A DNA stretch of 32,606 bases, from IMG/VR virus record IMGVR_UViG_3300045988_160698; one strand, written 5' to 3'. The translations under genes and the position numbers were made by a program. The notes under the pieces were generated by a model. The model searched no databases. It had not been told where the DNA came from and saw only the letters and a program-made list of their open reading frames with translations. Positions within the stretch are counted from its first letter, which is position 1. Each line of letters starts with the position of its first letter. Of the stretch, positions 1 through 32,606 are shown one piece after another. This DNA is from a virus.

Positions 1-55
1 GATTTCAACTGAGTTGACATATATAGTGTTCGCAGTAAGTAGCTTCTGCTCCACC
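1..55. repeat. Terminal 55-bp direct repeat, copy 1; identical to 32552-32606
   Basis: Read base by base: gatttcaactgagttgacatatatagtgttcgcagtaagtagcttctgctccacc occurs at both ends of the window. This fits a circular contig closed by a k-mer-length overlap. Confidence 0.95.
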
Positions 56-80
56 CGAGTTGAATTAGATGAACCCTGGT

Positions 81-1502
81 TTATCTGGGGTTCGTCTTTT
101 TTGTCGGCATAAAGTCATCGTCCCAATTGTCAAAGCTGAAATAGATCTGAACCTCATCGCCGTCAATCTGGATGAATCGAATGAACGTGTCGATGATGTC
201 ATACGGATCAGAATTTGCGTTCAGGGTATCGAGCCAGTCAATGTAATCGTCAATCGTTAGCGCTTCGGCGCTCTCGGCTTCGAGCGCGGTTGCAAGCTCG
301 TCCTTGAGTTCGCCTTGACGGGCTTTCAGCTCGTCCACCCTCTCCTTACCGCCGGGAGGGGCAAAGCCGTCCTCTATGGCTTGCCAGATGCGCTCAAACG
401 ACGCATCAATGCGCTTAATCTCTGCCTTGATTCGCTCACTGTCTTTTGGCTCATCGTATTCGGCGGTCTCGGCGATCATCATTTCGAGCGTCGTGATAAT
501 GCGCTCGCGCACCTTTGGGTCTTTGATTGATTCCAGGATGGTATCCGTGACGGCATCCTCGATAACGTCGCGCCTAAAGGTTCTGCGGCATTTCGGACAG
601 CGGTAGTAGTGGTAGACCTTGCCACTCTTGCCGGTTCCAGAGGTTCCGACATACCAACGGCCGCATTCACAGCAAAACATCTTTCCGCTCAGCGCGTACA
701 CGCGCTCGCCGTCTTCCACACGGTGCTTGTGGCCTCTGCCGTTGAGGACGTTGTTAATCTCTTCCTGTTCGCTGCGAGACCATATAGCGGGCATCCCGTT
801 AGGTATGCGCACACCGGCGTAGTTGTACGTGCCGCAGTTCTGCTCGCGCATGAGCAGCTTCTTGATGGATCCGTGCGAGAAGGGCCTTCCCCTCCTGGAG
901 CGCTCGGTCTTTACGGCTCGCTGGATGTCGGCAACTGTCGAGCCGCTAAGCAGCATGTTCTTCATCTTGTGCATGACGGCGGCTTCGCGCTCGTTGATGA
1001 CAAAGTGATCGTCTACGACATTCCATCCGTACAGGCGTTGACCGCTCGCCATGCCGCGTTGGGCGTTCTTCTGGATGCCGTCACGTATGCGTTCGCTATC
1101 AACGCCGCTCTCGTACTCCGCAAGCACCTCGAGCATACCGAGGTGCAGGACGCGCGTAGAACCCTCGCCGAGCGTTTCGCCGGCGTATAAGATCTCAACG
1201 CCGGCCTTGTGCAGCATAATGCGCGCAAGTGCCATTTCATCGCGGTTGCGCATGATTCGCGTGACCTTGTAAATCACCACATAATCAAATAGCCCTTTTT
1301 GGGCGTCTTTTAGCATTTGCTGAAACTCGGTGCGGTCTGAGTTCCTGCCAGTTTTGGCGTAGTCACTATATATGCGCACGACGGCAAGGCCGCTCTCTAC
1401 GCAAAACTCTCGGGACTTGTCGACCTGAATCTCAATGCTCTCGTCTCGCTGATTGTGCGAGCTAAAGCGTGCGTAGATAGCCGCACGACTACCTTTGGTC
1501 AT
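81..1502 (-). CDS. Large serine recombinase (phage integrase)
   Basis: 473 aa. N-terminal resolvase-type catalytic motif (AAIYARFSSHNQRDESIEIQ). Recombinase domain and Cys-rich zinc-ribbon (CCECG...YYRCPKC). C-terminal coiled-coil-like region. ATG at 1500-1502 preceded by AAGGTG. Sits next to the repressor gene, as expected for an integration module. Confidence 0.9.
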   Translation of the reverse strand: MTKGSRAAIYARFSSHNQRDESIEIQVDKSREFCVESGLAVVRIYSDYAKTGRNSDRTEFQQMLKDAQKGLFDYVVIYKVTRIMRNRDEMALARIMLHKAGVEILYAGETLGEGSTRVLHLGMLEVLAEYESGVDSERIRDGIQKNAQRGMASGQRLYGWNVVDDHFVINEREAAVMHKMKNMLLSGSTVADIQRAVKTERSRRGRPFSHGSIKKLLMREQNCGTYNYAGVRIPNGMPAIWSRSEQEEINNVLNGRGHKHRVEDGERVYALSGKMFCCECGRWYVGTSGTGKSGKVYHYYRCPKCRRTFRRDVIEDAVTDTILESIKDPKVRERIITTLEMMIAETAEYDEPKDSERIKAEIKRIDASFERIWQAIEDGFAPPGGKERVDELKARQGELKDELATALEAESAEALTIDDYIDWLDTLNANSDPYDIIDTFIRFIQIDGDEVQIYFSFDNWDDDFMPTKKTNPR

Positions 1503-1530
1503 GGTATTATCACCTTGCCTTTTGTTAGGT

Positions 1531-1575
1531 GCCCTGTGCTGCTTTGGACGGTCGCGCAGGGCTTTTTTCTTTTTT
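1531..1575 (+). terminator. Hairpin plus T-tract oriented for the + strand, lying between two minus-strand genes
   Basis: GCCCTGtGC (1531-1539) pairs with GCgCAGGGC (1554-1562) with one mismatch. It is followed by TTTTTTcTTTTTT (1563-1575). The U-tract exists only for a + strand transcript. On the - strand the hairpin has no U-tract. Confidence 0.45.
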
Positions 1576-1900
1576 ATTCCTTCTTTGACTCACTTGCCGC
1601 CGCTTTTGCGGTCATCGCTATGTTCTTCTGCCATTGCGGTGAACTGTCGCGGTAGTTGTCTACGATCTGACGTTCATCATCTGATAGTGACTCTTCATTT
1701 CGGTCGCCTTCGTCCCAACTAAGAACGTCATTTGGCGAACATCCAAGAGCTAACGCACAATTCCATACCTGTTCTGCGTTCGGGAACGATTCACCGCGCT
1801 CCCATGAGCCTACGGTGCGCATGGTAACGCCAACCGCTTCGGCAAATTCAGCTTGAGAAAGATGAAGCTTCTTTCTCATTTCCTTAATGGCAAGCTCCAT
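1574..1900 (-). CDS. CI-like repressor, XRE-family helix-turn-helix
   Basis: HTH motif LHLSQAEFAEAVGVTMRTVGSWERGESFP. I place the start at the internal ATG (1898-1900), which is preceded by GGAGGTG. The 38-codon upstream extension in the ORF track has no RBS and covers the operator region. Confidence 0.8.
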   Translation of the reverse strand: MELAIKEMRKKLHLSQAEFAEAVGVTMRTVGSWERGESFPNAEQVWNCALALGCSPNDVLSWDEGDRNEESLSDDERQIVDNYRDSSPQWQKNIAMTAKAAASESKKE

Positions 1901-2139
1901 TTTGCACCTCCAATTAGGTAGCTTTCTGCCGTGTATTCTAATCCGCTTAACGGCTATAGGCAAATATTTTCTTATTTTCCTCTTGCAATAGGAAGGAACT
2001 CGCTTATACTGCAATGCGAGTCAGGAAGGAATCTTCCTACTTGGCAAATATTCCTAGGGTAAACCCAAGGAATATACGGGTTGGCTACTTGACAAGCAAG
2101 TAGCCAAATACTGGCTCAATGCAGAAAGGAGGAAACGTA
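1901..2139. promoter_or_regulatory. Divergent lysis/lysogeny switch region with several operator-like repeats
   Basis: Perfect inverted repeat TTGGCTACTTG-5nt-CAAGTAGCCAA (2081-2107), which contains TTGACA at 2089-2094. Inverted repeat TATTCCTAGG...CCAAGGAATA (2049-2074). Palindrome AGGAAG-gaat-CTTCCT (2023-2038). AGGAAGGAA occurs twice (1990-1998 and 2023-2031). Confidence 0.55.
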
Positions 2140-2361
2140 ATGGGTTTCAACAAGGAGGTGTTTGCGGCGAACTTGCGAGCAGCTCGCGCGAAGCTCGATA
2201 TCTCGCAGGATGAGTTCGCAAAGCGCGTCGGTATCTCCAAAGATTCCGTCGTGAAGTACGAGAGCGGTGAGGGCTACATCCCAGGCGCAGACAAGATCAT
2301 GTCCATCTGCCGAGTTGCGCACATCAGCCCCAATGAGCTTATGGGTTGGCAGGAGAAGTAA
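2140..2361 (+). CDS. Cro-like XRE-family HTH regulator
   Basis: HTH motif LDISQDEFAKRVGISKDSVVKYESGEG. ATG at 2140 preceded by AAAGGAGG. Divergent from the repressor gene. Confidence 0.8.
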   Translation: MGFNKEVFAANLRAARAKLDISQDEFAKRVGISKDSVVKYESGEGYIPGADKIMSICRVAHISPNELMGWQEK

Positions 2362-2363
2362 CG

Positions 2364-2507
2364 ATGAAAGACCTTGTTAATGGAATTGTATGCGCTGCAG
2401 GTGTCTTGATTGCCTTGTCATATGCAATCGAATCGGGGGTTAAGTATGGCATCAAGTCGGCTCTGAAGGATGTCGAGATAAAGTTCACCATCCTCGAACA
2501 TAAATAG
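2364..2507 (+). CDS. Small hypothetical membrane protein (47 aa); too short for the ORF track
   Basis: My own translation: MKDLVNGIVCAAGVLIALSYAIESGVKYGIKSALKDVEIKFTILEHK. AGGAGA lies upstream. The ORF fills the gap between neighbouring genes and has one hydrophobic helix. Confidence 0.45.
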   Translation: MKDLVNGIVCAAGVLIALSYAIESGVKYGIKSALKDVEIKFTILEHK

Positions 2508-2523
2508 AAAGGAGGGGTTTCAG

Positions 2524-2922
2524 ATGCATGAAACCAAGACGGAAACCGTTGGTTTGCGTGGCGGTTCTGGACGCTCGCGAGCGCCGAAGCGCATCGAGCG
2601 CGTTCCAGCGGCGGTTCCACATAAGAACCACCGAAGCTATGCAAGCCTGCAAAAAGAAGAAGCCCGCGCACGTCGGCAAACGTACACGGGCAAGCGTCAA
2701 AACCGCGGCGGTCATGACGATCAGATTCTAACAGGAAAACCGTTGGTTATCCGTTGGTTTGTCTACGTTTTTGCAGCTCTGTTCATGTGCGGGATTATCC
2801 CCATGGCAATCGCGGGCGGTCTCATCACCTTCTGCGAGACATACCACTGCGAATGGCTCATCTTCGTGCTTTGCGGTGCGGTCATCTGGCTTATCTTCCG
2901 CATCATCGAGCGTGATATCTAA
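2524..2922 (+). CDS. Hypothetical membrane protein with a basic N-terminus and three predicted TM helices
   Basis: AAAGGAGGGG RBS. The C-terminal half is hydrophobic (VYVFAALFMCGIIPMAIAGGLITF..., WLIFVLCGAVIWLIF). Confidence 0.6.
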   Translation: MHETKTETVGLRGGSGRSRAPKRIERVPAAVPHKNHRSYASLQKEEARARRQTYTGKRQNRGGHDDQILTGKPLVIRWFVYVFAALFMCGIIPMAIAGGLITFCETYHCEWLIFVLCGAVIWLIFRIIERDI

Positions 2923-3314
2923 TGGATCTCGACAACATGGCACAGCCGCTTGAGAGCGTCATTGCCCAGGAGAAGATGGCTGTCTATCCGATGCCGCTTA
3001 GGCTCCAAGACCGCGCCGAGCTTTTCAAGAAATGGTGCGAGCTCAACCCAAAGACGCTCCGCAGCATCGAGTTGACGGCCCTGGCTATCGATAAGCGCGG
3101 TATGCGCGTGTCGACCAAGTACCTCATCGAGAAGCAGCGTTACGAAGGCTCCTACAAGCTCGTCGGCGTTCCGTTCGTTGACGGCAACGGGGAAGAGCAC
3201 GTCTTTGGCATCAACAATACGGATACGCCGCTGTTGAGCCGCTGGCTTCTCGACAAGCATCCCGATCTGAATATCGAGACGCGCAAATCCATCTATGACA
3301 CCAAGGAGAGCTGA
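2922..3314 (+). CDS. Hypothetical early protein
   Basis: 130-aa ORF in the operon frame. Its start overlaps the previous stop (TAATG). No family recognised. Confidence 0.55.
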   Translation: MDLDNMAQPLESVIAQEKMAVYPMPLRLQDRAELFKKWCELNPKTLRSIELTALAIDKRGMRVSTKYLIEKQRYEGSYKLVGVPFVDGNGEEHVFGINNTDTPLLSRWLLDKHPDLNIETRKSIYDTKES

Positions 3315-3315
3315 C

Positions 3316-3576
3316 ATGACAACGACGTTGCAGGTGGTCGAGCATTTCGAGGACATCACCCGATATGCCACCAAGAACAAAGGAAAGATAGAGCTGAAAA
3401 ACGCGGAGACCGACGAGGTTATCGAGCTTGATGAGCGTCTCGCCTCAGCCGTTATGTGCGCGACCCTGGCCTATGCCGCGACCATCATCGCCGGCACCTG
3501 CAAGATCTGCGATGCCGGCGAGGGCCACATGTCAATCATCTTGCTCGCCGCCGATATCTATGCCCGCGACCTCTAG
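3316..3576 (+). CDS. Hypothetical early protein
   Basis: Internal ATG at 3316 preceded by AAGGAGAG. 86 aa. Confidence 0.5.
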   Translation: MTTTLQVVEHFEDITRYATKNKGKIELKNAETDEVIELDERLASAVMCATLAYAATIIAGTCKICDAGEGHMSIILLAADIYARDL

Positions 3577-3802
3577 CCAGCCGAGCCTGTTCGACGATCC
3601 GCCCATGCCGGAGCCGTGTCGATGCGATTACGAATGCGGCGTACTCGACGAGGACGGCGCAAAGCCCAAGAGCAAATGCACGTTTCGCGGGTCTGTCGTT
3701 TGGACTAACTGCCGCGAGTGCGGCCACTGCCTGTGGGACGGCTGGTGGCAGCGCGCCACGTGCGATGGCCTGTCTATCGATGATGGAGGTGAAGAGGAAT
3801 GA
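3560..3802 (+). CDS. Small Cys-rich hypothetical protein; start uncertain (3560 or 3605)
   Basis: Cys-rich C-terminal part (CRCDYECG...CTFRG...CRECGHCLW). The stop overlaps the next start (ATGA at 3799-3802). Neither candidate ATG has a clear RBS. Confidence 0.4.
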   Translation: MPATSSQPSLFDDPPMPEPCRCDYECGVLDEDGAKPKSKCTFRGSVVWTNCRECGHCLWDGWWQRATCDGLSIDDGGEEE

Positions 3803-4239
3803 TTACCAAGGACGTGCGCGATAAAGCCCAGGAGCCGATGGCATGGTTCCAACACGACTCAAACTCAGCGCAAGACCAGAAGTGCCAAAGGCTGCTGTTC
3901 CGCTACGGCAACGCGGGTTACGGTGCGTTCTGGCGCATCTGCGAGATTCTGGCGAACACCACGACGCACTCATTGCCGGTCGAGACCGACGAGGACTGGC
4001 TGATACTCGCGGAGCAGATCGGGATGCGCAAGGCGGGTGCCTTCGACGATATGTCGAGCGTCGAGGACTGTCGCGATTTCATCAGCTGTCTGCTGGAGAT
4101 CGGCTTGCTAAACCGGGACGGAAAAGGCCGCATCGAGAGTGCGCGAATGCAAAAAAACGCTCTTTATTTCGGCATGCAAAGGGCAAACGGAGCCAAGGGC
4201 GGCAGGCCGAAGAAGAACAAAACAGAGCCAACGGAATAG
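3799..4239 (+). CDS. Replisome organiser-like protein (DUF4373 / Lin1244-Lin1753 N-terminal domain)
   Basis: Motif WFQHDSNSAQDQKCQRLLFRYGNAGYGAFWRICEIL matches the DUF4373 signature as I remember it. Basic C-terminal tail. Sits directly upstream of the iteron region. Confidence 0.65.
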   Translation: MITKDVRDKAQEPMAWFQHDSNSAQDQKCQRLLFRYGNAGYGAFWRICEILANTTTHSLPVETDEDWLILAEQIGMRKAGAFDDMSSVEDCRDFISCLLEIGLLNRDGKGRIESARMQKNALYFGMQRANGAKGGRPKKNKTEPTE

Positions 4240-4314
4240 CAGGTCAAAGGCGGTGAACTGGACAATGGAGCATGAAAGCGTCGCTAAACCATCGGTTTTA
4301 GATTGGCTAAACCC

Positions 4315-4554
4315 TAACAATACAGTACATAACAATACAGGGCGGGTTTTTGGGTTTGGGTCTAAAGACCCAAACCCAAAGCCAAAAACCCGCAACTTGC
4401 TTGTGGCGTTATGTAACAAGGAAGTCTTACTTTCTTTGCTTCTTTCTTTATCGCCCTTTAATTTCGCGCCTGATTTTCGAGTTTTCGCGCTTATAAAACT
4501 TGAGTTCTCAACAGCTTTTCAACAGGTTTTCAACAATCGTAATAGTTTTCAACA
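4315..4554. other. Putative origin of replication: direct repeats, long hairpin, AT/pyrimidine-rich tract and iterons
   Basis: About 320 bp with no coding potential. 2x TAACAATACAG (4315-4325, 4330-4340). Bulged hairpin 4343-4392 with an 11-bp perfect inner stem, GGGTTTGGGTC/GACCCAAACCC. T-rich tract at about 4420-4500. 4x TTYTCAACA at 4505, 4516, 4527 and 4546, the first three spaced 11 bp apart. Confidence 0.5.
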
Positions 4555-4565
4555 ATTGGACGGTG

Positions 4566-4775
4566 ATGCAAATGCCGTTTGGTAGCTACATCAACAAGAT
4601 CAGGGTCAAACGATGCTCTTATTGCGGTATCGACCGACCGAGGGATTGGTTCATCAAAGAGCGCAGCGCTTGCTGGAAGTGCAGGGCAGTCAAGAGGGAT
4701 GTTAAGGAGGGGATGTGCTATGACCTCATCGACGAAGGAACCATTCAAAAAGCTAAGCATATTCGACTTGGCTAG
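4566..4775 (+). CDS. Small zinc-ribbon protein (hypothetical)
   Basis: CSYCG...CWKC motif. Start placed at the first ATG after the iterons (4566). Overlaps the next gene by 56 nt. Confidence 0.4.
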   Translation: MQMPFGSYINKIRVKRCSYCGIDRPRDWFIKERSACWKCRAVKRDVKEGMCYDLIDEGTIQKAKHIRLG

Positions 4776-5199
4776 AGGCTACGAGCAGACCGATAGGAGT
4801 GACCGCAATTACGCGCGTCATCACTTCAACGATTACTTTACGTATCGAGACGTCATGCCGTGCGACATCACAGCTCTTGAGGGCTATATCTCAATCGAGA
4901 TTGCCGCCTTTCGTGCAATTGGCGAGGTGACCATTCCGGAGCTTTCCGTTTCCCATTACCGAAAAACGCGACCGATTATTCATGCAGGTGATGCCGGTGG
5001 TATCAGAGAAGCCTTCCTATTCTGCGATGGGTCGTATTTCAACGGGCGTGAGGCGATTTCATTCAATGAAGACGGGTTTATCGGCTTTTGCGGCTGGGCT
5101 GATTCGATGAACTCTAGGCCGTTTGTCTCTGGCTTCTGTCGATGGGTCGACGAGTGGATGACACCGGCGAAGTCATTGAGGGCGATGCGAAATGATTAG
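4720..5199 (+). CDS. Hypothetical early protein
   Basis: Internal ATG at 4720 preceded by AAGGAGG at 9-nt spacing. 159 aa. No family recognised. Confidence 0.6.
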   Translation: MTSSTKEPFKKLSIFDLARGYEQTDRSDRNYARHHFNDYFTYRDVMPCDITALEGYISIEIAAFRAIGEVTIPELSVSHYRKTRPIIHAGDAGGIREAFLFCDGSYFNGREAISFNEDGFIGFCGWADSMNSRPFVSGFCRWVDEWMTPAKSLRAMRND

Positions 5200-5578
5200 C
5201 GTCGATGACCTGCTTGCCGCCGCAAATGATCATCAAGTAAAAGTCTTGCGTCTGCTCCAACCGCAGGGCAAGCCTGACATCATCGAATGCGACGGCAGGC
5301 TGTACGTACCCGACAAAGAGTGCGAGTTCATCCCGGAGGAATTCGAAACCCGTTGGGACGATGAAAACCAGTGCTTGCGGATTGAGAAGCCTTCCGATGA
5401 TTGCGTTTGCTTCACGTGCTCTGAATGCGGTGAAGAGCTGAGGTTCGACTGGGATGGCGCAGGCAGCTGGTTTGAGCCCAAATACCCGTACAAGCCCATC
5501 GAGTTGAAATACTGCCCTGGATGCCGAGCAAGGGTTCTATTCCCGCATCCATGGCTTGATAAGGAGGTAGACAGATGA
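5192..5578 (+). CDS. Hypothetical protein with a zinc-ribbon-like CxxC pair
   Basis: CFTCSECG...CPGC motif. Start overlaps the previous stop. Confidence 0.55.
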   Translation: MISVDDLLAAANDHQVKVLRLLQPQGKPDIIECDGRLYVPDKECEFIPEEFETRWDDENQCLRIEKPSDDCVCFTCSECGEELRFDWDGAGSWFEPKYPYKPIELKYCPGCRARVLFPHPWLDKEVDR

Positions 5579-5985
5579 TCTGCATCGTCGGGACTAGGGG
5601 AAGCGGTAAGACGACTGAGCTTTTAAAGTTCTCCGCTGATTCTGGCATCCCTATTGCCGTTCATGATTCAAACAGGGCAACCAGACTCCGCATGCTCATG
5701 GATGAGCTCGATATCGATGCGCCCGATCCGGTTGTCATCGGTAACGGCGTTTATGGAGGACGTCCATCCTGCTCTTTGGCGATGGAGCGCGGAAAAGACG
5801 GTTTGGCTCCGGTTCTTGTTGATGATCTGGAATCCTTTTTCGGCGCTAAGGGATTACGTGCCGATGTGGTGACCGTCAACGCCGATGCCCTGAATATCGA
5901 TTTCGAACTTGCCGCAAAAGCAAATCCAAGTCTGCTCAATTACCTCCGTTACCGTCGGGAAATTAGGAAAGGTGGTACGAAATGA
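5575..5985 (+). CDS. Small P-loop NTPase-like protein
   Basis: Walker A motif GTRGSGKTT at the N-terminus. AGGAGG RBS. ATGA overlap with the upstream gene. Confidence 0.6.
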   Translation: MICIVGTRGSGKTTELLKFSADSGIPIAVHDSNRATRLRMLMDELDIDAPDPVVIGNGVYGGRPSCSLAMERGKDGLAPVLVDDLESFFGAKGLRADVVTVNADALNIDFELAAKANPSLLNYLRYRREIRKGGTK

Positions 5986-6305
5986 GTGCCTACGTCAAGC
6001 GGGTCGGTGATCTGACTGAGCCTGTTGAGCTCAGCGCTGCGCAGGTTGCTGAGAAGATGGCCCGAACGGTCGATTCTGAGTTCGACCCAGTGATCAAGCC
6101 TTCGCATTATGCGGGACACACCGGCATCGATTGCAAGGCGGCGATGGAGTCGATGCTTGGAACAGAAGCGTACGTGTCCCATATGCAGGCATGCGTGCTT
6201 AAGTACATCTGGCGATGGCGTGACAAGAACGGCATCGAAGACCTCAAGAAGGCACGAGAGTGCATCGACAACATGATCCGTGCGATTGAAGGTGATGGGC
6301 AATGA
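5982..6305 (+). CDS. DUF3310-family phage protein
   Basis: KPSHY...GIDC...VLKYIWRWRDKNGIEDLKKA pattern, typical of DUF3310 as I remember it. Confidence 0.6.
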   Translation: MSAYVKRVGDLTEPVELSAAQVAEKMARTVDSEFDPVIKPSHYAGHTGIDCKAAMESMLGTEAYVSHMQACVLKYIWRWRDKNGIEDLKKARECIDNMIRAIEGDGQ

Positions 6306-6472
6306 CCACCGTGAAGCTCAACTTCGAGCTCGAGGATAAAAAGCCCAACGTCAAGACTGCTGATATCGAGGAAGCGGCCAAGCGGTTCACGACCTCGCTG
6401 CTCTTCCTGATTCGCGCGTTCGGCGTGAGCGGCGTGTCGGTGAAGATCGTGGGAGATGACGGCGATGAGTAA
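6302..6472 (+). CDS. Small hypothetical protein (56 aa); too short for the ORF track
   Basis: My own translation: MTTVKLNFELEDKKPNVKTADIEEAAKRFTTSLLFLIRAFGVSGVSVKIVGDDGDE. ATGA overlap with the upstream stop. Fills an otherwise empty 150-bp gap. Confidence 0.45.
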   Translation: MTTVKLNFELEDKKPNVKTADIEEAAKRFTTSLLFLIRAFGVSGVSVKIVGDDGDE

Positions 6473-6659
6473 GTACGGAAAGTATCACGTCCTGGATAAC
6501 CTCTGCACGGTCTCACAGGACATGAGCAACCGCATCCTGACGTGCGAGCGGCGCGGTCGCAGCAACGTGATGGTCAGTTACGAAGACATTGTCATGTGGT
6601 CTGACATCGTGTCTGACGCCATCGAGGTCATCAACGAGAAGGGCGAGAAAGATGATTGA
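6465..6659 (+). CDS. Hypothetical protein
   Basis: ORF 6456-6659. The ATG at 6465 overlaps the upstream stop and follows GGGAG. Confidence 0.5.
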   Translation: MSKYGKYHVLDNLCTVSQDMSNRILTCERRGRSNVMVSYEDIVMWSDIVSDAIEVINEKGEKDD

Positions 6660-6909
6660 GAGTCCGAGCCATGCCCTCAACCGCATCATTAAGAACTTTG
6701 GTGATGCGTTCACATCCGCTTTGCGTGGAAAGGGAAACTTCTTCTTTGAGGTTTCACGCGCGGTGAGGCGTGCGCATAGGGAATGGGTCAAGTTCGAGAA
6801 GCGTTGCGTGAAGTATAGCGGCCCTAAATGGCAGCGCCGGTATACAAAGGCGCTCAAGCGCTCGCGCAGGAACGTCGCCTATCTGAAGCGCACCGGCAGG
6901 TGCCGGTGA
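6652..6909 (+). CDS. Small, strongly basic protein translationally coupled to the tyrosine integrase (possible directionality factor or DNA-binding protein)
   Basis: Internal ATG at 6652 overlaps the upstream stop. 85 aa, rich in K and R (RRAHREWVKFEKR...KRSRRNVAYLKRTGRCR). Its stop TGA (6907-6909) overlaps the integrase ATG (6909-6911). Confidence 0.45.
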   Translation: MIESPSHALNRIIKNFGDAFTSALRGKGNFFFEVSRAVRRAHREWVKFEKRCVKYSGPKWQRRYTKALKRSRRNVAYLKRTGRCR

Positions 6910-8105
6910 TGGGCATCGAGGTCAAGCGCGATGCCAAAGGCGTTTGGTACGCGCAGCCCTATCTTGGTACGACTCCGGAGGGCAAGCAGATCAGGCCGCG
7001 CCGCAGCTTTCCCGAAGCCGCCACACGCGCCCAGGCGCAGGAATTGGCGAACCGCTGGCTCTCCGATATCTCCGCCGGCGGCAAGGTACAGAGCGTCGTT
7101 ATCGCCGATTTGCTGTACGCCTACATCGACGAGCGCCGCGCCAAGGGCGTGAGCCCTTACACGGTGAAGCGCTGGAAACTGTTCACCCGAAGCTATGTGG
7201 GCAGGTACCTCAAGGGCAAATCGGTGCTCGACCTAGGTGTGATGGAGTTCAACGACTTAGAGACGCGCCTGCTGCTGCCGAAAGATAAACGTGGTCAGGG
7301 TCTGTCGCGAAACACGGTGCGCAGCGTGCATTTCTTCCTTCGCGGTGCATACAACCACTGGATCAAGGCCGGTGTCTGCGAGACCAACCCGCTCTTCTAC
7401 GTCGAGCCGCCGCATGAGGACAAGCACGAGGCGGTTGCGCTCGACGAGTGGGATTACCCGGGTCTGGACGAAGCGATAACGACCGCGTTGCATCCAGACG
7501 AGCCCACGGAAAAGACCATGAGGGAAGCTGCGTACGCCTTCGCCGCCTGGCTCGCGCTGCACACCGGCATGCGCGTCGGCGAGGTGTGCGCGATACGCAG
7601 GAGGGACGTGTCGAAGCGCATGGGATACCTCCACGTGTGCGGCAAGATCGTCGAGCTTGACGGCGGCGGCGTCGAGCGCGTGGACGTTACCAAGGGCCGT
7701 AAGAGCCGCAACGTCTCCATGACCGAGCGTGAGTTTGAGACGATTTTCGGCTTTATCGAGCTTCAGGACGGTTTTACGGACGTGTTCACACCGAACATGC
7801 CGTTGGTGTCTTTTGACGGCTTCTTCATGCGTCCCACGACCGTCTCAAAGGCTTTCAGCCGCCTGCGCGACCGTTTGGGGCTGCCGAAGGGATGCACCTT
7901 CCACAGCCTTAGACATACGCACGCCACGTGGCTGCTTGCCAACGGCGCGAACCTCAAGGACATCGCCGAACGCTTCGGCCATGCGAACGAAGCCACGACG
8001 CTCAAGCTCTACGCCCACGCGATGCCCGGACGCGACCAGAGAGCCGCCGAGGTGTTCGACAAGTTCACCGACGAGCTTCGCGGGGGGACTGTAAACGATG
8101 TGTAA
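6909..8105 (+). CDS. Tyrosine recombinase, phage-integrase type, with an N-terminal arm-binding-like domain
   Basis: Catalytic signature LHTGMRVGE (Arg), HSLRHTHATWLL (His-x-x-Arg), GHANEATTLKLYAH (His and the nucleophile Tyr). The N-terminus IEVKRDAKGVWYAQPYLG...GKQIRPRRSF resembles integrase arm-type DNA-binding domains. Confidence 0.9.
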   Translation: MGIEVKRDAKGVWYAQPYLGTTPEGKQIRPRRSFPEAATRAQAQELANRWLSDISAGGKVQSVVIADLLYAYIDERRAKGVSPYTVKRWKLFTRSYVGRYLKGKSVLDLGVMEFNDLETRLLLPKDKRGQGLSRNTVRSVHFFLRGAYNHWIKAGVCETNPLFYVEPPHEDKHEAVALDEWDYPGLDEAITTALHPDEPTEKTMREAAYAFAAWLALHTGMRVGEVCAIRRRDVSKRMGYLHVCGKIVELDGGGVERVDVTKGRKSRNVSMTEREFETIFGFIELQDGFTDVFTPNMPLVSFDGFFMRPTTVSKAFSRLRDRLGLPKGCTFHSLRHTHATWLLANGANLKDIAERFGHANEATTLKLYAHAMPGRDQRAAEVFDKFTDELRGGTVNDV

Positions 8106-8222
8106 ACGGCTCGACTTCGGCCATTTGCGCATCGTCACGAAAAAGGAAGGTCAGACCGCAAATCCAGCGGTTTGGCAAAGGTTAGCCACCGTATTTCAAG
8201 TAAGAATCAGGAGCAACCAAAA

Positions 8223-8552
8223 ATGGTACCTAAATTGACTGCCAAACAAAGGCGCGCAGCCCTCGATAAGGGGATGCAGATCAGGCTTGAGCGTGCCGAG
8301 TACAAACAGAAGCTAAAAGACGGCTCGATGACCGTTGAGCAGTTCTTCAAGTTGGCTGACAGCGGATATCAGGCGGCCTACGGCATGCGCGTCTACTCGC
8401 TGCTCACTTCGCTGCCTGGGTATGGCGAAGTCAGATCGCGCCAGCTCATGAACGAACTCCGCATCGCCCAGGGTCGTAAGGTCAAGGGGCTTGGAACTAC
8501 GCAGCGTGCAAGGCTTATCTCGATTTTGATTGGCGATGGTGACGATGCTTAA
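8223..8552 (+). CDS. Actinobacterial-type integration host factor (mIHF-like)
   Basis: LTAKQRRAALDKG...RAEYKQKLKDG...GMRVYSLLTSLPGYGEVRSRQLMNELRIAQGRKVKGLGTTQRARL lines up by eye with the mycobacterial mIHF pattern (LT.EQR.AAL.K...RAE.K..LK.G...KMKVSALLEALP.VGKVKA..IM.EL.I...RR.RGLG.RQR..L). ATG at 8223 follows AGGAG. Confidence 0.75.
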   Translation: MVPKLTAKQRRAALDKGMQIRLERAEYKQKLKDGSMTVEQFFKLADSGYQAAYGMRVYSLLTSLPGYGEVRSRQLMNELRIAQGRKVKGLGTTQRARLISILIGDGDDA

Positions 8553-8772
8553 GAATCGACCGCACAAGGTGAAGAGGGTCTTGTCGCTGGTCTTCACCGT
8601 CCTGATGTGCGTGCTGCTCGTCGTGATTCTCTTCGTGTCGTTCTGCATCATCGAAGCGACCGTGATGCTGTTTACCGGCGGCACGTTCTCACTGCTCTTT
8701 CCGGCAATCGCTACCGTGGCGATGCTCTTCGCGCTTATCGCGCTCGCAATCGTGAGCGGTGGTGCCGCATGA
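8545..8772 (+). CDS. Small membrane protein with two TM helices
   Basis: Hydrophobic runs VLSLVFTVLMCVLLVVILFVSFCII and LLFPAIATVAMLFALIALAIV. The start (8536 or 8545) overlaps the mIHF stop. Confidence 0.5.
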   Translation: MLKNRPHKVKRVLSLVFTVLMCVLLVVILFVSFCIIEATVMLFTGGTFSLLFPAIATVAMLFALIALAIVSGGAA

Positions 8773-9194
8773 GCGCCGAGAGCCTGAACACCTGCACGCT
8801 GAGCGGCAATCTCGGTAACGATGCCGAGGTGCGCTACACCAAGGGCGGCACACCTATCACCTCGTTCTCACTTGCCGTCAACCGCCGCCGCCGAACACAA
8901 GACGGCAGCTACGAGGATGAGACGAGCTGGGTCGACTGCACGCTGTTCGGTAAGCGCGGGGTAGCCCTGCAAGCGAACGGCTACCTGCACAAGGGCGCAC
9001 GGATCGCCATCACCGGGCACCTGCGAATGGCCGTCTGGGAAGCGGACGGTAAGCGCCATCGAAAGCTGGAGGTCATCGTCGACAACATCATCGGCATGAC
9101 CAGCTACCGTCAACCGCAAACCCAGCAGCCGCAACAGGCACCTCAACCGCAGGTCAACGCACCCGAGCTTTACGACGAAGACATTCCGTTTTAG
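8769..9194 (+). CDS. ssb: Single-stranded DNA-binding protein
   Basis: OB-fold SSB pattern (LNTCTLSGNLGNDAEVRYTKGGTPITSFSLAVN...W..C.LFGK.A). Gln/Pro-rich linker. Acidic tail ending DEDIPF. ATGA overlap with the upstream gene. Confidence 0.9.
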   Translation: MSAESLNTCTLSGNLGNDAEVRYTKGGTPITSFSLAVNRRRRTQDGSYEDETSWVDCTLFGKRGVALQANGYLHKGARIAITGHLRMAVWEADGKRHRKLEVIVDNIIGMTSYRQPQTQQPQQAPQPQVNAPELYDEDIPF

Positions 9195-9202
9195 GAGGAA
9201 AG

Positions 9203-9640
9203 ATGTACGGACGAAAGATGAACGTGAAGGTGATGAACGGATCGGAGCGGCCGCGCTATGCGCATGAGGGCGACGCCGGCTTCGACATGTGCCTTACCGA
9301 GGACTGCCGCCTTGAGCCAAACGCCAGAGCCATCGTCGGACTTGGCTGCGCGTTCGAGATTCCGAGCGGCTGTGTCGGCCTGCTCTTCCCGCGCTCTGGT
9401 CTGGCGAGCAAGCACGACGTGACGCTCAGCCACGGTGTCGGCGTTATCGACAGCTGCTATCGCGGCGAGGTCAGCGCACCGCTCGTCAACCTCAGCTGCG
9501 ATATCGTCAACCTGCCGAAGGGCTCGCGCGTCTGCCAGATGGTCATCGTGCCGTTCGTGCCGTGTCAGCTCGTCGAGGTCGACGAGCTGACGGACACCGA
9601 GCGCGGAGCCGATGGCCTCGGCTCCACCGACATCGAGTAG
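9203..9640 (+). CDS. dut: dUTP diphosphatase (trimeric dUTPase)
   Basis: Motifs AGFD, PRSGLASK, GVIDSCYRGE and ERGADGLGST. TAGGAGG RBS. Confidence 0.9.
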   Translation: MYGRKMNVKVMNGSERPRYAHEGDAGFDMCLTEDCRLEPNARAIVGLGCAFEIPSGCVGLLFPRSGLASKHDVTLSHGVGVIDSCYRGEVSAPLVNLSCDIVNLPKGSRVCQMVIVPFVPCQLVEVDELTDTERGADGLGSTDIE

Positions 9641-9649
9641 GCGAAGCGC

Positions 9650-10096
9650 GTGGATGCCAAGGAGTATTTCGAAGCCATCCGCGAGGAAGTGAAGGCCATC
9701 GAGGGCACGAGGGAAATGCTGGCAAGGCTCAGGGCGAGGGAAGGAGCGAAAGCCCAGAGCTACAGCGGCGGCGGTGGCGGCGGGTATGCCGACCCGATGG
9801 ATGCAATCAATGGCCGAATCGATCTGGAGGGCAGGTTCGAGCGGCGCATCGCCGACAGCTCAGCCGCCATTGATGAAGCGTGCGCGGTGCTCTATGGCAG
9901 TGACAACCGTGGCGGTCTCGCAAGGCAGAAGGGCAACCGATATGCCGACGCGATCTGCATGGGTTACTGTCAGGCCATGCCGTGGACTGAGGTTGCAGCC
10001 GTCATGCAGTGCTCACCGAAGTGGTGCCGAGAGCTTTGCAACGCTGCGTTCAGGTACATCGACGCAGTTGGCATGGCATGGCTGAAAGAAAATTGA
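9650..10096 (+). CDS. Putative late-gene transcriptional regulator (sigma-70 region-4-like / HTH C-terminus)
   Basis: GTG start. The C-terminal ICMGYCQAMPWTEVAAVMQCSPKWCRELCNAAFRYID resembles a region-4-like HTH. It is the last gene before the terminator and the packaging module. The functional call is weak. Confidence 0.4.
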   Translation: MDAKEYFEAIREEVKAIEGTREMLARLRAREGAKAQSYSGGGGGGYADPMDAINGRIDLEGRFERRIADSSAAIDEACAVLYGSDNRGGLARQKGNRYADAICMGYCQAMPWTEVAAVMQCSPKWCRELCNAAFRYIDAVGMAWLKEN

Positions 10097-10162
10097 AATC
10101 GGTACTTCCCTTCAGTTCCCGCCTTGTGCTAAAGTTCGGTACGGTGGATTAGGTAAGCAAAA

Positions 10163-10194
10163 GGGACACGGGCTCCGGCTCGCGTCCCTTTTTT
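10163..10194 (+). terminator. Rho-independent terminator ending the early operon
   Basis: GGGACaCGgGC-tccg-GCtCGcGTCCC stem (10163-10188), followed by TTTTTT (10189-10194). Confidence 0.7.
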
Positions 10195-10211
10195 GTTGGG
10201 AAGGCGCGGCA

Positions 10212-10541
10212 ATGGCTAAGGGCTTCTCGTATAGCTTCTACCATTCGACGGACTGGGAGCACGCCCGCGAGCAGGCTCTACAGCGTGACGCCTACCTGTG
10301 CCAGCACTGCCTGGCTCAGGGCATCGCAACACCGGCGGTCATGGTTCATCACATCGTCGAGCTGACTCCGGCGAACATCAACGATCCGAACATCAGCACT
10401 GACCCGAAGAACCTTGTCAGCCTTTGCGACCTGTGCCACAAGAAGGTGCACGGATGGGTAAGGCAGGGCAGCACAAGGCAAGGGCTGGTCTTTGACGAGG
10501 ACGGCAACTTGATTTCACTGGACAGCGAACACACAGACTGA
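10212..10541 (+). CDS. HNH endonuclease (packaging-associated)
   Basis: CQHC...HHI...N...LCDLCHKKVH motif. Sits directly upstream of the terminase genes. Confidence 0.9.
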   Translation: MAKGFSYSFYHSTDWEHAREQALQRDAYLCQHCLAQGIATPAVMVHHIVELTPANINDPNISTDPKNLVSLCDLCHKKVHGWVRQGSTRQGLVFDEDGNLISLDSEHTD

Positions 10542-10694
10542 GCACAACCAACTGCTCACAAAACATGGACAACAAAACAGCAGGTCAGAGCGCCGAGCAA
10601 TCCCCCCATTCGAAAACCTAGGCTAGTGGCCTAGGGCACCAACGCCGGGAGATAGATTTATGCGCGCAGAAGTTCCCAGAACGGGGGTGGTCTT

Positions 10695-11123
10695 GTGGCA
10701 AAGAGAAAAGTGTGCGAAAGTACCGAGATTTCGCCGAAAGTTGCGAAAAGTCCCCCGAAGCGGAGCGGGCAGACGATACAGGCGCGCTACCAAAGCGAGC
10801 TCAAGAAACTCCAGCGTCTCACCAAGGACGTGATTCCCGACGATAGGCGCAACGCCATCATGCCGCTGATGTCGAACATCGCGTTTTTGAAGGTCAAGCT
10901 CGACCAGGCTCGCAACGAGCTGATGGGGGAGAGCATCTTCACCGAGTACGACAACGGCGGCGGCCAATCAGGCGTTCGCGAGCATCCCGGCTTCTCCGCC
11001 TACAACAAGCAGTTCACAACGTTCTCGCGCGGCATCAAGCAGATCACCGACATGATGCCGACCGGCAGCACCGCCGCAGACGCGCTCGCGGAATATCTGA
11101 ACGAGACGAGGTTCGGTGGCTAG
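10695..11123 (+). CDS. terS: Terminase small subunit (called by position; P27-like)
   Basis: 142-aa ORF between the HNH and TerL genes. GTG start after GGGGGTGG. Overlaps the TerL start. Family assignment is tentative. Confidence 0.6.
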   Translation: MAKRKVCESTEISPKVAKSPPKRSGQTIQARYQSELKKLQRLTKDVIPDDRRNAIMPLMSNIAFLKVKLDQARNELMGESIFTEYDNGGGQSGVREHPGFSAYNKQFTTFSRGIKQITDMMPTGSTAADALAEYLNETRFGG

Positions 11124-12837
11124 GAAGAAGGCCGCCGGATCGTGTGAGAAGGCCATCCGAGAGTATTTCGGCGGCGTTCTCGACGGAACCATTACCGCCT
11201 GCGAGAAGATTCAGCAGGTGGCTGCGCATGTCCTGCGCGATATGGACAGCTCAGACCCTCTGTACCCTTACCATTTCCGCGAGGAATACGCGGCGAAGCA
11301 CGTCAACTTCATCGAGCGCTTCTGCCGGCTGCCGTCCGGCAAGCTCGGTCATGCTTTCAAACTGGAGCTGTTCCAGCGGGCAATCCTGTCGGTCATCTTC
11401 GGCTTCGTCGATGTCGAGGGCAAGCGCCAGTACCGCGAAGTGCTCTGGATCATGGGTCGAAAGAACGGCAAGACCGCGCTGGCATCTGCCGTCGAGCTGG
11501 ACTTGCTCATCAATGACGATGAGGGCGCGCCGGAAGTCTACAACGTCGCGACTGCACACGACCAGGCGGCCAAGGGCTTCAACAATGCCTGGCGCATGGT
11601 GATGACATCACCGGCTCTTGGCAGGCACGTGCGAAAGCGCGTGAGCGATCTCTACTGCGACCTCAACATGGGGTCGATTAAGGCGCTGAGCGCCAACACC
11701 AACCACCTAGACGGTCTCGATATCTCCGGTGCCATCGTGGACGAGCTTGCGGCAATGAAGAACCGCGACCTCTACGACCTCACGATTCAGGGCACCTCCG
11801 CGCGCCGGCAACCGCTGGTGTTGGAGATCACCACGAACGGCTTCGTGCGCAACGGCATCTTCGATGCACAGTACGAATACGCCACAAAGTGGCTGGACGG
11901 TCAGGCAACGGGTGAGAAAGCCGAGCGCTTCATCGCGTTCATCTACGAGCTCGACGAGCGCGAGGAATGGCGGGACGAATCAGCATGGATTAAGGCCAAT
12001 CCCTGTCTCGGGACGATCAAGAGCCTAAACAGCCTTCGCCAGAACGTGAGCAAGGCCAAGGACGATCCGACATTCCTGCCGACGCTCCTGGTCAAAGACT
12101 TCAACCTCATCGAGAACCAGAGCCAAGCATGGCTCACGTGGGCTGAGATTCACAATGACGAGACGTTCGACCCGGCAGACGGGTCGTTCTCCTACGCGGT
12201 GCTCGGTGTCGACGCATCGGACACGACCGACCTCACGGCGGCGTGCCTGTTGATGATGAGGCCGGGCGATGAGCGTATCTACGCGATGCACATGGCTTGG
12301 ATTCCGCTCCGTGCGCTGGAGCAGGCGGAGGCAGAAGGTCGGCGCGGCGGTCGTGACGGCGTGCCGTACGACGCGTGGATTGCGCGCGGCCTGCTGCGAA
12401 CATCCGCGACGCCGATTATCGACAAGCGCGAGGTGCTCGATTGGGTCGACGAGGTACGCGAGAGGTGCGGTATCTACGCCGTCGCATGCGGCTACGACCC
12501 GTGGCACATGCGAGACGTCCCCACGGTGGAAGCCTACGAGGGCTATTTCGGCGCGGACAACTTCCGGAAGGTCATCCAGGGCGCGCAGACGCTTTCGATG
12601 CCCATGAAGGAGCTGCGAGCACTCTACAAGGAGAACCGCATCGTCGACAACTCAAACCCGATCGCCGAATGGTGCCGCTCGAACGTTGCGGTGCGAAGCG
12701 ACGCGAACGGCAACATCGCGCCTGACAAGAAGAATCAAGACCCGCGCAACCGAATAGACGCGTGGGCAGCGGAGTGCGACGCATTCGTCGTGCTCAAGGA
12801 CATGATGGACGATTTCAAAAGCATGATTGGGGGTTAG
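11116..12837 (+). CDS. terL: Terminase large subunit
   Basis: 573 aa. ATPase region LELFQRAILSVIFGF...REVLWIMGRKNGKTAL (Walker A-like). IVDELAAM (Walker B-like). The C-terminal nuclease part is typical of Terminase_1 / HK97-like TerL. Confidence 0.93.
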   Translation: MARKKAAGSCEKAIREYFGGVLDGTITACEKIQQVAAHVLRDMDSSDPLYPYHFREEYAAKHVNFIERFCRLPSGKLGHAFKLELFQRAILSVIFGFVDVEGKRQYREVLWIMGRKNGKTALASAVELDLLINDDEGAPEVYNVATAHDQAAKGFNNAWRMVMTSPALGRHVRKRVSDLYCDLNMGSIKALSANTNHLDGLDISGAIVDELAAMKNRDLYDLTIQGTSARRQPLVLEITTNGFVRNGIFDAQYEYATKWLDGQATGEKAERFIAFIYELDEREEWRDESAWIKANPCLGTIKSLNSLRQNVSKAKDDPTFLPTLLVKDFNLIENQSQAWLTWAEIHNDETFDPADGSFSYAVLGVDASDTTDLTAACLLMMRPGDERIYAMHMAWIPLRALEQAEAEGRRGGRDGVPYDAWIARGLLRTSATPIIDKREVLDWVDEVRERCGIYAVACGYDPWHMRDVPTVEAYEGYFGADNFRKVIQGAQTLSMPMKELRALYKENRIVDNSNPIAEWCRSNVAVRSDANGNIAPDKKNQDPRNRIDAWAAECDAFVVLKDMMDDFKSMIGG

Positions 12838-12839
12838 CC

Positions 12840-14099
12840 GTGGCGAAAATAACGTCGGCGTTCCGTTCCATGTTCGATGCCGTCTTCCACAAGCCGATCA
12901 TGAAGGCGGTTGACGGGTATTTCCAGACATTCACGGCGTACGCGCCGCGTTTCAGCACGTGGAGCGGCGGCATCTACGAAGCCGAGCTGACGAGAAGCAT
13001 CATCGAGCGCAACGCAGACCATGCGAGCAAGTTGAAGCCGGAGGTCACCGGCACCGCGCAGGGTGCCGCCACGCGGTCGCTGGAATGGAAACCTAACCCT
13101 TGGATGACGACGCCGCAGTTCCTGCACCGCGTCTCGACTGTGCTCGATGTGTGCGACACGTGCCTTATCGTGCCGATCACCGATGCCGACATGGTTACCA
13201 TCGTCGGCTACTACCCAGTTCTGCCTGGGCAGTGCGAGGCATACGATGTCGGCGGCCAACTCTGGCTCAAGCTGTCGTTCGGCGGTGGCGAGCAGACGCT
13301 AATCGAGTGGTCGCGCGTCGGCGTGCTGACAAGGCATCAGTTCAAAAGCGACCTTTTCGGAGACGGCACCGATGTGCTCCGTCCCACGCTGGAGCTGATG
13401 CACGCGCAGACGGAGGCCGAGAAGACCGCAATCGAGCAGGGTGCCGCCATTCGATTCATCGGCAAGATGAGCCAGAACCGCAACCCAGAAGACCTCGAAA
13501 AGGCTCGCAAGGAGTTCAACAAGCAGCTCGGTACCGCAAACGCGGGCGGCATCGCCGTGTACGACAACAAGTACAACGACGTGAAGCAGATCACGCCGCA
13601 GAACTACACAGTCGACGCTGCGCAGATGGAGCGAATTGAGAAAGCCGCATACCGTTTCTTCGGCAGCAACGAAGATATCGTCATGAACCGTGCCGACGAG
13701 GACACATACAACGCCTTCTACGAGGGGCGAACCGAGGTCTTCGCCGTGCAGCTGGGCTACGTGCTCACCTGCATGACGTTCACGCCGAACGAGATCGCGC
13801 ACGGAAACTCAATCATGTTCAGCGCGAACCGACTTGAGTTCGCGAGCAACCAGACGAAGCTCAACGTAAGCACATCGCTATACGACCGTGGAGTCATGAC
13901 GGGCAATCAGGTCGCGGACGTGTTCCAGCTACCGCACTACGAGGGCGGCGACCGCCATGTCATTCGCGGCGAGTACATCGACCTTGACCTGATCAGCGAG
14001 CACACATCGGAACAGGCGGCGAAGGCCGCCGAGACGAACGCGAATATCGCAAAAATCGACGGAAAGGACGGCGATGCCGATGCCGGCGAAACCGAATGA
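12840..14099 (+). CDS. Portal protein (HK97-family type)
   Basis: Position after TerL and size about 419 aa. GTG at 12840 follows GGGGG directly after the TerL stop. The upstream part of the track ORF overlaps TerL. Confidence 0.85.
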   Translation: MAKITSAFRSMFDAVFHKPIMKAVDGYFQTFTAYAPRFSTWSGGIYEAELTRSIIERNADHASKLKPEVTGTAQGAATRSLEWKPNPWMTTPQFLHRVSTVLDVCDTCLIVPITDADMVTIVGYYPVLPGQCEAYDVGGQLWLKLSFGGGEQTLIEWSRVGVLTRHQFKSDLFGDGTDVLRPTLELMHAQTEAEKTAIEQGAAIRFIGKMSQNRNPEDLEKARKEFNKQLGTANAGGIAVYDNKYNDVKQITPQNYTVDAAQMERIEKAAYRFFGSNEDIVMNRADEDTYNAFYEGRTEVFAVQLGYVLTCMTFTPNEIAHGNSIMFSANRLEFASNQTKLNVSTSLYDRGVMTGNQVADVFQLPHYEGGDRHVIRGEYIDLDLISEHTSEQAAKAAETNANIAKIDGKDGDADAGETE

Positions 14100-14709
14100 G
14101 CGCCAGTACCGCCAGATGTCGGTAGTCTTGAGAAGCCTTGACGGCGGTGAAGGCCGTGAGAAGCGCATCGAATCCGACTATTACACAGAGGGATACGCTT
14201 CGACATTCAATGACCCGTATGTCCTATGGGAAGACTCGTGGGACGGAACCGAATACCGCGAGGTCATCAGCCCCGATGCGTTCATTGACTGCGATATGAG
14301 CGACATCATCATGCAGTATGACCACTGCGGCAAGGTGCTCGCACGCCTGTCCAACGGCACGCTGATCGTCGAGCCTGACGAGCACGGCCTGTTTGTGGCT
14401 GCCGACCTGTCTAAATCCGTTGAAGCGCGCAACCTGTTCGAGGAAATCGATAACGAACTCATCACGCGCATGTCATGGGCATTCACCATCGGCGCATCGG
14501 AGTACGACAGGGATACGCACACCTCGACCATCACGAGGGTCAAGAAGATTTATGACGTGTCTGCGGTCAGCTATCCGGCTGACCCCAACACAGAAATAAG
14601 TGCAAGAAATCTTCTCAACGGAGTGATTGAGAAGTCGCGCGGGGAGCACGCGCGCCGAAGAAACGCGCTCATCCGTGCGCGTGCAGTAATGGCAATCGCC
14701 ACCAATTAG
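14074..14709 (+). CDS. Prohead serine protease (HK97 / S78-type)
   Basis: EGYASTFN..., DH.G..LAR, RMSWAF and DVSAVSYPADP patterns. Sits between the portal and capsid genes. Confidence 0.85.
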   Translation: MPMPAKPNERQYRQMSVVLRSLDGGEGREKRIESDYYTEGYASTFNDPYVLWEDSWDGTEYREVISPDAFIDCDMSDIIMQYDHCGKVLARLSNGTLIVEPDEHGLFVAADLSKSVEARNLFEEIDNELITRMSWAFTIGASEYDRDTHTSTITRVKKIYDVSAVSYPADPNTEISARNLLNGVIEKSRGEHARRRNALIRARAVMAIATN

Positions 14710-14722
14710 AAAGGGAACAAAC

Positions 14723-15976
14723 ATGAACCTTGAAGATCTGCTGAAAGAGCTCCAGGCGCTCGTCGACAAGTACGGCGATGACACCGACCCGTCCGATGAG
14801 GACGCCGCCCGCATGGCAGAGCTCACCAACGAGATCAACCAGCGCCGTGCACAGCTCGACCAGACCGCGCAGACCCGCGCCGCCGCAGTGGCAGCCGCCC
14901 GCGCCGCCATCGACAACGGCACCGCTCAGCGCATCGATTCCGTCCCACTGGCTCGCTCCGCAAACAACTTCGGCACCGGCGCGGTCTACGACACGACCGA
15001 CTACGCCGCCGCCGAGCAGCGCGCGTGGGTGAAGGGCGTCGCCGAGCGCGCCGGCGTCCAGCTGGTAGAGGGTTACGCGCTGACCGACGCGGAGCGCGCC
15101 GCGCAGAACCACGCTATGCAGCAGCGAGCCGAATTCAACCACACGACCGCCAACACCGGTTCCGTCATTCCCGTCGAGCTGCAAAACGAGATTATCTCGC
15201 TCATCGACAACACCGCCGTTCTGTGGGGCGACATGCCGAAGCAGAACTTCCCCCATCAGTTCGAGATTATCCGCCACAAGTCCATTGATGCTGGCGACGC
15301 CGCCCAGACCGCCGAGGGCGCAGCGCCGACTGATGGTGAGCAGAACGCGTACGACACGCTCAAGTTCGAGGGCGTCGAGATTAAGAAGACCCTGAAGATA
15401 AGCCGCCGCATGGCCGTCCAGTCCGTCGATTCCTTCCAGTCTTACCTTGTCAAAGAGATTGCTGCACGACTGTCCGTTGCCTGCAACACCCACGCCCACG
15501 CGCGCCTGGTCAACAAGGACTACGGCATGGAGGAAACGAACAAAATCAAGACTTCCACGGTCAATGCGCTCAAGAAAGCCGACCTCGCCGGACTGCTCTC
15601 CAAGCTCTACACCTACAACAACCCAGCACCCAAGGGTGCCATCATCTACGCCAACAACAACGTCATCTGGAACTTCATCGCCATGCTCGAGGACAGCAAC
15701 GGGCGCTCCTATTTCGTCGACGAGAAGAATGCCGACCCGTCCGTCGAGGGCCACATCTTCGGCAAGCTGGTCAAGCGCGACGATTCCATTGCCGACGGCG
15801 TGATCATCGCCGGCTACCCCGACCTGTTCGAGGGCAACGTGTTTGACGGTCCCGACGTGATACCCTATATCGCGCCCGACGGAAGCCAGAACCGCTGCTT
15901 CGACGGTTACGAGCTCATCGACTGCGGCCTTGCAGTGCCCAAGTCGTTCGCCCAGCTGACCATCAAGACTGCCTAG
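14723..15976 (+). CDS. Major capsid protein (HK97 fold) with an N-terminal delta/scaffold domain
   Basis: 417 aa. Coiled-coil N-terminus (LEDLLKELQALVDKYG...). Position after the protease. GGGAAC-type RBS. Confidence 0.88.
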   Translation: MNLEDLLKELQALVDKYGDDTDPSDEDAARMAELTNEINQRRAQLDQTAQTRAAAVAAARAAIDNGTAQRIDSVPLARSANNFGTGAVYDTTDYAAAEQRAWVKGVAERAGVQLVEGYALTDAERAAQNHAMQQRAEFNHTTANTGSVIPVELQNEIISLIDNTAVLWGDMPKQNFPHQFEIIRHKSIDAGDAAQTAEGAAPTDGEQNAYDTLKFEGVEIKKTLKISRRMAVQSVDSFQSYLVKEIAARLSVACNTHAHARLVNKDYGMEETNKIKTSTVNALKKADLAGLLSKLYTYNNPAPKGAIIYANNNVIWNFIAMLEDSNGRSYFVDEKNADPSVEGHIFGKLVKRDDSIADGVIIAGYPDLFEGNVFDGPDVIPYIAPDGSQNRCFDGYELIDCGLAVPKSFAQLTIKTA

Positions 15977-15990
15977 GGAGGTCTCGCGCC

Positions 15991-16314
15991 ATGGCAGACA
16001 AGAAGAAGCAGAAGCAATGCATTCTCGATGCCTGCCGCGCCACGCTCCGCATCCCGGCATTCTGCAACGATTACGACGATGAGATCGCCGATGTCATCGA
16101 AGCCGCCCGCGCCGAGCTTGTCGCGGGCGGCGTCAGGCCGGAGAAGGCGAGAGACGATGACGACGGCAGGATTCGCCTGGCTATCAAGGTCTACGTCAAG
16201 GCCAACTTCGGTATGGACAACCCGGACGCCGACGGCTTCATGAAGTCGTTCGAATGCATGCTCACGTCGATGAGCGGGGACTCGCTCTACAGGGCGGAGC
16301 CATCCGATGAGTAG
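15991..16314 (+). CDS. Head-tail connector (gp6-like / DNA-packaging QLRG-type)
   Basis: 107 aa. Pattern LRIP...DDEI..VIEAARAEL. Position after the capsid gene. GGGAGG RBS. Confidence 0.7.
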   Translation: MADKKKQKQCILDACRATLRIPAFCNDYDDEIADVIEAARAELVAGGVRPEKARDDDDGRIRLAIKVYVKANFGMDNPDADGFMKSFECMLTSMSGDSLYRAEPSDE

Positions 16315-16615
16315 GTGGTCTGGGGTGTGCACGCTCATCGCGACCGAGACAGAGCGCGATGAAAAGGGCGTCCCGCACAGGAAGGAACGCCGCAGGCGCG
16401 TGCCGTGCAACGTCTTCTCGATGAGCGCGGCAACCTATTACGTCGCTGCTCAGGCGGGCGTGAAACCGCAGGTGGTAATTGAGATACGCTCCTGCGCATA
16501 TTCAGGCGAAACCCTCGTCGAGTACGGCGGTGTGACGTACTCGGTCGACAGCAGGCTTATTAGCGGCGCGGACAATATCCGCCTCACGCTTGTCGAGAGG
16601 ACTGGTGACCGATGA
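16307..16615 (+). CDS. Head closure / head-tail adaptor protein
   Basis: 102 aa with overlapping start and stop codons. Conserved position in HK97-like modules. Confidence 0.6.
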   Translation: MSRWSGVCTLIATETERDEKGVPHRKERRRRVPCNVFSMSAATYYVAAQAGVKPQVVIEIRSCAYSGETLVEYGGVTYSVDSRLISGADNIRLTLVERTGDR

Positions 16616-16992
16616 GCGGCGTCAATATCGACGATCTCGCCGAGATTATCGTCAACGACATGCAGGACGTAATCGACGATGACGTTGAAGCACTGGAGGG
16701 CAACGCCCGCGCAGCAGGACAGAAGGCGGTCAGGCTGCTGCGCCAACGAAGCCGCAAACGCGTCCACCACGGCGGAAGCTACGCGAAGGCTTGGACGGCT
16801 GATATCGAGACCGACGAGACCGGCACGAGCTGCACCGTGCACAACCGGCAGTACCAGCTGACTCATCTGCTTGAGAAGGGTCACGCCATCGCAAACCAGA
16901 GCGGCAGGTATCCCGGGCACGCTGCAGGCGACCACGTGATTGAGGGCGTTTACAACGAGGTCGCTGCGGAGTTCGCGAAGGGCGGCGAGTGA
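16612..16992 (+). CDS. HK97 gp10-family neck / tail-completion protein
   Basis: Pattern GSYAKAW...V.N..YQLTHLLEKGH, typical of the gp10 family. Confidence 0.7.
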   Translation: MSGVNIDDLAEIIVNDMQDVIDDDVEALEGNARAAGQKAVRLLRQRSRKRVHHGGSYAKAWTADIETDETGTSCTVHNRQYQLTHLLEKGHAIANQSGRYPGHAAGDHVIEGVYNEVAAEFAKGGE

Positions 16993-17321
16993 TGAAGACA
17001 TTGGATGAGCTTGTCGGCATTCTCAGGTCGTTCGAGCTGCCGTTCAGCAACGGCGCGTTTCTGTCTGACGAGCGGCCTGCACCTCCGTACATCGAGATTG
17101 AAGCCGGTTACTCAGAAGCCGCCTTTGCGGACAACGTGACGCATATCAGGTGGATGCCGTACGACTGCGCGCTTTACTGCGCGACGCGAGACTACGAGCT
17201 TGAACGGCGCATCGAATCTGAATTGGATGCCGCCGAATTCGCCTACACGAAAACGGTGACGGCAATCGACGGAGAGGGTGTCATCGAGACCGCCTACGAG
17301 ATTAACGTTATTGAATATTAA
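16992..17321 (+). CDS. Tail terminator-like protein (called by position)
   Basis: About 109 aa. Its ATG overlaps the upstream TGA. It is the last gene before the major tail protein. Confidence 0.5.
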   Translation: MKTLDELVGILRSFELPFSNGAFLSDERPAPPYIEIEAGYSEAAFADNVTHIRWMPYDCALYCATRDYELERRIESELDAAEFAYTKTVTAIDGEGVIETAYEINVIEY

Positions 17322-17335
17322 GAAAGGGGCATCTT

Positions 17336-17926
17336 ATGCCACGAAACGGATATTTCGGTGTCAAGAACGCGCACATCGCCGTGCTCGAGAGCGAGGACAA
17401 CTTTACCTACGCGAAGCCGGTGCGAGTTCCCGGTACCGTAGAGATCAAGATGGAGCCTTCCGTCGAGACCGCGACGAGCTATGCCGACAACGAGACCTGG
17501 CTCGACAAAACTCAGGACAACGGCGGATCTGGCACCATTTCCTTCTATGACACGGAGGGGACTGTTGAGATGCGCAAGCTGTTCGCCAGCCTTGTCGGCT
17601 TCGACATCGACGCAAAAGGTCGAGTCCTTGGTACCTCCGGCAAGACTCCGAAGAAGTTCGCCTTCATGTGCGAGCAGCCGGGGCATGTCGTAGGCAAGCG
17701 CCGTTGCTTCCTCTGCTGCCAGATCAAGGCACCGAGCATGGACGCCAAGACCCTTGAGGACAAGCCGGATATCACGCAGCTCGACTATGACATCACGTGG
17801 CGTCCCGTCACGCTTCCGAGCGGCTGGCGAGGCAGCTCGTATGACAGCTTCAGCGACCTTGAAGGTTACGATAAGTTCTTCGATGAGGTCGACACGCAGC
17901 TCACGCCAGCACCGAGCGAGGCATAG
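17336..17926 (+). CDS. Major tail protein (phi13 / TP901-1-like)
   Basis: 196 aa. N-terminal GVKNAHIAVLESED..FTYAKPV.VPG..EI pattern. AAAGGGG RBS. Confidence 0.8.
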   Translation: MPRNGYFGVKNAHIAVLESEDNFTYAKPVRVPGTVEIKMEPSVETATSYADNETWLDKTQDNGGSGTISFYDTEGTVEMRKLFASLVGFDIDAKGRVLGTSGKTPKKFAFMCEQPGHVVGKRRCFLCCQIKAPSMDAKTLEDKPDITQLDYDITWRPVTLPSGWRGSSYDSFSDLEGYDKFFDEVDTQLTPAPSEA

Positions 17927-17927
17927 C

Positions 17928-18350
17928 ATGGTAAGCGAGATCAATATCGGTGGCAGCACCGTTCCCGTCGCATGCAACGGCTTCACGCCTATCGTGTTCT
18001 CGCGCGAGTTCTCGGTTGAGCGTCCCGATGGCTCGAAGCGACCGAAGGATATCAACGAAGACGTCTCCGTTATTCTCGAGGTCACGTCCGCATTTAAGGT
18101 CGCGCCCATCGTACCGCTCCTTGAGATTTTTTACTCCTGCGCGAAGACGGCCAACCCGAAGCTCAAGCCCTTCAAAGAGTTTATTGGCGATTTCCCGCCC
18201 GATGCGTACGACCTGGAGCGCTCCGGCGGTTGGTCTGCCGACGTGATGGGGATCGTGAAGGAAAACTTTTTTCCGAACGCAAAGGAAGACGTGGCAGCCG
18301 AGACCGCCGAAGAGACCGATGCCGCCGATGCCGACGGAGCTGCAGAGTAG
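17928..18350 (+). CDS. Tail assembly chaperone (gpG-like)
   Basis: Internal ATG at 17928, right after the major-tail-protein stop. 140 aa with an acidic C-terminus. Sits upstream of the tape measure gene. Confidence 0.7.
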   Translation: MVSEINIGGSTVPVACNGFTPIVFSREFSVERPDGSKRPKDINEDVSVILEVTSAFKVAPIVPLLEIFYSCAKTANPKLKPFKEFIGDFPPDAYDLERSGGWSADVMGIVKENFFPNAKEDVAAETAEETDAADADGAAE

Positions 18351-18531
18351 CTGCGACGCGCTCTACATTTACGAGTGCCAGCAGGCCGGGCTGTCTATAG
18401 GCGATCTAGAAAAGCTCAGCTACAGACAGGTGCAGACGCTTCTCGACATCTATTCGTTCGTCAACGACGCGATTTCACACGCCGACGAGGACGAGCAGGC
18501 TCGAAAGGGCGAGCAGGAGTTCTGGTCGTGA
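18319..18531 (+). CDS. gpT-like ORF, probably expressed as a frameshift extension of the chaperone
   Basis: It overlaps the chaperone 3' end in the +1 frame. That frame is open from 18259. A T6 run (18267-18272) lies inside the overlap window. Confidence 0.5.
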   Translation: MPPMPTELQSSCDALYIYECQQAGLSIGDLEKLSYRQVQTLLDIYSFVNDAISHADEDEQARKGEQEFWS

Positions 18532-18609
18532 GGATAAAGCGACAGCGCACCGCAGTCGGCGCGCTGTTCTGTGTACTCACGGTTTATTGATAGTTGAATA
18601 GAGGTGACC

Positions 18610-21114
18610 ATGGCAGTTACTTACAAGGGGCTGACGATCAAATTCGGCGGCGATACGACGGAGCTGCAGGGCGCGCTCAAGAAGGTGCAGAGCACCGCCA
18701 AGGATACACAGGGCGCGCTGAAGGACATCAACCGCGCGCTGAAGCTTGACCCCGGCAATACCGAGCTTTTGACCGAGAAGGCCAAGCTGCTGAACCGCGC
18801 GTACGATGAGACCAAGACGAAGCTCGATGCCTATAAGTCGGCGCTCGCGATGCTTGAGGAAAAGCAGCGTAGCGGTGTAGCGCTCACGGAGCGCGAGCAG
18901 GCGCAGTATTCGAGCCTGAAGGCGCAGGTTGCCGTCTGCGAGAACCAGCTCGAGAGTTACGCCGATGACCTGAAGAGCGTTAGTCGGGAAGCGGAAGCAT
19001 CCAAGACCGGCCTGTACCAATTCGGACAGACGGTACAGGACAACAGCGACAAGCTGGCGAAGGCCGGCAAGGGGCTTGAGACCGCCGGCAAGACGATTAC
19101 CGGTGCCGTCGGTGGAGCTGCGACGGCGCTCGTGGGCCTGGCATCCAGTCAGGAAGAAAACATCGAGCAGACGCATCAGCTCGACGCCGCATGGAAAGAC
19201 GCCGGCGGTACGAGCGAGCAGGCCCGAAACTCCTATACGCTCTTCTACAAGCTGCTCGGTGAAGAGGACACGGCAACGGAAGCGGCGCAGAATCTCTCCC
19301 GACTGACCACGAACCAGCAGGAGCTGGACAAGTGGAACAACATCGCCGCAGGCTCCTTCTCGAAGTTCGGCGATGCTCTGCCACTCGAGAACCTCGTCGA
19401 AGCGTCCCAGGAGACGGCGCACACGGGAACCGTCACAGGCGGTTTGGCAGACGCACTTAACTGGGCTACCGCGAGCAATGAGCAGTGGAGCGCCGCGCTC
19501 TCCGGAAACCAGGCCGCGCAGCAGGCGTTCAACGACGCGATTGGGCAGGGCGCTACCAAGGAGGACGCGTTCAACGCGGCCCTTGCGGCCTGCGGCAGCG
19601 AGCAGGAGCGCTCTTCGCTTATCACGCAGACGCTTGACGGTCTCTATGGCGAGATCGGACAGACGTACCAGGACAACAACAAGACCATGCTCGACTCGCG
19701 CGAGCAGCAGGCCCAGTTCAACCAGAAGCTGACCGAAGCCGGTGAAGCCGCGCTGCCGGTCAAGGAAAAGGTCTTGGAGCTTGGCACCACTCTTCTCGAG
19801 AAGGTCACTCCGGCGCTTGAGAGCGTTTCCGACTGGTTTCAACGGCTGTCTCCGGAACAGCAAGACCTCGTGACCAACATCGCGCTCGGAACCCTGGCTT
19901 TTGGCGGCCTTGCGACCGGTGCCGGCAAGGTGTTGCAGGCGGGAAGCGAGATCGGCGGTACCATCAAAACCGTCTCCGAGACATTTGGTGGACTCAAGGG
20001 TGCTATCGGTGCCGTCGGTGGCGGCTGGACTTCCTTCACCGGTCTCATTGCGGCAAACCCGATTCTGCTCGGTGTGGCGGCTGTTGCCGCCGCCGTTGCC
20101 GGTCTTACGTGGTTCTTCACGCAGACTGAGACCGGCAAGCAGATGTGGTCTGATTTCACCGGATGGATCTCTGAGAAGTGGCAGGGAGTCCAAGACTTCT
20201 TTGCAGGGGTACCCGCTTTTTGGCAAGGAATCTGGGACGGGATAACCGGCAAGGCCGAGGAAGTCAAAAACGACCTCGGTGCGAAGTTCGATGGAATCAA
20301 GGAAGGCGCATCGAATGCCTGGGAAAACCTGAAGACAAATGCATCAGACGCTTGGGGGAATCTCCAGTCAGCGGCTTCGGAAAAGTTCGGGTCGATTAAG
20401 AACTCGATTCAAAATGACATGCAGACCGGCCTTGAAGTCGGGTCTTCGAGTTCGAAAGCACTTCAGGCAGCAATGAACGGTGATTGGTCGACCGCCAAGA
20501 CCGAAGCGGCCAACGCCTTCAACCTCATCAAGGACAACATAACGAACAAGCTGGGCAATGCCAAGACGAACGCCATCAACATTGCCGACACGATTGGCGG
20601 TAAGCTCGGCTTTCCCGGTCTCGGAACGAAGGTCAATGGTGTTTTCGAGGGTATCAAGAATGGCATAACCAACAAACTGAACAGCGCTTGGAACACGATT
20701 AGCTGGATACCCAATCAGATTTCCTCGGCGTTCTCCGGTATCCGTATCAGTCTGCCGCATATCAGCCTTCCCCATTTTTCTGTCTCGTGGAGGGATATCG
20801 GCGGCATCGTCGACCTGCCGAGCATCAGCGTGAGCTGGTATGCAAAGGGCGGCTATTTCGACCGCCCGAGCATCATCGGCGTCGGTGAGGCCGGCGGCGA
20901 GCACGTCACTCCGGATAGGAAGCTGCGCGAGAGCGTTGAGGATGCCGTTTCAAGGGCTTTCGACCGCTGGGGCGGCGGGGCAAATCCGGTCAGCGTCTCC
21001 GTAACTGTAAACGCCACGGTCAACGACAAGGTTGACGCCTACACGACGGGGCAGCAGATCGGCGCTGGCATCGCCAGCCGCCTGAAGCAGAGGGGAGTGA
21101 CCGTTGGAGCGTAA
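18610..21114 (+). CDS. Tape measure protein
   Basis: About 834 aa. Helical, Ala/Gln-rich N-terminal half. Central TM-like stretch (LIAANPILLGVAAVAAAVAGLTWFF). Position after the G/T chaperones. Confidence 0.9.
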   Translation: MAVTYKGLTIKFGGDTTELQGALKKVQSTAKDTQGALKDINRALKLDPGNTELLTEKAKLLNRAYDETKTKLDAYKSALAMLEEKQRSGVALTEREQAQYSSLKAQVAVCENQLESYADDLKSVSREAEASKTGLYQFGQTVQDNSDKLAKAGKGLETAGKTITGAVGGAATALVGLASSQEENIEQTHQLDAAWKDAGGTSEQARNSYTLFYKLLGEEDTATEAAQNLSRLTTNQQELDKWNNIAAGSFSKFGDALPLENLVEASQETAHTGTVTGGLADALNWATASNEQWSAALSGNQAAQQAFNDAIGQGATKEDAFNAALAACGSEQERSSLITQTLDGLYGEIGQTYQDNNKTMLDSREQQAQFNQKLTEAGEAALPVKEKVLELGTTLLEKVTPALESVSDWFQRLSPEQQDLVTNIALGTLAFGGLATGAGKVLQAGSEIGGTIKTVSETFGGLKGAIGAVGGGWTSFTGLIAANPILLGVAAVAAAVAGLTWFFTQTETGKQMWSDFTGWISEKWQGVQDFFAGVPAFWQGIWDGITGKAEEVKNDLGAKFDGIKEGASNAWENLKTNASDAWGNLQSAASEKFGSIKNSIQNDMQTGLEVGSSSSKALQAAMNGDWSTAKTEAANAFNLIKDNITNKLGNAKTNAINIADTIGGKLGFPGLGTKVNGVFEGIKNGITNKLNSAWNTISWIPNQISSAFSGIRISLPHISLPHFSVSWRDIGGIVDLPSISVSWYAKGGYFDRPSIIGVGEAGGEHVTPDRKLRESVEDAVSRAFDRWGGGANPVSVSVTVNATVNDKVDAYTTGQQIGAGIASRLKQRGVTVGA

Positions 21115-21838
21115 ACGCAAGCACAACCAGAGCGACAGCATCGTCTTCAACGGTCACGACCTGTCGAGCCTCGTCTTCTGCAAGATTCACCGCCCGATAA
21201 TGGCAAGCGTGAAGCCGACGTTCGAGGATGTGTCCGGAAGGCATGGCGAGCTGTTCAGGTCGGTGAAACGAGGGGGATACGATCTGACCGTCGACATGTG
21301 GCTGCGCACGGAACATCGTCGCGATATTGCCGATGCGCGGCACAAACTGGCGGCGATGCTCTGGACGGATGAGCCCGCTCCGCTGTACCTGCCGGATGAC
21401 CCAACGCGCTATCTCATGGCCATTGTCAGCGGCATCACAGATTTGGGTGAGATTACCGATGATTGCCCTGGCACGTCGGTGACATTCCATATAGGTGATC
21501 CGGACTATCACGGGCAGTGCCGCCGTATCGAGATGACCGGCTCCGCCGCCGTCTCCGTCGGCGGCACGCTTCCCGCGCATATTAAGGTGACGGCGAAGCC
21601 GTCTGCCGGAGGTGCCTGGAGGATAACCAACACCGGCACCGGCGAGTTCGTCGAGATTATCCAGCCGCTCACGGCTGACAGCACCATCAGGCTTGACTTC
21701 TCTACTGAGCACGCGACGGTCAACGGCTCGGTTGCCCAGCTCAACATCATGAGCGATTTCTTTGAGATTAATGACCGTGCGCACATCAAGATCTCTAGCG
21801 GCTCCGCGACGCTGGAATGGGAGGAAAGATGGCTTTAA
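21104..21838 (+). CDS. Distal tail protein (Dit, siphovirus tail family)
   Basis: 244 aa with a TTG start after GGGGAG. The pattern ...FNG.DLS....V..I.RP... and the position after the tape measure gene support the call. Confidence 0.75.
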   Translation: MERKRKHNQSDSIVFNGHDLSSLVFCKIHRPIMASVKPTFEDVSGRHGELFRSVKRGGYDLTVDMWLRTEHRRDIADARHKLAAMLWTDEPAPLYLPDDPTRYLMAIVSGITDLGEITDDCPGTSVTFHIGDPDYHGQCRRIEMTGSAAVSVGGTLPAHIKVTAKPSAGGAWRITNTGTGEFVEIIQPLTADSTIRLDFSTEHATVNGSVAQLNIMSDFFEINDRAHIKISSGSATLEWEERWL

Positions 21839-24588
21839 CAAAAAAGGTCAACTTCACCCGTTTCAGCCGTTTCGGCGCTAATCTCGGACGGCTCACCTAC
21901 ACCGCAGCGACCCATGAGGACGCTACGGACGGCACCGATGAGCTTAAGATCAGGTGCGACGAGGATTTGAGCAAGGGGGAGCGTCTTGTTTGGGTTGACC
22001 GACAAGGCGTTGTGCATGAGCACATAGTCGACGAAATCGAGCGGCTGCACGATGATAGCGGCAAGCCCTATACCAGCGTCACGTGCATCAACTCAATCAA
22101 CGAGACGTGGGATGACTATATCGAGGACAAGCGACCGTCCGGCAGCGTGGCTGTGGCGCTCGCTTCGATACTCGCTGGCACACGTTGGGAAGTCGGCAAC
22201 TGCGACCAGCCAGGCAGCGCTTCGCATACCTTCTATCACGTAAAAGTACGCGAGGGATTGAGCGATCTGCTCAAAACATGGGGAGGCGAGCTTGAAACCG
22301 TCATCGAGACGGACGGCGTGCAGGTCACACACCGATACGTGCGAGTGGTCGCGAAACGCGGAAACCAGCAAAGTCCCAAGCGCTTTACGTGGACTAAAGA
22401 CCTTATAAGCATCAAGCGCAAGACCGGCAGCGCGAATCCAAAGACGCGCGTTTACGGTTACGGCAAGGGCGTTGAGACCGATGGCGGCGGTTTTGGCCGG
22501 CGCTTGACTTTCGGCGATATAAACGGCGGCAAGAATTACGTCGAGGATGCCTCCGCGACCGAGATTTGGGGACATCCCGACGGCAACGGCGGCATCGCGC
22601 CCGCCGTGGATGTTTACATTAACGAGCAATGTGAGGACGCGGCACAACTTCTTGCCGAGACGAACGACTACCTCGAGCAAGCCAAAACGCCGACCGTCTC
22701 CTATGAAGCAAGCGTGATTGACCTGTTCGCTTTCGGGCGAGATTGGGAGAGCGTTGCCGTCGGCGATTGCGTGGCGATCATCGACAAGGGCTTCTCCGCT
22801 GCGGGAATCAGGCTCAAGGGTCGCGTCTCGAAGCTGGCCCGCGACCTGGTGACCGGCGATGCCACGGTGGTGTTCGGCAACTTAACCGATAATCTGGCCG
22901 ACATCTTTCAGTCCATGGCGCAGCAGCTCAAGAGCGGCAGTAACCAGCGGGCTAACTATGACGCGGCTGCCGGCACGTCCGTCTCGTGGCTCAACCAGCT
23001 CATGGCGGCGCTCAACAAGGCATTCAATGCCGTCGGCACCTACAAGGTCGAGACGTTCGAGCTCGGCGTGATTTACTCCAACGTGCCGCTGGATGCCGTG
23101 ACTGGCGTTCCGCTCAAGTCAACGTCCGGCATGTGGGCTGTCAATATCAACGGCATGGGCATCCGCCTTGCCGCAAATCTTACAAGCGACGGCCAATGGA
23201 ATTGGCGAACGTTTATAACCGGCGCACAGGTGAGCGCCGATTGCATCAACGCCGGAACGATGCGGGCAGACCGCATCCGCGCCGGCCTGCTCACCGACGA
23301 GGTGGGCGCGAACTATTGGGACTTGGAGACAGGCGAATTCCAGCTATCGCCCACTGCGAAGTACGGCGACGGTGGCTATACCGTCGATGGCGTTATCGAA
23401 GACCTGCACGGCGGAATGACGCAGAACAGAAAACACATCGAGGCCCTTGGGGAAGACTTCCAGACAAGGAATAAGGAACTTGACGAAACGATAAGCAGCC
23501 TCGACACCACGGTCAACGACATCGCTAAAGACGGCATCGTCACCGAGGCGGAGAAAGCTGCCGTAAATAAGATTCTCCAGACCGTGCAGAAAGATAAAGA
23601 AGACCTATCTGCACTACACAGATCGCTGTCGTCAAACAAAAATTTGCAGGTTCAGTTCAAGGCGCAAGTCCTAGAGCCGAGGTACAACAACGCGTTCGGC
23701 GAGGGCGGAGCGTTCGATGTCCTGATGTCAGCTATCTCGGATGTCACAAACTGCTCAACAGCCAAGAAACTGAATGCCGCCATGTCGGATTATAAGAGTG
23801 CCTATGAAAACTACTCATCCGCAGTAACGGTCTATGCGGCGGTAGCGCGACAGGCTACGAGCATGATTGCGAAAGAGGTGGCTAAGACCGATGCGGAGAA
23901 ACTTGTCGACAAGCTCGACGAGAGCCTCAAACAGCAAGAGATCTTCAATCGGCTCACCAACGACGGAGCAAACAAAGGCATCTACATGTCCAATGGCGAG
24001 CTGTACGTCAATGCGACATACCTCAAGAGCGGAACAATCGGCGACGGTCAGGGGAAGAACTACTGGAGTCTGACGAGCGGCTATTTCCAGACGACCTATG
24101 GCGTCATCGGCGGGCTATCAATCGATAACAACAAATTGTATAGATATAAGCTCACGCTCGATTCGAACACCTCTGGTCTCTACATAGGTACAGACGGTTT
24201 CAGCGTCGGTGGCGGCACCTGCTACACGGCAATGGCCAACGGATACCTATACGGCGGCACAGCTGAGGATATTACGGGCTACGTCGGATTCAACAACTAC
24301 AACACAAGTAGTCGTGTATATGGTGCACGATTGGCAGGCAAGGGGTGCATTTGCCTTCTGACTGACGACTGGATCGGAGTCGGGCCATACAAGGATCGCG
24401 GCGAGTACGTCGAGTGCAAGACTGGCAGAACCGGCAGCGTCACTCTCGTTGGAAATCTACAAAGCTCGTGGACGAATATGTCGCTGACAGGAGTTTATAA
24501 CGTCAGCAATCTCTGCCAAAACCTCTCGATGCACTGGACGAACTGGACTCTGAATTTCGATCACGGTCTCATGGTCACGGCACTTTAG
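21829..24588 (+). CDS. Tail-associated lysin / tail tip protein (Tal, prophage-tail endopeptidase-type N-terminus) with a coiled-coil and a distal domain
   Basis: About 919 aa. ATG at 21829 follows GGGAGG. N-terminal domain typical of Tal proteins. Central coiled-coil (NKELDETISSLDTTVNDIAKDG...). Position after Dit. Confidence 0.7.
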   Translation: MALTKKVNFTRFSRFGANLGRLTYTAATHEDATDGTDELKIRCDEDLSKGERLVWVDRQGVVHEHIVDEIERLHDDSGKPYTSVTCINSINETWDDYIEDKRPSGSVAVALASILAGTRWEVGNCDQPGSASHTFYHVKVREGLSDLLKTWGGELETVIETDGVQVTHRYVRVVAKRGNQQSPKRFTWTKDLISIKRKTGSANPKTRVYGYGKGVETDGGGFGRRLTFGDINGGKNYVEDASATEIWGHPDGNGGIAPAVDVYINEQCEDAAQLLAETNDYLEQAKTPTVSYEASVIDLFAFGRDWESVAVGDCVAIIDKGFSAAGIRLKGRVSKLARDLVTGDATVVFGNLTDNLADIFQSMAQQLKSGSNQRANYDAAAGTSVSWLNQLMAALNKAFNAVGTYKVETFELGVIYSNVPLDAVTGVPLKSTSGMWAVNINGMGIRLAANLTSDGQWNWRTFITGAQVSADCINAGTMRADRIRAGLLTDEVGANYWDLETGEFQLSPTAKYGDGGYTVDGVIEDLHGGMTQNRKHIEALGEDFQTRNKELDETISSLDTTVNDIAKDGIVTEAEKAAVNKILQTVQKDKEDLSALHRSLSSNKNLQVQFKAQVLEPRYNNAFGEGGAFDVLMSAISDVTNCSTAKKLNAAMSDYKSAYENYSSAVTVYAAVARQATSMIAKEVAKTDAEKLVDKLDESLKQQEIFNRLTNDGANKGIYMSNGELYVNATYLKSGTIGDGQGKNYWSLTSGYFQTTYGVIGGLSIDNNKLYRYKLTLDSNTSGLYIGTDGFSVGGGTCYTAMANGYLYGGTAEDITGYVGFNNYNTSSRVYGARLAGKGCICLLTDDWIGVGPYKDRGEYVECKTGRTGSVTLVGNLQSSWTNMSLTGVYNVSNLCQNLSMHWTNWTLNFDHGLMVTAL

Positions 24589-24598
24589 GAGAGAAACA

Positions 24599-24787
24599 AT
24601 GGCCACCTACAAAGTTGAGAAAGATGGGCTGTCTTTTTATGTGCAGCCGTGGATGCTCGATTATTACGCAGCCAATGGCTACACGATCTACAAAACAGTT
24701 GAAGAAGAAGTTACGAATGTGGCTGCTGAAATCGCCAGCATAGATGTTCAGCAGCCTGTGGTCGAGGAGGCTACTGTCAATGGATAA
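24599..24787 (+). CDS. Small hypothetical tail-module protein
   Basis: 62 aa with an AGGAGAG RBS. Confidence 0.5.
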   Translation: MATYKVEKDGLSFYVQPWMLDYYAANGYTIYKTVEEEVTNVAAEIASIDVQQPVVEEATVNG

Positions 24788-25250
24788 AGGCATCGAATCA
24801 CTCGCCAGCGCGCTCGGCGCGACCGTAACCGAGCAAGAGCAGAGTATCAATGTCAAGTATGTGGCTCCAGACGAGTACACAAATAGCCAGATGGAGCAGA
24901 TGCTGGTATCTCTTCAGCCGCTGCTCGACCGCCGCGACATCGTGGGTTATGCGGCCGCTCGGAATACGCGAGTTCTGCGCTCAGAGTGCATGGAATATCT
25001 CAAGCGCCGCGATGAGCTGATCTCGAAATACGGTGAACCAGAGATTGGCGAGGACGGCTCGCCGACCGGTAACTCTCGAATCAAAATCGGGTCAGATGGC
25101 TATAAATCGTTCTGCTCAGAGATCGAGCTTTACGCGAACATCAAGCACCGTCCCAACCTTTTCAAGATTTCCTACGGCGAAGTAATCGGCAAGATGTCCG
25201 GCAACGAGATTCTTGATTGCGAATGGATGCTAATCGACGGTGATGCGTAA
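24780..25250 (+). CDS. Hypothetical tail-module protein (possibly DUF1617-like)
   Basis: Internal ATG at 24780 overlaps the upstream stop. The pattern ...AAARNTRVL..E...YLKRRDELISKYGE..EDG... recalls DUF1617. Low confidence. Confidence 0.45.
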   Translation: MDKGIESLASALGATVTEQEQSINVKYVAPDEYTNSQMEQMLVSLQPLLDRRDIVGYAAARNTRVLRSECMEYLKRRDELISKYGEPEIGEDGSPTGNSRIKIGSDGYKSFCSEIELYANIKHRPNLFKISYGEVIGKMSGNEILDCEWMLIDGDA

Positions 25251-26053
25251 TGAACACTCAGAATATCGAGCTTGATATCGATAAGCGCGGATGCGGAAAC
25301 AACTGCATCCGCATCGCCCAGGGCGAAAACGGCGGCACCACCATCAAGGCGCTCGTCTTCGACAACGGCGAGGAGTTCGCACTTGCCGGCTATACGGCTT
25401 ACCTGGTTGCACGTCTGCCCGATCGTATCCACTACTACAAGGGAACCGCCACGGTTTCCGGCAACACAGTAACGCACGTCTGTGAGGAATCGAAGTTGGC
25501 GTGCGTGCCAGGCTATACCGATGAAGCCTATTTCGAATTCACAAAGGGCTCGCAGACGGTGCAGACAGAGCGCTTCGCGCTTGACATCATGCGCGACGCC
25601 CGCGAGGGAAATACTCCGGCGAAGTCATGGGACAACGCAATAGAGGCGCTTGAGAAGCGCGCCGAAACTGCCGTCACCAAGGGAGAGCAGGCCGTCACCG
25701 ATGCGGGCAAGGCGCTGAATAACGCCAACGCTGCGGTCAACATCTGCAAGAGCGCCACGGACGCGGCCAACACCGCGACGGGCAAGGCGAACGCCGCGAC
25801 AAAGAGCGCCACAGATGCCGCTTCTGCCGCAAATACAGCCAAGGCGAACGCCGACACCGCAACCAATGCGGCGAACGCCGCGACAAACGCGGCTAACGCA
25901 TCCAAGGACAGCGCGGATCGGGCGGCAGCGGACGCGCGCAAAGCGGCTGAGGAAGCTCGTGGCTCCGTCAGCAGTGACATGAAGATCTATTTCAAGCGCG
26001 TGACCGATGCGCAGGGCAACTCGTGGCCTGTGTTGGTTGACATGACTATTTAG
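25250..26053 (+). CDS. Baseplate upper protein-like (BppU N-terminal-like) with an Ala/Asn/Thr-rich coiled-coil stalk
   Basis: The N-terminus (IELDIDKRG...IRIAQGENGGTTIKALVFDNGE.F.L.GYTA) resembles BppU_N. Residues about 145-235 are low-complexity (A/N/T/K) heptad-like sequence. Confidence 0.55.
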   Translation: MNTQNIELDIDKRGCGNNCIRIAQGENGGTTIKALVFDNGEEFALAGYTAYLVARLPDRIHYYKGTATVSGNTVTHVCEESKLACVPGYTDEAYFEFTKGSQTVQTERFALDIMRDAREGNTPAKSWDNAIEALEKRAETAVTKGEQAVTDAGKALNNANAAVNICKSATDAANTATGKANAATKSATDAASAANTAKANADTATNAANAATNAANASKDSADRAAADARKAAEEARGSVSSDMKIYFKRVTDAQGNSWPVLVDMTI

Positions 26054-26064
26054 GAGGTCAAAGG

Positions 26065-27624
26065 ATGGATTTTACTTTTCCGCGAAACGAGACGTTTGAG
26101 CGCATCGCCGTCGCGCTTGAAGGCATGGGTGCATCGGCGGTGCCGAAGTTCAGCGAGGAAACTGGGCGCTACGACAATGCATCCATCGACGCATGGCTCG
26201 CTCGTATGCGAGACGGGAAGAACTACGGCGTTAGCATCCCGAAGGGCAGCTCAACCGCCTGCACCAAGACAGGCGCGAACGCCGGCATCGCCAACCCCAA
26301 GCCCGGCGTCATCGGGCGCGCGGCGATCGACCCGTACGTCAACCAAGGCGCGTTCTTCTTCGTGGAAGTCAACGGCGGCGTGGATGCCGACGGCACTCCG
26401 TACGTAACGGCAATCGACGGCGATGGCCGCTTCTCGCGTCTCGACGATACATGGGTCTTGACGCCGGTGCTTTACACTCTTGAGAGCGAGACCGATGATG
26501 CGGTTACCCTCACCGTTTCGGACACACGCCAGCCGGGCATGAAGCGGCAGCCCGCCGCGCTGCTGCCGAACGGTGCGCAGCGTCCTTATATGTTGTATGC
26601 AAAGTATGCACTGTCGGTCGACGCCGACGGCAAGCCGCGAAGCGTGAGCGGCGCTGCGGTCAAGACACGCAGCGTGAGCCACGATAGCGGCATCGGCCTG
26701 ATGAAGACCGCGAGCACCGGCGATTCACTCAAGGTCGCAGCCGATGACTGGTACGTCAAGACGATGTTCCTGCTCAAGTATGCGACGAAGAACAGCCAGA
26801 GTATCTTTACCGGATGCACCGGATACGACATCACCGCCACTCCGACACTCGCTGAAAGCAACACCACGAGGGTCGTTATCGCCAAGGACAAGGCCGATCA
26901 GATTCTAATCGGCTCCGCGATGATGTTCGGCACACATACTGGCACGAGTACCGACCGCGGCTACGATTACAACTGCGATATCTTCGATGGAGCGAGGGTC
27001 ACCAAGAAGGTTGCCGTCGACGCATCCAATGTGGCAGTCTATTTCGATGTCGCTAAGCCCTTCTCGACCGCTACGACCTATCAGCTCGCAACCGCACCGT
27101 GGAACACCGGCTCTTGCGACATGGTTGAGGGCGACGGATCGCCGACGAGCTGCACGGACGGAAAGCAGCCCTTTGTCGTTCAGGGTATCGAGCTCGGGCT
27201 TGGAATGCTTGAGGTTCTTGGAAACGTCCTCATCCAGTACACAGGTACTGGCGCGATCGTTTACGTGAACCCGGACACTAAGAACGAGAAGGCCGGCAGC
27301 TCACCGGACAGCGCGCTGTCTGCCGGGGCTTTTCCCGGGCAAGCAGCTGAGGGATGGAATTACGCTCTTTACTGCAAGACGGTCAACGGCCTGATGATTC
27401 AGCAGGGAACGGGTGCGTCGACTTCTGTTGGCATCTGCGACGGCAACTACAAGGTCGCGGACACTACAGTCGGCTGGAGAGAGTGGCCTTCTCTCGGCAC
27501 TTTGGGGTACGGGGCTCTCGGCGGTCTTTGGTTCGTCCCCGGCTACAACGGCGCCGGCGACGCCGGGTGGCACATCGGCTCGCGCCGCTCTGCCAATGGT
27601 CGCTCTAGGGGTGAAGCGGCGTAA
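26065..27624 (+). CDS. Receptor-binding tail fibre protein; DGR target gene carrying the variable region at its C-terminus
   Basis: 519 aa with a TAGGAGG RBS. Last structural gene of the tail module. Its last ~45 codons contain the VR, which is the repeat of the TR downstream. The motif GGLW......G...G....W.IG.R resembles the C-type-lectin-like ends of known DGR targets. Confidence 0.85.
   Translation: MDFTFPRNETFERIAVALEGMGASAVPKFSEETGRYDNASIDAWLARMRDGKNYGVSIPKGSSTACTKTGANAGIANPKPGVIGRAAIDPYVNQGAFFFVEVNGGVDADGTPYVTAIDGDGRFSRLDDTWVLTPVLYTLESETDDAVTLTVSDTRQPGMKRQPAALLPNGAQRPYMLYAKYALSVDADGKPRSVSGAAVKTRSVSHDSGIGLMKTASTGDSLKVAADDWYVKTMFLLKYATKNSQSIFTGCTGYDITATPTLAESNTTRVVIAKDKADQILIGSAMMFGTHTGTSTDRGYDYNCDIFDGARVTKKVAVDASNVAVYFDVAKPFSTATTYQLATAPWNTGSCDMVEGDGSPTSCTDGKQPFVVQGIELGLGMLEVLGNVLIQYTGTGAIVYVNPDTKNEKAGSSPDSALSAGAFPGQAAEGWNYALYCKTVNGLMIQQGTGASTSVGICDGNYKVADTTVGWREWPSLGTLGYGALGGLWFVPGYNGAGDAGWHIGSRRSANGRSRGEAA
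27484..27588 (+). repeat. DGR variable region (VR)
   Basis: Aligns with 27694-27798 at a constant offset of 210 bp. Over the 103-bp core (27484-27586) there are 16 mismatches. Of these, 14 fall at positions where the TR has A. Confidence 0.9.
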
Positions 27625-27646
27625 GCCGCGAGGGGACTTGTCCCCT
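27616..27646. promoter_or_regulatory. Two tandem GC-rich tetraloop hairpins just downstream of VR (candidate DGR target-recognition structure)
   Basis: GCGGC-gtaa-GCCGC (27616-27629; the target stop codon lies in the loop). AGGGGA-cttg-TCCCCT (27631-27646). Confidence 0.5.
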
Positions 27647-27693
27647 TATGAAAACAAGCAGGGATTCGCGGCGCGCGGGCTGTCATGTTCTGT

Positions 27694-27798
27694 TGGCTTT
27701 CTCTCGGCAACTTGAGGAACAGGGCTAACGGCGGTCTTTGGTACGTCAACGGCAACAACGGCACCGGCAACGCCAGGTGGAACATCGGCTCGCGCCTA
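27694..27798 (+). repeat. DGR template repeat (TR)
   Basis: Invariant-copy candidate. It contains 22 adenines, all at codon positions 1 or 2 when read in the VR frame (8 AAC codons). It lies between the target gene and the RT gene. The 70-aa track ORF 27685-27897 is an artefact of this repeat. Confidence 0.9.
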
Positions 27799-27977
27799 TC
27801 TGGACAAAACAAGCAATCATTCCAGCTACACATTTACTTCCGCCGCGACTACCCGCCGCCGCTGGTGGCGAGCGGGCATTTGGCCTGGGTCAACTGACTG
27901 AAATGGCTTTAAGACCACTGGGTTAGTAGCTGATAGGTGAAACCTCAGACAGTATCCAGAGAGAAACGGTCTGACAA

Positions 27978-29156
27978 TTGAAGACATATTGCAGAGGGCT
28001 TCGCATAGACGGAGCCCTCATTTATAGAGCTTACGGTAATTGGCTTAAGGCACCGGCAGGCAAGAAGAACGCCTGGCGCGTGCCGATTGAATACGGCAGC
28101 GTGGCTTCGCTTCTGGCTGAGATCGAGGGCGAGATTTACCATCGCTCGCTGACATTTCAACCGATCAGACGTCATTGGTACCGTGAGCCAACCAACGGAA
28201 AACTACGGCTCATCGGCGTGGAGAGCGTCAAGCAGCAGGTCTGTGATTACGTCGCAATTGAAGCTCTTCATGACCTGTTGCACGCTAAGGTCGGATTCTG
28301 GCAGGTTTCGAGCGTCAAGGGCAAGGGGCAGACTATGGCGGCGAATGCCGTGAGCCGCTGGTCTCAGGAGGGCGGCTATTTCGTCCACCTTGACATTCGC
28401 AAATGCTATCCGTCAATCAAGACAGACGTGGTGATGGGTGTCCTTCGCCATTACGTGCGGAGTCCCGATGTCATGTATATATGCAGGACGCTGCTCTCCA
28501 CATACGATGACGGGCTTGAGATCGGCAGCTACTTCAGTCTCCGCATGGCGCAGCTCGTTCTGTCCTTTGGCTACCACTCCATAGAGGGCATGCATAAGGT
28601 GCGGCGAGGCAACAGCGTCGCAATGGTGTCGCATCAGCTTTGGTACGCAGATGACATCTATCTATTCAGCCAGGACAAGCGCAACTTGCGCAGCGCCGCG
28701 AGGGAATTGCAAAGGTTCCTCCTTAAGCGCTACGGACTGCATCTCAAGGCATGGAAAATCTGCCGCATATCGAACGATGAGCCGGTGGATGTCGTCGGGT
28801 TCACAGTGCGACCAAACCGCGTGACGCTGCGACCCTCGCTGTTCCTGCGCGCGTGCCGGGCATATCGGAAATACAGGCGATTGCCCACTCTCAAGCGCGC
28901 GAGGCGCGTGACGAGCTACAACGGCTGGTTCAAGCACTCAGATTCGAGCAGCCTGGTTAGGGACAACGGATTTGACCAGGTATTCAAAAAGGCAAGGCGG
29001 CACGTGAGTGCTGCGGGAAGGAAGAAACATGAGTTATCAGACAGTATCGGCAACGCCGCTCGCACCTGTAATGATCGAAGCGCGTGCCGACGGCCTCACG
29101 TCCGACGTGTGGCTGCGCAAGAACATCCAGAAGGACGTTGCAGACAACGGCATTGA
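27978..29156 (+). CDS. Reverse transcriptase (DGR-type, divergent)
   Basis: RT motifs KLRLIGVESVKQQVCDYVAIEAL, SSVKGKGQTMAA, LDIRKCYPSI, LEIGSYFSLRMAQ and the catalytic LWYADDIYLF. The only available start is TTG at 27978, directly after an in-frame TGA. The 3' end overlaps the next gene by 128 nt. Confidence 0.88.
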   Translation: MKTYCRGLRIDGALIYRAYGNWLKAPAGKKNAWRVPIEYGSVASLLAEIEGEIYHRSLTFQPIRRHWYREPTNGKLRLIGVESVKQQVCDYVAIEALHDLLHAKVGFWQVSSVKGKGQTMAANAVSRWSQEGGYFVHLDIRKCYPSIKTDVVMGVLRHYVRSPDVMYICRTLLSTYDDGLEIGSYFSLRMAQLVLSFGYHSIEGMHKVRRGNSVAMVSHQLWYADDIYLFSQDKRNLRSAARELQRFLLKRYGLHLKAWKICRISNDEPVDVVGFTVRPNRVTLRPSLFLRACRAYRKYRRLPTLKRARRVTSYNGWFKHSDSSSLVRDNGFDQVFKKARRHVSAAGRKKHELSDSIGNAARTCNDRSACRRPHVRRVAAQEHPEGRCRQRH

Positions 29157-29400
29157 CTCTGGTAAAGCCATCGAGTTCTACCGAGCCGATGAGATTCAAT
29201 TCGTACAGGCGGGAGTCCCGACTCTCGACGGCATCACCGCCGCATTCGACGAGCTCTGGGCAGCGCACGAGGATGACGGTCTCAGCGACACCGAGCGCAT
29301 CGACAAGATCATCGAGTCGCTTTCCGCGACGAGGGCGGCACTCGAAGACACCAATGCCGCGCTGCTGGAGATCGGTGACATCGTTGGAGGCGAAGAGTGA
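29029..29400 (+). CDS. Hypothetical acidic protein (XkdW-like position)
   Basis: ATG at 29029 follows GGAAGGAAG. 123 aa and acidic. Precedes the XkdX-like ORF and the holin. Confidence 0.55.
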   Translation: MSYQTVSATPLAPVMIEARADGLTSDVWLRKNIQKDVADNGIDSGKAIEFYRADEIQFVQAGVPTLDGITAAFDELWAAHEDDGLSDTERIDKIIESLSATRAALEDTNAALLEIGDIVGGEE

Positions 29401-29525
29401 TGGCGAAAATCTACTTCGAAGCCGTCAAAGACGAAAGGCGCACGCTTGAGAGCGTACCGAAGCGCTGGCGCGCTGCCGTGGCGGAACTGCTGAAAGCATT
29501 CAAAGACACTGACCAGGAGGAATAA
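29400..29525 (+). CDS. XkdX-like small protein (41 aa); too short for the ORF track
   Basis: My own translation: MAKIYFEAVKDERRTLESVPKRWRAAVAELLKAFKDTDQEE. Its ATG overlaps the upstream TGA. The pattern (...RTLE.VP...R..V..LL) and the position before the holin match XkdX-type proteins. Confidence 0.5.
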   Translation: MAKIYFEAVKDERRTLESVPKRWRAAVAELLKAFKDTDQEE

Positions 29526-29529
29526 TCAA

Positions 29530-29949
29530 ATGGATCTCGCACCTATCTACACGTTCACCGAGCAGCAGGTATGGGCCATCGCTGGCGCATTCATCCTCAT
29601 GCTCTTCGACATGGTGAGCGGCATCATTCAGGCAGTCATGAACCGTGAGTTCCGCAGCTCCACGATGCGCACCGGACTCGGCCACAAGGCGGTGCTGGCG
29701 CTTATCATCTTGCTCGCAATCTGTATCGAAATCCTCAGCGCCCACGTTGCCGGCCTTGGCTTCGGCGGCGTGACAATCTACGTGGTGTGCGTCGCAACCA
29801 TCATCATGGAGGTCGCGAGCATCATGGAGAACCTCTGCAAGGCTTATCCCGAGCTTGCAGACCTTCCGGTCATGAAGATCTTCGAGCATGCGGACGCGGA
29901 TGCGGTCAACCCTAAGACGGTCGCAGATGAAGTGTACAAGCGCGGCTAG
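29530..29949 (+). CDS. Holin (phage_holin_4_1 / toxin-secretion holin-like)
   Basis: 139 aa with three hydrophobic helices (WAIAGAFILMLFDMVSGIIQA, AVLALIILLAICIEIL, GVTIYVVCVATIIMEVASI). AGGAGG RBS. Sits directly upstream of the lysins. Confidence 0.8.
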   Translation: MDLAPIYTFTEQQVWAIAGAFILMLFDMVSGIIQAVMNREFRSSTMRTGLGHKAVLALIILLAICIEILSAHVAGLGFGGVTIYVVCVATIIMEVASIMENLCKAYPELADLPVMKIFEHADADAVNPKTVADEVYKRG

Positions 29950-30631
29950 GCTCCGGCTCGCGGCAGCGCTGCTTCTTGGCATTGCAGTCGGCTTCAGCAC
30001 TTGGATCGGCATCGCAGCTCAGCATGTGCAGTCAGACAGTATAAGCAGTGTAAAGACCTACGAGCGCGGATACAGCGACGGAGTTCAGGACGCGCAGCCA
30101 ATTTACGACAAGAGTGATTCTAAAAAGAGCGGCTATATGCCGCTCTTTTTGCAAAAAGACCCGCAATGGTCATCGACCGCCTATAGCGACGAGACCATCG
30201 GCACCTACGGGTGCGGCCTCACGTGTGCCGCCATGGCGCTGAGCTACGAGCAGGGCGCGCCGGTGACACCGGATGCCCTCGCAAACATCGTAGGCGATTC
30301 GTGCCTTACAGACCGAGTAAACGACATGGCGAAGTTCACGCAGTTCACCCACGACAGATACGGATATGACCGAGTTGACACCTTCTGGGGCACGGACAGT
30401 GCCCTCGATTATGTCGACGACGGATGGATCGTATTCGCCGGAGTTAGTGGTCAGCTGGGAGACCGTGAATACGGCAGCCACGTCGTGATGATCTGGCGTG
30501 CGAACGATGACGGGACGTATGCGCTACGTGACCCGGACGATGGAGCCAACTCAATCAAAACATGGACAAGGGAAGAGCTCGAAGCCGTCTACTTCGGCTC
30601 ATTTAACGCTATTAGAGGTGATGCGCGATGA
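29927..30631 (+). CDS. Membrane-anchored C39-like (papain-fold) cysteine peptidase, putative second endolysin
   Basis: N-terminal signal-anchor (RLRLAAALLLGIAVGFSTWIGIAA). The pattern PLFLQKDPQWS...GTYGCGLTCAAMALSY...GSHVVMIW resembles Peptidase_C39_2. The start may be 29888 or 29927; both lie inside the holin 3' end. Confidence 0.6.
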   Translation: MKCTSAARLRLAAALLLGIAVGFSTWIGIAAQHVQSDSISSVKTYERGYSDGVQDAQPIYDKSDSKKSGYMPLFLQKDPQWSSTAYSDETIGTYGCGLTCAAMALSYEQGAPVTPDALANIVGDSCLTDRVNDMAKFTQFTHDRYGYDRVDTFWGTDSALDYVDDGWIVFAGVSGQLGDREYGSHVVMIWRANDDGTYALRDPDDGANSIKTWTREELEAVYFGSFNAIRGDAR

Positions 30632-31656
30632 CGATGAAGGGCATCGACATTTCTGATTATCAGCGAGGTCTCGACCTCACTAAAATCGATTACGATTTCG
30701 TATTCTGCAAGGCGACCGAGGGCATCGATAAGGTTTATTCGACTTGCGACCCGTTTATCCAGACGGCGATCAGCCAGAAGAAACTCTATGGCTTCTACCA
30801 TTTCCTTGACCAGTCCGACCCGGTAAAGCAGGCCGAGTTCTTCTACGCCAACTGCAAGAACTACTTCGGCAAAGGTATCCCGATGCTCGACTACGAAGCA
30901 TACGGTCGCATCGGAACCGATAAGGCGAAGCTGTTCCTGGATAAGATCTACGAGCTCACCGGCGTTCGCTGCATCGTCTATATGAGTCGAAACGTCACCA
31001 CAGAGGAAGACTGGTCGCAGATTGCAAAGAACCACGCGCTCTGGGTCGCTCAATACGCTGGCAACAACGACACTGGATACCAAGATTCCCCTTGGCTTCC
31101 TGATGGTGGATTCGGTGCCTGGAACAGCTGCGTCATCCATCAGTACTCTTCTCACGGACGTTTGAACGGGTATGACAAATACCTCGATCTCGACATCGCA
31201 TACATGGACAAGCAGGCATGGTTTAAGTATGTTCATGGCGAGAGGGTTGAGACTGGTGGCGCGGCTGAGAATTGTCCTGATGGCTCTACTGCAAATCTCG
31301 CGGCAGCGGTCATGCGCGGGGAGTACGGCAATGGGGACGAGCGTCGCAAGCGCCTAGGCTCTCGACATGATGAGGTGCAGGCGCTAATCAACCGCGTCAG
31401 CTCATCCAGTGTCGACGATCTCGCCAAAGACGTGCTCAACGGAGTCTTCGGCAACGGCGATACGCGACGTGCCGTTCTTGGCTCGCGTTACGATGAGGTG
31501 CAGGCACGTGTCAACGCGCGCTCTTCAAGTGTTGACATCGACGCGCTCGCTCGCGCCGTGATTCGAGGTGAGTACGGTGACGGCAACGAGCGCTGCACCA
31601 AGCTCGGAGCAAACTTCGATGCGGTTCAAAAACGAGTAAACGAACTTCTTAAATAG
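30628..31656 (+). CDS. Endolysin: GH25 muramidase with three C-terminal CW_7 (Cpl-7-type) cell-wall-binding repeats
   Basis: GH25 N-terminus KGIDISDYQ...FVFCKATEG...YGFYHF. Three repeats of about 40 aa: V.RGEYGNGDERRKRLGSRHDEVQALINRV, VLNGVFGNGDTRRAVLGSRYDEVQARVNAR and VIRGEYGDGNERCTKLGANFDAVQKRVNEL. Confidence 0.9.
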   Translation: MTMKGIDISDYQRGLDLTKIDYDFVFCKATEGIDKVYSTCDPFIQTAISQKKLYGFYHFLDQSDPVKQAEFFYANCKNYFGKGIPMLDYEAYGRIGTDKAKLFLDKIYELTGVRCIVYMSRNVTTEEDWSQIAKNHALWVAQYAGNNDTGYQDSPWLPDGGFGAWNSCVIHQYSSHGRLNGYDKYLDLDIAYMDKQAWFKYVHGERVETGGAAENCPDGSTANLAAAVMRGEYGNGDERRKRLGSRHDEVQALINRVSSSSVDDLAKDVLNGVFGNGDTRRAVLGSRYDEVQARVNARSSSVDIDALARAVIRGEYGDGNERCTKLGANFDAVQKRVNELLK

Positions 31657-31666
31657 CATAGAAATG

Positions 31667-31699
31667 AGCCCGCACCCTGTAATGGGGTGCGGGCTTTTT
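31667..31699. terminator. Rho-independent terminator between convergent genes
   Basis: AGCCCGCACCC-7nt-GGGTGCGGGCT stem followed by TTTT. Located between the endolysin stop (31656) and the stop of the minus-strand gene (31704). Confidence 0.75.
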
Positions 31700-31703
31700 G
31701 AGT

Positions 31704-32219
31704 TTAGATGTCGAAATAGAACTCTCGCCACTTCTTAAGCTCTTCGTCGGTCATGCTTGCGGCGGAATCGTGCAGCTGATCTTCTGTCTTCGAGCGGTCA
31801 ATCATGACTTGCTCGACATAATTCAAGTTGAACCAAAGGGAACGGTCACTCTCGAACTCTACACCCTTGTCCATTAGCCATTCGAAGATTTCCTCAACGC
31901 TTCCGCCGTCGATTTCCGTCCACTCGCGATAGTCTCCAGTGCCCGAGATGTCAGCTTTCATGTCAACGCAACCGTCGACATACTCTCCGGAGATAGTGAT
32001 CGTCACGTCGCCTTCGTTGGCCGTCTCGAAAACGTAGGTCTTGAGGCTTTTCCTCGATTCCATATCCTTTCTGATGAGGTCTTTGATGTACTGGTTGCGG
32101 TTTTCTTTGCCTTGGAAGTATTCCAGGACTTCGGCATCAGACGGGAAGAACTTCACGTTGAACGACTTGACGTTCGCTTTACGGTACTTCTCCGTTGCCT
32201 TGCTTCGCGCATCTGCCAT
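31704..32219 (-). CDS. Ribbon-helix-helix (Arc/CopG-like) N-terminal domain fused to an acidic domain of unknown function
   Basis: The N-terminus ADARSKATEKYRKANVKSFNVKFFPSDAEVLEYFQGKENRNQYIKDLIRKDME has the beta-strand/helix/helix layout of RHH proteins. ATG at 32217-32219 follows AAAGGA. The remaining ~110 aa are rich in D and E. Sits between the lysis cassette and the integrase (moron position). Confidence 0.55.
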   Translation of the reverse strand: MADARSKATEKYRKANVKSFNVKFFPSDAEVLEYFQGKENRNQYIKDLIRKDMESRKSLKTYVFETANEGDVTITISGEYVDGCVDMKADISGTGDYREWTEIDGGSVEEIFEWLMDKGVEFESDRSLWFNLNYVEQVMIDRSKTEDQLHDSAASMTDEELKKWREFYFDI

Positions 32220-32265
32220 GCTGTATCCTTTCGCCAAAGGCTCTGGGCATCATTTCAAGGTGGGC

Positions 32266-32293
32266 GGGTTGCCCGCCGCCAAGCGGGCAACCC
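32266..32293. promoter_or_regulatory. Perfect 11-bp-stem hairpin in the 5' leader of the RHH gene
   Basis: GGGTTGCCCGC-cgccaa-GCGGGCAACCC. No U-tract on either strand. Confidence 0.4.
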
Positions 32294-32298
32294 TTCGC

Positions 32299-32373
32299 TT
32301 ACCGTCTGTTAAGAAGGCGGAAGCGGATTTGAACGGTGACTGCTAATCGCCAAACCCTGAACGTGATGCTCAT
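32299..32373 (-). CDS. Candidate 24-codon leader ORF or small peptide
   Basis: My own translation: MSITFRVWRLAVTVQIRFRLLNRR. AAGGAG lies 7 nt upstream of the ATG. The stop lies 5 nt before the hairpin at 32266-32293. Confidence 0.25.
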   Translation of the reverse strand: MSITFRVWRLAVTVQIRFRLLNRR

Positions 32374-32426
32374 TGCCTTGCTCCTTTCTGTCTTTCGAAA
32401 AGCCTTATTGCCTTTCGACACTTATT

Positions 32427-32470
32427 ATTATAGGGGTACCACCATATAATACAAGGTATAGGGGTACCAC
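32427..32470 (-). promoter_or_regulatory. Candidate minus-strand promoter with two 14-bp direct-repeat operator-like sites
   Basis: On the minus strand: -35 TTGTAT (32454-32449), a 16-bp spacer, and -10 TATAAT (32432-27). TATAGGGGTACCAC is repeated exactly at 32429-32442 and 32457-32470. Confidence 0.4.
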
Positions 32471-32551
32471 TACACAAAGCGGACACAATTATGATTTGTT
32501 GTCCGGCGATTCGCAAAAAGTAATGACGGCAAGCCAGCTCCGAGTTAGCTT

Positions 32552-32606
32552 GATTTCAACTGAGTTGACATATATAGTGTTCGCAGTAAGTAGCTTCTGC
32601 TCCACC
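32552..32606. repeat. Terminal 55-bp direct repeat, copy 2; identical to 1-55
   Basis: Same 55-mer as at the window start. Confidence 0.95.

Follow-up and report, generated by a model that had tools for sequence, protein, structure and literature searches.

An open reading frame (ORF) for a tail-fibre-like protein, a near-copy of its 3' part and an ORF with reverse transcriptase (RT) motifs lie side by side in a viral genome, which raises the question of whether they form a diversity-generating retroelement (DGR) that rewrites a variable repeat (VR) in the fibre gene from a template repeat (TR), as an earlier note made from the sequence alone had proposed. The window, by which we mean the whole stretch of DNA analysed (32,606 nt; IMGVR_UViG_3300045988_160698), carries these elements on its plus strand at 26065-29156. 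We concluded, with a probability of approximately 93%, that the locus is a DGR with a simple target-TR-RT layout and no accessory gene (Architecture A), carried by a temperate siphovirus of gut Coriobacteriia with a complete genome of 32.5 kb. The adenine bias of the repeats, the clade of the RT and the contrast in variation between TR and VR all favoured this reading.

Adenine-directed divergence of the repeats

VR (27484-27586) and TR (27694-27796), both 103 nt long, are offset by 210 nt, and a separate repeat search recovered the same pair; fainter homology continues up to 27592 and 27802, respectively. VR begins at the first base (27484) of a codon in the ORF 26065-27624, the DGR target, and comprises codons 474-507 of it; TR is non-coding and separated from the target stop codon by 69 nt. 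The earlier note had placed VR at the last codons of the target, and its location in this ORF near the C-terminus stands, but 12 codons and the stop codon lie 3' of it. When the two segments were realigned base by base and the mismatches were tabulated by TR base, the computed recount over 103 nt gave 16 mismatches and reproduced every figure reported before. Fourteen of these 16 fell on TR adenines, with C, G or T in VR each time, and the other 8 of the 22 TR adenines were unchanged. The mismatch rate was, thus, 14/22 at A positions vs 2/81 at non-A positions (Fisher one-sided p=4.7e-10), indicating that the bias towards TR adenines holds. The divergence was also directional, the adenines being held by the downstream copy and VR having only 8 A. 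The two non-adenine mismatches were T27698/C27488 and C27711/T27501; the change at C27488 (L475P) is also present in two other cluster members and is, therefore, probably an inherited point mutation.

Read in the target frame, 13 of the TR adenines are at codon position 1, 9 are at position 2 and none is at position 3, and the 14 adenine-bearing codons consist of 8 AAC, 3 AGG, TAC, ACC and ATC. Because adenines occupy positions 1 and 2 only, a stop codon cannot arise. An enumeration of all A-to-N outcomes gave 0 stop codons and about 4e12 possible peptides, in agreement with the earlier claim of a stop-free template. Adenine-specific TR-to-VR divergence and AAC-rich template codons are shared with the DGR of Bordetella phage BPP-1 (mtd-avd-TR-brt), the prototype, the TR of which also contains 22 adenines (PMC7826257).

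The same pattern was found among related loci. In 30 of them, 346 of 368 TR/VR mismatches were at TR adenines, and the mean entropy at the adenine columns across relatives was 0.10 bits in TR and 1.49 bits in VR, with 0.29 bits in the remaining VR columns. These values bear on the possibility that the two repeats arose by ordinary duplication of part of a gene and diverged under normal mutation and selection, the RT being unrelated to them. C-terminal segments of tail-fibre genes are often duplicated or recombined, and the downstream copy stays in frame as a 70-aa ORF (27685-27897), as such a duplication might leave it. However, the divergence is base-specific with respect to the adenines of one copy, in the window as well as in the family, and a conserved non-coding copy beside a variable coding copy is the opposite of the decay of a neutral pseudo-copy. 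The target-TR-RT geometry was, furthermore, constant in more than 50 loci. A duplication is, hence, extremely improbable and can be regarded as effectively refuted already.

To the adenine bias, the comparison of close relatives adds the contrast between an invariant TR and a variable VR that a DGR is expected to produce. TR was identical in the window and in two related loci (L001 and L005) despite their differing VRs. Between the window and L005, there were 0/103 differences in TR and the flanks were about 96% identical, whereas VR differed at 14 positions, 12 of which were in adenine columns; such differences beside identical TRs indicate a turnover of VR faster than ordinary divergence. 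Among 19 near-identical target proteins, the 14 adenine codons had an entropy of 2.13 bits, compared with 0.08 bits at the other VR codons and 0.06 bits elsewhere, all 14 adenine codons being variable and all 19 VR peptides being distinct. Thus, when genomes and proteins were compared, VR was hypervariable exactly at the TR-adenine codons and TR was conserved. The VR variation between near-identical genomes is apparently a sign of an active DGR in the lineage, and this between-genome comparison suggests that the copy in the window genome may be active as well.

Reverse transcriptase and accessory protein

The RT ORF (27978-29156) encodes 392 aa from a TTG start, which is consistent with homologues beginning with M/L-KSYCKGL. 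An RVT_1 domain was found in it, and the YADD box recognized in the earlier note corresponds to residues 223-226. Its closest relative of solved structure was the RT of the BPP-1 DGR, bRT (8ub7_A), with an E value of 2.5e-7 for the single sequence and 9.8e-18 for a profile. In the latter search against the PDB, group II-type RTs scored 1.8e-8 or worse, so that bRT was better by nine orders of magnitude, and the RT-bRT alignment extended through the thumb. The numbering of 8ub7_A agrees with the published bRT residues D138, I181, Q187 and D215/216, and the residues that promote adenine mutagenesis in bRT, R74 and I181, are conserved as R77 and I182. Relatives found by tblastn in a phage database included the DGR-bearing phages FP_Epona, LBR48 and ANMV-1 and a Bordetella phage.

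The signature motif agrees in part. The motif reads [I/V/L]GxxxSQ in DGR RTs and QGxxxSP in group II and retroviral enzymes (PMC7826257). The window RT has IGSYFSL (182-188), in which I, G and S of the DGR motif are present but the motif closes with L in place of Q or P; all 108 family members that could be scored likewise end in L. As motif controls, a canonical DGR (L036) gave IGYYTSQ and a group II intron (L037) gave QGGNLSP. The RT of BPP-1 differs in having IGSLTSQ and YMDD.

It is conceivable that the RT belongs to another class, such as that of group II introns, retrons or Abi/DRT defence systems, and lies beside the repeats by chance. A YADD box occurs in many group II RTs, the best NCBIfam matches were a group II RT/maturase (50.7 vs 300 bits) and retron St85 (27 vs 235 bits), and the PADLOC defence-RT models gave weak matches to RT_VI and generic RTs. 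However, all of these scores were far below the family cutoffs, the PADLOC matches (best, 44.8 bits) were scattered over many unrelated RT models, the signature starts with I as in DGRs, and the RT lacks any maturase or endonuclease extension. A group II intron was rejected because the window contains no ribozyme domains at gathering score, and indeed no Rfam family at this score anywhere, while the true intron L037 reached 140 bits, and because the first residue of the motif is I instead of Q. A retron or Abi/DRT system was rejected in view of the PADLOC and retron St85 scores and because the RT is surrounded by tail and lysis genes. We, therefore, give a chance association with an RT of another class hardly any probability. 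On sequence comparison, the RT has DGR affinity: it groups with the DGR enzyme bRT rather than with the RTs that, according to the earlier note, would argue against a DGR.

An accessory gene was sought and not detected. The BPP-1 DGR includes an avd gene and strictly requires Avd, a protein that is poorly conserved. No Avd-type Pfam family was found among the 27 window ORFs scanned, neither of two basic ORFs (about 130-140 aa) resembled Avd or another PDB chain, and the product of the ORF just 3' of the RT gene has a pI of 4.1. Avd was, thus, not detectable in the complete genome by these searches, although a cryptic homologue could conceivably be encoded there. Given the dependence of BPP-1 on Avd, the mechanism cannot match that of BPP-1 in detail. 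The earlier assignment to mutagenic retrohoming as in BPP-1 is supported with a qualification: the adenine bias, the AAC-rich TR and the adjacent RT speak for it, but the undetected Avd and the signature ending in L speak against the BPP-1 type in detail. DGRs with a TR-RT core and no accessory gene, termed Architecture A, accounted for 75 of 372 DGRs, and avd was sought elsewhere in these genomes without success, so that Avd-independent homing was proposed (Wu et al., 2018; PMC5758913). The window resembles them in that a TR-RT core directly follows its target without an accessory gene, the assignment being made by layout. It differs from lineage 3A, a part of the avd-less "Lineage 3" that is restricted to Bacteroides (Wu et al., 2018; PMC5758913), in that its family is found in Coriobacteriia.

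DNA and RNA elements around VR and TR

The 3' end of VR is formed by the GC-rich block GGCTCGCGCC, which together with the following 6 nt (27577-27592) makes up an IMH-like homology boundary; the homology edge is ...GGCTCGCGCC/GCTCTG in VR vs ...GGCTCGCGCC/TATCTG in TR, so that the 6 nt differ at 2 positions. The block is invariant in all loci and may correspond to the IMH. A hairpin, GCGGC-GTAA-GCCGC (27616-27629), follows 30 nt 3' of the VR end and has the target stop codon in its loop. Its stem covaries across the family (CCCGC/GCGGG, GGCCGC/GCGGCC, CGGCGGC/GCCGCCG and UUUAGGGCGGC/GCCGCCCUAAA), making it a candidate target-recognition hairpin. In BPP-1, too, a GC-rich 3' homology boundary is followed by a GC-rich hairpin. 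A second hairpin, GGGGAC-TT-GTCCCC (27632-27645), the stem of which also covaries (GGGGGCGCAAGCCCCC, GGGGCAGAGCCCC and GAGGGGAATCAATTCCCCTC), is followed by TT and looks like a terminator of the target gene; a simple terminator scan made no call at this site.

TR itself is bracketed by a duplex. A conserved block, GGGAUUCG, stands with the 5' duplex strand UCGCGGCG (27666-27673) at 27661-27673, and this strand pairs with 27841-27848 in the spacer between TR and the RT gene. The duplex has 8 pairs and 98.4% of its cells were paired; 3 pairs showed compensatory double changes (L031/32, L034 and L065), which occurred in no slid control, and 0 of 500 shuffles reached the observed value. The spacer (27797-27977, 181 nt) contains several helices in addition to this 3' duplex strand, namely, a closing helix (27800-27804/27955-27959), the P1 hairpin (27852-27876), the P2 hairpin (27888-27899), a helix at 27906-27908/27951-27953, and P3 (27918-27948) with its inner stem at 27929-27938. 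In 40 distinct sequences, 94.4% of the cells of 31 pairs were paired, compared with 29-40% in slid controls; 13 of the 31 pairs had changes in both partners, with a covariation score of 0.328 vs at most 0.071. No promoter was predicted for a TR transcript.

The duplex between the TR-upstream segment and the spacer, together with the structured spacer, resembles the "cPRT Stop" of the bRT-Avd/RNA complex of BPP-1, whereas the spacer of the window is longer and its elements are in a different order; the RT-10 motif of BPP-1 was absent among the Rfam matches up to E=10. The position directly 5' of the RT gene is that of the RT-18 (RF03021) and RT-19 (RF03073) motifs (Weinberg et al., 2017; PMC5737381). 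The layout of RT-18 also recurs in the 3' half of the spacer, as a succession of a hairpin, a GAAAU linker, an outer helix, a UAGUA internal loop, an inner hairpin, GAAA and a purine-rich tail. However, the scores were far below the gathering thresholds (23.1 vs 78.3 bits for RT-19 and 15.4 vs 41.3 bits for RT-18), and the spacer RNA is, at best, a divergent relative of these motifs.

These elements also bear on whether the lineage once diversified its fibre and the copy in the window genome is now inactive, its VR differences having been inherited from past events. The two non-adenine mismatches in VR would fit such a history, as would the RT ORF, which is longer than the usual 361-366 aa because its normal stop is missing and overlaps the next gene by 128 nt. 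On the other hand, the RT ORF is intact and keeps every invariant residue of the family, including YADD, R77 and I182; the window retains an intact TR, bracketing duplex and full set of spacer helices; and the different VRs beside identical TRs, together with the unique VRs of the 19 closest proteins, speak for a turnover faster than ordinary divergence. An inactive copy, therefore, seems quite unlikely, and a DGR active in the lineage is the preferred reading.

Target protein, phage and significance

The diversified gene belongs to the tail module of the phage. The tape measure (18604-21114), Dit (21104-21838), Tal (21817-24588) and a BppU_N baseplate protein (25250-26053, plus strand; Pfam PF10651, E=1.9e-7), which is outside the DGR, precede the target in this order, the BppU_N gene being directly 5' of it. 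The target (26065-27624, plus strand) is a tail-fibre or receptor-binding-type protein of 519 aa. It matched phrog_17147 over its full length, in addition to the tail protein family phrog_5302, and some of its homologues (P0212 and P0214-16) are fused to BppU_N. A model of the target matched proteins annotated as "tail collar fiber" or "tail fiber" in BFVD, with E values down to 5e-27, and the structural matches included tail-fibre proteins of gut phages. Thus, synteny, the BppU_N fusions and these matches support the tail-fibre assignment made earlier. No Pfam family was found for the target and no PDB match for the VR domain by sequence or profile, and Foldseek against the PDB with the target models gave nothing significant. 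The suggestion of a C-type-lectin-like fold was followed up with two AlphaFold2 models, which had a confident all-beta core but a pLDDT below 50 in the VR segment. Unlike the target of BPP-1, it could not be related to any solved structure by these searches and, hence, not to Mtd either.

The DGR might be active and yet diversify a protein that does not bind a host receptor, for example, one that binds mucus or glycans or serves another virion function. The missing Pfam annotation would leave room for this, and the VR domain family, which forms 291 clusters at 50% identity and is almost always C-terminal, sits on proteins of very different length, from 200 to 2000 aa. However, the gene occupies the distal end of the tail module, right after the BppU_N protein to which some relatives are fused, its structural neighbours bear tail-fibre or tail-collar-fibre annotations, and viral DGR targets are mostly tail proteins (Roux et al., 2021). 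We consider another function of the target unlikely and retain a presumed receptor-binding role. The target is also similar, by description, to the VR domains without characterization reported in 2021 (PMC8144416; the "Ig1/Ig2" of Wu et al.), which are borne by tail-fibre-type targets of human-gut phages and are C-terminal, modular and widespread and without a Pfam or CDD motif.

The relatives of the phage are prophages in Collinsella and other Coriobacteriia, and its host is, accordingly, among the gut Coriobacteriia, mainly Collinsella, in line with the GC-rich Gram-positive host guessed before. In having a Gram-positive actinobacterium as the host, the phage differs from BPP-1, with which it shares the general layout of a C-terminal VR in a tail-fibre gene and a non-coding TR just 5' of the RT gene.

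DGRs are well known from gut phages, and cassettes lacking Avd as well as tail-fibre VR domains without characterization have already been published. By analogy with BPP-1, we propose for this phage that a transcript of roughly 27660-27980 folds such that the duplex 27666-73/27841-48 brackets TR and the 181-nt spacer offers the RT, encoded immediately 3' of it, a platform of several helices. The RT would then make cDNA from TR, probably with cis-priming, and would misincorporate specifically opposite the 22 template adenines. This cDNA would replace the homologous VR in the tail-fibre gene, with the GC-rich 3' boundary common to both repeats and the hairpin immediately 3' of it possibly directing the cDNA to its target. 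With adenines restricted to the first two positions of 14 codons, this process could yield as many as about 4e12 fibre-tip variants, all free of stop codons, which would presumably alter the receptor specificity of the phage.

Adenine-biased repeats and their variation among relatives

A scripted comparison of the variable region (VR, 27484-27586) with the noncoding template region (TR, 27694-27796) of the diversity-generating retroelement (DGR) gave an ungapped alignment, offset by 210 nt, in which 16 positions are mismatched, 14 of them at TR adenines; 8 further TR adenines were unchanged, and the 2 non-adenine mismatches were T27698/C27488 and C27711/T27501. The pair was also recovered independently by a repeat finder, and the recount reproduced exactly the offset, the mismatch total and the 14 adenine positions listed in the earlier note. 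TR has 22 adenines among its 103 positions (Fisher p = 4.7e-10 for the enrichment of mismatches at adenines), and with only 8 A in the upstream copy, VR, the bias has a direction. In the target, the 519-aa tail-fibre ORF (26065-27624, + strand), base 1 of codon 474 is at position 27484, and the TR adenines fall at codon position 1 in 13 cases and position 2 in 9 and never at position 3, in 8 AAC, 3 AGG, and the codons TAC, ACC and ATC. Enumeration of all substitutions at the TR adenines yielded ~4e12 peptides and no stop codon, as had been predicted. The description of VR as the last codons of the ORF was right in placing it near the C-terminus but needs adjustment, since 12 codons and the stop codon lie 3' of it. 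The mismatch at 27488 changes codon 475 from the CTT of TR to CCT (L475P); it is also present in the target homologues P0424 and P0434 of the 90% identity protein cluster and is therefore an inherited substitution and not an error of the reverse transcriptase (RT) private to this genome.

Searching with the RT yielded 37 viral contigs and 29 loci from bacterial genomes for comparison. The geometry was constant in the 30 related loci with an intact repeat pair, where VR and TR were 209-233 nt apart and TR was ~180 nt upstream of the RT, and 346 of their 368 TR/VR mismatches were at TR adenines. The column entropy was 1.49 bits for VR at adenine columns, compared with 0.29 bits for VR elsewhere and 0.10 bits for TR at adenine columns. 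When the window was compared with the related locus L005, the TRs were identical and the flanks ~96% identical, and of the 14 positions at which the VRs differed, 12 were in adenine columns. The exact target protein of the window is present in public collections under the name 'hypothetical protein', within a 72-member cluster at 90% identity. Among 19 near-identical target proteins, all 14 adenine codons varied (2.13 bits), compared with 0.08 bits for the other VR codons and 0.06 bits for the remaining 485 residues, and the VR peptide was unique in each. The check proposed earlier, that TR should be constant and VR variable, was thus run on genomes and proteins, and the variation was concentrated at TR-adenine codons. 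This between-genome comparison, the nearest substitute for read mapping, indicates that diversification is continuing in the phage lineage.

In the loci L018 (5715-5817), L019 (5715-5817), L030 (5719-5821) and L046 (at ~1665) and in the homologue P0241, the target was found to run into a single VR/TR hybrid. Such hybrids, which represent four independent relatives, have a 5' part that appears mutagenised and a 3' part with intact AAC codons; the loci do not have the ~210-nt VR-TR interval, so that the ORF continues into the spacer. They reflect recurrent destruction of the DGR by VR/TR recombination or else assembly collapse owing to VR heterogeneity.

Reverse transcriptase and cassette layout

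The RT ORF (27978-29156, + strand) contains a Pfam RVT_1 domain and has a TTG start, which was confirmed by homologues beginning with M/L-KSYCKGL. Its best match among solved structures was 8ub7_A, a 328-aa reverse transcriptase, with an E of 2.5e-7 for the single sequence and of 9.8e-18 for an RT family profile of 26 sequences, in an alignment reaching the end of the thumb; in the same comparison, RTs of the group II type reached 1.8e-8 or worse. The chain can be identified as bRT, the RT of the Bordetella phage BPP-1, because its numbering (R74, D138, I181, Q187 and D215/216) fits the published bRT residues. Defence-RT models gave scattered weak matches of 45 bits or less, and the NCBIfam group II and retron models were far under their cutoffs for the window RT. 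The RT class, on which the earlier interpretation had been made to depend, is thus nearest to bRT and not to group II, retron or defence RTs. The signature and catalytic box are IGSYFSL/YADD, the first signature residue being I, as in DGRs, and the last being L, not Q, throughout the 108 family members that could be scored. R74 and I181, shown to promote adenine mutagenesis in bRT (PMC7826257), are kept as R77 and I182.

Two distant RT matches were used as controls. L037, the most distant (22% identity), is a true group II intron, with the motif QGGNLSP and RNA domains of group II scoring 140 bits, and served as the negative control; the intron, at 5456-5740 and 6001-6633, adjoins a tRNA cluster on a 169-kb viral contig. 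L036 (25% identity), a canonical DGR, combines IGYYTSQ/YMDD with an adenine-biased repeat pair of its own. The relatives of the RT in the annotated phage collection, which include those of the DGR-bearing FP_Epona, LBR48, ANMV-1 and a Bordetella phage, were all below 32% identity at the protein level, no close relative was found among the 50,697 annotated phage genomes searched, and megablast of 25000-29500 gave no match to annotated phages. The RT/DGR family is absent from annotated phage genomes. The RT ORF of the window encodes 392 aa, compared with 361-366 aa in most relatives (region of 29008-29156), and overlaps the following gene (ATG at 29029) by 128 nt, compared with ~30 nt in relatives, the usual stop codon having apparently been lost.

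The target stop codon is separated from TR by only 69 nt, and none of the 27 ORFs scanned in the window matched the family of Avd, the accessory protein of BPP-1. The only basic ORFs of ~130-140 aa, 2524-2922 and 10695-11123, were considered as cryptic Avd genes and rejected, as they showed no similarity to Avd or any other PDB chain; they lie at least 17 kb from TR. ORF 29029-29400, which overlaps the RT 3' end, was likewise rejected as a lineage-specific accessory factor: its product is acidic (pI 4.1) with no family match, and the gene accompanies the lysis module and is missing in those DGR loci that diverge most. An avd-less layout is known as Architecture A, found in 75 of 372 DGRs, and at least the avd-less Lineage 3 has been argued to have evolved Avd-free homing (Wu et al, 2018; PMC5758913). 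The likening of the locus to BPP-1 (mtd-avd-TR-brt) therefore holds for the general outline but not for the cassette type, from which it departs in that no Avd was found and in its variant RT signature, different spacer RNA and VR domain outside known families. All of these departures are within the variation already catalogued for DGRs.

RNA and DNA elements around TR and VR

In the cryo-EM structure of the bRT-Avd/RNA complex, sequence upstream of TR is duplexed with the downstream spacer, which also forms several stem-loops (10.1101/2023.10.23.563531), and elements analogous to both are present in the window. A TR-bracketing duplex of UCGCGGCG (27666-73) with CGCCGCGA (27841-48) is supported by covariation, with compensatory double changes in 3 of its 8 pairs among divergent loci and 98% of cells paired; slid controls gave no double change. 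The 181-nt spacer RNA has 6 helices with 31 pairs, 94% of whose cells are paired, compared with 29-40% when the partners were slid, and 13 of the 31 pairs change on both sides (covariation score of 0.33, compared with 0.07 or less); the counts for the P1 hairpin (27852-27876) depend on a helix set by hand, as it was partly misaligned by MAFFT and under-called by RNAalifold. The closing helix joins 27800-04, just 3' of TR, with 27955-59, next to the RT start. CCAG at 27822-25 was rejected as a local partner of CUGG at 27800-03, being missing from the divergent loci L031, L034 and L065; the distal partner 27955-59 is universal, and its fifth pair covaries.

The likeness of the spacer to Rfam RT-19 and RT-18 was weak. 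A bona fide RT-18 (46.7 bits; gathering threshold of 41.3) was found in the control DGR L036 between TR and RT, in the same place as the spacer of the window, which lends support to a speculation in the literature that more of the 'RT-n' motifs represent spacer RNAs of DGRs. L036 has its repeat pair at 5243-5322/5505-5584, with 7 of 8 mismatches at adenines, the RNA at 5667-5743 and the RT from 6001.

On the VR side, the homology terminates in an invariant GC block, a boundary resembling an IMH, and 30 nt beyond it lies a GC-rich hairpin (27616-29) with the target stop codon in its loop and compensatory changes in its stem across the family. A second, terminator-like hairpin (27632-45) also covaries. 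A promoter/terminator scan found no promoter, and its sole terminator-like call overlaps a strand of the duplex. By analogy, these elements may serve in primer-template positioning, in setting the end point of cDNA synthesis and in target recognition.

Target protein, host and significance

The target follows genes for the tape measure, Dit, Tal and a BppU_N protein, in this order. In six homologues (P0212, P0214-P0216, P0226 and P0233), the BppU_N protein and the target are fused in a single polypeptide of 780-910 aa, which implies that the target is physically linked to the baseplate. The BppU-like gene contains at 25745-25908 a 21-nt periodic repeat of at least 5 copies, encoding Ala/Asn/Thr-rich heptads (…ATNAANAATNAANA…) that probably form a coiled-coil stalk. 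Sequence and profile searches of the target against Pfam, NCBIfam and PDB gave only chance matches, to beta-trefoil designs and a Fab chain. For the domain that bears VR (residues 341-519), there is neither a Pfam family nor, even by profile, a PDB relative; it forms 291 clusters at 50% identity and is nearly always C-terminal. Two AlphaFold2 models were made, one of the full length and one of the C-terminal domain, for which the alignment was as diverse as could be obtained. The confident core was all-beta and the VR segment had a pLDDT below 50 in both, and Foldseek against PDB gave nothing informative for either model. The C-type-lectin-like fold, a test of which was proposed earlier, was neither borne out nor contradicted by these models. 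The full-length model (pTM of 0.65) matched predicted 'tail collar fiber' and 'tail fiber' structures of gut phages, including crAss-like phage proteins, with E down to 5e-27. DGR targets in phage tail fibres with an uncharacterised VR domain have been described (Roux et al, 2021; PMC8144416).

Positions 1-55 of the window are identical to 32552-32606 (55 nt), so that the assembly is circularly closed or terminally redundant and represents a complete 32,551-bp phage genome, with a GC content of 57%. It encodes a serine recombinase, a CI-like repressor, SSB, dUTPase, HNH, a siphovirus tail module, a holin and two lysis enzymes. The large serine recombinase (81-1502, - strand) is next to the repressor gene, and a separate protein of the tyrosine integrase family (6828-8105, + strand) is encoded in the early region. 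Of the adjacent lysis enzymes, one (29888-30631) is Peptidase_C39_2-like and has a hydrophobic segment at its N-terminus, and the other (30628-31656) is a GH25 muramidase that carries three CW_7 repeats. The relatives are prophages of Collinsella and other Coriobacteriia metagenome-assembled genomes such as Senegalimassilia, in agreement with the GC-rich Gram-positive host proposed earlier; two of them sit within ~2.45 Mb contigs, and genomes of Slackia and Gordonibacter likewise contain annotated close homologues of the target. Two contigs with this Coriobacteriia-type prophage DGR, L061 (CAVJGP010000043.1) and L063 (CAVKOL010000025.1), were binned as Alistipes onderdonkii and Bacteroidaceae, which is better explained by contaminated bins than by a true change of host.

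Taken together, the adenine-biased VR/TR pair, the bRT-like RT and the variable VR as opposed to the conserved TR bear out the DGR interpretation of the earlier note: the element is a DGR that diversifies the tail-fibre tip of a temperate phage whose hosts are high-GC Gram-positive bacteria of the gut. Gut-phage DGRs are already well documented, and finding one more is unsurprising. A more speculative reading is that this lineage of Coriobacteriia phages may perform mutagenic retrohoming that is truly Avd-independent, in which an enlarged structured RNA, consisting of the bracketing duplex and the six-helix spacer closed by 27800-04/27955-59, would replace the Avd scaffold, together with an RT in which L stands for Q187, the residue that contacts the template, and whose C-terminal tail is basic, and the diversified residues may be carried on an all-beta, non-C-type-lectin scaffold; all parts taken jointly, we give this roughly three chances in ten.

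This locus represents the Avd-less class of DGRs, which is poorly understood, by an example that is compact, complete and apparently active, and its more than 60 natural relatives jointly define a covariation-supported RNA architecture around TR. About one-quarter of DGRs reverse-transcribe and home without Avd, and the locus makes this mechanism directly testable. The locus also draws attention to an extensive family of C-terminal domains in tail fibres, which tolerate hypervariation and whose structure would bear on whether the C-type lectin fold is a universal DGR scaffold. Furthermore, Collinsella and other Coriobacteriia are abundant in the human gut, and their phages are apparently little studied, given that 0 of the 50,697 annotated phage genomes had a close relative of this RT.

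Follow-up and report, generated by a model that had tools for sequence, protein, structure and literature searches.

The window, by which we mean the whole stretch of 32,606 nt analysed, carries a genuine DGR of a Collinsella-type prophage, with a conserved anatomy, covarying RNA helices, adenine-specific differences between its two repeats, and no detectable Avd. Its odd traits are either common to the whole lineage or incidental, and the element is therefore an ordinary example of the already known class of DGRs without Avd. Beyond this assignment, the cassette is probably functional, as part of an abundant lineage of DGRs with no detectable Avd in prophages of the Coriobacteriales (Collinsella, Senegalimassilia, Olsenella). 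An earlier note, made from the sequence alone, had called it a minimal and atypical DGR, which overstated the case: the order target-TR-RT without avd is a described architecture, and the features singled out in the reverse transcriptase (the SL ending of motif 4, the YADD box and the TTG start) are traits of the lineage. The cassette consists of a receptor-binding target gene with a 3' variable repeat, two hairpins, a 5' RNA arm, the template repeat, a structured spacer, and the reverse transcriptase (RT) gene. These and the other features discussed below are the following.

26065..27624, + strand: DGR target gene (ORF of 519 aa; phrog_17147, 2e-73), tail/receptor-binding module with the VR at its 3' end
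27484..27592, + strand: variable repeat (VR), from a 109-nt alignment to the TR
27616..27647, + strand: two tandem hairpins 3' of the VR, predicted in almost every one of 16 related loci
27666..27673, + strand: 5' arm (TCGCGGCG) of a long-range helix bracketing the TR, pairing with 27841-27848
27694..27802, + strand: template repeat (TR), from the alignment to the VR
27803..27977, + strand: structured spacer RNA from TR to RT (RNAalifold, covariation)
27978..29030, + strand: conserved core of the DGR reverse transcriptase, residues 1-351, with a TTG start (RVT_1; phrog_1423, 1e-51)
29031..29156, + strand: Arg-rich, unconserved C-terminal extension of the RT ORF, present in 5 of 67 distinct family RTs
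29029..29400, + strand: DS, an acidic protein of 123 aa (pI 4.1), conserved companion of the RT lineage
29397..29525, + strand: CD1375-family small protein in the XkdX position, outside the DGR (NCBIfam NF040910, 4e-12; phrog_1382)
6652..6909, + strand: small basic ORF of 85 aa (pI 11.6, GC3 0.70)

Repeats and reverse transcriptase

The target gene also matches a tail-protein phrog and is preceded by a BppU_N gene; a Pfam search of the target itself gave no match. The VR ends 32 nt 5' of the target stop and is separated from the TR by 101 nt. Over the 109 aligned nucleotides, the two repeats show 18 mismatches, 15 of which fall on the 23 adenines of the TR and the other three at the two edges of the alignment, bearing out the adenine-mutagenesis footprint that had been read from the VR. 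A VR at the 3' end of the target with adenine-specific TR/VR differences was likewise found in about 40 related loci (14/14, 12/12, 13/13, and 10/10, for example), in which the TR lies 155-180 nt 5' of the RT, as it does here.

The RT is a true DGR-type enzyme from a large family of RTs found in Coriobacteriales prophages, with 370 homologs. Its ORF extends from the TTG at 27978 to 29156 and encodes 392 aa (pI 10.2). The family profile had the bRT structure 8ub7 as its best PDB match (3e-16, the next match being 3e-7), and the AF2 model of the RT matched 8ub7_A with an E-value of 1.7e-14 and a TM score of 0.82 (321 columns, rmsd 2.8 Å), in line with the phrog_1423 match and with membership of the DGR RT group. 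Residues R77 and I182, invariant in the family, align with R74 and I181 of bRT, which function in adenine mutagenesis (PMC7826257). The earlier note had read motif 4 as LEIGSYFSL, with the signature Gln replaced by Leu, and the catalytic box as YADD. Both readings are correct, and neither marks a deviation of this particular RT. The motif IGSYFSL retains the I, G, and S of the signature [I/V/L]GxxxSQ and is invariant in the Coriobacteriales-phage clade, Leu replacing Gln throughout, while the family as a whole includes YADD, YMDD, HMDD, and HLDD boxes. The Gln position is tolerant of change, because the Q187P substitution in bRT leaves misincorporation unaltered (PMC7826257). Moreover, the change from SQ to SL does not go along with the loss of Avd, because sister clades that are also without detectable Avd keep SQ.

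The two ends of the RT ORF can be understood from its relatives. At the 5' end, the frame indeed has no ATG before its first internal Met, residue 120. An in-frame TGA is found at 27972-27974, as had been noted, and one CAA codon intervenes, so that the TTG does not follow it directly. Rather than an oddity, this TTG is the start that the lineage conserves: at the aligned codon of the 67 distinct RTs, TTG occurs in 51, ATG in 10, ATA in five, and GTG in one. At the 3' end, the overlap of 128 nt with the next gene was confirmed; the usual RT/DS overlap in the lineage is 35 nt. The usual RT stop codons are located inside DS codons, and two substitutions, in DS codons 11-12 and 14-16, removed two TGAs of the RT frame. 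The GC content of the resulting tail by codon position (0.70/0.60/0.42, versus 0.56/0.43/0.69 in the RT body) is that of the downstream gene read out of frame, which agrees with the suspicion voiced before, and the tail is predicted to be disordered (pLDDT of about 30 in the AF2 model). A sequencing frameshift behind the long ORF was rejected, as the frame is continuous; the tail is common to four IMG/VR sequences (L065-L067, L069) and to the independent assemblies P0001 and P0002. The overlap has no function and is no frameshift; it reflects the incidental loss of stop codons. For annotation, the tail is not to be taken for a domain, gene callers often miss or misplace the TTG start, and in some cases the TR is found fused with the ORF of the RT.

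These features could be read in another way, namely as the marks of a dead RT (motif 4, the TTG start, and the run-on ORF) in a decaying DGR whose VR differences are historical. The lack of the signature Gln, the TTG without a good Shine-Dalgarno sequence (SD), the loss of the normal stop, and the degeneration of some relatives (an RT remnant in locus L087 and a split RT in L046) would all fit such a relic. Against it, these RT traits, except the tail, are conserved over 67 distinct RTs, whose ORFs and catalytic residues are intact, and the tail is disordered and appended to a core that is itself intact. In addition, VR and TR differ only at adenines, in numbers that vary between near-identical prophages, from 7 to 20 sites (L019-L028), and the compensatory changes in the flanking RNA, described below, imply selection. 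We therefore consider a relic highly improbable and treat the cassette as a probably functional element.

Structured RNA around the template repeat

The intervals between VR and TR and between TR and RT had been described as free of ORFs except for an artefact of the TR. Mechanically predicted ORFs do exist there on both strands, and the intervals contain conserved structured RNA. The first tandem hairpin (GCGGC-GTAA-GCCGC) holds the TAA stop of the target in its loop, and the second has the form GAGGGGA-CTTG-TCCCCTT. Their stem sequences differ among relatives, as in TTGACGC/GCGTCAA or GGGGGC/GCCCCC, and they are analogous to the hairpin that follows the VR in BPP-1, whose role they may share. 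The long-range helix is formed by the 5' arm at 27666-27673 and the 3' arm CGCCGCGA (27841-27848); it is 94.7% paired on A7 and has compensatory variants in loci L052, L044, and L004. Besides this 3' arm, the spacer comprises three local stems and a TCCAG (27955-27959) whose pairing partner, CTGGA (27800-27804), is located at the 3' end of the TR. As four of the five pairs of this second helix are invariant, its support consists of conservation plus one covarying pair, and the main Collinsella group has a possible alternative partner for the same CUGG in an ACCAGCU that lies nearer. Both long-range helices cross each other and form a pseudoknot.

RNAalifold applied to 19 sequences yielded 24 pairs, 13 of them with compensatory changes. 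For the structure of 32 pairs, 96% of cells were paired, compared with 33-45% in slid controls, and compensatory changes occurred in 16 pairs, a result matched by none of 500 shuffles. A structured spacer, a duplex between the spacer and the segment upstream of the TR, and a duplex between the spacer and the 3' end of the TR are thus present by covariation; the two helices resemble the stop and primer duplexes of BPP-1 and may be equivalent to them. A scan for sigma-70 promoters found none for the TR-RT transcript. Among Rfam families, the spacer aligned over the full length of RF03073 (RT-19) at 27848-27949, with 23.1 bits and an E-value of 0.01 in a 221-nt search. Membership of RT-19 was rejected, the gathering threshold being 78.3 bits, and the spacers of the relatives reached no Rfam family threshold either, which makes the spacer of the window an uncurated variant.

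A mechanism can be proposed by transfer from BPP-1, on which the assignments of priming, of helix roles, and of catalysis independent of Avd are modelled. A transcript that begins near 27660 and reaches the RT start would fold so that the segment 5' of the TR pairs with the spacer, as a counterpart of the duplex between avd and Sp known as the 'cPRT Stop' in BPP-1, and the CUGGA at the TR 3' end would then pair with the UCCAG about 20 nt 5' of the RT start. The RT, synthesised at a low level from the conserved TTG without a good SD, would be primed in cis on the folded RNA and would copy the TR with adenine-specific misincorporation through the equivalents of R74 and I181 of bRT, after which the cDNA would replace the VR. 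Avd would play no part, and the RT would need nothing but the RNA or would be assisted by a factor other than Avd. Since the order of the 'stop' and 'primer' strands along the spacer is reversed relative to BPP-1, the analogy may fail in detail.

Avd and the downstream gene DS

The earlier finding of no recognisable Avd in the cassette holds, and it extends to the 32.6-kb window and to all 11 loci scanned. Pfam searches recovered none among the 113 six-frame ORFs of 75-200 aa in the window or among 149 ORFs in ten related loci, and PHROG searches none among the basic small ORFs of the window and the ORFs of the cassette; no match to PF22296 (bAvd), PF05635, or phrog_3206 was obtained in the window or the ten loci. 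Absence here is absence in HMM searches, which detected a BPP-1-type Avd, the positive control, at 7e-36 (bAvd, Pfam) and 9e-29 (phrog_3206, PHROG); avd genes are described as very poorly conserved by Wu et al. 2018 (PMC5758913). Space is a further constraint: from the VR end to the RT start there are 385 nt, 109 of which are TR, so that a gene for 100-130 aa cannot fit. The earlier suggestion of an Avd-independent lineage stands in that Avd is undetected both here and in ten related loci, while independence of catalysis would follow from the analogy with BPP-1.

An Avd-like factor might be present elsewhere, unlinked or too divergent to be recognised, either as the ORF at 6652-6909 or encoded by the host. 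This ORF is basic and has a coding-like GC3, but with 85 aa it falls short of an Avd, a basic four-helix bundle of about 110-130 aa (PF22296/PF05635). It is located in the early region, at a distance of 21 kb, adjoins a gene of the tyrosine recombinase family (6828-8105), and has no similarity in Pfam, NCBIfam, PHROG, or PDB, so that nothing connects it with the DGR as the unlinked accessory factor it had been proposed to be. The bAvd and PHROG profiles, strong on the control, found no candidate among the scanned ORFs of the window and related loci. The prophage occurs in several genera, and a host factor would therefore need to be universal. According to Wu et al. 2018 (PMC5758913), a profile search of avd-less genomes retrieved no unlinked avd; Avd is not mentioned in Roux et al. 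2021 or in the Faecalibacterium prophage paper. We consider an overlooked Avd very doubtful and retain the view that the lineage lacks a detectable one.

The gene following the RT, DS, has its own strong SD (GGAAGGAAG) and an ATG within the 3' end of the RT. It was described before as acidic and not Avd-like, in agreement with its pI, with an AF2 model (pLDDT 92) of a beta-sheet and a long helix, and with the lack of an Avd profile match; Avd identity was rejected by the profiles for every scanned ORF of the window and, for DS, also by its fold. Its reported XkdW-like position is borne out in so far as it sits before a gene of XkdX size, the CD1375-family gene, which is followed by holin, C39-like, and GH25 genes. 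Identity with XkdW itself (PF09636) was rejected: DS has no Pfam match at E-values up to 0.1 and no fold match in a Foldseek search of the PDB, where nothing was better than E 0.37. A profile search for DS relatives located away from an RT returned close relatives only among its best 120 matches.

DS is directly 3' of the RT, and overlaps it, in all genome loci with an RT identity of at least 42%. Of 44 IMG/VR loci retrieved through DS itself, in a scan biased by its two peptide patterns, 43 likewise have it after the RT, and it comes directly after the RT in MT836575, MT839517, MT835469, L110, and L111. Such tight linkage may leave room for a protein cofactor, and DS could be the accessory subunit of the lineage, functionally replacing Avd; produced in larger amounts than the RT, it would bind this basic protein or position the RNA. 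In favour of this idea, DS also stands beside canonical-SQ RTs of 27-36% identity in very different phages, one of them of 176 kb, and is without a fold or family match. The RT end is overlapped by a small acidic ORF in FP_Epona, LBR48, and the crAss-like cr55_1 too, and DS has a weak BFVD structural match to a 111-aa cr55_1 protein, equated with the post-RT ORF by length alone. A precedent exists in CH1, a small acidic protein reported only from avd-less DGRs by Wu et al. 2018 (PMC5758913).

Several observations speak against such a role. The linkage is inseparable from position, as DS always lies between the tail-fibre target and the lysis genes, and in L087 intact DS, CD1375, and holin genes accompany an RT reduced to a stop-containing C-terminal remnant, with the target absent. 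As an acidic protein with a beta-sheet and one long helix, DS does not qualify as a basic nucleic-acid binder or as a helical bundle. An acidic ORF after brt (82 aa, ending ...ELLGGE) is also present in the BPP-1-type phage, which contains Avd, and BPP-1 retrohoming requires only avd, TR, and brt in trans, as stated by Wu et al. (PMC5758913). Deep homology of DS with the post-RT ORFs of Epona, LBR48, cr55_1, and BPP-1 was rejected, since none was significant by hhalign (probabilities <10%); all four align to the 'VWLRRNI' region of DS, and the homology is therefore kept as a hint only. On balance, we think it unlikely that DS is the accessory subunit. Similarly doubtful is the wider proposal that DS is an unrecognised DGR accessory replacing Avd in Coriobacteriales and Lachnospiraceae phages, and possibly in Faecalibacterium, Lactobacillus, and crAss-like phages, with the primer and stop strands of the spacer arranged unlike those of BPP-1.

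Whichever role DS has, it is the single candidate partner protein of the lineage, which comes from the human gut and, being compact, abundant, and apparently active, can serve as a test case with clearly delimited RNA elements (27646-27990). To our knowledge, Avd is regarded as essential in the sole DGR understood biochemically, and no Avd-less DGR has been reconstituted so far. If RT and RNA were sufficient, with or without DS, there would be a second mode of DGR reverse transcription and a smaller toolkit for targeted mutagenesis.

Comparison with known DGRs

When compared to BPP-1 (mtd-avd-TR-Sp-brt; RNA architecture in 10.1101/2023.10.23.563531), the cassette shares the RT fold with the R74/I181 equivalents, a 3'-terminal VR with adenine-specific changes, a GC-rich identical stretch closing both VR and TR, hairpins 3' of the VR, and a structured spacer between TR and RT that forms duplexes with the segment upstream of the TR and with the TR 3' end. 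In contrast to BPP-1, it lacks an avd gene, has only 101 nt between VR and TR, and encodes a motif 4 ending in SL instead of SQ, in an RT with a TTG start whose ORF overlaps the acidic gene that follows. The strand order in the spacer is reversed, which implies the pseudoknot, and the spacer is not a member of the Rfam Phage_DGR family. The Rfam RT-n and Phage_DGR families are conserved structured RNAs located between TR and the gene for the RT (Weinberg et al. 2017, PMC5737381). RT-10/Phage_DGR corresponds to the BPP-1 spacer, and the Rfam spacers of BPP-1, Epona, and LBR48 occupy the same position as the spacer described here. RT-19, which aligns with it end to end, has in common the elements ACUACCC-stem-GAGCGGGCA, GAAAU, and GGUAG.

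Regarding the distribution of Avd, Wu et al. 2018 (PMC5758913) give avd as present in about 74% of DGRs and thus not universal, with 26% lacking it, Architecture A accounting for 29%, and Lineage 3 devoid of avd; Avd-independent mutagenic homing was already proposed there. Architecture A1 (target-TR-RT) has the same order as our cassette, in which avd, HRDC, and MSL are all absent, and the searched text of that study does not mention the SL variant of motif 4 or an RT-coupled DS gene. CH1, of unknown fold and flanking the RT only where avd is lacking, is small and acidic like DS (pI 4.7 versus 4.1), a likeness of published description; CH1 has 160-169 aa and belongs to Bacteroides Lineage 3a, whereas DS has 123 aa.

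The Faecalibacterium phage FP_Epona and the Lactobacillus phage LBR48 differ from our cassette in several respects. Their RTs share 21-26% identity with the RT of the window, motif 4 of FP_Epona is the canonical LGFYISQ, their spacers belong to separate curated Rfam families (RT-4 and RT-18, respectively), and homology of their post-RT ORFs with DS is not demonstrable. Nevertheless, both have the gene order found here, composed of the target, TR, spacer, RT, an acidic ORF, a gene of XkdX size, and the holin/lysin genes, also without avd. In FP_Epona, 11 of 11 TR/VR differences are located at adenines, and a 12-bp duplex brackets the TR in a manner equivalent to the long-range helix of our cassette.

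The prophage and its diversity-generating cassette

The window amounts in essence to an entire prophage of siphovirus type, with its genes in the following order:

Left end: large serine recombinase (81-1502, minus strand) and repressor
Early region: SSB, dUTPase and a tyrosine-recombinase-family gene (6828-8105, plus strand), among other early genes
After the early region: terminase, portal and capsid genes
Next: tape measure, Dit, tail proteins and a BppU_N protein
Next: 519-aa DGR target, template repeat (TR) and reverse transcriptase (RT)
After the RT: small acidic gene (29029-29400), CD1375-family peptide, holin, C39-like protein (29888-30631) and GH25 lysin

The prophage thus carries two recombinases, the catalytic domain of the second beginning only at residue 234. 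The Peptidase_C39_2-like gene, which precedes the GH25/CW_7 lysin, shares 62 nt with the 3′ end of the holin before it and is kept in related prophages. Genome relatives of the RT were almost all from Collinsella, Senegalimassilia, Olsenella, and other Coriobacteriales, with a more distant branch (36% identity) in Lachnospiraceae.

All coordinates and sequence features reported in the earlier note were found in the window. The TR (27694-27802) and the variable repeat (VR, 27484-27592) formed a gapless alignment of 109 nt in which they differed at 18 positions. Fifteen of these fell on adenines, of which the TR has 23, and the remaining three lay at the very edges of the aligned stretch. Adenine-specific VR/TR differences were also seen across ~40 related loci. 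With these differences, an intact conserved RT, and a selected RNA structure, the cassette shows every activity hallmark except the altered motif-4 signature, and it typifies an abundant DGR lineage of gut phages. Two relatives looked degenerate or rearranged, namely L046 (6765-9089), in which the RT is broken into two ORFs, and L035 (5754-9065); in both, the best TR-like match was more than 2 kb distant.

Reverse transcriptase motifs, start codon and overlapping tail

The RT, for which 370 homologs were retrieved at E<1e-5, is a true DGR RT. A family profile of 27 homologs matched the Bordetella phage BPP-1 RT (bRT, PDB 8ub7) nearly full length at 3e-16, the second-best PDB match being a group II/retron-type RT at 3e-7. 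The AF2 model (pLDDT 83) likewise had bRT as its best structural match (E 1.7e-14, TM 0.82, rmsd 2.8 Å, 321 columns).

The deviations of this RT, read earlier as signs of an atypical DGR, are lineage traits. Motif 4 (LEIGSYFSL) is clade-wide: IGSYFSL is fixed among Coriobacteriales phages, two divergent members having LGGHASL, while the next branches carry the canonical IGSYLSQ with YMDD, and the Faecalibacterium phage FP_Epona carries LGFYISQ with HLDD. Nor is the YADD catalytic box a deviation, as it alternates with YMDD, HMDD, and HLDD within the family. Residues R77, I182, G183, S184, S187, and L188 were invariant in the family alignment, and alignment to bRT equated R77 and I182 with R74 and I181, the two bRT residues shown to promote adenine misincorporation (PMC7826257). 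Substitution of the last signature residue in bRT (Q187P) left misincorporation unaltered (PMC7826257), so the glutamine-to-leucine change of motif 4 falls at a tolerant position.

The RT ORF extends from TTG 27978 to 29156. An in-frame TGA precedes the TTG by two codons, and the earliest internal methionine is residue 120. Homologous proteins start at the same MK[ST]YCK. When start codons were tallied at the DNA level in 67 distinct family RTs, the aligned codon was TTG in 51, ATG in 10, GTG in one, and ATA in five, all five of the latter having a TTG three codons upstream. The ATG-bearing members confirm the position, and TTG, previously considered an oddity, is the start that this sub-lineage normally uses. 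Upstream of the start, nucleotide-level conservation (CCAGAGAG...GGTC) reflects an RNA structure there, and we infer that this structural constraint could plausibly explain the poor Shine–Dalgarno sequence. Gene callers differ on the RT length (352, 361, or 377 aa). The 352-aa public calls place the start nine codons late, in others the TR pseudo-ORF and the RT are often merged into one gene (460- and 447-aa ‘RTs’, P0004 and P0008), and in one public annotation the TR was miscalled as a 67-aa gene (L059, 3668-3871).

At the other end, the RT ORF overlaps the next gene, DS, by 128 nt. The usual RT of the family has 361 aa and a 35-nt overlap, and the 392-aa form with a 128-nt overlap was represented by only five distinct sequences. 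The normal RT stop is a TGA across DS codons 11-12 (Leu-Asp, CTT GAY), and codons 15-16 (CTG ATY) contain a second RT-frame TGA; the window has CTC GCA and ATG ATC at these places, so that both stops are lost. The conserved RT ends near residue 351, and the extra 41 residues were unconserved and predicted to be disordered (pLDDT ~30). The codon-position GC pattern of the tail was that of an out-of-frame read, in agreement with the earlier impression of its Arg-rich sequence. A frameshift as the source of the long ORF was ruled out, since independent assemblies carry the same tail.

Accessory genes and the downstream acidic protein

When every six-frame ORF of 75-200 aa in the window (113 in total) was scanned against Pfam, neither bAvd nor PF05635 was returned. 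For ten related loci (21-63% RT identity, including Lachnospiraceae relatives and FP_Epona), the 149 ORFs situated up to 3 kb from the RT were scanned in the same way, and the only Avd match was the BPP-1-type positive control (7e-36), which PHROGs called ‘Avd protein of DGR’ (9e-29); PHROGs found no Avd among the basic small ORFs or cassette ORFs of the window. Avd was likewise undetected in FP_Epona and in the sampled loci of the Lachnospiraceae branch (L047, L049), which keep SQ, so the SL variant does not track Avd loss. The earlier proposal of an Avd-less lineage thus stands as to the missing Avd, but not as to its being atypical, since the class is already described: avd is present in 74% of DGRs, the TR-RT arrangement without an accessory gene (Architecture A) accounts for 29%, Lineage 3 lacks avd, unlinked avd genes were sought and not found, and an Avd-independent mechanism was proposed (Wu et al. 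2018, PMC5758913). The published phages FP_Epona and LBR48 (a Lactobacillus phage) share the layout of our cassette. The very basic 85-aa ORF at 6652-6909, suggested as an unlinked factor, is probably a real gene given its GC3 of 0.70; it adjoins the recombinase gene of the early region, had no similarity to Avd or anything else in Pfam, NCBIfam, PHROG, or PDB, and nothing connects it to the DGR.

DS encodes 123 aa with a pI of 4.1, and its relatives numbered 528 in a 90%-identity clustered collection (99 clusters at 50% identity). Its AF2 model (pLDDT 92) combined a beta region of four strands with two short helices and a long helix at the C-terminus. This fold bears out the view that DS is not Avd-like, and the XkdW-like assignment fell because no PDB structure matched better than E 0.37. 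BFVD matches were limited to uncharacterised gut-phage proteins, one of them a weak match to a 111-aa crAss-like cr55_1 protein; a 111-aa ORF overlapping the RT stop in cr55_1 is tied to this match by length only.

DS followed and overlapped the RT at all genome loci whose RT identity reached 42%, as well as in 43 of 44 IMG/VR loci (recovered via DS itself), where distant members (32-35% identity) adjoin canonical-SQ RTs. The arrangement also occurred in MT836575, MT839517, MT835469, L110, L111, and Lachnospiraceae loci. Such coupling would favour DS as an accessory protein of the DGR, but this role appears unlikely, as the linkage is confounded by position, a small acidic ORF also follows brt in an Avd-containing BPP-1-type phage, and one locus (L087) kept DS, the CD1375 gene, and the holin without the target and with only a stop-containing RT remnant. 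In L087 (IMGVR_UViG_3300045988_178224, 4841-5372), the DGR is lost: RT residues ~298-391 are left, with an in-frame stop, the recombination junction lies inside the RT, and the three retained genes are joined to a different tail module. The acidic ORF of the BPP-1-type phage, Bordetella phage vB_BbrP_003 (L053, 3899-4144; 82 aa, pI 4.2), lies 176 nt after brt. Its C-terminus (...AELLGGE) resembles that of DS (...IGDIVGGEE), and a non-significant hhalign comparison aligned ‘DYLRGSI’ with the DS hallmark ‘VWLRKNI’. In an Olsenella/Collinsella sub-branch with ATG-start RTs (L033, L034, L039-L041, L046; about 9049-9765), the DS domain sits in a frame open for a further ~120-240 aa, the extension matching other unknown-function PHROGs. 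In the DGR of the 176-kb phage MT835469.1 (3780-6345), the ‘avd position’ from VR (3780-3877) to TR (4520-4617) is occupied by an RNase H gene (169 aa; RNase_H 6e-12). Downstream lie, in order, the RT, a DS-like ORF, and genes for a GIY-YIG homing endonuclease and an endolysin.

Structured RNA and comparison with known DGRs

The VR-TR and TR-RT ‘gaps’ are RNA. The TR-RT spacer (155-180 nt in relatives) is conserved, with covariation, even where RTs are only 50% identical. RNAalifold predicted 24 pairs in it, 13 with compensatory changes; 96.5% of cells were paired versus 33-42% in slid controls, and none of 500 shuffles equalled this. Including long-range helices, the full alignment gave 32 pairs (96% paired, 16 with compensatory changes). 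In helix A, TCGCGGCG (27666-27673, 21 nt upstream of the TR) pairs with CGCCGCGA in the spacer (27841-27848), with compensatory variants in relatives L052 (CTGGCCCC/GGGGCCAG), L044 (CGTGGCG/CGCCACG), and L004, and a 12-bp equivalent of unrelated sequence in FP_Epona. Helix B joins CTGGA, located where the TR ends (27800-27804), to TCCAG (27955-27959), ~20 nt before the TTG; four of its pairs are invariant and the fifth covaries. Two tandem hairpins with varying stem sequences are conserved downstream of the VR, and the first hairpin loop holds the target stop codon. Immediately before the TR, the block AGGGATTCGCGGCGCGYGGGC (27664-27690) shows hardly any variation, also outside the 8 nt that helix A requires, and its GGG could alternatively pair with a spacer CCC. 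A scan for sigma-70-like promoters of the TR-RT transcript found none.

The BPP-1 DGR RNA has two essential duplexes, the avd:Sp ‘cPRT Stop’ and the TR:Sp template:primer, with priming from Sp A56, in a study covering only Avd-containing DGRs (10.1101/2023.10.23.563531). By analogy, helices A and B may correspond to these two duplexes, respectively; in contrast to BPP-1, the spacer-strand order is reversed, and the helices therefore cross. The BPP-1, FP_Epona, and LBR48 spacers belong to the Rfam families Phage_DGR, RT-4, and RT-18, respectively, the RT-n motifs being predicted to belong to DGRs (Weinberg et al., PMC5737381), and ours matched RT-19 full-length but below threshold. Relative to the literature found, the SL form of motif 4 throughout the clade, an uncurated spacer RNA whose helices cross, and the strict RT-DS coupling are new; these features are noteworthy but leave the classification of the cassette unchanged.
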